The notes: generated by a model not told the origin, from the letters alone. Shown: positions 1 through 64,000, counted from the stretch's first letter. The stretch is DNA of 64,000 nucleotides from Paraphysomonas bandaiensis (GCA_965644295.1 CBFFRP010000598.1:22403-86402); one strand, 5' to 3'. Made by a program: numbers and translations.

Positions 1-154
1 TCTAGATATGTGATATAGCAGTACTATTCCACATAAATTTACGGAAAAATCGGCATAGGACGATCATACAGTCACCTGACACTGTTGAGAGCATTGCGCG
101 CGGCGCTGCTGTATCAGCTCTTTATAAAAGCGTTTAACATCGCACCGTGCTCCA

Positions 155-990
155 ATGAAAGATATTGGGGAGTATGAAAGAACCAGACAGCTGAATATTG
201 CTCGAAACGAAGCCTTTTTGAAAGATATCGGATTACATCAAGTAAAAAAAGATATTGCTTCTTCCTCTTGCAGTGAACGTCAGTTAGCCGGAACTAAGCG
301 AAAGCAAAGATCTGTTTCACACGAGATTGAAAAGACTAGACGAAGATCAAGTAGATTACAGAAGATCTCAACTGATGATAAACTGGAACAAGACTCAGAT
401 AACGTACATCAGGGCGCCATAAGTACAGGTTTGAAAAAATATTTTTAAAACTGATATTTACGATATACTAGATCGCCAACAACTTAAGAAATCGTACTAC
501 AAAGAGGCTAGTTTTGGTGATGATAGCGATAAAAGAAAGAGAATCACACCTCAGGTAATCGATATGTGCCATGCACAATGTATTGATTAAAAACATTGCT
601 GTAACAGATACTTCTGGATTATATACTCGCTAGAAGTGAAGAGCACTATAATAGTTCCACTTCAAGTGTAAGTTCTTGACATGGCAGCACAACAGTACGT
701 TTATCATTTTTTTATGCAGTTGGTCGTCCACACTGTTGATCGAATTAACAGCATGTCTATTCAGCAACTCCAGAATCGTATGACCAAAATTACTACGTAA
801 GTCTTCATAATACATAGTTCCAGTGGTGAAGTTTTAATGTTTTAATATTAATATCAATCTGTAGGGCCCAGAAGATGATTTTATTTTATTATGGCCTCTC
901 CTGTGCCGACCTTGACGATCTCGCAGAGTCAGCTAAAGAGAAATTGAAAACAATGTTTAAAATTTATGTATGAAGTTGTATTGCTTGAAG
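155..990 (+). CDS. Small multi-exon hypothetical protein with N-terminal 'YERTRQLNIARNEAFLKDIGL' helix motif (3' end approximate)
   Basis: ORF 155-448 carries a YExxRxxNIxRNxxxLxxxGL motif seen at the N-terminus of various nuclear proteins, plus basic NLS-like stretches. GT..AG introns follow (e.g. ~429-470). The downstream exon structure is uncertain. Confidence 0.4.
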
Positions 991-1410
991 CAGATTGTAT
1001 TCGTCATTGTAGCTTCATTTCTGTTTTACCAGTGTATTTTGATGGTGTCTGTAAAACTGTAACATTTCTCTCTATCTGAAGTAGTTGGCAAGTAGAAGTT
1101 GTCATGAAAGCTAGTTCACTATGTTGCTTGACGTTATGTATATCAACTGTCACGCGTCCCATCATGTACGTAATAACATTATGTTCGTTAGGGACAAGAA
1201 AGTAACAATGTTATATAGTATTTTTAGTTTGAGTTGTTGTTTAAACTGTTATTATTTTTACTTCACAAAATAAAAAATATTAATAGGGGAGACAAACGAC
1301 GTGCATATTAGTTACTGATGCGTGACAGTAATTAAGAGTTATCATGAAGAAAGCAAATAATAATAAGACAAACATTAATTACACTGAAATCATATTCTAC
1401 AACTCTGCTA

Positions 1411-1698
1411 TTATCGCAGCCCAATTAAAGAGGCAGCAATACTTATGCAGCAGATTCCAACACCAAACAGAATTCTCTTTACCATGTGCTCCCCTTCAGT
1501 GCGCGGATTCTTAATTCTCGAATATAAATCACTTCCACTCAGAGATTTATTTCGGTTTATTTTAATTGATCGCTGTATATTTTTTCCGGCTTTGTTTATT
1601 CCATTCGTGAGCTTTGATTTATTAGCTTTCAACTTGTTGGTGAACAGAGCCTGTTTACTTTTGAGGCGCTGAATTAAATTCTGAAACATTGGATACAC
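1411..1698 (-). CDS. Small basic protein with C-terminal hydrophobic (tail-anchor-like) segment; probably the last exon
   Basis: Open frame ending ILFGVGICCISIAASLIGLR*, preceded by a pyrimidine-rich ...tttcag acceptor. Upstream exon not resolved. Confidence 0.35.
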   Translation of the reverse strand: MYPMFQNLIQRLKSKQALFTNKLKANKSKLTNGINKAGKNIQRSIKINRNKSLSGSDLYSRIKNPRTEGEHMVKRILFGVGICCISIAASLIGLR

Positions 1699-2088
1699 AA
1701 AGCAATGGTAAGATTTTGAGATGATAAGTGCTGATTGATTCCTCGCCGGCTAGAATGAACACGCTGCAGCTATGAGTAACATCAATGAGCTACACCACCC
1801 CTGCCCCTGTATACGGCACATAATACAGCAGTACATCCATATCACAATCATGCATATGCCTCACACCAACTATCTACACACTGTATACCGCCGGTATAGT
1901 CCAGCGAAATACGTTGTCATACTATCGTATACACTACTGACACAGTGGTACTGTATATGCGGTATACCATACATATAATCGTACATGCTGGCTGTTCGTC
2001 TATATGACCGTCTCTCTGTAGGTACACATACATTGACAGGTGCTCCCTGTACATTAAACACCAACCACCACACATCTCTGATCTCCGT

Positions 2089-3735
2089 ATGCTACCTGTA
2101 CGGCTGTTTCGGCGGCATATCGCCCCTTCGTATCATTCAGGACGGCGCATGTTGTCTGTATCAGTGGATATCGATAGGCTGTTGCGTGAGGGCCCCTCTA
2201 TAGCCGACAAGCTATCAGACGGGACTATTGATATATCTCCGCCTATGCTCTCTGAGTCTGTTATGAATCTCTGTGCGGAGAAGAAGTACAAACATGTGAT
2301 TGATGTGCACAGTTGGGTCCCTCCAACTCACAGTCACTACTCGTCGCAGTTGTCATACGCCGCAATGATCGCATACTCCGGTATGCATCAGTCTTCTAAG
2401 GTCACATAGAAGTATAGTATGCACCATCTAATACGTCGATGCAGGTTAGGAAATTAGTTAAAGCTTATGAATATCATTTAGACTTACGCACAAGCGCTAC
2501 CTTGCTGATAGCTGCATATTGTTACTCTAATAGGTAAGTTACTAACATTAGCATATCGTAATGGGTGGTGTAAGCGTTTGCTTCTCAGATTGCAAAGTGC
2601 TGAGAACTTATTAATGACGTGGCTTCAATGTCTACCACCATCAAGCAACCTAGACAACTTAATAGATGGAATTAAAGGCGGTCGTAACTTGGATTTCAAA
2701 GGATCATCGAAGGAAATAAGTTTGTCTCCCTGGGGTAAGGGTGGATCTAACGATGCTGTTGGTGTACCTGGCATGCGTGTATGGCACTCAATGATGTACA
2801 TGTATTCTATTCGGGGGGCTTGGAAGCAATGCTTTGCCATACTGCGGTTCCTTGAAGGCGAAGAAAAGGCGTTGGTGACCCAGGGGTTTCGCACCATCCC
2901 GGGAGTACGTTACCCAGTTCACTTAGATAATGTTGCATATCATAGAGCTATTGTTTCACTATGTGATGCTCTTGCTTTTCCTACCGCCATAGAGCTATAT
3001 GATGAAGTACACTGTAAAAGTATTACTCCTCATCCGCGCTCACTTGCGCACTTTATACGGGTTTTATCTCTATGGGACGGAGTCGAGACTGATGAGGCGA
3101 TGATGTCAATTTGCAATAAAGCTATACAAGTTATACTTACACTGAAACACACCAATGACGAAAAGTTTGCTGCCGTGCACGACCCGCGAGGCAGTTACAG
3201 GGATTGGACCGTTCTGGGGGAAGTGGAAGAAGACCCCTCCTATTTCCCTCTTCTCGACGCTGGTATTCGTGACAGAAGAAAAACTATTGACGAGATGATT
3301 TCGCAGATGCTGCGCTCATTAGCTGTTGATAGAGGTGCGTATTGTTGTGTCGTACCAATATCGATAGCAGAACTTGTTCATAGTAGTGGGTGATATTTAC
3401 TCCTTCACCTGCATTTCCATAGGTCTTAATGTATTTGCCAACGGAATAACTCAGCGGCTAAAGGATAACGGCCTTCACATTCCTGACGAAGGTCTATTCG
3501 CCCTTTTAGAAGTAAGTCACAGCATCCTGTTATTTCAATAATACTGACAAAGTGCTTCATTCAGGGGAAGTGCAGAGCTAATAAATGGAAGGATGCTGTA
3601 CCAATTTACAATGAATTAAAGAGCAGAGGAGTTCCAGTTAGAGATACTATGGCATATCACCTCGTTGCGGATGCCATGATACGAGAAAATGCAAAATCTG
3701 AATTAGCACGATTTGTAGTTGATCAACACACGTAG
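2089..3735 (+). CDS. Pentatricopeptide/helical-repeat protein, likely organelle-targeted (multi-exon)
   Basis: N-terminus MLPVRLFRRHIAPSYHSGRRMLS resembles a mitochondrial transit peptide. PPR-like helices: AYHRAIVSLCDALAFPTAIELYDEV and CRANKWKDAVPIYNELKSRGVP. Several short GT-AG introns join the ORF pieces. Confidence 0.6.
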
Positions 3736-4429
3736 TAGCTGAGCATATTAACATGTATTTCAATAATAAGACTCTGAATATGATGTAATATCAATGTTTG
3801 TATTTAAATATTGCATGTTGGGACCTGTAATGCAACTCTAACTTGTACTCTTAAGAACAATATGAATAGTCTACTGCATAGTCAAAATACAATCTAGCTA
3901 CATTACTGTAACGGCTCAAGATTCGGAAGTTTATTAGAGAGCTCAAATTCACATTCGGAATACTATTCTGAACATATGAAGATACATATAGCACATTCAT
4001 AACAGCGTTAAGACAATCCATGATAATGGATGTGTATTGCGAATTATTTAGTAATATTGTCGTATTTCATCTTTTTTTGGACCAGAATTTTTGTATTTTA
4101 AATACACCACAAGTTTCTACAAACGTAAATAGTAAATATTGCGCTTGAACTCGGCATCGAGTACTTTATATAATATCAATCATGATGAAACACTAAATGT
4201 GTCTTCTCTTAATAATGTAATTGTCCCTAGAATAACTATTTCAGTTTTAATTTCCTTCAACTTATACTTCTTCATGAAGATGTTCTTTTCCTGTACGATA
4301 TCAGAGTACAACTGCAAAAATAAATATTCAACAGCAACGAAATAATCGCAATCAAAATAACTGCAATCACCAAGAAACCGGCAATAGAGTACACATAATA
4401 TTGAAACAATTCAGGCAAATAATGCAATT

Positions 4430-4475
4430 GGATAATTGGATATTGGATATTAGCGTATCTTGTTCTCTATCCCTG
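4430..4475. mobile_element. Orphan hAT-type terminal inverted repeat
   Basis: ttgttctctatccctg (4460-4475) matches the end of the hAT relic, ttgttccctatccctg (54511-54526), with one mismatch. The reverse complement starts CAGGG, and subterminal (t)attgga repeats precede it. Confidence 0.5.
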
Positions 4476-5434
4476 CCACTCTTCTCATTCACTTGTGACC
4501 GATTTGTAAACAATGGTGTTCTGCTGTAGTCTTCCCGAATACATTTCTCTAGTCATCCCAAACCTATCCACCAGCGTTTGAAGCATTTGCATAAACAAAG
4601 CTTTTATCGGGGTTATCAACTATAGCTAACTCTCGTGCCTTAACTCTTCCAGCTTATTTTGACAACATATAGCACCAGGTGATTTAGATTCTTCTTCATC
4701 AGATGAATTTTTGTCTTCTGAGATGGGTCTTCAACTTGATACTTGTGAAGCTTCAGAACGTTTCGCCTTTTCATCCAAAATATCACTCATTGTAATGTTA
4801 GAATTGGATATTACACTTCATGTAAACTTTAAACTTCCTTCGTTGCGTACAACGTACTTCCAAGAAAGCATTAAAATTAATCTTAACTCCTTGCAACATA
4901 TTCAGGTAAACAACTGATCTTAACATCTTTTTTCGTATATTCACTAGCCAATCCTATATTATCCATAAATATCTCATGTAGAAATGCATCATAAACCGAA
5001 TGTACTTCCTTTATAACTATCTTCATCTTTTACAAACATCCTAACAATTTATAACTATATCCACCCTTTCCTGCTACATGTTGGCTTCCCTATTCCACAC
5101 ATACCCACTTCAATTGCCCAATATACATTATAACTAACAGCAGAAATCATCATCCCCACACAATTGAGTCATATATATCGAAAACAGTTTATTATCTGTT
5201 TGGAAGTATTGCAAAAAATAAATACACGTTGGTATTCTATGTTAATAAATTTACTTTCACTATACTCCTTCCAGGCCAATCTTGCATGTACACAAAGTTG
5301 TATTCGACACAGGGTTCCGCATACAACAATTTGCTTGACAAGCAAGTCATTTCAACGGAAATAGAATACAACACAAATAACAAGAATCTTATACACAACA
5401 CTATACATTCACAGTATGTACTACTGTACATGCA

Positions 5435-7643
5435 CTATGACAGACCGCCTTTTCTCTTGGCTACACTGCTGTGGCTGGCCTTCGGCGTCGGGGCACACTT
5501 ACTACTATCCTGTGCAAGCTCCATCAACGTAGTTCTGGCAGTATGGATTGCAACCGGCAGTGGGATATGTAACTGCTCTGCCAGATCTTTCAAACGATGC
5601 TTGAGTGTGCCTCCAGGTTCCACTTGCTTTGGTGAAAGTGCGCTATTTTCGGGTATGTCTCTAAACAGTAACAAATTCGCCATCTCCATCGTCGATAGGA
5701 GTGGGGCGCTCGTCTTCTCACTACTAGTAGTTAGTGACGTTGGTGAAGATCTTTCCCCATCACTCCCTGACATATTGTCGGAGAGCGCCTTCATTGAATC
5801 GTTGCGGAGAAGTTCAAGGTGTGCGTGCAACGCTCTGACGACTGACTTAAGCTCATCAATTCCGATACTGTCTGGATTCATCGAGTCCTCCGAAGAAGCC
5901 CGGCTGAGAAAAGGGTGTTTTAGTAGTTCAGCAGCTGTACTTCTCTTCGTAGCATCGTGCTGAAGACATTGCGATATAAAGTCCTTGTACTCATCACTCC
6001 ATTCACCATTCTCAGGAAGTCGCGGAGGGGGCTTGTCCCTAACACTTTGTAACACTTGCCAAAAACCACCAGTGGTATTGAATGGTATGCGGCCTAAGGA
6101 GACTGTTAAAAGAGACAAACCGAATGACCATATGTCACTAGAATAACTGTAGTCCTGTCCATCAATTCGCTCGGGAGACATGTATGTGGTTGTCCCCACA
6201 AATGTCTGTGCCCGATGCATCCCATTCCCCTCACCGTTGTTAGAGCCCATTTCTTCTACATCAGTCTCGATTTGCCGCAAAATCCCCAGATCTGATACTT
6301 TCACGTCCCCATTCAGATTAATCAAGATATTCCCGGGCTTTATGTCCCGGTGTATTTGATGACATCGGTGTAAGAAGTCCAGGCCAAGTAATACTTGACC
6401 AGCTATGCTAGCTAGCACCCCTTCGTCAGTACATCCTCCAGTATCGGCCACGTCCTGCAAAGAACCGCCATCCATGTACTCCATCATAAGGGCAACACCA
6501 CCCTCTTCTAAGTTACTACATACCCAGTAAGTACGGATATACAAAGGCACACAAGTAGGATGTCACCTGAACGCGTCGTAAAAGTCTACTATGTAGTGAT
6601 GAGGGTATATTCTGTATGAGTTCGTGTCCGGGTTATACGTCGAAGGAGTCGTGTCTCCACAATCCTGAGAATTTCTGCGACTTTTTGGGTTGAAATTCAG
6701 ACTAACATGCATCGGTATCTCAGCCCCATCTCCTAGCATCTCCTTTTCTTTCTTGCGCAACACTTGAAAAAGAGTACTCAGCTCTCTGACCATCTGACGC
6801 CGCTTAGCTCTGAGAACAAACATCACCATATAAAATTTCTCAATTAATTACGTACCTTTCAAACACAGGAACAGTCTTCACTGCCACAAGGCGCATTTCA
6901 GTGATATCCAATGCCTTGTATACCACACTGCTTGCACCATGACCCAGCCTGCAAAGTATCACCAGGCGTTCCCGCATTGGCAGCCGAGCTGGTTGAGTGG
7001 ATCCTGGTGCTGCCGCTATACCATGTTTTCCAATACCCTCACAAAAGCCATTAACAAATATTGTGCCTGACTGAGTCATGGTATACGACTGTTCGTGCAC
7101 TGGCTCGTTATTGCGACCCAATGGTTCCTTCCTCATGCGGGGAGTCATGAAATCATCAGCTTCGTCATCTGACACTTGAATCCAATCCTCTTCGTCATCA
7201 TTAAGAGATAATTTCAAATTAAATTTCTTTCTAAGTGTGTCCGCAGTTTGCTTGTTATTCTGTATCGCCTGTGCCTTCACATCTCCTACAGCATCCAGAG
7301 GAAGATTGTTTGATGATGCAGATGGGGTGGATAACGCTAAAGACCCACTGCTGTTGTGTTTCTTCCCAGCAGGAAACTTTAACGATGATGCACTAATGTA
7401 TGTGTTTTTCTGTCGCGAGTGTTGTCGACGAGCATGTGCCTTAAGACTCATAGTGGTGTTCTGCTTCCTGAAAGTCTTCACAGTGTTGGCGGGCTTTATA
7501 TTCGACATGCTTTTGCTCACTCTCTCGAAGCATATTTTCTCGCTTACATTCGCGACTCTTTCATCTATGAATGTGTCGATATAGTCATGTATATCGGGGC
7601 TGTCCGGGCCGCCGATAGCATACACAGAAGCAGATGACCCCAT
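5435..7643 (-). CDS. Mitogen-activated protein kinase kinase (STE7/MAP2K family)
   Basis: Kinase motifs [64 protein letters not shown]. Introns at 6516-6566 and 6810-6855 restore the frame. Start MGSSAS at 7643. Confidence 0.9.
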
Positions 7644-9184
7644 CGACCTCACTGCCAAGAGATTACCTGCTCAACATGCATGATACGCACAGGGAGAGGG
7701 AGAAAGGGAGAGGGTGGAAGAGTTATTTGATAGTGTGTAGAGTAGATGGTACTCTAACTAACATACACGTATGTATGTCTCTATATGTATATATGTATGG
7801 GAACTCTGTGTACAGCAGTATCCACTCTCTAACTATGTATATATGTATAGCTATGTATACATACATACACATTCTCTTCGTACCTATAGAGGGACACTGA
7901 CCCAAGTGGACGATGAGACGATAGTATGTCTGTGTGTGTGGTGTATGGTATAGTAGAGTATGTATAGGAGAGTACAGTGATGAGAAACGGTTCTGATCGC
8001 ATTGACGTCGACTGGTATACAGGTACGTATATACTGTACTCGTAGCTCTATCCTGACAGATGAGCAGCCGTCGTGCAAGATAGAAGCCTCCAACATGCTC
8101 CATGAGTGGCCAGAGATCAACACTTGAGTTATGATTGACAAAGTTGTTGCCCTATTCCCACAGTGTGGCCATAGTGTAGGCTCGCTGGCACACCACTTAT
8201 TCTACACAGCCACTCCCCCGCAGGCACATCCGATCACGATCTTGGCTGACCGTATAGATCACGCGTAGATTCTGAGAGCCACCCCACTCCCCGCATTCGT
8301 GTTCTCCTTCACAAATATTACACGAGATTTCTCATAGCTACGCATGACTTATGTATGTAATTCGGACTTTCTCGTGACCACGTGTGGCTTAGTATAGGCA
8401 TAGCATGGTATTGGCAGTGTTTCTCATAGTCATGTGCGACTGACTATACCAGTATAGTGTAGATCTAACTGGCGCCACACTCAGAATACGCCGGGATTTT
8501 AATAGATACTTGTGCGTTTCTTATCTTAGTCAACACTAGCACTGTACCAGGGCACGCACTCAGAATAGGGCAGTTGTAATTACAAAATGCTTAACTGCTG
8601 TATCCAATACTGAAGAGACTGTCAACTGATACTGATAAGAAGCGGCCTAAGGGTATCTTGGGTCCCTGTAAATAGATATTTGTTATTGAATTGCTTTGAG
8701 AACAAGGAAGTGTTATGGGACTCTTCGAGGACTCTTAAATATTGGTCTTGCATCTGCACTAGTGTAAAGTGTGGTACTGCCTCAACCAAGTGGCAGCATT
8801 GTTTCCCCGTCTGTATTACCCATCAATATTATGAGGTCATTATAATGAAGGAATAAAAATTTCTCAGTGTCCAGATGATAAGTGTAAATTTTGATGTGAT
8901 TGGTAGCTCTACAAGCACACCTGAAAATTATTGTGATGCTGATAAGGTTGGAGTGAGAGAAGTAACCGCAATTTGATATATATACCATTGGTAACATATA
9001 TTGTGTCTCCTACGAATAAAGTTCCAACAGTTAATATGTTATTATATATTATGCCCGATGATAGTTGCACGAAGTATATGTGTAGTCTTAAGTGTTCCGT
9101 AGTAGACTTAGATCACTGCTTTCACTTGTCATGATGTACGTTGTACAACGTCCCCAATATACACATCTATGAATATAGCGAGAA

Positions 9185-9253
9185 TGGTCGCACCTTGGTG
9201 CTTGCGGCGATGCACAAGCAGTTCTCGTAGCGTTAAATAGTAGGATATCAGAG
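9185..9253 (+). repeat. Short terminal fragment (copy D) of the hairpin-rich dispersed repeat family
   Basis: gcaccttggtgcttgcggcgatgcacaagcagttctcgtagcgttaaatagtaggatatcagag matches the ends of the copies at 32069, ~33030-33086 and 42843. Confidence 0.75.
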
Positions 9254-9385
9254 TTTGAACTACTAGTAAACGGTAGATGCTTATCTAGTATGATTAGCTT
9301 GTTCTTTTAGCTACTAATCTGGTTCTGACTCTTGAACGCCTATTACTAAATAAACAGACATTTACTACTATACTATTGTAAAGCC

Positions 9386-9508
9386 CAGGGCCTGGTAACC
9401 ATTAATGGTAATATGGTAATGCCTTTAATGAGCCATTAATGGTAATGCCATTATTTTTCCCGGGAACTGGACTACCATTCATGGGCCATTAACGGTTACC
9501 AGGCCCTG
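9386..9508. mobile_element. 123-bp hAT-family MITE with 8-bp target-site duplication
   Basis: TIRs CAGGGCCTGGTAACCATTAATGG / CCATTAACGGTTACCAGGCCCTG, flanked by direct repeat GTAAAGCC (9378-9385 and 9509-9516). Internal repeated (c)cattaatggtaat motifs. Confidence 0.92.
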
Positions 9509-10098
9509 GTAAAGCCTTTGCCGTATAATCAGAATACTTTTCAAGAACTTTTACGGACCGTCTAAAATAATATTTCTACACACAATACTAAAATTGCAAA
9601 TATAACACCATGGAGTACAGTACTATGTTTCTTATTGTGTACTCTGTCATTGCATTAGTGCCAAAGGTACATTGACTTAGACCTCAACACTTGGCAGTAG
9701 AATAGCTACTTGAAGTTATGTAACTAATAATAGCTATATCACAAAACATCTAGACAGTAAGTAGAAATTATATTTTGTCATTATTTTCTCCTAAAAAATA
9801 TTCGATACATATCCCGTAAGTCGATTTAACGGATGCCTTCCTATTGCTGTAGTTGTGGTATAGTGGTATAGTACGGCAGTGTTGATTTCTTAAACACAGG
9901 TTTAAATAGCAACTAGACCTTCTACCCTAACCATTCGACGGCACATATCTATATCTATCGTATGACAAGTTCATCTACAGCTTCCCTGCCACCCTTATTT
10001 GCACACTCTTTTGTTTAAACCCTACAGAGTGGTGGTTGCTATGCAAAACTCCACAAACACATTTCAAAGCGTCACAATAGTCTCTCCAAGAGATGCGA

Positions 10099-10563
10099 CT
10101 ACTGTTTTTTCTCGGCTGCAATGATTGAAATTTCAATTTTCACTCCACGTGGAAGCTTAGCTGACTCCACAACAGCCCTGGCTGGAGTATGCCACTGTGG
10201 AATCCATTGATCCCACACCGTATTCATGGTTTCGAAATCATCCATATCCTGCAAAAATATGGTTGCAGATAATAGGTGATCCCGGTCTGAACCAGCTTTC
10301 ACAAGCAGCTCATCTACAGATCGTAACATACTGCGAGTTTGTTCCACAATTCCAGTAGTCGGTTTCTCGCCTACTTGTCCGCTAATGTACACTGTACCGT
10401 TGTGTTTTACCGCCTCACTTAGCCGTGGTCCCATCTCAATTCGCTCAATAGAAACGGCTGCAGCAGTAGGGCGAGATCGTTGGGTTTCCCTGTAAGCTGA
10501 TGTCCAATTTCTGGGTAGCTGCTGCTTGCTTGAGATGCATGCACTCTGCAGCCTCCACAGCAT
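10099..10563 (-). CDS. RidA/YjgF/YER057c/UK114 family enamine/imine deaminase with putative transit peptide
   Basis: RLSEAVKHNGTVYISGQV, TIFLQDMDDFETMNTVW, PARAVVE (conserved Arg), KIEISIIA. Basic Ser-rich N-terminal extension. No intron. Confidence 0.88.
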   Translation of the reverse strand: MLWRLQSACISSKQQLPRNWTSAYRETQRSRPTAAAVSIERIEMGPRLSEAVKHNGTVYISGQVGEKPTTGIVEQTRSMLRSVDELLVKAGSDRDHLLSATIFLQDMDDFETMNTVWDQWIPQWHTPARAVVESAKLPRGVKIEISIIAAEKKQ

Positions 10564-12019
10564 CCCACACCTCGCCTTACAGATATTTCTGACAGAAGCT
10601 ATCATTTCCAATCCAGACAATTGCAATATGCAGTGTCCTTAGAATGTCCCCCTCACTGTATGGTAACAATAAATAAGTACTCGGTTGGCAACAGCAAGAA
10701 ACAAACATATGCAACAGCACAAGAGCGAGGAGAGATACGCACACCGCACAGCTAGCTGCATATGCTGACGAATAAAATACGATCTGAAGAAGATCCACCT
10801 AAAACCAGAGAAATGTGTTGCAATACAGGGAAATATCGGGAAATATGCAGGAATATCCCCAGAAATCGGGCCAGAAAACGAAACACCCTGTCGAAAGTGC
10901 TAAATATCCGGATATCTAGTTTATCGGTGTGTATATATTCAGCCTCAGTCCAAGTATGTTATGGGTATACATCATGCAACAACAGGCCACGCAAAGACTG
11001 CATCACATACAGAGGATTGGCTGCGTTGTGACCACAGGAGGATGCATCGGGGCACTGTAGGCTATAGCCATGGATAGGATGTGTGCGATGAAGATTATTG
11101 CTGTGGCTATATGATGTAACGGATTGCTGACCAGTGCCTCCTGATACCCCATCAGCCAGTGGAAGTGGCTCTCTGCTAATAGCCAGTCACAATGTCACTG
11201 TGAGACTCAATAGCTGTATGCGGCTATCGTCTGTAACGGTGTGAGGAGATGTACTTTCATCTTATTGTTTTTGTCACGTATTCTCATTTGCATAATACTG
11301 AACTCAAACTAGTGAGAATGAGGAAACATTTGGAGGTCGATTTGATAACGTGAGTATATTGTGTCGCAAGTGGTGCTCGGACGTAGCTCGTATATTACAT
11401 ATTTTTGTAAAGGACTACGATACACTACATATTACGCATGTATTGGCAGTAATGGTGACGTGATCAGTGTAACTACTATCCCGATATTACTTATATTTCT
11501 ATCATTATGAGCTTGTTGAGTTATCACCGGCATATGAGGTACAGAAATGTACAATTAGGAGGTGGTTTGGGGCTAGAGAGATCATGTTAATAATCTACAT
11601 AAATACGTACAGTGGAGGTGAATGGAAAACGAATTCGTGAAGGGAAGTAGGAGCAGAAATACGGAGCGCCTCGTTAGGGGAAGATGTATACTCTTGCACG
11701 AGAGCTAAGGTTGCGGTTATCTTTTGAAACCCTTGTCTTTGCAGTACGGATTCAAGCTAGTGCATAACAGAGTTGATTTGTGGGCCCAATGGACACTCTG
11801 CTGTTGTCCGGATCGACATCTGCTTCAGTACAATAACTTTTACTTTGCAATAGTGATTGCTCTCAGTCACGATATAAGTCTTTATTATATTTTTAAATTG
11901 GCATTTTTATATTCAGTGGCTATTATAACAGTCCAACCGCGTATTCCATAGCTGTGGGAAAGTAGTGAAAGTGTTCTACTTTGTTGATAAATTTTTCACC
12001 GTGCTTGTAAGTTCACCTA

Positions 12020-12091
12020 AGCTCATCTACAGATCGTAACATACTGCGAGTTTGTTCCACAATTCCAGTGGCCGGTTTCTCGCCTACTTGT
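12020..12091 (-). repeat. 72-bp copy of internal RidA coding sequence (10307-10378)
   Basis: Identical to 10307-10378 except for 2 substitutions. Confidence 0.9.
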
Positions 12092-12427
12092 ATAAGTATA
12101 TACTATACATACCATATACTTGTAGCAATATAATGTTCATCGCTTCTTAGAAGAGTAACTCTAAATTTTTGTGAACAGCTGTATTGTTCCCGGAATGACA
12201 TCATTATAGGACGACATCTAGATGAGTACGCCAATATGTTATTACAATGTACCACCATTACGAAGTTCGTAAGAGGTATTGAATAAGAAATTAATTTGTC
12301 AAATATAATGTCAATTGATTTTTGTGACTATCGTCTTATACTCGTCTATCACAATACAAATAGTTGGTATTCCCAGCTATTAAATATCTTTCGGAAATGC
12401 AGCCCACTCAAAAGTGATTCAAATTGA

Positions 12428-15400
12428 TCACACAGCTTTAATTTCAGCATTTTGAGAGTCCAGGTCAGATGAAAGTGAGTCACTGGTACGTATTATTTCC
12501 CTGTCATCATGAACGAGCTCATCATAGGGCGACTGCATGGGATTCCAATCCATCGTAATCGAGCTTTGTCTTGTAGAGGTGCGGTAAGGGAAAATATTGA
12601 TAAAACCAGTCGTATGATTTGGCGACTCCACAGGTGGTACAGCATCGGAAGAGTGGTTATCCAAAGTCACGCATTCTGTGCTAGGAGATACATATATGGA
12701 CTTTTTGTAGTAGTAGCTGGTTACTCCGCCCACTACAATAATTGTAGCACACAAAATAAAGAGAATTAAAACAGGAGTCGTAAATAGAGTGGTTGTGGAT
12801 GGTTCTGAAACTTTTTCATGTTGTTCCTCAGAATTGACATCAAGAAGCACAGGACATGTTCCATCGATTGGTGTAGATAATACCGGAAGTTCTAGGTACC
12901 ATTCCCTGCATCGATCAGCCGGTGACCGGTGGTCGCTATCATGACAAATGCATGCTGTGCCGTTTGAATTACACGTGCCAAGCCAGCTGCAGTAGTAGTC
13001 AACTGATCCCGGCAAACAGCATTCTCCGTGGTTGAGTTCCGGACCGAGATGATGCACCATACACTGTTCTGTAGCCCAGTAGTGCATATTGTCGCACACA
13101 CACGTAGTTCCACTTGCATGACAGTATCCATTATTGTTACATTCAGATCGGCTACTTGGAAAACACGAAAACTCCGATGCGCCTAAAAATGAGGAAATAG
13201 TAGGGGGAATAGGATACCAAGTACTGCAGCGATCCTCCGAATACCGGTGCTCTGTATCATGACACAAACACTCCAGACCATCATGAGAGCAAGTGCCCTG
13301 CCAGCTGCAGTACTGGTCTACAGTATCAGGATAGCAAAACCAGCCGTCCTCAAGCTCTCGCCCGTCGTGCCATGTAGAGCATTGTTCAGAGGGCCAGTAG
13401 TGAAGGTAGTCATCACATACACACTCGTCTCCAGTATCGGAACAATATCCACGATTGTGGCATATCTCCCGGTCACCAGCAATGCATTGAAAAGAAGGTG
13501 GTTGTATGCTAGGTGCATAAGTAGGATATAGTGTCAGTGATGTAGTAGGTAGTGATGCATACCAAGTACTGCAGCGATCCTCCGAATACCGGTGCTCTGT
13601 ATCATGACACAAACACTCCAGACCATCATGAGAGCAAGTGCCCTGCCAGCTGCAGTACTGGTCTACAGTATCAGGATAGCAAAACCAGCCGTCCTCAAGC
13701 TCTCGCCCGTCGTGCCATGTAGAGCATTGTTCAGAGGGCCAGTAGTGAAGGTAGTCATCACATACACACTCGTCTCCAGTATCGGAACAATATCCACGAT
13801 TGTGGCATATCTCCCGGTCACCAGCAATGCATTGAAAAGAAGGTGGTTGTATGCTAGGTACATAAGTAGGATATAGTGTCAGTGATATTGGTGGAATTGT
13901 GCCGCTAGGTGATGAAGTAGGTAGTGATGCATACCAAGTACTGCAGCGATCCTCCGAATACCGGTGCTCTGTATCATGACACAAACACTCCAGACCATCA
14001 TGAGAGCAAGTGCCCTGCCAGCTGCAGTACTGGTCTACAGTATCAGGATAGCAAAACCAGCCGTCCTCAAGCTCTCGCCCGTCGTGCCATGTAGAGCATT
14101 GTTCAGAGGGCCAGTAGTGAAGGTAGTCATAGCACACACACTCGTCTCCAGTATCAGAACAATATCCACGATTGTTGCAGTAAGAAACATCACCGGGAAT
14201 GCATAATATGCGAGTTGGGTGGCTGGTAGGTGTTAAAGTGGGTAAGGATGTAGGAATCACAGTCGGGGCAGCAGAAGGAGATCCAGTTGGGGAAACAGTC
14301 GGTGATTGAGTTGGGTTTCTGGTCGGGAAGGACGTTGGACTGTTAGTCGGACATAGAGTGGGATGCATGGTCGGGGTAGCCGTCGGTACTGTAGATGGAG
14401 AGCTGGTTGGGATCAAAGACGGACAAACAGTCGGTGAAGATGTTGGAGAACTGGTCGGGGAAATGGTGGGAGAAAATGAAGGTAAAGAAGACGGTGCACC
14501 AGAAGGAGCTACAGTGGGATAATAAGTTGGAAACGCAGTCGTTTGCGACGAAGGCATCTGTGTGGGAAATTGTGTTGGCAGTGGATCACTAGTTAGTTTT
14601 AGCGCATACAACTTGCCGTCATCATTTCCAATGTACAGCACTGCGCCGCTGGGAGCCAGTCTCGGCTCCGTCTGATATATCTGCAAGGCAAAATAAACAG
14701 TATGACTTTCAATAGAACATCGTTGCGTATACTTACCACACTACCCAGAGAAAAAGTAGACAGGCGTTCGCCAGTCGTACAATTAACAGCATGAACAGTG
14801 CGTCCATATTCAGCAAAAAACAACACACCCTCTGTTGGACCGAACCCCATAGCAGGGACCGATACAATCTACGGTGGAGTTAGAAAACTATTCAATGTAA
14901 CATTATACTGCTACCATACATGTGATGATGTGTAATACTCCCATATACGACTGCCTGTAACCGCATCTACAGCAATCATTTTCCTTCCGAGGGTACCCAC
15001 ATAAACAACTCCGTTCCAATACAAGGATCCGTCCTCTGTCTGAGCACATCGACATAAGTGTGCTGATACGTATGTTTTCACATCATATAATACTTACGCA
15101 TGCACCAAGATTGTATCGCCATATTATTGATCCAGTTAAGCTGTTTAGAGCCCAAAGTGAACCGTCACATGTGCTGAAGAATACAGATCCATCGTCACTC
15201 ACGGAGGGATAAGAGGCCATCTATATACACGAGTAACAAATATATATGATCGATAAAAGTGATATACCAAACTATTTTGAATTTGACTGGAAAACTCCCA
15301 CTTTTTTAGTCCAGTCGCTGTATCTATAGCATAGAGTTTGCCGTTTCCGAGAGTTCCTTGATATACAGTGTCGCCTTGAACTGTAGCTCCGTTATATGCC

Positions 15401-16019
15401 TATTGAATGTGAAGAGATGGGACAAAAACCAACACTCAATACCGTAAATGATGTGAAGTAACTCCAAAGTACATTTCCAGTATTACCATCCAATTTAAAT
15501 AGTCTGGCAATAGAGGAGGTTGATATATACAAGTTTCCGTCTTCATCCAAAGCAATGCCAGCATAATTCTATTATTTAATACTTGAGCACGCTGCAGCAC
15601 ATACAAACACTGATTACCACAGGATATAAGGTTCTAAACCAGATGATATTTCCATTTTCTCCATTGAGACAAGCAATTCTACCGGTAGTAGTAGCGACAT
15701 AAACTTTTCCGTCATCCCTCACAGCGGGTGTGGATTGTGTCTAATCAAAGAGCTCGTTATCAGAATTGTTCAGAAGCATCCGCTACTCTACCGGTTCAAT
15801 ATATCTGCTCCACAGCGTAGCTCCTGTGTCCCCATTCACTGATGAAATAACGCCCGATCGAGATCCCACGTATACCTGTCCTGCGAGTCCGATGGCAGGA
15901 GCGGATCGGATGCTATTCGATGTAGAGTGTAGCCACAGGACAGATAACTCGATAGTGGCCCCTGTCTGTGTAATCAATGCGATCAACAGAGACAGAAATA
16001 GTCGCGATGAAACAAACAT
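12428..16019 (-). CDS. Type I membrane protein: signal peptide, PQQ/BamB-like beta-propeller, Pro/Thr/Ser mucin-like stalk, 8 EGF-like Cys modules, TM helix, cytoplasmic tail
   Basis: Signal MFVSSRLFLSLLIALITQTGA. Propeller blades (VYVGSRSGVISSVNGDTGATLW, GKLYAIDTATGLKKW, LYIGNDDGKLYAL) spread over many small exons. PTxSPT repeats, C-x-C-NRGYC-x-CVC-x-C modules, and TM ILFILCATIIVVGGV. Confidence 0.85.
13215..14180 (-). repeat. Three near-identical intragenic repeats (periods 345 and 372 bp), each encoding an EGF-like pair
   Basis: The same sequence recurs at 13247, 13592 and 13964, with frame preserved. Confidence 0.9.
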
Positions 16020-16556
16020 TGTGTACAATGCGTCTTATCAAACTTTGAGAGAGGTTTGAAGGTGGTGAGATAGTGTGTAAGTGTGCCATGTATGCGATAA
16101 ACGTGAAGTGATTCTTGCTATGATGAGGGGTTCGAACTTCACTTCAAAGTAACATATCTGCACCTTCAATTCAAACCTGTCCGCATCTAGATACTACCTG
16201 CACTACACCGCATACACATACACTTGCTGTACAGTGTCTCTCATATCTTTTCATGCCTCAGTATCTTCAATGCAGTGTCCACTTCACTTTGGAGAATTCA
16301 AGTCAATGACGGTCGACTATTTTTCATGTATTTCTTTCGTATACGGGGTGTATACTGGAATAGGGTTGCAATCCGGATTGACCGTCCTGCTATATACGTA
16401 CAGCAGTGTGTTCCGTGTTCTGTCAGTATCCATGTATCTCATATCAGAATATATGATCCTGTAGCATCCCTGCGTACATACATACACACAAGCCTCCTGA
16501 TATTAACATCATCATATTATCAACTCAGATACTCTGCTTTTATAGCTTATAAGACA

Positions 16557-17070
16557 ATGGCTTCATTCTATCTCAATACTCTCCAAACGTACTTGCCTCT
16601 CATTGGTGTGAATGCAGTGGCTATTCAATTGGGAACCGCCCGCTGTCGGCTTGAAAATGAGACCCCCTCCCAGAAAGTGGACACAGGCAACTGGCCGTTG
16701 AAGAATGTAATAAATTAACCTGGAAATATGTGTTTAACTTAAGCACCAGGTGTTTAAAACGGTGTTACTGGTGTTTGGGCCATCCAAGGCCTCCAAACAA
16801 GAGCGAGCGGAAGCTATCCAGGTTTTTATTGATCTGCAGAGAAACTTTTTGGAAAGTGTCGTACCTTTTACAGCAATGGCATGCGGTGTCGCCTTGACCG
16901 TAAAATCTCCTTCTGCTAATGCTTCTCTGGCAGTCCAAGTGTTTTGTGTGAGCCGAACTTTGCACAACTTACTCTTCGTATATCCTCATCAGCCGTTTCG
17001 CGCTTTTTCTTTTGTTCCACAGTTATTATGTCAACTCGTTCTTGCGTGGGAAATGTTTAGTTCACGTTAA
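16557..17070 (+). CDS. MAPEG family protein (microsomal glutathione S-transferase/PGES-like)
   Basis: QRNFLESVVPF and RTLHNLLFVYPHQPFRAFSF parallel the MGST1 motifs HxNDLENIxPF and RIxHT...QPNRAL. One intron at 16707-16749. Confidence 0.8.
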
Positions 17071-18165
17071 AGCTGTGCAGAATCACTTATAGGATGTAGC
17101 AAGTAGACCGCCTGTTAACAAGTCACTAACGGCAAAATATCCAGAACTCTTACAGTTTAGCAAATAAGCAATCAACATTTATTTTTAATTAAATCTCAAA
17201 TTCTGGTAAAGAGTCCTTGATTATACAGGGGAATATTGTTATAGTACAATTACAGAACGTATTTCGTGAATACAAGGACATATAAAAAATTCGACTGTAA
17301 TCACTGAATTACCCACCATGGTGGGGCACGAAGCTATACTTTCAAAGATACGATATTAATATGAGAAAAAATAATGAGTGTACGTACAGAAAACGAGTAT
17401 TTTCTTTATTTCCTTCATCTTCTGTGTCGTATAGAGTCTTGGTTGTGCAGAATAGTAGTGAGTGTGTTTTTATTATATTACCGACGTTACGTACTAGTTA
17501 CAAGTAATCGGTAATCTGTATCTGTTAGTAGTTAAATTCATGTTGTCTATATATTAGATTAGAGCTCTACACCCTACGGAATTCAGTATTAGTGTCATGG
17601 TAAATATCGACTGGTATCTTAAGGCTTTGTTAGTAAATCAATCGCATAGGATCTAAGAAAGAGTGCAAACGTTTCATTGACAACTAAGAGTATGCACATA
17701 ATAAAAAGAAGAAATTTCTTTGGTATTTCATTTTAACAAAAATACAAACTAGCAACAGGCAATTAGGAATAATACCAATAAGATACCTTTTTATGACGTT
17801 AAGCAGTAATCAGTACCTGTTAATAGCTAACTTCAGGGCGTCTACATATCTACATAATAGATTAGCATTGTACACCTCACAGGTACCAGTGTGTGGAGCA
17901 TAAATCAGCGCTTTCTTAATAACTCAAGTATACAGGTATATGAATTGATATAAACATCGTTGTCCGTTGAGAGTTTACATATTCTATTATGACATATGGA
18001 GGGACACCATCCACTTATTAAAGTTAAGTTTTCCAGGATAGAATATGTGCAAAATATTGAAAAAGTAGCTATAATTTTTATTTATGTGGTCGTGATTGTA
18101 ATAATATATTTACTCTATTTATTTTAATAGTAACGAATAGTATTTTAGCAATTCCAATTTATCCT

Positions 18166-19561
18166 TTAATATGATTTGCTATTACTGACACTAACAACAA
18201 AAAGAAAAAACGAAGCGACCGCTGTAGACACTTTAATAATCATGTTGAAAGTAATAAATTGTCTAGTGCCATAAAATGGCACTCCAAGGGGAATAGCCTG
18301 CACTTTTAGGATAGCCATTTGATACGCAGAAATATTGCTATCGTCAAACTGCACATGTGCTTGTACATCACCGAGCGCCAACAAAATCCTGTAGACATAA
18401 CGCTCAGTCAGCGATGTGGCAAATATTCTCCGAATAAGCACAAGAAAGTGAATAATATATAAATGAATGAGCAAAAACATGAGTGTTTATCTACCTCTCA
18501 TTTTGGGCGTACACACTGGCAACGCTGCATGATACGAGTAATAGAACTACAATATTCACACCAACCCATATGACACCCGATATGGAGGTTCGCCCCGGTA
18601 ATTCGTTCAATAAGAAAGACTATGCATAAAAACATGAGTATCACAAGTAAGTGGTATATATTTCAGTTACCTCGAGAAGAAATGCAGTAAGGGGGGCACA
18701 GATTCCAATATTTACGGTAGTCATAAGGCTAACTTTGGACACAAGAAGTTTATTAGCCCCATGAAGCTCATCATACCAGTCCATCAACTGTGCAACTGAT
18801 AGTTCTTTATTGTCACCTGTCCTAGAGGCAGATATTCGGGACACTAAGGCTTTAGCCCGGCAAACTAGTGCGTATGAAGGGATACATATAAACATCATGG
18901 ACAGAAACCAGCCATAGCTATAGAAATACCAAAAACAAATACCAAATACAGTAAACCAAAGCTTCCTAGTTAACGGTAGAATAGTGTAGAAACCATCAGC
19001 AGATAGATAAACTACAGAAACACACGTTAAATTTATAATCACGCCCAATGCCACGAGGGTAGTTATGAGCCACGACACACGCTTCACATTTGTGTCATAG
19101 TCAGAGTCAACGTAGCCGTGTTTGCTGAACAACTCATTAGCATGAGACCTCAAAAGGGTGTGCATAAATTTGACAAGAGACTCCTTGCGAAATATAATAT
19201 CATATGCTACTAGTACATATATAGTTGTGGAATGAATCATCCAAACCGCGTTGCTCAATCGGTGAAAAAATGCACCGTTTACAGGTGACAAGAACATACT
19301 AATTAAAACCCCTGCCAGAACTATTATCATCACTGACGATATCATAATCGGAAGTATAGTAGAATTCCGAAACGTACACAAACCAGCCCATCTCAATATA
19401 CACACTGGACCTTTCAAGTGTGGAACATCATCCACTAAAAGGGCGGTATTATCAAAGCTTGCTGCTGCACTGGAGAAACTCATTGGGTTCATAGTCGACG
19501 CTGTCGAGCAGCTTTTGTTACTCTGACGAACACTAGTACTATTCATATATGCAGTTGACAT
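18166..19561 (-). CDS. ~425-aa polytopic membrane protein, gustatory-receptor-like/DUF3537-like 7TM ion channel candidate
   Basis: Introns at 18620-18670 and ~18428-18494 give an open spliced frame with about 7 hydrophobic segments. ILRWAGL lies before TM1, and the C-terminus reads IPLGVPFYGTRQFITFNMIIKVSTAVASFFLFVV. Confidence 0.6.
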
Positions 19562-20198
19562 CGAACAATAAAACTATGACCTCGAAGCCCTCGCCTTGCA
19601 ACGTCTACGAAACCCCAATTACACCAAACTATACTGATAAAGTAGTGACACTGATATCTAAAACCAGTGAGCTAGATCTACCAGTATGGTGGTGGTTGCC
19701 TTCATGCGGATCTGTGGTGCGGCTGATGTGATGTGCTGTGTACAGTGTACACCATATACAGACTACTGTTAGTACAATGTATTCTATGTATACGGTGCAT
19801 TCACACAATCAAATGTGAGTGAAGAGCATGCGTATCTATGAGGAGGACTTCGAAGTGAATGTGATGTGGATATATGCATGTATGAGTACATGATTCAGAG
19901 GCTCTGCTGCTGCCTCTACTCACAGACACGAGTGAGGACTATCAACAGTGTGTGGTCATAGTGGTGTATAGTGGTGTGTACTCCTGCTTTCTTCAATATA
20001 TCTAGCACGAAAGTAACTCCACTATCCTACGAATAAATACGCTTTATCCACTATTGATTGGATGTGAGTGTTTCTAGTGGTCAATCACATGTATATATGT
20101 GTTATATATACTATACGAACTGTGATGTGATATATCTGACAGACTGTTTGCTCCCATACACTGCGACAGTTGAGGCGTCGTGGTGGTTATTCCGTGAC

Positions 20199-21312
20199 AT
20201 GTCTTCTGTCTCTGTGTCTGTCTCTGCATCCGCCCCTCCGCGCAGTGAATCATATGTGGTGAAGGCGTTACTCTCTGGATCTGTGTGTGCTTTTGTGGCT
20301 GCTCTCGTTAATCCTCTTGATGTCGTTAAGGTAACGCTCCGTTGAACTTATGGCGTTATTTATACCAATTTGTAAATATCAGATTCGAATGCAAAATCAA
20401 TCTCTGAGTAGTCCGTGGCCAGAGAAAACTATGATCTCTGGTCTTATCAGAATTTATCGTGATGAAGGAATACGTGGTTGGTGTCGCGGGGTGAATGCAT
20501 CGATCCTGCGCGAACTATTTTACTCGTCTATTCGCATTGGAGCTTATGAGCCAATTCTATTACTATTGAGTAAGGGAAATGACGAATTACCATCACCTGC
20601 AGCTAAATTTGCAAGTGGTCTACTGTCGGGAGGTATCGGATCCGCACTTGGAAACCCAACAGATTTAGTGAAGGTATTAGTTTATTTATTTCTGAATCAC
20701 TGTGTTAATAATGTATCCGTAGATAAATTTTCAAGCGTTGCTTCCAGGCGGAACTCTACCGTACCGAACAACATTCGGGGCTTTTACGTATATATTTAAG
20801 TCTCAAGGCGTATCAGGGTTGTATAAAGGTTGGGCTGTCACGTCAACGCGATCAGCAATTCTTACCTCAGCTCAAATGGGAAGCTACGATAGCATCAAAA
20901 ATAACTTTCTTCGGAAGCACTTGGGTATGCAAGATGGGTACCCATTACATCTAACTGCATCACTTATATCTGGTCTTATTACAACGACAGCTGCTAATCC
21001 AGGTATAAAGCTTTGAAAGTGCGACTGCATTCATAATTATTTATTTTTTGTAGTGGATGTCATTAAGACGAGATACATGAGTGATGTTGCTGGTAGATAT
21101 AGGAGTCCTCTACAGTGCGTACTTGCTACCTATAGGGAGGGCGGAATATATATCTTCTTCAAGGTTGCACAGAACATTGCAATTTTAAAGTAGTTGACAT
21201 TGTTATATTACAGGGATGGACTCCGTCATATTGCCGTCTTGGTCCACATATATGCCTATCTTTCCTTCTAATTGAACAAGCTAGAATCTGTATGGGTTTT
21301 CCCACTATATAG
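20199..21312 (+). CDS. Mitochondrial carrier (SLC25), UCP/oxoglutarate-carrier-like
   Basis: Three PxDxxK signatures (NPLDVVK, NPTDLVK, NPVDVIKTR), RELFYSSIRIGAYE, and KGWTPSYCRLGPH. Four short introns. Confidence 0.92.
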
Positions 21313-22228
21313 CCTGCAGTCAGTGCAGGGTGTGTATACGAAAACGTTTAATGTAAATATTTTATTGCAGTAAAATAAAACCCCACTGATTTTGGGAATG
21401 GTATATCTATTATATCTATTCAATTTCACGACAGGTTAATGATATAATATATGTTATGTTTTGGTTAAAATTTTGACGAGAAGTTCAGCTAGAGTGTAGA
21501 AAACGCTTTGCATTTCAACGTCTGCCCTATCTTGTACATTACTATTCCGATGAGTAGTGCTAGAATACAGTGTAGCCTTTCAACAACTTGAGCATTTCAA
21601 TCATAGAATTTATTCTGGTACTTGTTAGAATTGGACACTTCACTTAAGTTAACCTAGCTCAACACGTAAACCTTAACCGTGCTTTGTTACACGCAGTGCA
21701 AAGAATTAGAATATTATTAAGCTCAGCAATTCTCACCAGTATCATCTGTTCTCACCAGTTACTCCTATATCATACATAGTCAATAGTAACACATCAGTAA
21801 CTGAATTTACTTCCTTTGTAACTATATTTTCCTGACACACGTATGAGTTGACTTCACCTATTGCACACTATCAACCCACTGCAATGTACAATGTACAATA
21901 TATATCGCATCCTACTGCAGAACTCAACACTCCTGGCATGCCAAGTCTCTATTTTCTATATTGTAACTTGCAACCTCTTCGATTAATATATTTCACATAG
22001 TCAGACTTGGGAATGAGTACACTACCACACTACAGATCACTGAAGAGGCACCAAAAATTACTAATCGTAGTCTATCATATGCGATGAAAAATAACAGAAA
22101 GAGTATACTCTTGCCTTTAAATTTCACCATAAAAGAAAATTTGTCTAGAAACTATAGCAAGTCATAGCACTAAGGTTTCGGCGTACAGGTTCTAAATATT
22201 ACTGATGTGTTGTAAAAATCAAAGAAGA

Positions 22229-24454
22229 TTACTTCTTAGGTGCAGGTAGATCAGCTTTACTATCAATTTCGCTTCGGGGCCGCTTTCCAGTAATATTGTT
22301 CCCATCCGACAAATTGTGCCCTTTCGCGTCGATAACTTCCACCTGATCGTCAATAACCTCACACACCCCATCGTCGTCATCTGCGCTCTCTTTATTACCA
22401 GTCGCTGTTGACGTAGAGCTGTTTCTCACTCTAGCCTTCGCCTACATACATATACTAAGTAAATAAAAAAGAAGACAGGTTGGTACATACCTGACTGGCG
22501 CCCATAAGTCTAAATCCTTCCGGGTATTCTTCCTCGTCCAGCTCTTCACCAGCAACATGCCGCACTACGAGCGATATCTGCAGGTTCACACAGAATACAT
22601 TATTCAAAACCATATATATAAGGACAGCTGGAATAGCTTCAAAAGGTACTATACAAACACCAGTAGCCTACCGACAGATCCTGCCTGAAGTCTTCCAGTG
22701 TCACTATTGTTCCATCAACTATTCCCCCTCCCGGACACTGAGAAAGAGTACATGATAGATGCGCAGTGAGAGTTTCATCCATCTCATCCCCTTCTTCATA
22801 TATCACAGATGCTCCAATCATTACGGAGGGCTCTACCAAACCGAGGCGGCGTTTCACAACACTAGATACAAGTGTATCAAGGGTAGATTTCTCTGTATCG
22901 ATCTGCAAAACATTTCGACAACTAAATCACTTGCAGTCACATTGAATATCTCCGCAGACAAACAATTGTAGAGCCATACACCAAGAAAAAATCAATATGA
23001 CACAACGATTATTATACAACAGAAGAGAGTTCCATGTGCTAATATAGAACTTACCTCCAAGGTCTGCTGCGATGTATTGCAGACATAGCAATCCTCTTGA
23101 GGCTCGGAAGTCGAAGAGGGACAAAGATAATGTCCTCTTCTGGTAGGCATGCGTTGACAGTACGTCGTGGGACAACTGTTTCGCTTCAACGCTACATCCG
23201 CACTCATTTGAGACAAAATATGCATTGCCTGCGCCACTTGTACGCCAGCGATTATTGCATTTGTTGAGGCAATAGCCGGAATAATATTTCCCGCTACCCC
23301 CTTGGCATCATGAAAAGACATGGGTTCGATATCGAACACCCTGGAGCGTAAATTGGAGGCAGCTGTCACAAAACTCATGATGAACTTGTTATCTTTCTCA
23401 AACACATAACTTCCCAGCAATTCCCGGGATTCGGTAGTCGAAATGGCTTCATACATGCACGCAACAAGTTCGGTGATGCATTCCGAGTTTGTCCACAGAG
23501 CCCTGTCCCAGCCCTTCTTGTTAGAAGGGCGCGGTTTAGACCCTTCTAACACCATTCGAGCGTAATCACATCCATGAGTAATTGTTTCAACGGGTACAGG
23601 TTCCGGAACGCGCTTTGAGGACTTGTACACGCCCATATCGATCTGCTTCCGGACTTCGAGGTGAAATACTGCCTCCAAGAGAATCCGTGCGTGTTCTATC
23701 AATGCAGCAATATCCCCACTTTGCGGCAAAGCTACGTGGGACATATAGGTAGACTCTTCCACGGTATTCATATCCTCATAAAGCATTGACTCTGATGTAG
23801 ATCCAAATATGAGCTTGAATAGCTCTTTGGCCCACACAATACAATGGACAGGCTTGTCAGGTGTCGATCTTATAGTGCAGATAGGGTACACTTTTTGAGT
23901 AACCTTAGGTCGACACTCATAGCACTCGGTCTCGCCTTTAATAATGGGCATCACTTGACCAATGTATCCCGTTGTTCCCGACTCAATTAGAACCACATTA
24001 GCTGCAAGACATAACCTGTTCACATGACGGCGTGCATCCACATTGTCCAGAGCATTCAAAACGATATTAAACTTAGAAAAGAATGCCACATTGAATTCGG
24101 GGTCTTTTACATTCTTATGGTATGCAGTTATACTGACATCGGGATTAAACTGCAGAGCAGTTTCAGCCGCAACAGTTGATTTCGGTTTATTAACATGTTC
24201 TCGTCGAAACTGCACACAATGTTAGCATAAAGCACAGCTGCACGTAACCCTCGTACCAGGAACTGTCTGTTCAGATTTGAGACATCAATGATATCCAAAT
24301 CAACGATTTCAATGGTTTTGAATCCGCTCATGACGAGGTTCTTTAGCACCTCACAGCCAATGCCGCCCGCTCCCACTACCAGCACACGGCTCTTTTGAAT
24401 ATAGTCGAACCCTGATGCACCTGCATACGAAACGGAAGGGGAATACCTTTCCAT
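22229..24454 (-). CDS. UBA2: SUMO-activating enzyme subunit 2
   Basis: [45 protein letters not shown], catalytic [36 protein letters not shown]-terminal Ubl domain and basic tail. Confidence 0.95.
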
Positions 24455-24951
24455 TTGCAGAGAAGATACTCAAAAGTTTATCTACTCGTTGTTCTGTGAC
24501 GAGAATTGCTTGGCATGCTGTTCCTGTAGCCTAGAGACACACCCATCGCCTATGCTGCTGTGTACAGCACAGTTGTACGTTGTGTAGCCTGTGTTGCGTA
24601 TTCCTGCTGCGTACTGCTGTACTATTATTCTGGTGTGTATATATAGTGTACAGCGGTATACGTATACATATACAGACACACATCCGTATTTGTTTCCATT
24701 CTGTAGGTACATGTATGTCATAGTGATCTGAATGAGACGCAGTCCCAGTATACGGGTACAGTATACCGAGCACCCCCATATGTCCAGTATATGCAGCAGA
24801 CTATAGCTATCTGTTTCCATTCCCCATTTGGTGGTTGTTTGAAACAAAGTTTCACTGCTGCGCTTATTGTTACTGGTTGCTTCAGGGCGAATGTGTTAAA
24901 CCTCAACTAAAATATCAAGTTGTACTTCTTATTAGTAAGCTAACTGTCGAA

Positions 24952-26019
24952 ATGGCCTGGTCTACTATTCCTGTGTCCGAGACACTGAATTCAGTTATTG
25001 GAGATTTTGTTGTATTTTTTACGGAAATAATTCATAACCCCAGTGTGGAGAATCTGTTGTTTCAATATTCCGTTTTGCAGAACGCCCATTCAGGGGAGAG
25101 CTTTCAAATTGTGGTCGCATGGGGCACAGCCGTTCTCTTTCTTCTTGTTTGTATTGCTGTGTACACCACTTGGCGCGGAACTGACAGTACTAATAGCATA
25201 GATGTTAAAAAAACAGATGTCGATAACAGCGCATCAGTACCTACCAGTGATGTAAATGTTACCCCATCCTCGACCAGGGAAGAGAGCAAGACACGCATTA
25301 GTAGTTTCGCATCTGTTCAGGTTGAATCTCACTTAGTTGTACCAACCCCCTTACATATATTGTTAGGCACAGCGTATAGCTAATTCACCTGGCATTCCGA
25401 CCGGTAATGGGAGCCCCTATCGACCCTCGGCTTACCGGGACAAGCTCCGCAGCGAATTGGAAGGGAAGAGTAGTAGGGCTACTTCCCCTCTCACTGTCCT
25501 CTCTCAGACAAGCTTTAACCAAGCAATGTCTGTTGTTTCAGACCCTGAGTCATCCAGTTCCAATAGGTACGATGCGAACTCGTTGTAATTTTTATGGACT
25601 AGTCATACTTTTTTATATTGTGGTAATATTTTGTGAGTTTTTTACGATATGATTATATAAATGAAGTATGTCCGTTCTAATGCACTGGTATTAGTGGCTT
25701 CACTGCCGAGAGCACACCTAGCCGAGTCCTCTCCCGTGAGCATTCTACACATGTAGCTGCCGAAAGCGTCTTGACGCAGTCTATATCGGACCCCAATGTG
25801 CTTATTGGATGGCGTATTGTAGTGTCTCGGTACGGGTCCGGTGTGGTTTTGGAATGCATCAAGAAAAAATTCCGCTCAACAAGATTCAGAGTTTTATTCG
25901 ATGATGGCAAAGTAAGATTTTTGAAGCTGAAGCGCAGTGAAACCAAGGGTGTAGTACCATTCACTCTTATCAATACAGCGAGTGGGAAGGCTGCGTTGCA
26001 TTCATCTCGAGATTCCTGA
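24952..26019 (+). CDS. Hypothetical single-TM protein with C-terminal SH3/KOW-like beta domain
   Basis: Three exons can be spliced in frame. TM IVVAWGTAVLFLLVCIAVY, Ser-rich linker, and C-terminal LIGWRIVVSRYGSGVVLE...RFRVLFDDG. Confidence 0.6.
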
Positions 26020-27614
26020 TTCACTCTTCCGTGTGCATAGTGTGTATATATATTACCGTTTTGTTTTAACCACTTATATGGCGTAAGTTAAATGGTCTAG
26101 ATATGTCCCTTTTGCCATGTGGAACCTGTATAGTAGGCCAATTCGTTTAGCCGAAGTAAGCGATCACTGATTGTGCAAGATTTACGTAGACATCTTGGTG
26201 ACGTATCATGTGTAAGGTATTTGCTGAATATGATGGTATAGTGACGAGAAATTAAAAAAATTGTGCCATATTTTTTTGTGAAGTGATTATTAACATACCC
26301 TTAAGTCGGAACAAAATGAGGTGTTGTATTCCACATTTATAGTATCGATGTTGTATCGAGGTGGGGCACTGAAGCAAGTGGTAACTTGCAGAAGTATATT
26401 AAACAAGTACGTACTGATGTGGTTTGCTACTCTTCTAGAGATAAATTTACATGTTAAATGCTAGTGTCAATACGGAATATAAGCCTATTCTAAACTGTGG
26501 TAGTAGTGTATAAAGCTATACACCACGTAGTAATATTTTGTATATTGTATATGAGTAGTAAAGCAAGTAAGCCCTCACATACTTTGTAAAAGGAAATAGT
26601 AAAATACTACTCATAGTGCAATTTCGTATAGGGTATAGGTGTAGTGATTATGGGAGCTGATTAACGTTATCCTTGTATGAAGTTGAAAGCAACCTGTAGA
26701 GTCGCGAAGAAAGTAATTTCTGTATGAAGCGTGATGGAAATAACCTTCTTGGTGAAGGTAGGTAAGAGGAAGTACAAGAAACAACACTCTTGTCAATAAT
26801 ACATATAAGCTAACGCAATGGCATTGAAACAATTCGTGGTAACAATATGTAGTTCTCTGTCCATATGGTAAATACAATGAAATATATGATACTGTTATTC
26901 GTACCATATCATTGACGTTATTTTCGTCACGACAATGTAATCATACGAGTATTTTAGTAAGCCGTAGTCAGGCTATTTTCAAGGATGCTGTGATAGTTCA
27001 GCTTCATCAGTTATAGGCGTTCAGGCATCATGATTTGTGGTGATCAACTCATATATATAGCATGCTTCGGAGTTCCACATATTCGCTCCTCTTCAGGACA
27101 TTCTCCTGGTCATATGCTGGCCCATCCTAAGAGAGCGATTATTGAGTCACTGCTCATCATATCTACCATACATTTATATATGTAATCCTGGTACTGTTGT
27201 TGTCATTGCACACACGCAGAGGTGTGTCCACGACTGTCCTGCTGGATATTTATACAAAAATCTTTTTTCCGTCGAGTGTGCAATATTTTTTTGTTACGTT
27301 ATACTCTATATACACATATCTGCACAACTGGTACGTTGTGCAATAATAAAAAAATTGTTAAGAATTTACTTTTTTTTCGAAATATACGCTTGTACGTATA
27401 ACTGTCTGGATGTACTCGCTCTTCTTAAAATAAATGAAGGTGAAGTGAGAAGAAAGAGTATGTGAATATGACTGAAGTTGAAGTGGATTCATATACGGAG
27501 GATGAACTATGCGGTTGAGTATTATCAGAGCCCAGCATATCGTATGATCATAGACATCTATCATTAATGAGATGACACTGACCCTTCCCATCACCCCTTA
27601 GAACAATAAGACCG

Positions 27615-30600
27615 ATGCCTGTAGCAAAGCATCGCCTCGATTTCTCAGAGCTGATAACACATGGCGCTAAGCTAAAGGCGCAGCAGGCAGAGAAGAATCG
27701 CAATCAGTATCTGGATGCTGTCGAGTACCTTGAAATGAAAGCATCCGGCGAGACTGCTCCTGATAGCGACATCGACCGCAAAGTGGAGAAGCGAAATAGC
27801 TTCATAGGGCGGGCGGATGGCTTGATATCTAGACATGTCCTCATGTCAGCTCGTATATTGCGGGCTCTCGGTGCGTGGTACGTCACTGCACTCAGACTGG
27901 CCGTAACCGTCTTCGCCTTTCTTGTGTTGGCTGTTTCCATTGCGGAAGGGCTGTCTGACACTTTGATATTGACAATAGATATTATTGCTATATGTGTAAA
28001 TGTCTACTTCATTCTCGAAGGATCTTTGAAAATGCTCGGGTACTATGCATTTGTTACTATGCAGTATGATTTTAAGCAGCCCTTGAATGTTATGTTGCTG
28101 GTGCGGCAATCTGGTGTTTTGGAGGTGGTCATTGCGTGTTGTAGTTTGGGATACGGCCAAACTCTGACTGGTGCTTGGTTTCACCTTGCAAGAATATGCT
28201 TACTCTCTCTTTCCCTCATGGAACAGTGGACTCATATCGACGTTCTCATGGTGTGTTAAATTCATGTCTCTGTATGAATTTCGCGTGACTTTTGTTTTTT
28301 GGCAGAGTGGTATTGTACTAGGTCTTCACTCACTCTTGTCTACTTGGTTATTATTAACAGTCGTGTTCTTCATCTATGCTGCATGCGCCATGACTTTATT
28401 CCGTAAGAACGATCCATTCCATTTTGGATCTATTGCGATGAGCATGTGGACATTTTTCGAGCTGTCAACATTTGACGGGTGGGAAAAGGTATTGTACGTG
28501 AACATGTACGGTTGCGACTACTTCCCATATTTTTATGTACCTGGTGAAGATGTGGATGCCTCTGAGCCACGTAGTGTGGACCGTATTGGAGAGATGTTTC
28601 TCCCAATTTGTGACTCTCCGGAACCCAGGCCGCTTGTGTCAGCTCTGACCTTTATTTCTTTCGTTCTAATATGTGGATTTATACTTATGTCTCTCACCGT
28701 GGCAGCTGTGGTAGGAGGTATCAAAGACCGACTGGATGAAATCAACACAGCCAAGGATGACGAAGATGAATCTAGTGTTCTTCCATCTGCTAGGAGTGGA
28801 ACGGTAGAATCAACATTTGATCCTGAACTAGCCATGATGATGCTAAAAAACACATGGGCTGAAGAAGACGAAGCATGTGAAAAGAGACGAAGAAGAATGG
28901 AGAAGCGTCGGACTACTGCTGGCCGAATGGGTTCGACTGCTGCAAGTGCAGACCTTGATCAGTTGAGAGCCAATTATGCCAAGAAGCAAACTCTACGAAG
29001 TCAAGTGTCTAATGTATTTGCTCATATTGTTGATCCCAACCGTCGAAGCATTGCTCTGAAGTTTATAAGTGGGCACTCATACTATCGAGTGTTTTTTGCT
29101 GTTGCCATCATTCTTGGTGCTTTCATGGAGATATGGATTTTGCGGGAGGAGCGCACCACGCTCTCCGTCTTAGTTGTGCTCTATATCTTACAGTCGTTTT
29201 ACTCTATCGATGTCGTGCTGCGTTGGTTAGCACACTATCCTAGGTACTCATCATTTTTGAACGACAACTGGAATGTTTTTGATGCTGCGGTTGTCCTATC
29301 GTCATGGCTATCGTTTTTTTCAGGCAGATTCGAGGGAGGGAAATATATCGGTAGGACTATTTATCAATGTAATTGCTTGTAAAGGTTCGTCATGCTTTCT
29401 TAGGACTCTTACGTGTGCTACGTATACTTCGTGTACTTCGACTATTGACATGGATTAATAGACTCAATGTCATGATGAAAGCCGTTGCATCGTCACTTAA
29501 GGCACTATTATATGTGTTCATGTTGATGTGCGTTCTTTTCTTTCACTTTGCTGTTGCTGGAGTGCTACTTTTTAGACGTAATGATAACCACCATTTTGGG
29601 ACAATATTTAAAGCCTTTGTAACACTGTTCCAGGTATATATTATTTCGATTTTCATGAATAATGACGTTTGCTTGTTAGTTATGTTCTTTGGAAAATTGG
29701 AGTTTTGTTGCTCGCACACAGATGTATGGGTGTGATTACTTCGGGTATCAATCTGGAAATGATGAATATGATATGCAGTGTGAGGATCCACGTGGGTTAG
29801 GCTGGCTAGCTGCCTGGTGAAAATAAATGTGTCTCAATTGTTTAAGTGACTAATTAGTGAATTTTTGTCAGGTATTTTATAATATTTATTGTGTTGGGTG
29901 TATTGGTTCTCGTGAATCTATTCGTTGGCATCATAATCACCTCTATGGAGCTACTGAAAGATGGAAGTAGGGAGGAAAGTGCCGTTTGGGCAAAAGTACG
30001 AATTAAACAACGTGAGCACCAAATAAGTGATTCTTCCATCGACAATATGCTGGAGATATTTGAGATGATTGATCAGTCGAATTCTGCCTCGTTAACGCTG
30101 TCAGAATTGCAGCCATTGATGCGTTGTATTGTGACAGACGAAGTCCAGCAGATAACACTTTTTATGAAGGCGGACCACAACAATAATGGACAGCTTAACT
30201 TTTCTGAGTTCATAGACTTGATTCATTTATTGGGAGATGCTTTTCGCAACCCTTTGAAATTGAAGCCAGCAATAAAGCCAACGATGAAGATTTTGGCCAG
30301 TGGTGTGAGTAACTTGCGGCTTAAGAAGAGTCAACTTGCTGTTCTTGGTGCTTTAAATCTCAGACGAAGTAGTTCTGCTAAAATCCACACCATGAACATT
30401 GCAAGTGAAAATGTTTCTACAGAGAAGAGTGATAGAGCAGTCCAATTTGCGGATGACTCGAATTCATATCCACAGGAAGAAGCTGGCAGTGATCCCCCTC
30501 CTTTGACTTTACATCCCCCAAAGGTAGAATTTAATATGCCTACACATGCTGAAGAACAAGAGCCAGATGATCCATCAGAATCTTGTGTAAACGACTCAAG

Positions 30601-30940
30601 TGTACCGAACGTGGTGTCAGTAGATCACAATGATGCTTTAACTTCTGGTTTACTGGCGCAGCAACCTGTGCATACATCAAACAATGCGCCTACACCGAAT
30701 TCTGATGTTACTGTGGATAATGGTGACGGAATTACCGATCCAGAAACCGATCCTAACATGCAGGCACTCCTAACGATACGACGACTGAAGCGCCAAAAAC
30801 AATCCGCTCAGCAGGATACAGACACACAAAACCCTCTACCTGGAAAAACAAGTAAGAGTTCTGTGAAGCTGACACCATTAAAAAAGAACACTCTTCATCT
30901 GGCTAGAATTGCAAAATCTCAAGGAAGGATTGTACATTGA
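27615..30940 (+). CDS. Two-repeat (2x6TM) voltage-gated cation channel with C-terminal EF-hand pair
   Basis: Pore I FRKNDPFHFGS...ELSTFDGWEKVLYVNMYGCD. S4-II LLRVLRILRVLRLL. Pore II FRRNDNHHFGT...FQ|LCSLENWSFVARTQMYGCD (intron 29634-29679). S6 VLVNLFVGII. EF-hands DQSNSASLTLSE and DHNNNGQLNFSE. Confidence 0.85.
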
Positions 30941-32068
30941 TACTTACGTGTCTTAAATTTCCTTGCTATAACTCAGAAATATCTTTATTCTGTTGATCCT
31001 TCGTAGTTTTCCTGTTAATCTCTGTTCAGACTGGTCGAAAATGGATGATTTTCTATTGTTTTATATTGATTACAGTAGTCGTTATTATGATTTCAGCAAA
31101 CCTGGATTTATTTGATTGTTTATATTGTTATTATGCAGTGATATATTAATTTGCACTGCGGATTACTGTGTAGCATTCGTAACACAAGCAAACACGTGAG
31201 TCACTAAAACGAGGATTCAGCCTGATTCAGTGAGGTATAAAATGCAACAGCAGCGAGCATTCTTGACAGTCTATTTTAATAACTCTGTAAATCCCTATTT
31301 ATTATATATTCTCTTCTGTGATAAGTAGTCTTATCACGAACAGCGATTGGCACAAGAACGACTGAAATGATGAAAATGATATAGGTCAGCGCCTGTTAAC
31401 CATTAATGATATTGTGGGTTGCTGCCAAATAAACTGGTCACAGATGAACTTTGCTTTCCTAAGCATTCTGTCTATGTGTATTAAAGTTCCACGGTGCAAC
31501 ATATGGTGCACCAATACCCATTACAAGCTAACAGCCAATATTGTCGAAGGAAGTGAGTTGGATTAAGTTTTGCAAGATAGGGTAAAAACTAGGAGGGGAG
31601 GAGGCAAGAAGTCTTTTTTTAGGTATCTTGATCAACTATCTGAGGAAAACTAGCTGTAGAATAATATAATATGATTGAGCTACTTGTTGTATGTGCGTAA
31701 TAAAAGTTTGTAGTAGTTTCACAAAGTTGGGATGTGCCATTTCTAATAAATTGCATACTAAATTGGAATTGAATAGAACTAGGCTTAAAGAATAAAATTT
31801 ATAACAAATTATATAACTGTTAAAACTTTACCCTATTAAATGTCTACTAATTGGTTTTTTAATAGTAAATAAGTAAATAGTATAGAATAATATAAGTAAA
31901 ATAATACAGAAGCTAAACTAAAGCTAGCAAAATATAAAAATACACTGTATATACATAATATATATATATATTTTTTGTATATTATACATATATTATTTAA
32001 GCAATTATAGGCATGCAAGTGCTAAAACTAAACAGAAACCTATCTAATGTTTAATATATATATCGAAT

Positions 32069-32497
32069 TATTTAATGCTACGGAGGCTGCTTGTGCGTCA
32101 CCGGAAGCACCAAGGTGCAATCACTTTCACTCAAAGCAAACGCAGTGAGCAAGCAGAGTGGTGATATACCTGACATCTGCTGACCACTTCAGGATTTTTG
32201 AGTCCTTAAGGTGAACATCCCGGATGCTTGACTGCCGTAGGCAGCCCAATACCCCGGATGCCCTTGAGGTGGGCCTATTTCCAGAGGCCTGTTTATTCGT
32301 CAAACCCCAAAGACGTCTACTACACTGACACTAAAATTTGTGTCCCTTGTACCACACAAGCATTCGGCTATATGTGTAGGCAGAATGGTAGCTCCTGACT
32401 ATAATATATGCGGCTCACGTTAGTTTTCCGGAGAAATATCACCGGTACTTATTTCCCAAAGAGCCCCACGAAAAGGTGCGAGTCCGACTTTGTTGAG
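32069..32497 (-). repeat. Hairpin-rich dispersed repeat, full-length copy A (~430 bp; orientation arbitrary)
   Basis: Aligns by eye over its length with 42843-43221, and in inverted orientation with 32715-33086. Confidence 0.85.
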
Positions 32498-32714
32498 GGC
32501 ATATATTTTTTATTGTAGCAATAATTCAATTAAAAAGAATAACAAGATATTATAATATTTTATATACAATTGATAATCGCACCGACAAACAAGGATGCAC
32601 GTTTTGAATGATTGATCGCACATTTGGCAATATCCCCTACAGTGTACCTAATATAAGACGTTGTCAAAGACATGCAACCACATTGTTATGCCTACTCATA
32701 TTGTCTTTTATATA

Positions 32715-33086
32715 ATAGCTAATACTTGTGTGACTGGTGTGTAATAAAAAACACAAATAAAAGTGTCACTTATGTAGACGTCTTTGGATCTTGACAGAAG
32801 TAAACAGGCATCCGGGAATGGGTCCACCACAAGAACATCTGGGAAGTAGCCCATCAAAACGGGTGTCCGGGGGCTATGAGCTGCCTCATAAAGTCGGGCA
32901 TGTCGGGATGAGTTCACCTTAAGGACTCATAAATCCCGAAGTCAGCAGATAACAGGTATATATCAACTTTCTGCTTGCTCACTTGTTTGCTTTGAATGAT
33001 TCAAAGCAAGCATATGATGGTTGCAACTTCTTGTTGGTGCTTGCGGCGACGCACAGAGAGTTCTCGTAGCGCCAAATAAATAGTAG
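32715..33086 (+). repeat. Hairpin-rich dispersed repeat, truncated and diverged copy B, inverted relative to copy A
   Basis: Shared blocks gtagacgtctttgg, taaacagg, gttcaccttaaggactca, gtcagcagat, tctgcttgctcact, ttggtgcttgcggcgacgcaca. Confidence 0.85.
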
Positions 33087-34078
33087 AACATATTAGCATT
33101 TTGGTATTTACTAGATTATTTTAATTTAGTAGATCCTTGTGCACACGTCTACTGCTAATAATGAGGCGTTCAATAATTTACAGAGGGTAGCTAAACCTGA
33201 ACATGCCAAGTCATTGCCTCTCAGAAAAGACTTAAGGAAATTACAGCTCCGCGCCTTCTGAATCAACAAAATGTCAAAGTTCTTGATGATTATTTTTGTA
33301 GATCTACAGTTTTTCGTTGCTATAGATAACTTGCTCTGCTACACTAACAATCATTGTTGCTGTGGCAACGAGCGAGCACCGACTAACGGAAAGAGTAAAT
33401 CTTCAATCATGTAAATCGGATGGGGGATGATAGCAACCTAATGCGAACAACATGTAGATATATCTTGGTCGACGTGATACCTATATTTTAAAATCGTGTA
33501 TATCCCAGAGCCAATAAGAAAAATCGATTGACCGGATTCAATGGGAGTATGGAATCTAGGCGTATAGATCTGTTTACTGTTTATGATTACAATTTTTACG
33601 CCTGAATATTACACTGTAGGAAGAGGAGGCAATTGGGCACGCTAACGATTATTATTTTAAATTTTATAATTATTTCATATCGCACCTTTTAATTGCGTTG
33701 CAGCCCCACCGTGGAAATACTAGCCACAACTCTTTTGTGTCCATGCTTAAGTTTTAGCTATCTCTTTACTCTTTACTGTGGTATGAACTTTAGTAATTGC
33801 AATATTTTAATTTTTTTAATTTCAATTAATGAAGTCAGTATAAACAATTAATAGTATAGTTAATGTACTAGTAGTTATATATTATTTGTATACATCCACA
33901 CATAGCAAAAAAACGTGCAACACTTTATAGCATGACTCAGGGATGTGACCGACGCAAAGAGTGCATGCAAATGTAGATTAGAAGAAAAACTGTACTGTTC
34001 TACGACAAACTAACGTCTTGTTGTAGAGATCTTTTCCATAGTGTAGAAAAAATTAAATAATATGGAAGTAAATGTCCG

Positions 34079-37046
34079 CTACAATTGAGCTGGACTTGAC
34101 ATTGTATCATCCTCGTCAATATCCTCCAAGGGTTCCATATCTCTATCGTGTTCCCCAGCAGGTCGATCTAAAGATTTTCGCAACGACCTCATACCACTGG
34201 TCACTTGTACTTCTGACATCTCATGAAGGCGAGTCGAAATTGCCTCTTGATGAAGAGCTCGATTGGCCAGAAGCTCCAGGCGTTGCTTCAATGTGTCAAT
34301 TTCAGCCTCAATTCTTGCCATTTCAGCGACGGCAGTCACTGTCCTATTCATGCTACCAGTTGGCTCACGATTCGTGGATGAGGTGACTTCTGCAGTGTTT
34401 TGAGAGACAGTTGATGGATGCACATACAATTTTCTCCAAGAAAAGCTGACAAATAAAATAAGGGTGAAATATGTACCACAGAGCACAACTTACGATACTG
34501 GCTTTCGAACCTCGACTAACTTGAACGTTTTGTCCAAGTCGTACCCCTGCAACACAGTCCAATAAACAACCACTACCACATGCAGATAGCAGTGCAAAAT
34601 ACCTACCTGGAGAAGCTTCGTAAACACAGAAAAATAGAGAACCACTATAGTCCTCGTTGCACCAAATACAACTAACAAACCAAGTAAAAACCTCGACTCG
34701 AAAGGCTTCATGTTTACTAATAAATAGAGTGGCACCCCAACCAAGCAGCAGAGTATTATGCCAAATATTGCTGCAATACACATTCAAGGAATAAAACTAA
34801 TTATATATGCAGATCATACCATTTGCAACTTGCTTCGCATCACTAATTCCTGAAGGCAGATCACGAGTAAGGTAACACATGTAGACACCTCCGAACAATA
34901 TCAATGTCTCAAAAACCAAAAGAGCCACCGCAGAATCATGCATCATATACGGACACGTTTTGGCTCGCGTGCGCTCGAATTGGTTGTCGGTGAGCATTGT
35001 ATAATCATAATCTTCATGCCATACATGTGCTATATTAATCGACAGCAGGATTGTAGTAATGGCGAAAATAACTAAAACACATATCATTGTCTGAAGTAGA
35101 GAAACCTTTTTTCTCTGAAACCCCGAATTGAGAACCAAATAGATACGAAGGGTTTTGACTAGAAGAGGGCTAAAAATGAATATAAAAGACAGATGACACA
35201 TAACATTAAGAGATATACACACTGGTCCAGATGCTTCCAGAGACGCTAGAATAGCTGTAACTGAGGCACAAACACCTCCCAGCAATATCACATACACTAA
35301 TTCTGGTTGCAAGATCCGAATCATCCTCGTTTGTTCGTAATATACCATCGTAGCAAACGAAATCGACACAGCAACTATGCATAACACTGACGCTACCCAC
35401 AGCAGCGCTGCCATGCCGATTTCTAAACTAACTGTGGTGACGTGAGGGCGATCAAATGGGTATGTATTGTCTTTCGTGTCAAATATGAAGTCTGAACATG
35501 CACAAGAGATATGGGTGGGGTACATTTGGGTTTCACACATGGCGGCCACCACAGGATTATCAATGCAGGGTTCATACACAAGCGATGATGAGTCCAAAGT
35601 ACCCGTGTATATCAGGCCTTTTGCTGAAGCCGACATGTTACCTTTAGATGATTGCAAAAACAGCTCAGGATCAAAGGTAAACATTCCATACGCGATATTA
35701 CTCATCCTGTCGTTGCTAGTACGCAAAAGAAACGGCGAACGTTGGAATACGCCAGTTACCCCTGCATTGATAACTTGATCCAGGGCCGTCTGCATGTTAA
35801 AGAAATTGATTTCCGATTGGTGTGAATAGTTCCCATGAAGAAGGGAATTGACACCTTTAGCAAGAAGAATCGTCGCATCATACGCATACATTGCAGCGGC
35901 ATCAATATCAGATCCATCAGTGGCAAATTCAGTGAAGTTCAACCCCGCGCAGATCGTTGTATTATCGGCTGTGTACTGGTGGAGGAAATTACCGTCATCA
36001 TCTGTTGTGGAGTCACAAACTCCTCCGGAACCCACTGTGGGTGTTTGTTGCCTCCACCGTGATATGAAACTCGTTGCCTCCGGGTCAGATTTTCGCACCA
36101 TTTCACGCACAGCTGTAAAACCTTTCATGACACCCGCTATATCTTCCAGTGACATCTCTCCGTCGTCGAGGTTCTGCCATACCTCAGGAGAAGTGGCAGA
36201 CTCAGCAGCCACAATATGAGTCCCTTCTCCAAACATCTTTAACTTCCAGCCGGCCTTTAAAATAGCAGCCGTTTGAGCCGCATCCCGGATAAACAGTGCA
36301 TATATATTTGCTCCCGTAGCTTTTACTTCTTTCATCATGGCTTCGTAGTCTCTGGAATTGTAGTCTGTGTGAACCCAGTATCCACTTGCACCAATATATT
36401 GGGCACCAGCAATGTACCGAAGCTGTACGTGATATCCCCACACATTATACGAATGGATAATGGCAACTCTTTCCCAGCCATAAGTTTTGTATATGAAAGA
36501 CGCTAACAAAAACGCTTGAAGGCCAGCTGAAGGGTTGGTGCGGACGAAATTTGGGTACGTTTCAACAAGAGAGAAGTCATCGTCATCGCCTTGATAAGCG
36601 ATTTGAAGTGCCCCTTGTTCAGCAAATATTTTTACAGATCCTGAATTTGTACGTTAGCGGTTAAAATATCAAACAAATCACATGGTACCAGCAATTCCAG
36701 TATTACTGTCGGGGCCGATATTAGCACGAACTCCCAACCCACCAAAAGAGGAACCTAACGTACGTGTAGCCACTGTGGCACTAGAAAAGCTGTATCCATG
36801 AGGAGAATATGCCATTCTCAGTTCAGTGGTGGGAAGTAAATCATCATACATGCCGTCAGTTTTATTATTGACTTCTCTGAATGCCATTAATATCGCCTCT
36901 TTGCACTGAACGCCGACGCGACTCACCCCACCAGCGCTGTCCTGCAGGTTAAACATGGCTCCGATATTGACCTCAGTGAGCGTCGAGACACAACACACAC
37001 ACATATGAAAGATTGCTAAGAGCCGCTTAACAAGCGAGGGGTTCAT
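34079..37046 (-). CDS. Class C GPCR-like receptor (Venus-flytrap/ANF-receptor domain + 7tm_3 + coiled-coil tail)
   Basis: Signal peptide, VNIGAMF, AFREVNN...LLP, YPNFVRTNP, YGWERVAII, YAYDA. 7TM part with IRILQPELVYVILLG, PLLVKTLRIYLV, YLTRDLPS. C-terminal coiled coil. Three introns. Confidence 0.88.
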
Positions 37047-38436
37047 ACTGACGGATGCGTTATACACAGCAGATAGGAGATATACAGATAGATGATCAGG
37101 AGTGGACAGGTCTCGTAGCAGTGTCTGTCATTAGCAGGGTCCACACACTCTACTGAGGGTTCTTAATGCGAAACTAGTATGTGTATACATACAGAACACA
37201 TGCATGGAGGAAGTTATACACACTGTAGTGGCGATATGTACGAAGTGGATATGTAGAAACATGTTAAATTTTCGACAACTGGATGCGGGAAATAAAGGGG
37301 ATCTGTACTGTAGTTCACGAGAAGCCGGTTTTCAAGACAAAAACAGATGTTTTTTGGTAGAAACCCCTTGTTTCCGTAGCGAAGATATACAGTAGAGTAC
37401 AGTCCTCATGTGAACAGGGCAGTTTGCTTAAGATCTTCTCACATCTGCTCTGATATCACCCGACGCATAGTTCAATGCATACCTCCGGTCTATCTAAGAT
37501 CATTAGGAAGTGCACTTCATTGATATCTAGAGGCAATACACAGAGCTCGGAGAGGTGATGAGGCAGTATACAATCTTCGAGTTTTGATAGTGGACAATGC
37601 AGCTAACCGTTAGATGGATGAATTTCGATGTCTCGGTGCTGCTAACGACAGAGGCAACATTGAAGTAGTGATTGCAGCGTGATATGTAGGGGGCTTAGAT
37701 TATATTGTGTACGTATATATTCCATTTTAATTTCAGACACTGAGAAATGTGAAGTAGAAATTGGGGTGGCTGTATGGAGCACATTTTATTTGATTGGTGA
37801 AGGTCTGAGTCAAATGATAACCTCAGGCAACTCTTATGTGTATGTAAAACGCGCTGGGAAACAACATTTGAGAGTTTAAAGTATACTGTACGCATTTTCC
37901 TAATGTATAGTTGTTTTTGCTCCTCTTGCCATACTTCAAAAAGCAAGTCCTCATATTTTATATTATTAATTTTGACAACGTAAAAAGTGTATAAATAGCT
38001 TCGGTCTCATTTACTACTCGGCCGTATTCTTCAGAAATTTCAGATATTCTTGATCAAAAGTCAGGTACAATGTGTTCGACATTGTTGTTTGTTGTCTAGC
38101 TGCATGATAGATATCGTTAGTGTTATATGCAGTTTATGTCCTGCTTGACTGAAAGCCGCTGCGTTTTGTTTTACAGTTTCTGCTTTGAAGGCTTAAAATT
38201 ATTTTCATTACAATTTCCCCTCTTGAGGACATGATAGTTACACAGGTAATGGTCAGGTTGTACGTGTGTCGTTGGGTCATATACATCATAGCTACAAAGG
38301 TGTGTAAGTAGACTTAATGCTACGAATAGGTGCCTAATTCAATAACTTAAACTATACTTAAGAATATATTACATTTTATAGAGTAAACCAAAATGTATAA
38401 AAGCTATTGGGTTTCTTGTAACCGGAGAGAGTGCAC

Positions 38437-38979
38437 CTAGAGCGCTTCATCGACAGAATTCGTAGACTGTCCCGCATCTAAATTTATAGTTGTCAAAACA
38501 TGAAGAAGCTTACGCACGTAGTACATCGCAGATCCTTCCAAACCTAAAAATACAACTGATATAACCAGTGTGATGGCCGCATGGGTGATGCCGTCGGCAA
38601 GAACCAATATAGCGCCCACTACATGTAAAAATTCCAAAAATATTACCAGAGCCAATATACAGCAATATGCCCCTAAATATGTCATTCCTGAACATAGTTC
38701 TTCATTTTTCTTCCGTACACCTTCATAGCAGAGATACAACAAGGACGCACTGAACACAAGATCGACCAATCTTACGGCAGCAATTGCCCCTCCTCCGTGC
38801 ACCATGATTAAAGAGAACGCAATGATTGTCAATGTCACTTGACAAGCACATAAAAGCAATGCGATTCTCAAAATCTTCTTAGATATTTTGTTAACTTCTG
38901 CATTGCGATAACCAGACGTTACTGAGAGGCTCGTGCCCGGAATCAAAGATATATACTCTTCGCTGTCTGGTACAGACAT
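38437..38979 (-). CDS. Hypothetical four-TM membrane protein
   Basis: Intronless ORF from MSVPDSEEY with four long hydrophobic segments. Confidence 0.65.
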   Translation of the reverse strand: MSVPDSEEYISLIPGTSLSVTSGYRNAEVNKISKKILRIALLLCACQVTLTIIAFSLIMVHGGGAIAAVRLVDLVFSASLLYLCYEGVRKKNEELCSGMTYLGAYCCILALVIFLEFLHVVGAILVLADGITHAAITLVISVVFLGLEGSAMYYVRKLLHVLTTINLDAGQSTNSVDEAL

Positions 38980-39448
38980 GTTAGTGCTACACTGTACCAC
39001 AAGTTGTATGTAGATCTCAAAACAGCACTGCACTCTCGTCGATATTATGATGTGAAAGAAGGTCAGCGCGCAGTGGTGCATACAGCAGGCAGACATGTGC
39101 AGCAGTATTCAGATCTATGTGTACAGCGTATCTTCCCTGTACTACACTACCGTACTGCTGCACACATACGATAGTACAGTGGAGTACTGCACTACGAGTG
39201 TCCATTGCATTGTACTCCGCATCAACCAGCACGTACAGCAGTGTGGTGGAGATACTGTAGATACGGAGAGCAGACTTGTGTAGCTATATATACAAAGACG
39301 CGAGCAGGCACAGCACTGTATATGGAGCAAGTTCTCATACTATAAGCTTTATGAGACGGGATAGGGGGAGATTTCCACTGCAGATATTGATCTGCCGCTA
39401 GAGGAGTGTTCAGGTCATCCAGATAGTCACTGAAGTGTTTGCGTGCCA

Positions 39449-42400
39449 ATGAAGTCGCGTTACTTGGACGTATGGCCAGATAAACGCCGTAAAAATGAAA
39501 CAACAGAAAGTTCTTCGCGTTCTATGCTTCTAGAGCGCTTAGTTCTCAATAATGACGATGACAGTCGTGAAGAAAATGAGACAGAGTCGTTATTGTTAGC
39601 ATACGCTAGTCTTCGAACTGAAGACATCGAACTTCTCAGTGAAATACTTCATTCGCGTGGAATCACGGAGCATATTGATGATTACATATCTGATACTGGC
39701 TGTACACTACTGCACATTGCTTCCAAGAATGGATTCTATGCAAGTATAGACATGTTATTAAAGAGTTCGGCCGATCCACTAGTTATGGAAACAAAAGGGG
39801 GTAATATACCTCTACATTTAGCAGCTATTGGGGGTCACGCTCAATCATTGAAACTGCTACTCACATGTAGCAATCCGAATATGAAAAATATGTCGTCTGG
39901 TAAGGTTGCTCTTCACTATGCTGCAGAGTACGGCTACGAGGAATGTGTTTGCGAACTTCTGCGTAACAATAGCAGCAACCCATTGAATATCAATGCACAA
40001 GATGATCATGGGCATACTGCTCTTCACCTGGCATGTATTGATGGTAGCTTGGCTGTAGTAAAGCTTCTACTCAACGCTGGTGTAGATGCATCTCTCAAGG
40101 ATTGCGATGGCCGGACTGCAATGGATATCGCATCATCGATGCCAGCCAGAGATGATATTGTACGAGAGCTTGCAATTTCCACGGAAGTTGTTAAACCTTC
40201 TCTTTTTGACGGATTAGCTGTGAAGGCAAGTATGAATAAGGAATCTTTGTTTGAAGGCCTCACCGTACAAACATTTCCCGTTCAACGGCAATCGGTTAGT
40301 TTGCCGTCAAGCGACTCCCCGCGGTCCAGGGCTACAAGCCACAGTGCTCCACCCGGGAGATGGGTAGTGATACAATCCGGAAAATTTTTACTCGATCGGC
40401 GAAACAAGCAAGTTATTGTACATAGAGACAGGTTAGTATAGAATTGTTGAGGTGTGCAACTCCTTTGCTGCGGAGTGGTTTTTGTACTATGCTTGGTTTT
40501 TATAATGTTGTAGTAGGACTTAGAGTTGGCTGTGCTATATTTTTATTTGTAGCTCAGTCGCTAAGATGTCTATTGTTATTATGCATTTATTTATATGCAT
40601 AGCACCGTCTTACAGTGCTGCATTGAGTTATTTTACCCGTATATCTCACCTCGAATCTGTGTAGGAACTCTGCGGTGAGATGGGGACACCATTGGAGGTG
40701 GAACCAAGCCGACGAGAAAATAAGCCAAGACATAACAGCTACAGATAAGATTCTCAGTCCATCAAAACTAGTCCGGAAGCTTAGCCTCATTTCGGACAAG
40801 GTGTCTGATAAACTCAATAGTTTGACTCTGCTCAAGCGGAAATCTGTCTGCGAGGAATCTTCAGACCACGCACTACCAGTAACATCCACCGACGACTTAT
40901 CAGACCTATATGTTGCAGAGATCGATGCATCGGCGTGGGACGGGTTCATAAAGACTTTTTCTTTCTTCCTTATGGAAATGGCAGGTGAAGACCCTCTGCT
41001 GGATGAGTATATATCTAAGCATATCAGCTCCGCCCCAAAGAAAAATTCCCGACGCCCTAGTTTTGAGGGTAATAATATGAGATTTTTCCATGGGTCAGTA
41101 AGTAAACCGACTGAGGAAAGTCTTTTGAAAAAAGATATAGAGTGTTTAAGGGACGAGGTAAGAAACTGTTCAAACAATACATGTGTCTGTCAAGCGCTCC
41201 AGTTTGTGTGGATACGCGATGTCTGTATGCTGTGCACAACGCATTGTATAATAGAAGAAAGCAAATGCACCGTAATGCCCATTACCTGATATATGTTTTC
41301 ATTAATCAGATCGAGGCCATTGAAGCAGCAATTGAGTGTGCCAATAATGAACTTAGTCTTTTGAAATCGGACCCAGTTAGTTATAAAAAACGGGTCCTCG
41401 CATCTCTGCCGACCGTATCGAAATCAAGTAAAGCTCTTGGTCGACAACACACCGAATCTCGGCCCCCACTTGATGCAAATGAATTTTCCCTTATGTTGGA
41501 AGGAAATACACCTTTAGCGAAGGATGTTCAAAGGAATACTGATGATTGTTCGGTTTCTAGAAGTGCATCACTGAAGCTTTTTGCACCTTTGGATGCAAAT
41601 GAATTCTCCTCAATGCTTGAGTCAGGAGGTAGTAGAAATTCCACTGGTGACATCAGTGAACCACCGATCTCTGCTAAGTCCACTGGAGAAAAAATATTAA
41701 TTGCACATAGCCGTGATGCTTCAAAAGCGAATGACACACAGCAAGATGGTCGTATTGATAAAGGCGTTGAAGAGCTTAGAGATAAATGTGCTGAAAATGA
41801 AGGTTGTAAGTGTTCTTTTGAGCCTAGAGACTGTAGTTCAGTAGCAAATATAGAACTGATTCAGCCACAGCAAAATGAAGCCGGGTATATTCCTGAATCG
41901 CAAGCAGGGGTGTCCAACCAACACCTTTCTTCTGGAAATTATGCTGAATCTGAGAAAGGCATTGGTAATTCTTTCATTATAGATACTAGTGACACTAACA
42001 GGGGAGATGCGGATGATACAGCAAAATGCGTTGAGATTGAGAGTGAAGTTGGTGAAATTGACGTATCTACTCACTCATCTGCTTTAGCCGATGGTGAAGA
42101 TGTCATGGATCCGTCATCCAGCTTAATAGATAAGGAGTGTACATGTCATTCTGCCCCACTAAGTGTCACTACAGTTTCGGAATTGATGGACTCTAGTTTT
42201 GATGTGAATTCAACTGGTGTAGGACAGAGTGAAAGTCTATCTAATGAGGACGCTGCGAATTATTCAGTCCCTGAGAGCAGTGATCACCCGATAAGTCGCA
42301 ACAGTGATGGTAGCTGTAGTGATATGTGTGAAATATATGTGCACAGCATTCAGAATGTCGAAGAAGTCGCTGCCTCCAAGGTGGAGAGAGAGATAACTGT

Positions 42401-42485
42401 TCTTAGTGTGGGAGAAGATTCTGACAAATTTAAAGCTGATAATGAAAGTGTTGTCACTTTGACCGAGCCTTCGACTGAAACTTGA
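39449..42485 (+). CDS. Ankyrin-repeat protein with long acidic disordered C-terminus
   Basis: Four ANK repeats (TLLHIASKNG, PLHLAAIGGH, ALHYAAEYG, TALHLACIDG). Downstream ORFs 40675-41289 and 41142-42485 are joinable through GT-AG introns. Confidence 0.8.
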
Positions 42486-42842
42486 TTTAAAACATCCGCT
42501 GTCCACTGATGTCTGAAAGGTGCTAAAAATATCATCAAAGAGGGCGGGTGAATGAAGACAGAAATAGGATATCGCCAACCAAGCAAACAGCCAACAATGG
42601 TTGTATGATCTTTGCTATGGACGGAAAATAGTGTAGAATTTTTTGTGGGATTTCGTTATTTACTTTCTCTTCATGTTACGTGCATAGATGTTGATTCCCC
42701 AGCCAATAATCTTCTCATGTAAAGTACACTTAAATTTATTTCCATTCTTGCGGAGACACTCTACGTGTGAGGCTATCTACACATCAGCTAGTAGTGCATA
42801 TAGTGAATGTCTTGTTTAAGAGTCAGTGCTTAACTCTGATAT

Positions 42843-43221
42843 CTGATATCCTTCTATTTAACGCTCGAAACCACTTTTGCTTTAACTCTCACTCAAAGCA
42901 AACGCAGTGAGCAAGCAGAATGTTGATATACCTGACATCTGCTGACCACTTCAAGATTTTTGAGTCCTTCAGGTTAGCACCCGGATGCTTGACTTCAGTC
43001 ATAGACAGCCCAATACACCGGATGCCCTTGAGGAGGGCTTATTCCCGGAGGCCTGTTTATTCGTCAAGGCCCAAAGACTAATAAGTGTCCCTTGTGCCAC
43101 ACAAGCATTTGGCTATGAGAGGGCAGAACGGTATCTGCCTACTATATATAACAAGTGGCTCACGTTAGTATATCCGGTACTTATCCCTCAGAACACCACG
43201 TAGAGGTCCGACTTTGTTGAG
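42843..43221 (-). repeat. Hairpin-rich dispersed repeat, copy C
   Basis: Near-identical blocks to copy A (tcactcaaagcaaacgcagtgagcaagcaga; cccggatgcttgact; gtccgactttgttgag). Confidence 0.85.
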
Positions 43222-43233
43222 AGGGATCCTACG

Positions 43234-44995
43234 TCTGATGTAAAAGATCATAATGTGCAACCTATCGTTACAACTAGGACTTCAAAACAGCTTTAAGTAT
43301 ATTACTGGAGAGTTCAAATGTCACATCTGATGCTGAAGGTAATTTGGAGCAATGACATCCAGTCCTTTCCGGGTTTTTGGGTCACGTGGTTTCATACACA
43401 CAGTATTCGAGTCAGGTGCACAAAGAGGGGTTAAATGTGGTGTATAGTATATAAATGTGATGATTACGCCAGCGACAACAAGAAGTCTCGTGCGACTAAT
43501 CATCACATCTATGTTCGAATTTCAGTATCTCAGCATTCTTCTGTGGGAGGGGTACATTATTATTATTTGTGTAGTAGCTATATATTTAAATTTCTGGATT
43601 TATTGGTTTGAGTTATAATCTACTATTAAAATTGTCATTCCCTAAGTTTATTGTTTTCTTAATAATATGTTAATACTAGTTTCTGTATACAACTGTTCTC
43701 ATGTAATAATCAGACTTTCTTAATAATATGTAAATCAGGAGACACCTACTTCCTCCTGCAGCAAGCACAAGCTACAAATAGTTTCAAAAAATCAAGACAT
43801 ACATCCTTTTTCTGTGTGTGTGTAAATATTAGGTGTTCAACATACATCATGAGAATAAGATACAAGTTAACCTAGGCGTAGTATTGTCTTTTGCCCAAAT
43901 TTTAAAACTCGGGATTTTCGCCATCGTTTCAAAATATTGAGCGCGGGACGATATAGTCTTCTTATATATTACCAGTGTGGTTAAATATAACTATCTTGGT
44001 AAAAATGCTGCAATCATAATAACCACAACCACCACGTCAGTTTGTGATGCGTTTTGCAATAATAACTAATGTACTAGGTGTGAAGAGCATAATAATTATA
44101 TGTCTGTGAAGGCATTTATAAATTTTATGTTAGTTGCAGATCTAAATATAGTAAAGGTTACCTTTATACACGGTGCATTACATGTAGCACTACTTTAGCC
44201 AGTAATAATAATTGTACCCGGATATCATTCAGATCAAGCTGCTTTTTTCCATTTGATTTCTAAACGTTTTAAACGAGACCAAAGCACCCCTATCCTGGGA
44301 TTAATTGCAAGACAACACCACAATCGCACCCACGCAAAGGAGAGGGCATGTCGGAATCCTAACCCTCACCTTAGCAACACTTGTTGCATAACATCTCCTT
44401 TTTGTCCAAACAGCAAAATATGCAGTAAAATAGTTGTGTCAATAATCGTTGTGGGTGTGGTCAATTAGTTATTTGGCATGTTAATACTTTTGTGGGCTGA
44501 GGTTAAAAAGTGTATACTGACCCGTGTACTGTCACACGTTTATGATTAATGATGACAGAGTGATGCAAGCCTAACTCCTACCACAAAGGATACTAAGGGA
44601 ATAGCACAGCTGACATGTGTTGGAGTTCTTACATAAACATGATAGTGATTGTGAGTAGTTGTAGTTGTATAATGCTTCTTGTTGTCGTTGGCATCATCAT
44701 CACATTGATGTACATCACGTTTATCCCCTACTAGTGCAACTGTTTAGAATGTATGCAACTAACCCCTGTTGTGTGTATGCTACGAGCTACACAATCTTGA
44801 TAAACAAGATGTGACCCAAACCCTGAAAGGACAAAGGACTGGGTGCTAGTGCTCCTAATCACCTTTAGCATCAGATTTGGAGTATCAACTATCAACAATA
44901 TACTAATATTATTGAAGAATTTTTGTGAAGTCCTAGTTATGAATATAAAATCTCTTGCACTGACATCATTCTGATCTTTTACCTCAGAAGATAAT
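43234..44995. repeat. Diverged ~200-bp inverted repeat pair (43234-43440 and ~44755-44995)
   Basis: Blocks tctgatgtaaaagatcataatg, aactaggacttca, atctgatgctgaaggtaatttggagca, ccagtccttt, tttgggtcac and aggggtta recur in the same order on the opposite strand. Confidence 0.7.
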
Positions 44996-45433
44996 CTGCT
45001 TTCAAGTATTGGGTCATGGCTCATCATTGTGTAATGTTGTGAAACCACATACAAATGACTGTCAATATCAGAATTAAGATAGAGGATAGTTTCTGTTCGA
45101 ACCGAATATTGACGTTGAATTGCTGTATTTGCCCGGTGCTAGTACGAGTGTTCTGTTGAACCTGATTGAGGAAAGAGCACTTTTTCGGAGTCAAAATGGG
45201 GATAACAGAAATAGAATAATTCCAAATATATTTAAGCCCCCTCGGAAATCACCCCGGTACCCTGACGCTTGACCCACTTGTTATTTTATTTCCAATTTAT
45301 AATAATCTCGTTATCATATAATGCTATCATGACTAGTTGTTTCGAAATTAACACTTTTCGTCAACAAATCAAGGGTATTGTGTGTCCGTACAGGGCCAAG
45401 TGTTGCAGAGTATACACAAAAAATTACATTTAG

Positions 45434-46206
45434 TTATGAACACTCCTCGTTATCTTGCGTGTGAGATATCTGAGAAGCGTGAGGAATCGTAGGACTATAC
45501 AAAACGCCATGGATTTTCCATTTTGACGTTAATTCAGTTGGGTAGAAACTACATTTCAATAGAGCACAGTTGTCTAACAAAGAATCCATATCCAGCATAC
45601 GTTTGAAAAATCTAGAATGACCTACTACAATTAAACGAGTTTCAGACCGACTATTCAGCCACTGCTCAAATATACTTATTCGCTCGTCTAGCCTTCTTCT
45701 GGCAAACATTAGCTCAATCGGACTAATTTCAGTTAGACAATCCAAGACAGTGTATTCTTTCTGCGTCGAGCCCAAAGGGAACATTCCGTAACACGTATCT
45801 CGTGCACGCTGCAGGGGAGAATGACATATGAGCTCAGGATCAAAGTTCTCAACGAACTTGTCTTTCATCAATTGTTGCGACACGAGATCTATTTGGTCTC
45901 TTCCGGCTGCAGATACAGGCGCATCTACAGGGGCATATCCCGTCACACGAACCACACACACGAGTCATCAGCACTACCTGTATGCATAGGAATCAATTGT
46001 AGTGTCTTCCAGAGCTGTGACGAGGAGGGCAATTGAAATCTCTGTATACGCGACAGACCCTCTCGAGCAGCTGCCACCTTGACATTCTCCTCCGACTCCG
46101 CATGACGAACTAACACCACAGTCTTAGGGCCCATACGACCACCAGATGCTTGCGGTGACATGCCAATAACCAAAAGTAAGAGAAGGCACAGCGCTCTGTG
46201 TATCAT
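45434..46206 (-). CDS. Histidine phosphatase (phosphoglycerate mutase-like) family protein
   Basis: VVLVRHAESEEN, DAPVSAAGRDQ, SPLQRARDT, IVVGHSRFF. An intron at ~45925-45977 joins the two ORFs. Confidence 0.88.
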
Positions 46207-46236
46207 CAATCTGGTTTACCCAACTATCCCAACCTC

Positions 46237-47340
46237 CATACATACATACATACATACATACATACATACATACATACATACATACATACATACATACATA
46301 CATACATACATACATACATACATACATACATACATACATACATACATACATACATACATACATACATACATACATACACACATACATACATACATACATA
46401 CATACATACATACATACATACATACATACATACATACATACATACATACATACATACATACATACATACATACATACATACATACATACATACATACATA
46501 CATACATACATACATACATACATACATACATACATACATACATACATACATACATACATACATACATACATACATACATACATACATACATACATACATA
46601 CATACATACATGCATACATACATACATACATACATACATACATACATACATACATACATACATACATACATACATACATACATGCATGCATACATACATA
46701 CATACATACATACATACATACATACATACATACATACATACATACATACATACATACATACATACATACATACATACATACATACATACATACATACATA
46801 CATACATACATACATACATACATACATACATACATACATACATACATACATACATACATACATACATACATACATACATACATACATACATACATACATA
46901 CATACATACATACATACATACATGCATACATACATACATACATACATACATACATACATACATACATACATACATACATACATACATACATACATACATA
47001 CATACATACATACATACATACATACATACATACATACATACATACATACATACATACATACATACATACATACATACATACATACATACATACATACATA
47101 CATACATACATACATACATACATACATGCATGCATACATACATACATACATACATACATACATACATACATACATACATACATACATACATACATACATA
47201 CATACATACATACATACATACATACATACATACATACATACATACATACATACATACATACATACATACATACATACATACATACATACATACATACATA
47301 CATACATACATACATACATGCATACATACATACATACATA
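46237..47340. repeat. (CATA)n tetranucleotide array, ~1.1 kb
   Basis: Direct inspection; rare CATG/CACA variants. Confidence 0.98.
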
Positions 47341-47414
47341 TGCATAAGTACATCAGCCATGCTTTCAAGGTGCTGGTTTATCAAGTATGTATGTAACTAA
47401 CACTGCTGATTCAA

Positions 47415-48776
47415 ATGCACGAGCTGTCATTGTTTTTCACCCTCATGTGGCTTGTTGCCATTGCTCATTGTGCTGTTTCTGTGAATCGTTTTCTTCGTGT
47501 GTTGCCTGATGTTCGTCGAGGGGAGGTTCACATGCACAGCAGAGGGAATATATCGCTACCGGTAAACACATCGATGCCATTGGATGCTCTGTCATTGGAT
47601 TGTCAGGTGTTTAAGGAGGGGAGATTTAAGTGCTATAGCCCGCGTTTGTTCTCTGAGATTAGACACAGTTGCGGCATATCTGACGAGGATTTCATTTCTT
47701 GTTTGAATGAGTCAACTCTTCAATGCATGAAGCCTGATTCAAAGAGTGGACAGGCGATGTGGCGATCTAGTAATCCTCCGGTTGTGTTTAAGACTATGGT
47801 ATGCAAAAGTTTCTTTATTTGTTGTCATCACGTGCCGTATAGTCCAAGTCTGAATCCCAGTCGATCCGGCGTATTCTCACTGCCTATCACAAACATGTGA
47901 CAACTGGCCCGACGTGCATAAGTACGATAATCGGATTATATCGTATAGGAAGAGTGTATTTGATGGCCAGTAGTGATGTTTTCCCTGAATGTGTTAGGAG
48001 AGATGGACGAATGTATGATCTTAAAGGATCCACTGTGGGACGACGAGCAGCCCAATGGAGTAAGGTAGTACCGTAATTGGCCGTACATTTGTTGGTGTAT
48101 TTTGTGAACGTATTATAAATGCACATGTACCAGAAGTATAGTCTAATGTTGTTCCCTCAAGGTGCTTAAAGACTGTGACGCTATTGATCATACGAAAAAT
48201 TCCAACTCAAGTCTTATGACTCTCAGTAACTACACTGCGACCGCTGTAATGTCGGTGCTTGAGAGGGATGTAGATTTTCTGCGTTCCCATGATTTGATGG
48301 ATTACAGTGTATTGGTGGGGACGGAAAAACGTGTAGGTGACTGGACATTAAATGAAGTCCCAGAGGAGAGTAAAATTGCCCAAACCACGCATAACTATTC
48401 CACTTATGGTCAGAGCAGAATCCTTCCTCCCTCTTTTATGTACAGAAACAAACGGTAAATACTGACATTTTCATTATTATTGCAAGGGATATGACATATT
48501 GACGAAATTTTCAGAGGGAAGATTGCAGTGCTGGGAGCCGTTACCAACAACTCCCATTCAATATACCACATTGGTATAGTAGACTACCTCCAAAGGTGTA
48601 TGCAGTTTTGAAGAATATACTACTGTAGCTTACATATCTGTAGGTACACTCTGCGAAAGAGATTGGAGACTATAGCTAAGGGAATGCGATACAATTCTAG
48701 GAAGATATCTGCAGTACCACCAGACTACTACGCAAGAAGACTTTTAAAATTCATAAGAGTATTAATAGGCTTATAA
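47415..48776 (+). CDS. Phosphatidylinositol phosphate kinase (PIP5K family)
   Basis: FKCYSPRLFSEIR, SKSG, VFKT, MYDLKGS, LKDCD, RDVDFLRSHDLMDYSVLVG, YHIGIVDYLQ, ISAVPPDYYARR. Four introns. Confidence 0.9.
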
Positions 48777-48831
48777 ACCCTCATACCTGACAAACAAACT
48801 TTAAGACCAAAAAACTACAATACAAGATATC

Positions 48832-51800
48832 TTATGTATGTGGCAGAGGTAATGTTATCTTGTTGAGCATGAGAAGTGTACGCATATATTAGTAGCAGTT
48901 TCACGACAGTGAGGAATAACCCTGTGCTTAACAACCACGTACTGATATCATGATGCTTTTAATTTTAACTGCAATCTGAGTCGATGTTATGCTACAGTGT
49001 TGTATATATTGTAGTCCATTATTTGGATGATATGGAGTTTAACAATTGTAAGCAGGATATGTATATTTGTCACGGCCCTTGTGGATTGATAGGTCATAGA
49101 GATCTTGTGTATGTGGCAGAGGTAATGTTATCTTGTTGAGTATGAGAAGTGTATTCATATATTAGTAGCAGTTTCACGACAGTGAGGAATAACCCTGTGC
49201 TTAACAACCACGTACTGATATCATGATGCTTTTAATTTTAACTGCAATCTGAGTCGATGTTATGCTACAGTGTTGTATATATTGTAGTCCATTATTTGGA
49301 TGATATGGAGTTTAACAATTGTAAGCAGGATATGTATATTTGTCACGGCCCTTGTGGATTGATAGGTCATAGAGATCTTGTGTATGTGGCAGAGGTAATG
49401 TTATCTTGTTGAGTATGAGAAGTGTATTCATATATTAGTAGCAGTTTCACGACAGTGAGGAATAACCCTGTGCTTAACAACCACGTACTGATATCATGAT
49501 GCTTTTAATTTTAACTGCAATCTGAGTCGATGTTATGCTACAGTGTTGTATATATTGTAGTCCATTATTTGGATGATATGGAGTTTAACAATTGTAAGCA
49601 GGATATGTATATTTGTCACGGCCCTTGTGGATTGATAGGTCATAGAGATCTTGTGTATGTGGCAGAGGTAATGTTATCTTGTTGAGTATGAGAAGTGTAC
49701 GCATATATTAGTAGCAGTTTCACGACAGTGAGGAATAACCCTGTGCTTAACAACCACGTACTGATATCATGATGCTTTTAATTTTAACTGCAATCTGAGT
49801 CGATGTTATGCTACAGTGTTGTATATATTGTAGTCCATTATTTGGATGATATGGAGTTTAACAATTGTAAGCAGGATATGTATATTTGTCACGGCCCTTG
49901 TGGATTGATAGGTCATAGAGATCTTGTGTATGTGGCAGAGGTAATGTTATCTTGTTGAGTATGAGAAGTGTATTCATATATTAGTAGCAGTTTCACGACA
50001 GTGAGGAATAACCCTGTGCTTAACAACCACGTACTGATATCATGATGCTTTTAATTTTAACTGCAATCTGAGTCGATGTTATGCTACAGTGTTGTATATA
50101 TTGTAGTCCATTATTTGGATGATATGGAGTTTAACAATTGTAAGCAGGATATGTATATTTGTCACGGCCCTTGTGGATTGATAGGTCATAGAGATCTTGT
50201 GTATGTGGCAGAGGTAATGTTATCTTGTTGAGTATGAGAAGTGTATTCATATATTAGTAGCAGTTTCACGACAGTGAGGAATAACCCTGTGCTTAACAAC
50301 CACGTACTGATATCATGATGCTTTTAATTTTAACTGCAATCTGAGTCGATGTTATGCTACAGTGTTGTATATATTGTAGTCCATTATTTGGATGATATGG
50401 AGTTTAACAATTGTAAGCAGGATATGTATATTTGTCACGGCCCTTGTGGATTGATAGGTCATAGAGATCTTGTGTATGTGGCAGAGGTAATGTTATCTTG
50501 TTGAGTATGAGAAGTGTACGCATATATTAGTAGCAGTTTCACGACAGTGAGGAATAACCCTGTGCTTAACAACCACGTACTGATATCATGATGCTTTTAA
50601 TTTTAACTGCAATCTGAGTCGATGTTATGCTACAGTGTTGTATATATTGTAGTCCATTATTTGGATGATGTGGAGTTTAACAATTGTAAGCAGGATATGT
50701 ATATTTGTCACGGCCCTTGTGGATTGATAGGTCATAGAGATCTTGTGTATGTGGCAGAGGTAATGTTATCTTGTTGAGTATGAGAAGTGTACGCATATAT
50801 TAGTAGCAGTTTCACGACAGTGAGGAATAACCCTGTGCTTAACAACCACGTACTGATATCATGATGCTTTTAATTTTAACTGCAATCTGAGTCGATGTTA
50901 TGCTACAGTGTTGTATATATTGTAGTCCATTATTTGGATGATATGGAGTTTAACAATTGTAAGCAGGATATGTATATTTGTCACGGCCCTTGTGGATTGA
51001 TAGGTCATAGAGATCTTGTGTATGTGGCAGAGGTAATGTTATCTTGTTGAGTATGAGAAGTGTATTCATATATTAGTAGCAGTTTCACGACAGTGAGGAA
51101 TAACCCTGTGCTTAACAACCACGTACTGATATCATGATGCTTTTAATTTTAACTGCAATCTGAGTCGATGTTATGCTACAGTGTTGTATATATTGTAGTC
51201 CATTATTTGGATGATATGGAGTTTAACAATTGTAAGCAGGATATGTATATTTGTCACGGCCCTTGTGGATTGATAGGTCATAGAGATCTTGTGTATGTGG
51301 CAGAGGTAATGTTATCTTGTTGAGTATGAGAAGTGTACGCATATATTAGTAGCAGTTTCACGACAGTGAGGAATAACCCTGTGCTTAACAACCACGTACT
51401 GATATCATGATGCTTTTAATTTTAACTGCAATCTGAGTCGATGTTATGCTACAGTGTTGTATATATTGTAGTCCATTATTTGGATGATATGGAGTTTAAC
51501 AATTGTAAGCAGGATATGTATATTTGTCACGGCCCTTGTGGATTGATAGGTCATAGAGATCTTGTGTATGTGGCAGAGGTAATGTTATCTTGTTGAGTAT
51601 GAGAAGTGTACGCATATATTAGTAGCAGTTTCACGACAGTGAGGAATAACCCTGTGCTTAACAACCACGTACTGATATCATGATGCTTTTAATTTTAACT
51701 GCAATCTGAGTCGATGTTATGCTACAGTGTTGTATATATTGTAGTCCATTATTTGGATGATATGGAGTTTAACAATTGTAAGCAGGATATGTATATTTGT

Positions 51801-53725
51801 CACGGCCCTTGTGGATTGATAGGTCATAGAGATCTTGTGTATGTGGCAGAGGTAATGTTATCTTGTTGAGTATGAGAAGTGTACGCATATATTAGTAGCA
51901 GTTTCACGACAGTGAGGAATAACCCTGTGCTTAACAACCACGTACTGATATCATGATGCTTTTAATTTTAACTGCAATCTGAGTCGATGTTATGCTACAG
52001 TGTTGTATATATTGTAGTCCATTATTTGGATGATATGGAGTTTAACAATTGTAAGCAGGATATGTATATTTGTCACGGCCCTTGTGGATTGATAGGTCAT
52101 AGAGATCTTGTGTATGTGGCAGAGGTAATGTTATCTTGTTGAGTATGAGAAGTGTATTCATATATTAGTAGCAGTTTCACGACAGTGAGGAATAACCCTG
52201 TGCTTAACAACCACGTACTGATATCATGATGCTTTTAATTTTAACTGCAATCTGAGTCGATGTTATGCTACAGTGTTGTATATATTGTAGTCCATTATTT
52301 GGATGATATGGAGTTTAACAATTGTAAGCAGGATATGTATATTTGTCACGGCCCTTGTGGATTGATAGGTCATAGAGATCTTGTGTATGTGGCAGAGGTA
52401 ATGTTATCTTGTTGAGTATGAGAAGTGTACGCATATATTAGTAGCAGTTTCACGACAGTGAGGAATAACCCTGTGCTTAACAACCACGTACTGATATCAT
52501 GATGCTTTTAATTTTAACTGCAATCTGAGTCGATGTTATGCTACAGTGTTGTATATATTGTAGTCCATTATTTGGATGATATGGAGTTTAACAATTGTAA
52601 GCAGGATATGTATATTTGTCACGGCCCTTGTGGATTGATAGGTCATAGAGATCTTGTGTATGTGGCAGAGGTAATGTTATCTTGTTGAGTATGAGAAGTG
52701 TATTCATATATTAGTAGCAGTTTCACGACAGTGAGGAATAACCCTGTGCTTAACAACCACGTACTGATATCATGATGCTTTTAATTTTAACTGCAATCTG
52801 AGTCGATGTTATGCTACAGTGTTGTATATATTGTAGTCCATTATTTGGATGATATGGAGTTTAACAATTGTAAGCAGGATATGTATATTTGTCACGGCCC
52901 TTGTGGATTGATAGGTCATAGAGATCTTGTGTATGTGGCAGAGGTAATGTTATCTTGTTGAGTATGAGAAGTGTATTCATATATTAGTAGCAGTTTCACG
53001 ACAGTGAGGAATAACCCTGTGCTTAACAACCACGTACTGATATCATGATGCTTTTAATTTTAACTGCAATCTGAGTCGATGTTATGCTACAGTGTTGTAT
53101 ATATTGTAGTCCATTATTTGGATGATATGGAGTTTAACAATTGTAAGCAGGATATGTATATTTGTCACGGCCCTTGTGGATTGATAGGTCATAGAGATCT
53201 TGTGTATGTGGCAGAGGTAATGTTATCTTGTTGAGTATGAGAAGTGTACGCATATATTAGTAGCAGTTTCACGACAGTGAGGAATAACCCTGTGCTTAAC
53301 AACCACGTACTGATATCATGATGCTTTTAATTTTAACTGCAATCTGAGTCGATGTTATGCTACAGTGTTGTATATATTGTAGTCCATTATTTGGATGATA
53401 TGGAGTTTAACAATTGTAAGCAGGATATGTATATTTGTCACGGCCCTTGTGGATTGATAGGTCATAGAGATCTTGTGTATGCGGCAGAGGTAATGTTATC
53501 TTGTTGAGTATGAGAAGTGTACGCATATATTAGTAGCAGTTTCACGACAGTGAGGAATAACCCTGTGCTTAACAACCACGTACTGATATCATGATGCTTT
53601 TAATTTTAACTGCAATCTGAGTCGATGTTATGCTACAGTGTTGTATATATTGTAGTCCATTATTTGGATGATATGGAGTTTAACAATTGTAAGCAGGATA
53701 TGTATATTTGTCACGGCCCTTGTGG
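48832..53725. repeat. Tandem array of 18 x 273-bp units (last unit truncated)
   Basis: tatgtggcagagg recurs at 48837, 49110, 49383 ... 53478 (period 273). Units are nearly identical. Confidence 0.97.
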
Positions 53726-54526
53726 GTTTGGTCTAGTCATGGACAGTTGGACGTCGGACTCCCACCACTACAGTGCAATATTTGCAACCTTTTGCGACCG
53801 AACCAATACTCCGAATTTGTTATTGTTGTCTTGTAATGTGCAAGAGGATATTGATGACAACACTGTTTTCGATGAAGATCTACCTGATGAAGAGAAATTC
53901 TACGGATTCACTGCTGCGGATTGGTTTGATACTGTCGTAGAAGTTCAGACAGTGATTATTGCAACAATACAGAGGATGATGAAGCTGAAGTTGGCTATGC
54001 GGATAAAATTCTTCAATCAGCTCAAAAACTTAAGAAGCGGAAAGTTGAAATATCTAAGTACAGGTGCACGAGTCATGTAGTATGTACTTCCAATACGTGT
54101 GAACGCCTGTTCAGCGCAGCAAAACTGATTATATCAGTGTTGCGCAAACGTATGCATCCTACTGCACTTAATATGCTGTTGTTTCTGAAAGCTAACCGAC
54201 AGTTGTGGCCGGATGCAAGCATATTTCAATCGATATTGAATGAATATGGTGATGATGATGTCACCGATGATGGCTCAGAGGATGAGTATGAGGAAACTTT
54301 TAATTAGTTAAGAGTAGTGGGTTTGATTATCAAGTGACCTTAGACCTTATAAAATATGGCAAGTACTAAAACTGAAAACTACGGATGTGTTTACTTACTG
54401 ATTAGTCATACTAATATATTGCAATATATTGCAATAGTATTGTAGGGCCGGTTTAAAAAATCCATCAATACTACTGATGGAACGCTACCTAACAATAGTA
54501 TTGCAATATATTGTTCCCTATCCCTG
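53725..54526 (+). mobile_element. Internally deleted hAT transposon relic (transposase fragments + right TIR)
   Basis: FGLVMDSWTSDSHHYSAIFA (first catalytic Asp region). In another frame, CTSNTCERLFSAAKLIISVLRKRMHPTALNMLLFLKANRQLW (hATC dimerisation domain), stop ~54303. Subterminal attgcaat repeats and terminus ...ccctatccctg (reverse complement CAGGG). Confidence 0.85.
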
Positions 54527-55023
54527 CCTAGCCCTGGTTGATTTCTATTCACCAGGACAGTAGCTGTATCCCCTTTACTGCTACTAAAACTTCTCACATT
54601 CACCTACACAACCTTGGGCACCTACCCATCTCGGTAGTCAAATTGGATGACATACATCACTCCGAAACTACCTCAGCCCTCACGAAATGTTCCAGAGCAG
54701 TTTGAAACCCTACAAGTGTAACGCACATCTTCGTCTCACAACCAGCCACTGAGTGATCTAGAAACATCTCCAATATTATGTCGGCATATGCGCATTACGA
54801 TGATCGCGAGTAGCATATGAGGGATATATATACCAAAATATAGCTGCAGCAGAAAGCAGAAACAAGCACTATGTGTCAAGTATGCGCACAGCTCGCGAAC
54901 AGCATCAACAAATTTGATACGAATATCATAACATAATAGGCCTCATATGAGAAAGAAGTATACTCAGCAGAGATTTATCCTCCCACTTCCAGCAACTCCC
55001 AGTGACCAAAACTGACCCGATTG

Positions 55024-55412
55024 TGTATGTATGTATGTATGTATGTATGTATGTATGTATGTATGTATGTATGTATGTATGTATGTATGTATGTATGTAT
55101 GTATGTATGTATGTATGTATGTATGTATGTATGTATGTATGTATGTATGTATGTATGTATGTATGTATGTATGTATGTATGTATGTATGTATGTATGTAT
55201 GTATGTATGTATGTATGTATGTATGTATGTATGTATGTATGTATGTATGTATGTATGTATGTATGTATGTATGTATGTATGTATGTATGTATGTATGTAT
55301 GTATGTATGTATGTATGTATGTATGTATGTATGTATGTATGTATGTATGTATGTATGTATGTATGTATGTATGTATGTATGTATGTATGTATGTATGTAT
55401 GTATGTATGTAT
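55024..55412. repeat. Perfect (TATG)n array, ~390 bp
   Basis: Direct inspection. Confidence 0.98.
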
Positions 55413-55607
55413 CTTTCGGAGGAAAAATATGAGAAAGTTGTTTTAGGAGGTGTGGATATGTAGATATTGTTGGTATGCGATTGGTGGAGTGAGGAGTTGA
55501 AGATTTTCAAGGATTTTCAGTCACTATGAACTCTTGTCGGGTATCTGGACCTGTACTGGAGTTGGTGTTCATCGCCTTTAGATTCATACACGGGTGCACA
55601 AGCTGGT

Positions 55608-57572
55608 ATGTCAGAAGAAGTGGAGTGCCGGGGACATGGAGTCTGCGGTGTGTGTCTGGAGACCTCTGCCACTCTATGTCAGCCCCAGCCTCAGTGCGGT
55701 TCCAGGACTATCTGTCGTAGGTGTCTGGTGGACTATGTTGCCTTCACTGTCGATTCAGCATATAGTGGGCTCTGCCCTACTCTCTACTGTCCTCTATGCC
55801 ATGGCAAAGACAGACATGTGTTGTCATTGAAGTGGCTGTCAGGTATAGTTGGGCAAGACTATATTGTCAAGTATGAGAACTTAGCGTCTATACTGCTATC
55901 CCTTCAGTGTTCTGCTTGCCACTCCAGGAAGTCGGTTTCTATTCAGGTTACGGATGCTGTGAGAACTGCAGCGATGTCAAAATTTCAACATGTTCTCGAT
56001 ACATTTGCTGATTTTGTAAGAGATGTTTCCTACTTTGAGACAGGTGCTATTGATGTTGAAATTTTTTACAATATCTTGTGCGAGAACCATTTCCCTGTTA
56101 TTATTTCAAGCTCCAGTGACTCCGTTGCTTGGGAAACAATGAAAACCGTTCTGGAGTGTGTACTCAACCCAGAACGACGAGCTAACCTCCAACTTAGGTA
56201 CTTCCGTTCTCGTCCTAGGGTATGGACTAGTTGTTGTCATCGTCAAATGTGCTTTCGCTGTCGTACTCGCGAATATCACGAAGGCAAGAGCTGTTCTGTT
56301 GCACTCAGTGGAGATATTGTTTCATGCTCTGGATGCGGAGTGAGTATTGTCAAAGGAGATGGTTGCAATTTAATTACATGCGTGTGCGGATTTACGTTTA
56401 ATTTTGCTACTCAACTTAGTAATGTGCGTGCCGCACATCTATTTCACGAGGCCTTTCCTCATGACACTGCAATGATATGCGTGTCCTCACAGTGTGGTTC
56501 TCTTAGTGGTGAATCATTTGATTTAAAGCAGGCTTTAGCATGGGAAAGTATACACAAGGAAGAGTGTACACGGGCTTACATGCTCTGGTGGAAACAACAA
56601 TTCCCCTGTTGCCCAACTCAGTGTGCTGTTGTGATTGACTCTGGAAGGACGCACTATAACGAGCTGGGACTAGATAAAGCTCGTAAGGCATGGATCAAAT
56701 TCCATCCCGTCGAAACAGAGCGTTGTCGAAGTCAGTTGAATTCAGCCCGTTTTTTGATATTTTCGTCATTGTATCTTGAGGAATCAGAGAGACTGTGTGC
56801 GGCCATGCGGTGGACCTCTACTGTCGCTCTGGAGCACGATGGAATGACGCGCGGGCTGAGTAGTGGACAGCTCACAGACATATATTCCACAGCTAAAATG
56901 TTTCTTGAGGCAACGCCAAATTGGAAAATATTTAAGACTGAGTCATCTGCCAAGCAATTCTTGATTTTATTTGGTTTAAGGCGCGTGGTTTTCCATGCCT
57001 GTTCACCTGGAAAGGACATTTCCACTTATTGCAGTAACCATGAGAACGTTTTCACTGGATTTTTGGCGTCCATTACATTAAATGTTGGAAGCTTGGTTAA
57101 GCGCACTGACAATAGTTTGTTGTCTTCTAATGGTAGAGTGCTAGTTTCACATGGAGACGGGACATATGATGTACAATGGGGAATAGACGGCCCCGTTCAG
57201 CGGGTGCATCGGGCAGGTTTACGTTTTGTATCGCGTGGATTAATTCTAAAGCCATGCTTGGATATGAGTGACCAGCAATACCAGACATTTGAGGCCTATA
57301 TAACGCTTCTTCGCATCTTATGTTCGGAAGAGGGTAATGACATTCGTTCTCGCGAGGGACTGGTGGAATTTTATGAACATCATTGTGGTGGTGTCAATGA
57401 AGCTGCAATTGAAGTCGCCAAGTTGCAGCCTATGGTGGCATTACTTTTGGATCAAAATTGTCGTTCTAAGCTTCAGGAAGGAGAGATTCTTTGCTATGAA
57501 TGCCGCTGGACTGATGTATACTACGCTTGTGCATGGATGGGGGGCAATTTGGAAGCTTTGCAGCGTGCGTGA
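55608..57572 (+). CDS. RBR (RING-IBR-RING)-type E3 ubiquitin ligase-like protein
   Basis: RING1 CGVC...ICRRC...CPLC, IBR-like CCHRQMCFRC...YHEGKSC, RING2 CSGCGVSIVKGDGCNLITCVCG. Intronless 654-aa ORF. Confidence 0.8.
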   Translation: MSEEVECRGHGVCGVCLETSATLCQPQPQCGSRTICRRCLVDYVAFTVDSAYSGLCPTLYCPLCHGKDRHVLSLKWLSGIVGQDYIVKYENLASILLSLQCSACHSRKSVSIQVTDAVRTAAMSKFQHVLDTFADFVRDVSYFETGAIDVEIFYNILCENHFPVIISSSSDSVAWETMKTVLECVLNPERRANLQLRYFRSRPRVWTSCCHRQMCFRCRTREYHEGKSCSVALSGDIVSCSGCGVSIVKGDGCNLITCVCGFTFNFATQLSNVRAAHLFHEAFPHDTAMICVSSQCGSLSGESFDLKQALAWESIHKEECTRAYMLWWKQQFPCCPTQCAVVIDSGRTHYNELGLDKARKAWIKFHPVETERCRSQLNSARFLIFSSLYLEESERLCAAMRWTSTVALEHDGMTRGLSSGQLTDIYSTAKMFLEATPNWKIFKTESSAKQFLILFGLRRVVFHACSPGKDISTYCSNHENVFTGFLASITLNVGSLVKRTDNSLLSSNGRVLVSHGDGTYDVQWGIDGPVQRVHRAGLRFVSRGLILKPCLDMSDQQYQTFEAYITLLRILCSEEGNDIRSREGLVEFYEHHCGGVNEAAIEVAKLQPMVALLLDQNCRSKLQEGEILCYECRWTDVYYACAWMGGNLEALQRA

Positions 57573-58751
57573 GAATGTGCTTTTATTTGGAGTAGACTAT
57601 TATCTGTGAAGGTTCTGCCCCCCCTAGCCTTTTTTAAAATTATAATAGCCTCTGTCGAGGCTTAAGTGCTTCCAGAGCAAGTATAATATCAAGCCATGAT
57701 TATTTATGTATTCCTTCTTGATGATTATCACTGTAGAAAAATAGGAGTACTGGTGTCATTAATCGAATGCCATCATCAAAATCAAACAGCAATATAGTAT
57801 ATATCATGATGTGATAACACTCTCATTGAATTTGAATTTGTTGAAACGCATACAGTTTTACTATCTTTTTTGACATTAAATTAGTTTTTCATTCACTTAC
57901 AACTATCTTACAACTATCTATTACAACTATCTTTTCTCCCTGATTCTTCTGAATTAGAATCATGCATTATTAATCGCCTGCTTGATGACAAAATTATTAA
58001 TGAATTTGTATTAAGTTTTCAAAAAGTCGAAATTAAAAACCAATCACATTTCTTTTTTCAAAACTCGAAATCTTTAAAAGACAATAACTGAAATAATATA
58101 ACAAATCAAAATCTTCAGGAGGCAAAAACTGAAAAAAATTAATTTTAGAGGGCCCCCGAGGGCCGAGGGCCCTTGCGGGCCGCAATAAAACCTTATCAAT
58201 CTTCAATGTAATCATTGCCCTATACAACACTCTTTGTTCCCTGTGGGCCGATATTTCGGGGATACGTTGTTAATGATACATTTAGCTCAAATAATATTGA
58301 TACAGTAACTTCATGTTTTAGTAAAAAATGGACGACTCGGCAATATATTGCTATTTTATAGAGGATGAGTAATGTGCGATTATATATGTAAAATTATTCC
58401 AACTGAATTGATAGCAGATAATTTGTACAAAGACATGATAATTATGATTAAAACTATAATCTATAGACACCTACAGTATAAAAGGTTATACTGTTTCTGC
58501 TAAATTAAGATATAAAACTTGTCATTATATCTAATACGTACACTATTCGAGTCAGATACACAGGTTCACCATTCCCTAGACATAATATCATTTCGTACTA
58601 ACCTCCATTTCATGTTTTCCAGTTCAAGATTGAGAATAATTAACTTATATCGGTTAACGATACAATGATGTACAGCAATCTTTTAGAACTAAGTACAATA
58701 ATAGCACCACACCATTCTACTCACCTACATGGAAATTCTAGAAATAATGCT

Positions 58752-59352
58752 TCAGAATCCTGTATGAATCCTAGACTTCACTCTGTAGATAAGCTCCAGG
58801 ACTTGCTGAATTGATTCTTCTTCAAAGCGAGACAAACTTGGTATCCATGCTAGAGCTTCTTCGACTTCGCAATTCTAAAATGACTTGGTATTAGTAAACC
58901 AGTGAAGAAAGCATTGGCCTTACATATGGGGCGAGATTCGCGAGTTGGGCAACTTCAAATTCATGCAGCCTCGCCATCTTACCATCAATTTTTTGAACTA
59001 ACTCTGATGACGATAACCCACTAAAAAACATTAAGTGTCAACAATAAATAATTGATACATTGTACCCGCGAAGTTCAGAGGCAGCATTTCTCAAAGAGTC
59101 AGTATCAGATGTAGCCGCTAATTTCTGTGTATACTTATGCGTCTTATTAAAAGTGCTGCATCAACAACAGTTACTTATATCATAACGCAAGCATGTAACT
59201 AACTCATTCGTATGTCCCAGCTGCTCATTAACTTTTCTATTTCTCTCCAGCAAAATATGCACCTCATCATTCATTAAAAACTGAACATCATCTGAAAACT
59301 CTTTGCCGAACTGCAACTCAGCAGCATTCCCATCATCATCAGCATCGTCCAT
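58752..59352 (-). CDS. RPB4: RNA polymerase II subunit RPB4
   Basis: NAAELQFGKEF, LMNDEV, TFNKTHKY, LHEFEVAQLANL, EEALAWIPSL. Three short introns. Confidence 0.92.
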
Positions 59353-59422
59353 TACGATATTAAACAGCTAAAATTCAGAAATCACAACAATGAAGTGAGC
59401 TATGCATGCTCTCGAGGCACTC

Positions 59423-59822
59423 TATGTATGTATGTATGTATGTATGTATGTATGTATGTATGTATGTATGTATGTATGTATGTATGTATGTATGTATGTA
59501 TGTATGTATGTATGTATGTATGTATGTATGTATGTATGTATGTATGTATGTATGTATGTATGTATGTATGTATGTATGTATGTATGTATGTATGTATGTA
59601 TGTATGTATGTATGTATGTATGTATGTATGTATGTATGTATGTATGTATGTATGTATGTATGTATGTATGTATGTATGTATGTATGTATGTATGTATGTA
59701 TGTATGTATGTATGTATGTATGTATGTATGTATGTATGTATGTATGTATGTATGTATGTATGTATGTATGTATGTATGTATGTATGTATGTATGTATGTA
59801 TGTATGTATGTATGTATGTATG

Positions 59823-59854
<32 letters not shown>

Positions 59855-60068
59855 TGTATGTATGTATGTATGTATGTATGTATGTATGTATGTATGTATG
59901 TATGTATGTATGTATGTATGTATGTATGTATGTATGTATGTATGTATGTATGTATGTATGTATGTATGTATGTATGTATGTATGTATGTATGTATGTATG
60001 AATGTATGTATGTATGTATGTATGTATGTATGTATGTATGTATGTATGTATGTATGTATGTATGTATG

Positions 60069-60102
<34 letters not shown>

Positions 60103-60612
60103 TGTATGTATGTATGTATGTATGTATGTATGTATGTATGCATGTATGTATGTATGTATGTATGTATGTATGTATGTATGTATGTATGTATGTATGTATG
60201 TATGTATGTATGTATGTATGTATGTATGTATGTATGTATGTATGTATGTATGTATGTATGTATGTATGTATGTATGTATGTATGTATGTATGTATGTATG
60301 TATGTATGTATGTATGTATGTATGTATGTATGTATGAATGTATGTATGTATGTATGTATGTATGTATGTATGTATGTATGTATGTATGTATGTATGTATG
60401 TATGTACGTATGTATGTATGTATGTATGTATGTATGTATGTATGTATGTATGTATGTATGTATGTATGTATGTATGTATGTATGTATGTATGTATGTATG
60501 TATGTATGTATGTATGTATGTATGTATGTATGTATGTATGTATGTATGTATGTATGTATGTATGTATGTATGTATGTATGTATGTATGTATGTATGTATG
60601 TATGTATGTATG
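59423..60612. repeat. (TATG)n array, ~1.2 kb
   Basis: Direct inspection; a few TATA, CATG, AATG and TACG variants. Confidence 0.98.
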
Positions 60613-60813
60613 ATGTATGTATATGTGTGTCGGTTTCATATGGTATTAAGTTAGAGGGTTGTGCTCTAATACTCTATTGCGGAGCTACAGGCGTGTATTG
60701 GGGATCTTCTAAGGGGTCTGAGTGAGATTAATCAGAGTCAAGCTTGTTTATCATGTCTTTTAATGGTAGTGTGTGTTGTGTTGCTGTGTGTGTGTAATGT
60801 GCATTCAGGTTCA

Positions 60814-62835
60814 ATGTCGCTGTCGTCTTCTATGAAGTCTGTTCAAGACTTGCCCAATTTGCCTGGTATTCGACGGTCTGCCCTGAGTAGCAACCCGAAG
60901 CTGTTCAAGGATTATCTTTCAGACACTCTGGGCTCTGAATCCATGCAAAGGAGCGTCTCTGCTGACTTCATCAATGATCCCGAGTACATCCGATCCATCA
61001 AATCTTCATTGAATCCGTATCCCCGTGAAACTCCTAATTTTAATGATATTTCTGGACGCTACAGTTTGTGCTCCAGGCAGCGCGATTCTAGGTCGAATAG
61101 AAAAGCCCTTCCTTATAGTGATATTAGTAATGCCCCTGCCTTCGTTACGAATAAAGACCAAATCTGCAACTTCACTGCAATTTTCACTGAAGATGTCCCA
61201 GAAAATTTGGAGGAGCCGAAGAGAGTACGGGTAGTTGATATCGCGGTCTACGTGACTGATAATTCAATGGAAATACGGGAGCCCTTTGTCCATAACAGCG
61301 GATTAGTTCAAGGCAAACTTCTTCGACGCCATAATGTGCAAAAGCCCGATGGTTCTGGCCATTACACTTTGAAAGATTTTCACGCGGGCGCTATTCTTGA
61401 CATCTATAGCCGTGAATACACTATTCTCAGTTGTAATGATTTTACTAATCGACTCTTGGCAAGTATCGGTGTGGATTTCGGGCAACACTTGCCTACTCCA
61501 GACACAACAGATATTCGACTCATGAAGCTACGAAGATCTACACCCAATATATCTTCCAACGAAAGCTTTTCATCCACTGGACGACCCTTCACTGCTTTGT
61601 CCAAGAGTTTCTACGAGCATGATAAAATGGTACTTCGATTCTTTGGATACTGGGAAGGCAAGGAAGTTCCTAAGCCAATCAAATACTCTGTTCGGATTCA
61701 CTATTATCTAGTTGATGATACCATTGAAATTATATCCGAGTATAGCCGCAATGATGGAAGGGACCGTACACCAAAATTTCTTAGGAAAATGCGCATACTG
61801 AAGCCTAATAATAGCACACCTATAGTTACAACCTCCGCACAGGCGGAATCAGTCGATAGCTCTAATTATTACCATTTCACAGATCTGTATATTGGTGCTG
61901 TGATAAATGTGGTGGGAAATGAAATTCTCATCTATGATGCTGATAAGTTTACCCGAAACTATTACGAGCAGCACCACTTCCCTCTCAGTGAGAGAATACC
62001 AGTCCAGCTGGAGGAGGCACCTAAGAAATACAGCGTGAGCCCTCCCCCCTATAACGGATTTGGCTCAGAGGAAGATTCTCTTCAAACATGCAGCGGAAGC
62101 TTGATGCCCAAAGCTCCGAAGAAAGATGGTCTGAAAGCAAAACTCTATGCTCAGCAGATTCTCCGGTTTCGAATGAAGTTCCGTACACCCAAGGTTGGTA
62201 ATTATTCTGCTCTCATGTAATACCACTTGCCTGCGTGTATGTGAATGCAGTGAAAGCGTAAACCAGTTCTAATTAGTTATTTTCAGCCTGTGGATGCTGC
62301 GAGAGAGTTCAACCTCAAAGTGTTCCTTGAAGATGATACAATTCAGATAAATGAAGTGCCAGTTCGTAACTCTGGTTTCGGGGCAGGTAAGTTCTTGTCT
62401 CGTTCCCGTCAAAAGCACAAGGATGGCCGCCGGATCGTTCCGGGGGACATAGTACTTGGGACAGTGCTCTTCATTCAGTCTTATGAATTCATTGTCGTTG
62501 ATGCCGATGAGTACTCTCTTAAATACATGGAGCAGAATCCTGAGATATGGAAAGAGAGTTCCCTTGAGCATATTGCCATGAAGCTCCGAGCTCGTGAGGA
62601 TCAATTAAGAGATACTCTTGTGAAGTTGAAAGACCGCGCTCTAGAGGATGCCCCGTACGATGAAATTAACGACCTGTTGATTGAGGCAGGCATAGTGCTC
62701 ACTACCCAGGAATCTCTGACTCTTATGAGGGCAATCGATAAGCAGAGAAAAGGTCGCGCCAAATTTTTCAGAATATTTAGGATTATCAGTGAAGATGATA
62801 TGTTTCAGTCATGGAGCAGGAAATTCTCTGCATAA
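60814..62835 (+). CDS. EFHC1/EFHC2/Rib72-like axonemal protein (3 DM10 domains + EF-hand-like tail)
   Basis: DNSMEIREPFVHNSGLVQGKLLRRH, VLRFFGYW...YYLVDDTIEI, PPPYNGFGSEEDSLQTC, FLEDDTIQINEVPVRNSGFGAGKFL. Intron ~62194-62286. Confidence 0.92.
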
Positions 62836-63255
62836 GCACACCTGCTCCGGAGTACGCGAAAATAAAGAGAGAATGCATGATGCAAAATTTGGGTGTGTCA
62901 CCCGTAGTTAGTGAGGGATATATACACGCTTTTTATCTTCATAGATACGTTAATGTTATTTTTTGCATTTGTTCTGCATATGATGAAAATTTACAATAAG
63001 ACTACAAACTCTTGTAGGTAGACTAATCATTCAACAAAATACTTATAATGATAAGTTTAAATCAATTCAAACGCTGGAGTATTTAACATCTATATACTAC
63101 TCATGAGTAGAGGGGAATTTCGGATGCTCCAATGCTTATTGGTATTTGGAGTTGCTTACTTTTTCCTATCGATGCTATTTTCGCGCATTGTAGAAATAAT
63201 CAAATAAAGTTATGTACGATATGGTATCGATAATACCTTCTTTGTTTGTAGAACA

Positions 63256-64000
63256 CTACCTACTACCAGTCAGGAGAGCCCCAGTACTCATCCCTTGCTT
63301 GACCCTAATGACCCAGAGGATGCTGTAATGTATTCTTCCGTGAGCTTCTTGACATCACCCAGTAGGCTACTGAGGCCTCCCTCCTGGACAACCCCTACCT
63401 ACTACCTACTACCAGTCTTGAGAGCCCCAGTACTCATCCCTTGCTTGACCCTAATGACCCAGAGGATGCTGTAATGTATTCTTCCGTGAGCTTCTTGACA
63501 TCACCCAGTAGGCTACCGAGGCCTCCCTCCTGGACAACCCCTACCTACTACCTACTACCAGTCAGGAGAGCCCCAGTACTCATCCCTTGCTTGACCCTAA
63601 TGACCCAGAGGATGCTGTAATGTATTCTTCCGTGAGCTTCTTGACATCACCCAGTAGGCTACCGAGGCCTCCCTCCTGGACAACCCCTACCTACTACCTA
63701 CTACCAGTACCGAGAGCCCCAGTACTCATCCCTTGCTTGACCCTAATGACCCAGAGGATGCTGTAATGTATTCTTCCGTGAGCTTCTTGACATCACCCAG
63801 TAGGCTACCGAGGCCTCCCTCCTGGACAACCCCTACCTACTACCTACTACCAGTCAGGAGAGCCCCAGTACTCATCCCTTGCTTGACCCTAATGACCCAG
63901 AGGATGCTGTAATGTATTCTTCCGTGAGCTTCTTGACATCACCCAGTAGGCTACCGAGGCCTCCCTCCTGGACAACCCCTACCTACTACCTACTACCAGT
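63256..64000 (+). repeat. Tandem 146-bp repeat (5+ units, runs off the window), likely a repeated 105-nt exon + 41-nt intron
   Basis: accagt ends at 63270, 63416, 63562, 63708, 63854 and 64000. Each unit contains GTAATG...CAGTAG (first at 63325-63365). Confidence 0.9.

Follow-up and report, generated by a model that had tools for sequence, protein, structure and literature searches.

Long (TATG)n arrays on the promoter side of Paraphysomonas bandaiensis genes: probably a lineage-specific spacer and not the promoter itself

Paraphysomonas is a marine flagellate, and in the genome of P. bandaiensis long arrays of the tetranucleotide TATG lie specifically on the promoter side of genes. The arrays are best looked at as a single thriving microsatellite motif that has become hyper-expanded, and that forms a lineage-specific spacer beside intact core promoters, not an element that defines initiation; we put the probability of this reading at about 0.6. 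Promoter microsatellites as such are already known. The literature searched contained no genome in which one tetranucleotide constitutes nearly all microsatellite DNA (here ~0.9% of the genome), and no such repeat confined to the non-transcribed promoter side and ranked divergent > tandem >> convergent by gap type.

The arrays and their neighbours

The window, i.e. the whole 64-kb stretch of DNA analysed, was scanned with Tandem Repeats Finder, and array lengths are as assembled. A search for a second haplotype or strain assembly of the locus returned the window itself only. The arrays, which were read directly, and the features that flank them are as follows.

45434-46206, minus strand: histidine phosphatase, 5′ part; two open reading frames, intron near 45950; Pfam His_Phos_1, E=1.1e-4 on 45434-45961
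46237-47340, CATA on the plus strand and TATG on the minus strand: array 1; period 4, 276 copies, 98% matches; between the phosphatase (minus) and PIP5K (plus)
47341-47414, plus strand: 74-bp spacer from array 1 to the PIP5K ATG (47415)
47415-48770, plus strand: PIP5K, intact, about four exons; Pfam PIP5K, E=5.9e-10
55024-55412, TATG on the plus strand: array 2; 97 copies, 100% pure; precedes the RBR-like gene, in a tandem gap
55413-55481, plus strand: 69-bp spacer from the end of array 2 to the RBR-like transcript 5′ end
55482-57698, plus strand: transcribed unit of the RBR-like Cys-rich gene, unspliced; 654-aa open reading frame from 55608
58755-59352, minus strand: RPB4-like gene, about four short exons, ATG at 59352; from open reading frames and sequence
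59353-59422, minus strand: 70-bp spacer from the RPB4 ATG to array 3
59423-60622, TATG on the plus strand: array 3; 301 copies, 98% matches; between RPB4 (minus) and EFHC (plus)
60623-60661, plus strand: 39-bp spacer from the end of array 3 to the EFHC transcript 5′ end, with room for a core promoter
60662-63028, plus strand: EFHC (DM10-domain) transcribed unit; exons 60662-60767, 60808-62193 and 62285-63028

All three arrays face at least one gene 5′ end, with a purity of 98-100%. Array 3 is pure as far as 60612; its final 10 bp are degenerate and include one TATATG. An earlier reading made from the sequence only had placed the arrays in promoter regions, twice filling nearly the whole spacer of a head-to-head gene pair, and arrays 1 and 3 confirm this. 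It is also correct that no array in the window lies in a 3′ or convergent gap.

The gene names proposed in that reading are upheld by Pfam for the phosphatase, PIP5K and EFHC (DM10, E=1.8e-51; the EFHC product is 100% identical to an MMETSP1103 protein). RPB4 is named from a sub-threshold PF03874 match (exon 58894-59031, E=0.003) and from its N-terminal motif, and the name RBR, which drew no Pfam hit, comes from a reading of the Cys patterns. The RHAES catalytic motif of the phosphatase falls in the first exon. The furthest upstream of the in-frame ATGs in this exon (46206, minus strand) lies 30 bp off array 1; those 75 and 102 bp from the array are equally possible starts. The PIP5K exons of a relative map by tblastn to 47625-47855, 47873-48067 and 48546-48770, and the window PIP5K is the top match to the relative's protein in this genome (G000). 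A 273-bp tandem repeat starts just past the PIP5K 3′ end. Array 2 ends 195 bp before the RBR-like ATG (55608). Distances to the ATG previously given as ~30 (phosphatase), ~75 (PIP5K), ~70 (RPB4) and ~195 bp (RBR) thus come to 30, 74, 70 and 195 bp. The ~200 bp given for EFHC has to be revised, as the coding start in transcript contig L032 (60753) is 130 bp past the end of array 3.

Transcript starts

Start sites are known for two of the five flanking genes, EFHC and the RBR-like gene, both from assembled transcripts, which may lack the outermost 5′ bases; a start right at an array edge is therefore possible. The EFHC contig (L032, MMETSP/JGI) has its 5′ end at 60662, 39 bp beyond array 3, and the TATATG in the degenerate array edge is ~40 bp upstream of it. 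For the RBR-like gene, two independent assemblies, contigs L038 (MMETSP/JGI; 55482-57698) and L031 (Logan; 55513-57624), place the 5′ end 69 or 100 bp outside array 2. Searches for a phosphatase transcript found none, and none was obtained for RPB4. Repeat units are present in none of the transcript contigs. Arrays within introns or untranslated regions would have spoken against the earlier reading; the EFHC and RBR-like transcripts are repeat-free and the arrays lie upstream of them, in the gap, as is the case with promoter microsatellites.

Genome-wide distribution

The sequence (TATG)10 has 127,451 hits and makes up ~0.9% of the 62.6 Mb genome. In the same genome (CA)20 has no hits, (TA)20 is found at 2 loci and (GATA)10 at 4 loci; the TATG motif is >1000 times commoner than other microsatellites.

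Thirty arrays were sampled, from 20 fetched loci and the window, and 27 of them could be classified. Gene orientation was assigned by a codon-usage score of open reading frames instead of gene models, and with the proviso that some tandem gaps may be introns, 19 arrays are in divergent gaps, 7 in tandem gaps and 1 in a convergent gap (binomial p=9e-7 against 0.25; p=3e-6 without the arrays of the window). Gene 5′ ends are faced by 48 of the 57 array flanks (p=8e-8), and in six of the seven tandem gaps the array adjoins the gene downstream at its 5′ end. The expected enrichment near 5′ ends is thus found in the sampled arrays. Convergent gaps are roomy (23 gaps, 33 kb in total, median 1118 bp), and they contain 12 TATG seeds of 8-11 bp and a single array of 72 bp.

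Array length in the sample ranges from 72 to 1367 bp with no favoured size. The array edges are sharp and interruptions amount to 0.5%, which points to fast array turnover. Close start codons go with one orientation of the repeat: an ATG is found <100 bp from the array on 5 of 18 CATA-sense (AUG-free) sides versus 0 of 20 TATG-sense sides (Fisher p=0.017).

Is the array the promoter?

The sequence-only reading had proposed that the array may itself be the bidirectional promoter. Transcription of both strands would then begin within or at the repeat, e.g. by TBP-like binding to TATG/TATA-like words, and the TATATG near the EFHC start could be taken as such a word. There is scarcely other upstream DNA at RPB4 (70 bp), PIP5K (74 bp) and perhaps the phosphatase (30 bp), and the core promoters of these genes may, in the case of the phosphatase possibly, overlap the array edge. 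It should be pointed out that the 70 bp at RPB4 must hold the 5′ UTR, plus the core promoter unless this overlaps array 3. However, the two known starts, i.e. those of EFHC and the RBR-like gene, lie outside the arrays in repeat-free DNA, and a start inside an array would fill a TATG-sense 5′ UTR with AUGs. Most promoters have no array: within the window, two of six divergent gaps have one. In two relatives (EFHC protein identity 65% and 59%) the EFHC promoter, 345 and 563 bp long, is array-free too, and the element is thus not conserved at these orthologues. In divergent gaps that carry an array the non-array remainder has a median of 558 bp, compared with 494 bp for array-free divergent gaps. 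This remainder is normal in length; the array therefore has been added to an ordinary promoter region and replaces nothing. The starts outside the arrays, together with the array-free EFHC promoters of the relatives, speak against the array as promoter and for a spacer on the promoter side that is peculiar to this lineage. The proposal is only partly supported: its promoter-side location stands, and initiation from the array itself is improbable.

Proposed explanation

In the explanation that we favour, the arrays would sit immediately upstream of core promoters, in DNA over which RNA polymerase II does not pass, and most of all where two genes diverge. Every gene beside an array would retain its own core promoter and start within 40-100 bp outside the array, and the array would act as a spacer that pushes the two promoters apart. 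Growth may proceed by slippage or unequal exchange from the short seeds that are found everywhere in non-coding DNA, with a large size reached and kept only in DNA that is negatively supercoiled and never read through. Under the twin-domain model, negative supercoils would enter divergent gaps from either side and positive ones would collect in convergent gaps, which predicts the ranking divergent > tandem >> convergent. Arrays would be purged from transcribed DNA, perhaps partly because a TATG-sense 5′ UTR would carry an AUG every 4 nt.

In a nearest-neighbour profile of duplex stability across the window, one other stretch, 31698-32090, matches the arrays in instability. Being the long duplex tracts of lowest stability nearby, the arrays are probably easily unwound and nucleosome-poor, and might serve as buffers or insulators; any such effect would be a by-product or modulator and no requirement.

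The expansion of TATG only is not explained by supercoiling and the lack of read-through, since (CA)n and (TA)n, which should be better torsion responders, are absent. This may point to a repair bias or a factor specific for the motif.

Alternative explanations

Perhaps the array is a selected device of promoter architecture on which normal expression of the flanking genes depends, working as an insulator that excludes nucleosomes or absorbs supercoils, or as an upstream activating region; a dedicated protein on the multimerised TATG word might mediate this. This is the bidirectional-promoter idea in a softer form. The extreme motif exclusivity, the strictly promoter-side location with its preference for divergent gaps, and the place of the arrays among the least stable duplex tracts of the window are in keeping with it. 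Array edges are 39-74 bp from transcript starts or ATGs, so that the upstream promoter region physically is the array, and there are precedents in an insect promoter (ATGT)n (PMC13710865) and in nucleosome-displacing Z-DNA or SIDD repeats (PMC5622345). Against it, arrays are missing from most promoters and from the orthologous promoters of relatives, their length is spread over 72-1367 bp without a favoured value, promoter DNA outside the array has not become shorter, and interruptions display no purifying pattern, transitions being equal to transversions. In addition, long arrays silence in the insect precedent, whereas here the neighbours of 300-unit arrays are expressed. A selected device is conceivable but unlikely.

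Four mechanisms had been suggested: nucleosome exclusion and a multimerised factor site, either of which may apply, and Z-DNA and 6mA. The consensus T-A-T-G does alternate purine and pyrimidine, as Z-DNA formation asks of a sequence, and to this extent the claim that the repeat preserves alternation is right. It fails for the interruptions: isolated substitutions in the 30 arrays (16,089 bp) are 28 transitions and 28 transversions, and thus half of them break the alternation and nothing preserves it. A Z-DNA role is unsupported by this spectrum, and the genome is devoid of better Z-formers like (CA)n, so that neither retained alternation nor the use of CG/CA motifs is observed. The Z-alpha domain PF02295 has no match in the genome, and the same search matched in no control genome either. 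It is hardly credible that the arrays serve to mark promoters with 6mA at their dense ApT sites. They do offer one ApT per 4 bp, and the genome has at least one MT-A70-family gene (match at G000:C68:13755-14093), possibly a writer of the AMT1 type. In eukaryotes known to have ApT 6mA, the mark sits past the start site, in linkers of transcribed DNA. The arrays, unlike this, are upstream and untranscribed, and the densest ApT repeat, (TA)n, is virtually missing from the genome (2 loci for (TA)20).

It is very improbable that the arrays are inert remnants which transposons seeded or spread, or artefacts of long-read assembly. Elements with terminal inverted repeats (TIRs) do touch 2 of the 30 sampled arrays. 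In one case (L047) a TIR element has inserted in phase into a pre-existing array with a TA duplication; in the other (L039), a two-gene Tc1/IS630 element has an array at each TIR tip. However, an all-against-all BLAST of 400-bp flanks revealed these two TIR pairs only and no other common sequence. The transposons are thus guests and not the source, and a satellite derived from them would have flanks that share transposon sequence. Irregular internal variants, both orientations, unique flanks and a transposon-split array with its target duplication intact are not what is expected from assembly collapse or expansion.

Comparison with known repeats

Promoter tandem repeats of yeast, as Vinces et al. 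are said to have found in 2009, set nucleosome-poor regions and tune expression. They have short units, lie upstream of starts, are highly mutable in length and AT-rich, and show low nucleosome affinity or stability, all of which resembles the TATG arrays. The yeast repeats comprise many motifs, measure tens of bp and occur in about a quarter of promoters, whereas here one tetranucleotide monopolises the microsatellite content (~0.9% of the DNA), in arrays of up to 1.4 kb ranked by gap type. The poly(dA:dT) tracts and (GA)n/GAGA-factor elements are promoter nucleosome-depletion signals of 10-30 bp, found at most promoters and with mechanisms shown. They too are simple-sequence elements that mark the promoter-upstream region genome-wide; TATG arrays differ in being long, lineage-specific and present at a minority of promoters.

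The closest repeat in sequence is the (ATGT)n of the ABCC2 promoter of Plutella xylostella, which recruits chromatin modifiers in a length-dependent manner and, at >=27 units, recruits E(z) and silences the gene (PMC13710865). It is of the same class (ATGT = TATG), also promoter-sited and expandable. That case, however, is one locus and one of silencing, and here arrays of 100-340 units adjoin the transcribed EFHC and RBR-like genes or the presumably essential RPB4. Promoter repeats that form Z-DNA or SIDD displace nucleosomes, and Z-DNA-forming poly(AC)/poly(CG) repeats are present in the CSF1 and HO-1 promoters (reviewed in PMC5622345). Like these, the TATG array is an alternating purine-pyrimidine tract upstream of the start, where transcription generates negative supercoiling. 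In contrast, half of its dinucleotide steps are TA, a poor Z-former, the genome is without (CA)n arrays, and alternation is not kept in interruptions.

P. bandaiensis could provide a natural, thousand-fold replicated test of whether transcription torsion or polymerase passage governs repeat expansion, and of whether long repeats buffer or insulate neighbouring promoters. On the practical side, the arrays are transposon landing pads, possible inversion breakpoints and a hazard for the assembly and annotation of the genome.

A wider, distinctly speculative and rather doubtful view is that (TATG)n constitutes a genome-wide architectural system, which would combine a motif-specific factor or repair bias, torsional buffering or insulation of divergent genes from each other by arrays kept in promoter gaps, and recombination substrates that cause inversions. 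If so, about a thousand near-identical arrays in both orientations could invert segments and swap promoter partners, and every gene would stay with its promoter throughout. In the window, arrays 1 and 3 stand in opposite orientation at the two ends of a 12-kb segment, and a head-to-head PIP5K/EFHC pair is present in a relative. Inverting the 12 kb between the two arrays would restore the relative's pair, which fits one such event.

Arrays and neighbouring genes

The window (C598:22403–86402) belongs to a 62.56-Mb assembly of 669 contigs (G000). Three long TATG arrays lie where the sequence-only reading had placed them, as found by Tandem Repeats Finder (period 4 in each) and by direct reading. 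The arrays and the Pfam matches beside them are:

46237–47340, CATA on the plus strand: array 1, 276 copies, 98% matches
55024–55412, TATG on the plus strand: array 2, 97 copies, 100% matches
59423–60622, TATG on the plus strand: array 3, 301 copies, 98% matches
45434–45961, minus strand: His_Phos_1 (phosphatase)
48162–48458, plus strand: PIP5K domain
60763–62220 and 62290–62835, plus strand: DM10/EFHC

All three arrays have sharp edges, and array 1 runs in the opposite orientation to arrays 2 and 3. The first gene assignments stand for the phosphatase, PIP5K and EFHC; comparison with exons of a relative shows PIP5K to be an intact gene with its end near 48770. The RPB4-like gene gives a sub-threshold exon match to PF03874 (E = 0.003) and is otherwise presumed to be RPB4 from its N-terminus read by eye, and the 'RBR' gene has no Pfam match. 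Paraphysomonas is a colourless chrysophyte, and an MMETSP1103 protein with this label matches the EFHC protein at 100% identity. Transcript contigs of the MMETSP project align to the window at 99.5–99.9%.

Measured from the array edge, the ATG is at 74 bp in PIP5K, at 70 bp in RPB4 and at 195 bp in the RBR-like gene. The phosphatase has its most upstream ATG at 30 bp and later ones at 75 and 102 bp. These agree with the first estimates (about 75, 70, 195 and 30 bp), and that for EFHC, about 200 bp, is revised to 130 bp by the transcript, which fixes the coding start at 60753. The first EFHC intron, of 40 nt (60768–60807), follows codon five, and thus ORF-based start-codon calls in the assembly may miss by an exon.

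Genomic distribution

The (TATG)10 sequence has 62,434 + 65,017 overlapping matches in the assembly, equivalent to about 0.55 Mb or 0.9% of the genome, and the edge pattern (TATG)8+V has 800. The other microsatellites compared are nearly lacking: (CA)20 is not found, (TA)20 is at two loci and (GATA)10 at four. TATG seeds are frequent across non-coding DNA (1.4–2.0 eight-mers per kb vs 0.1–0.4 for other motif classes). Occurrence of (TATG)n is beyond chance both by this exclusivity of motif and by location.

Location was assessed on the arrays at the head of the edge-pattern list, in twenty 10-kb stretches, which together with the window and its three arrays gave 30 of the ~1000 arrays of the assembly. 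Coding ORFs were called with a log-likelihood score for codon usage, for which 34 long ORFs served as training set; the cut-off (score >10) passed 168 real ORFs and four from shuffled sequence. For 27 of the 30 arrays a coding ORF is present on both sides, and the gaps are divergent in 19, tandem in seven and convergent in one. The divergent excess is significant against an expectation of 0.25 (binomial p = 9e-7; 3e-6 without the window arrays) and against the base-pair-weighted share of divergent gaps (p = 3e-8), and the ratio of 19 divergent to seven tandem is above the per-promoter expectation (p = 0.014). This sample of 30 supports a concentration of arrays near gene 5′ ends over random placement, with a 5′ end faced by 48 of 57 array flanks (p = 8e-8). 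In six of the seven tandem gaps the array is 15–324 bp from the 5′ ORF edge of the downstream gene and 720–5482 bp from the upstream gene. The proposal that none falls in convergent regions holds among the window's arrays, but one of the 27 sampled arrays, of 72 bp, is convergent. Gap size does not bar arrays there, since the 23 convergent gaps (33 kb in total) have a median of 1118 bp. Limitation of seeds was likewise rejected as the cause of the location bias, as convergent gaps hold 12 unexpanded TATG runs of 8–11 bp.

A regular spacing was seen at G000:C53:1174–8079, where the edge pattern recurs every 2291 bp (1174, 3465, 5756, 8047). The spacing points to a 2.3-kb tandem repeat with a TATG array in its unit.

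Relation of arrays to promoters

The evidence says that the arrays adjoin promoters but are not the promoter. Of the five genes beside arrays, two have transcript start data, namely EFHC and the RBR-like gene. The RBR-like mRNA was assembled twice independently, and the contigs are colinear with 55482–57698 (L038, JGI/MMETSP) and 55513–57624 (L031, Logan SRR6342619), and the EFHC mRNA (L032) has exons at 60662–60767, 60808–62193 and 62285–63028. The 5′ ends are 69–100 bp past the edge of array 2 and 39 bp past that of array 3, and no transcript contig of either gene contains repeat units. It should be pointed out that assembled transcripts may be short of the true start, which is thus bracketed between array edge and contig 5′ end.

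The array had been proposed to serve as a bidirectional promoter. Against this stand the RBR-like and EFHC transcripts, which start outside the arrays, as well as the finding that only two of the six divergent gaps of the window have an array. Two environmental relatives, L062 and L063 (EFHC identities to the window of 65% and 59%), have gaps of about 345 and 563 bp upstream of EFHC, and neither has a TATG run there. In addition, the non-array remainder of array-bearing divergent gaps has a median of 558 bp, vs 494 bp for array-free divergent gaps, and sampled arrays range from 72 to 1367 bp with no favoured size. The repeat is an addition to an ordinary promoter region. What stands of the proposal is that little other upstream sequence is present at RPB4 (70 bp), PIP5K (74 bp) and perhaps the phosphatase (30–102 bp); with so little space, core promoter and array edge may overlap at these genes. 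No common core-promoter motif was seen between array edge and ATG in about 45 flanks inspected by eye, and a search for a second haplotype of array 3, sought to compare lengths, recovered no locus but this one.

RPB4 and PIP5K gave no transcripts in two exact-word scans of metagenome_contigs. A word-based protein search with a 175-aa phosphatase exon gave no match, and the query itself was also not recovered. One of ten guessed single-exon proteins adjoining arrays is present in the collection, and it is a transposase. A second EFHC copy is at G000:C65:2702–3094; its DNA is 76% identical to the window EFHC, the two proteins share a 90%-identity cluster, and the second copy is transcribed (L064, L033–L037). 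P0130/L064, being this paralogue on another contig, was set aside as evidence on the array 3 locus.

Array sequence and possible functions

The TATG unit alternates purine and pyrimidine, and most array variants had been read as keeping this alternation; Z-DNA was one of the proposed modes of action. A wider count weakens the reading. Over 16,089 bp of array sequence, isolated substitutions comprise 28 transitions and 28 transversions, and this equality gives no sign that alternation is being kept. Phase jumps are of two bases in 24 cases and of one or three bases in four. (CA)n, a better Z-former, is absent from the assembly. Known ApT 6mA sits downstream of transcription starts, whereas the arrays are upstream; the assembly has one MT-A70 gene. 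Slipped hairpins were rejected as a route of expansion, as both single strands fold to 0 kcal/mol.

Duplex stability per step, with nearest-neighbour parameters, averages −1.09 kcal/mol in the arrays vs −1.29 for the window, and by the same parameters only 31698–32090 is equally unstable over 200 bp elsewhere in the window. On such values the arrays would be the obvious sites of unwinding under negative superhelical stress. Nucleosome exclusion, torsional buffering and insulation of two promoters are plausible functions by analogy, and promoter-repeat precedents are behind this regulatory reading (PMC5622345, PMC13710865).

The nearest coding ORF has its first ATG at a median of 253 bp from the array edge (minimum 45 bp). 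An ATG is within 100 bp of the array in five of 18 CATA-sense genes vs none of 20 TATG-sense genes (Fisher p = 0.017, small sample). This fits the notion that messages need to exclude the TATG-sense repeat, since each four-base unit would bring in an AUG. The phosphatase would depart from it only if translation truly begins at its most upstream ATG.

Short (TAGG)n runs are found at the 3′ end of the TATG strand in five of 30 arrays vs one of 30 at the 5′ end (6883–6960 in L047, and array edges in L048, L052, L054 and L056, all sampled loci). A polarity of array growth or decay is possible, but the signal is too weak to build on.

A model of array growth

Arrays most likely start from the TATG seeds that are common throughout non-coding DNA. 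Expansion to hundreds of units would be confined to DNA that is both untraversed by polymerase II and negatively supercoiled behind initiating polymerases. A model of this kind predicts that arrays should be most frequent in divergent gaps, less so in tandem gaps (beside the downstream promoter) and far less so in convergent gaps, as observed. Interruptions amount to 0.5%, which with the sharp edges implies fast turnover. The model leaves expansion of TATG alone unaccounted for, and this points to a motif-specific repair bias or a binding factor as candidate.

Transposons at arrays

Two array loci contain mobile elements:

L047 (G000:C15:87070–97069), 3227–6596: TIR element, 3.4 kb, tip GGGACCGGTGCC, without a coding ORF by codon-usage score
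L039 (G000:C2:61462–71461), 5604–8992: two-gene Tc1/IS630 element, 3.4 kb, DDE_3 transposase and a 513-aa ORF, 195-bp TIRs

The L047 element is inside a (TATG)n array, in phase and with a TA target duplication. The L039 element has (CATA)n to its left and (TATG)n to its right (region 4986–10000); these arrays are mutually inverted, as the TIRs are, an arrangement not expected from simple insertion into one array. Copies in the Tara metagenome, 99.3–99.5% identical, are at a different site, and there the TIR is preceded by TACATAC alone. The L039 arrays may have grown from a TIR-tip seed beside the element's own promoters. Apart from L039 and L047, no sequence is shared among array flanks, and transposons are guests in arrays and not their origin.

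Rearrangement and a tandem repeat near PIP5K

In L063 (4076–7917) EFHC (plus) is head-to-head with PIP5K (minus) across the 563-bp gap, and for both PIP5K exon peptides the window PIP5K is the best or only match in the assembly. In the window, PIP5K (plus) follows array 1 and EFHC (plus) follows array 3, 12 kb apart; flipping the 12 kb between these mutually inverted arrays would restore the pair. The gene order in this one relative fits an inversion by recombination between arrays 1 and 3, with breakpoints in the arrays. In L062, a closer relative, the EFHC partner is yet another gene.

About 55 bp past the last PIP5K exon begins a tandem block of 18 copies of a 273-bp unit, 99% identical (48825–53725). 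In each unit an ORF opens with an ATG, and its start is the same as that of a 151-aa ORF at 53625–54080, which has no Pfam match.
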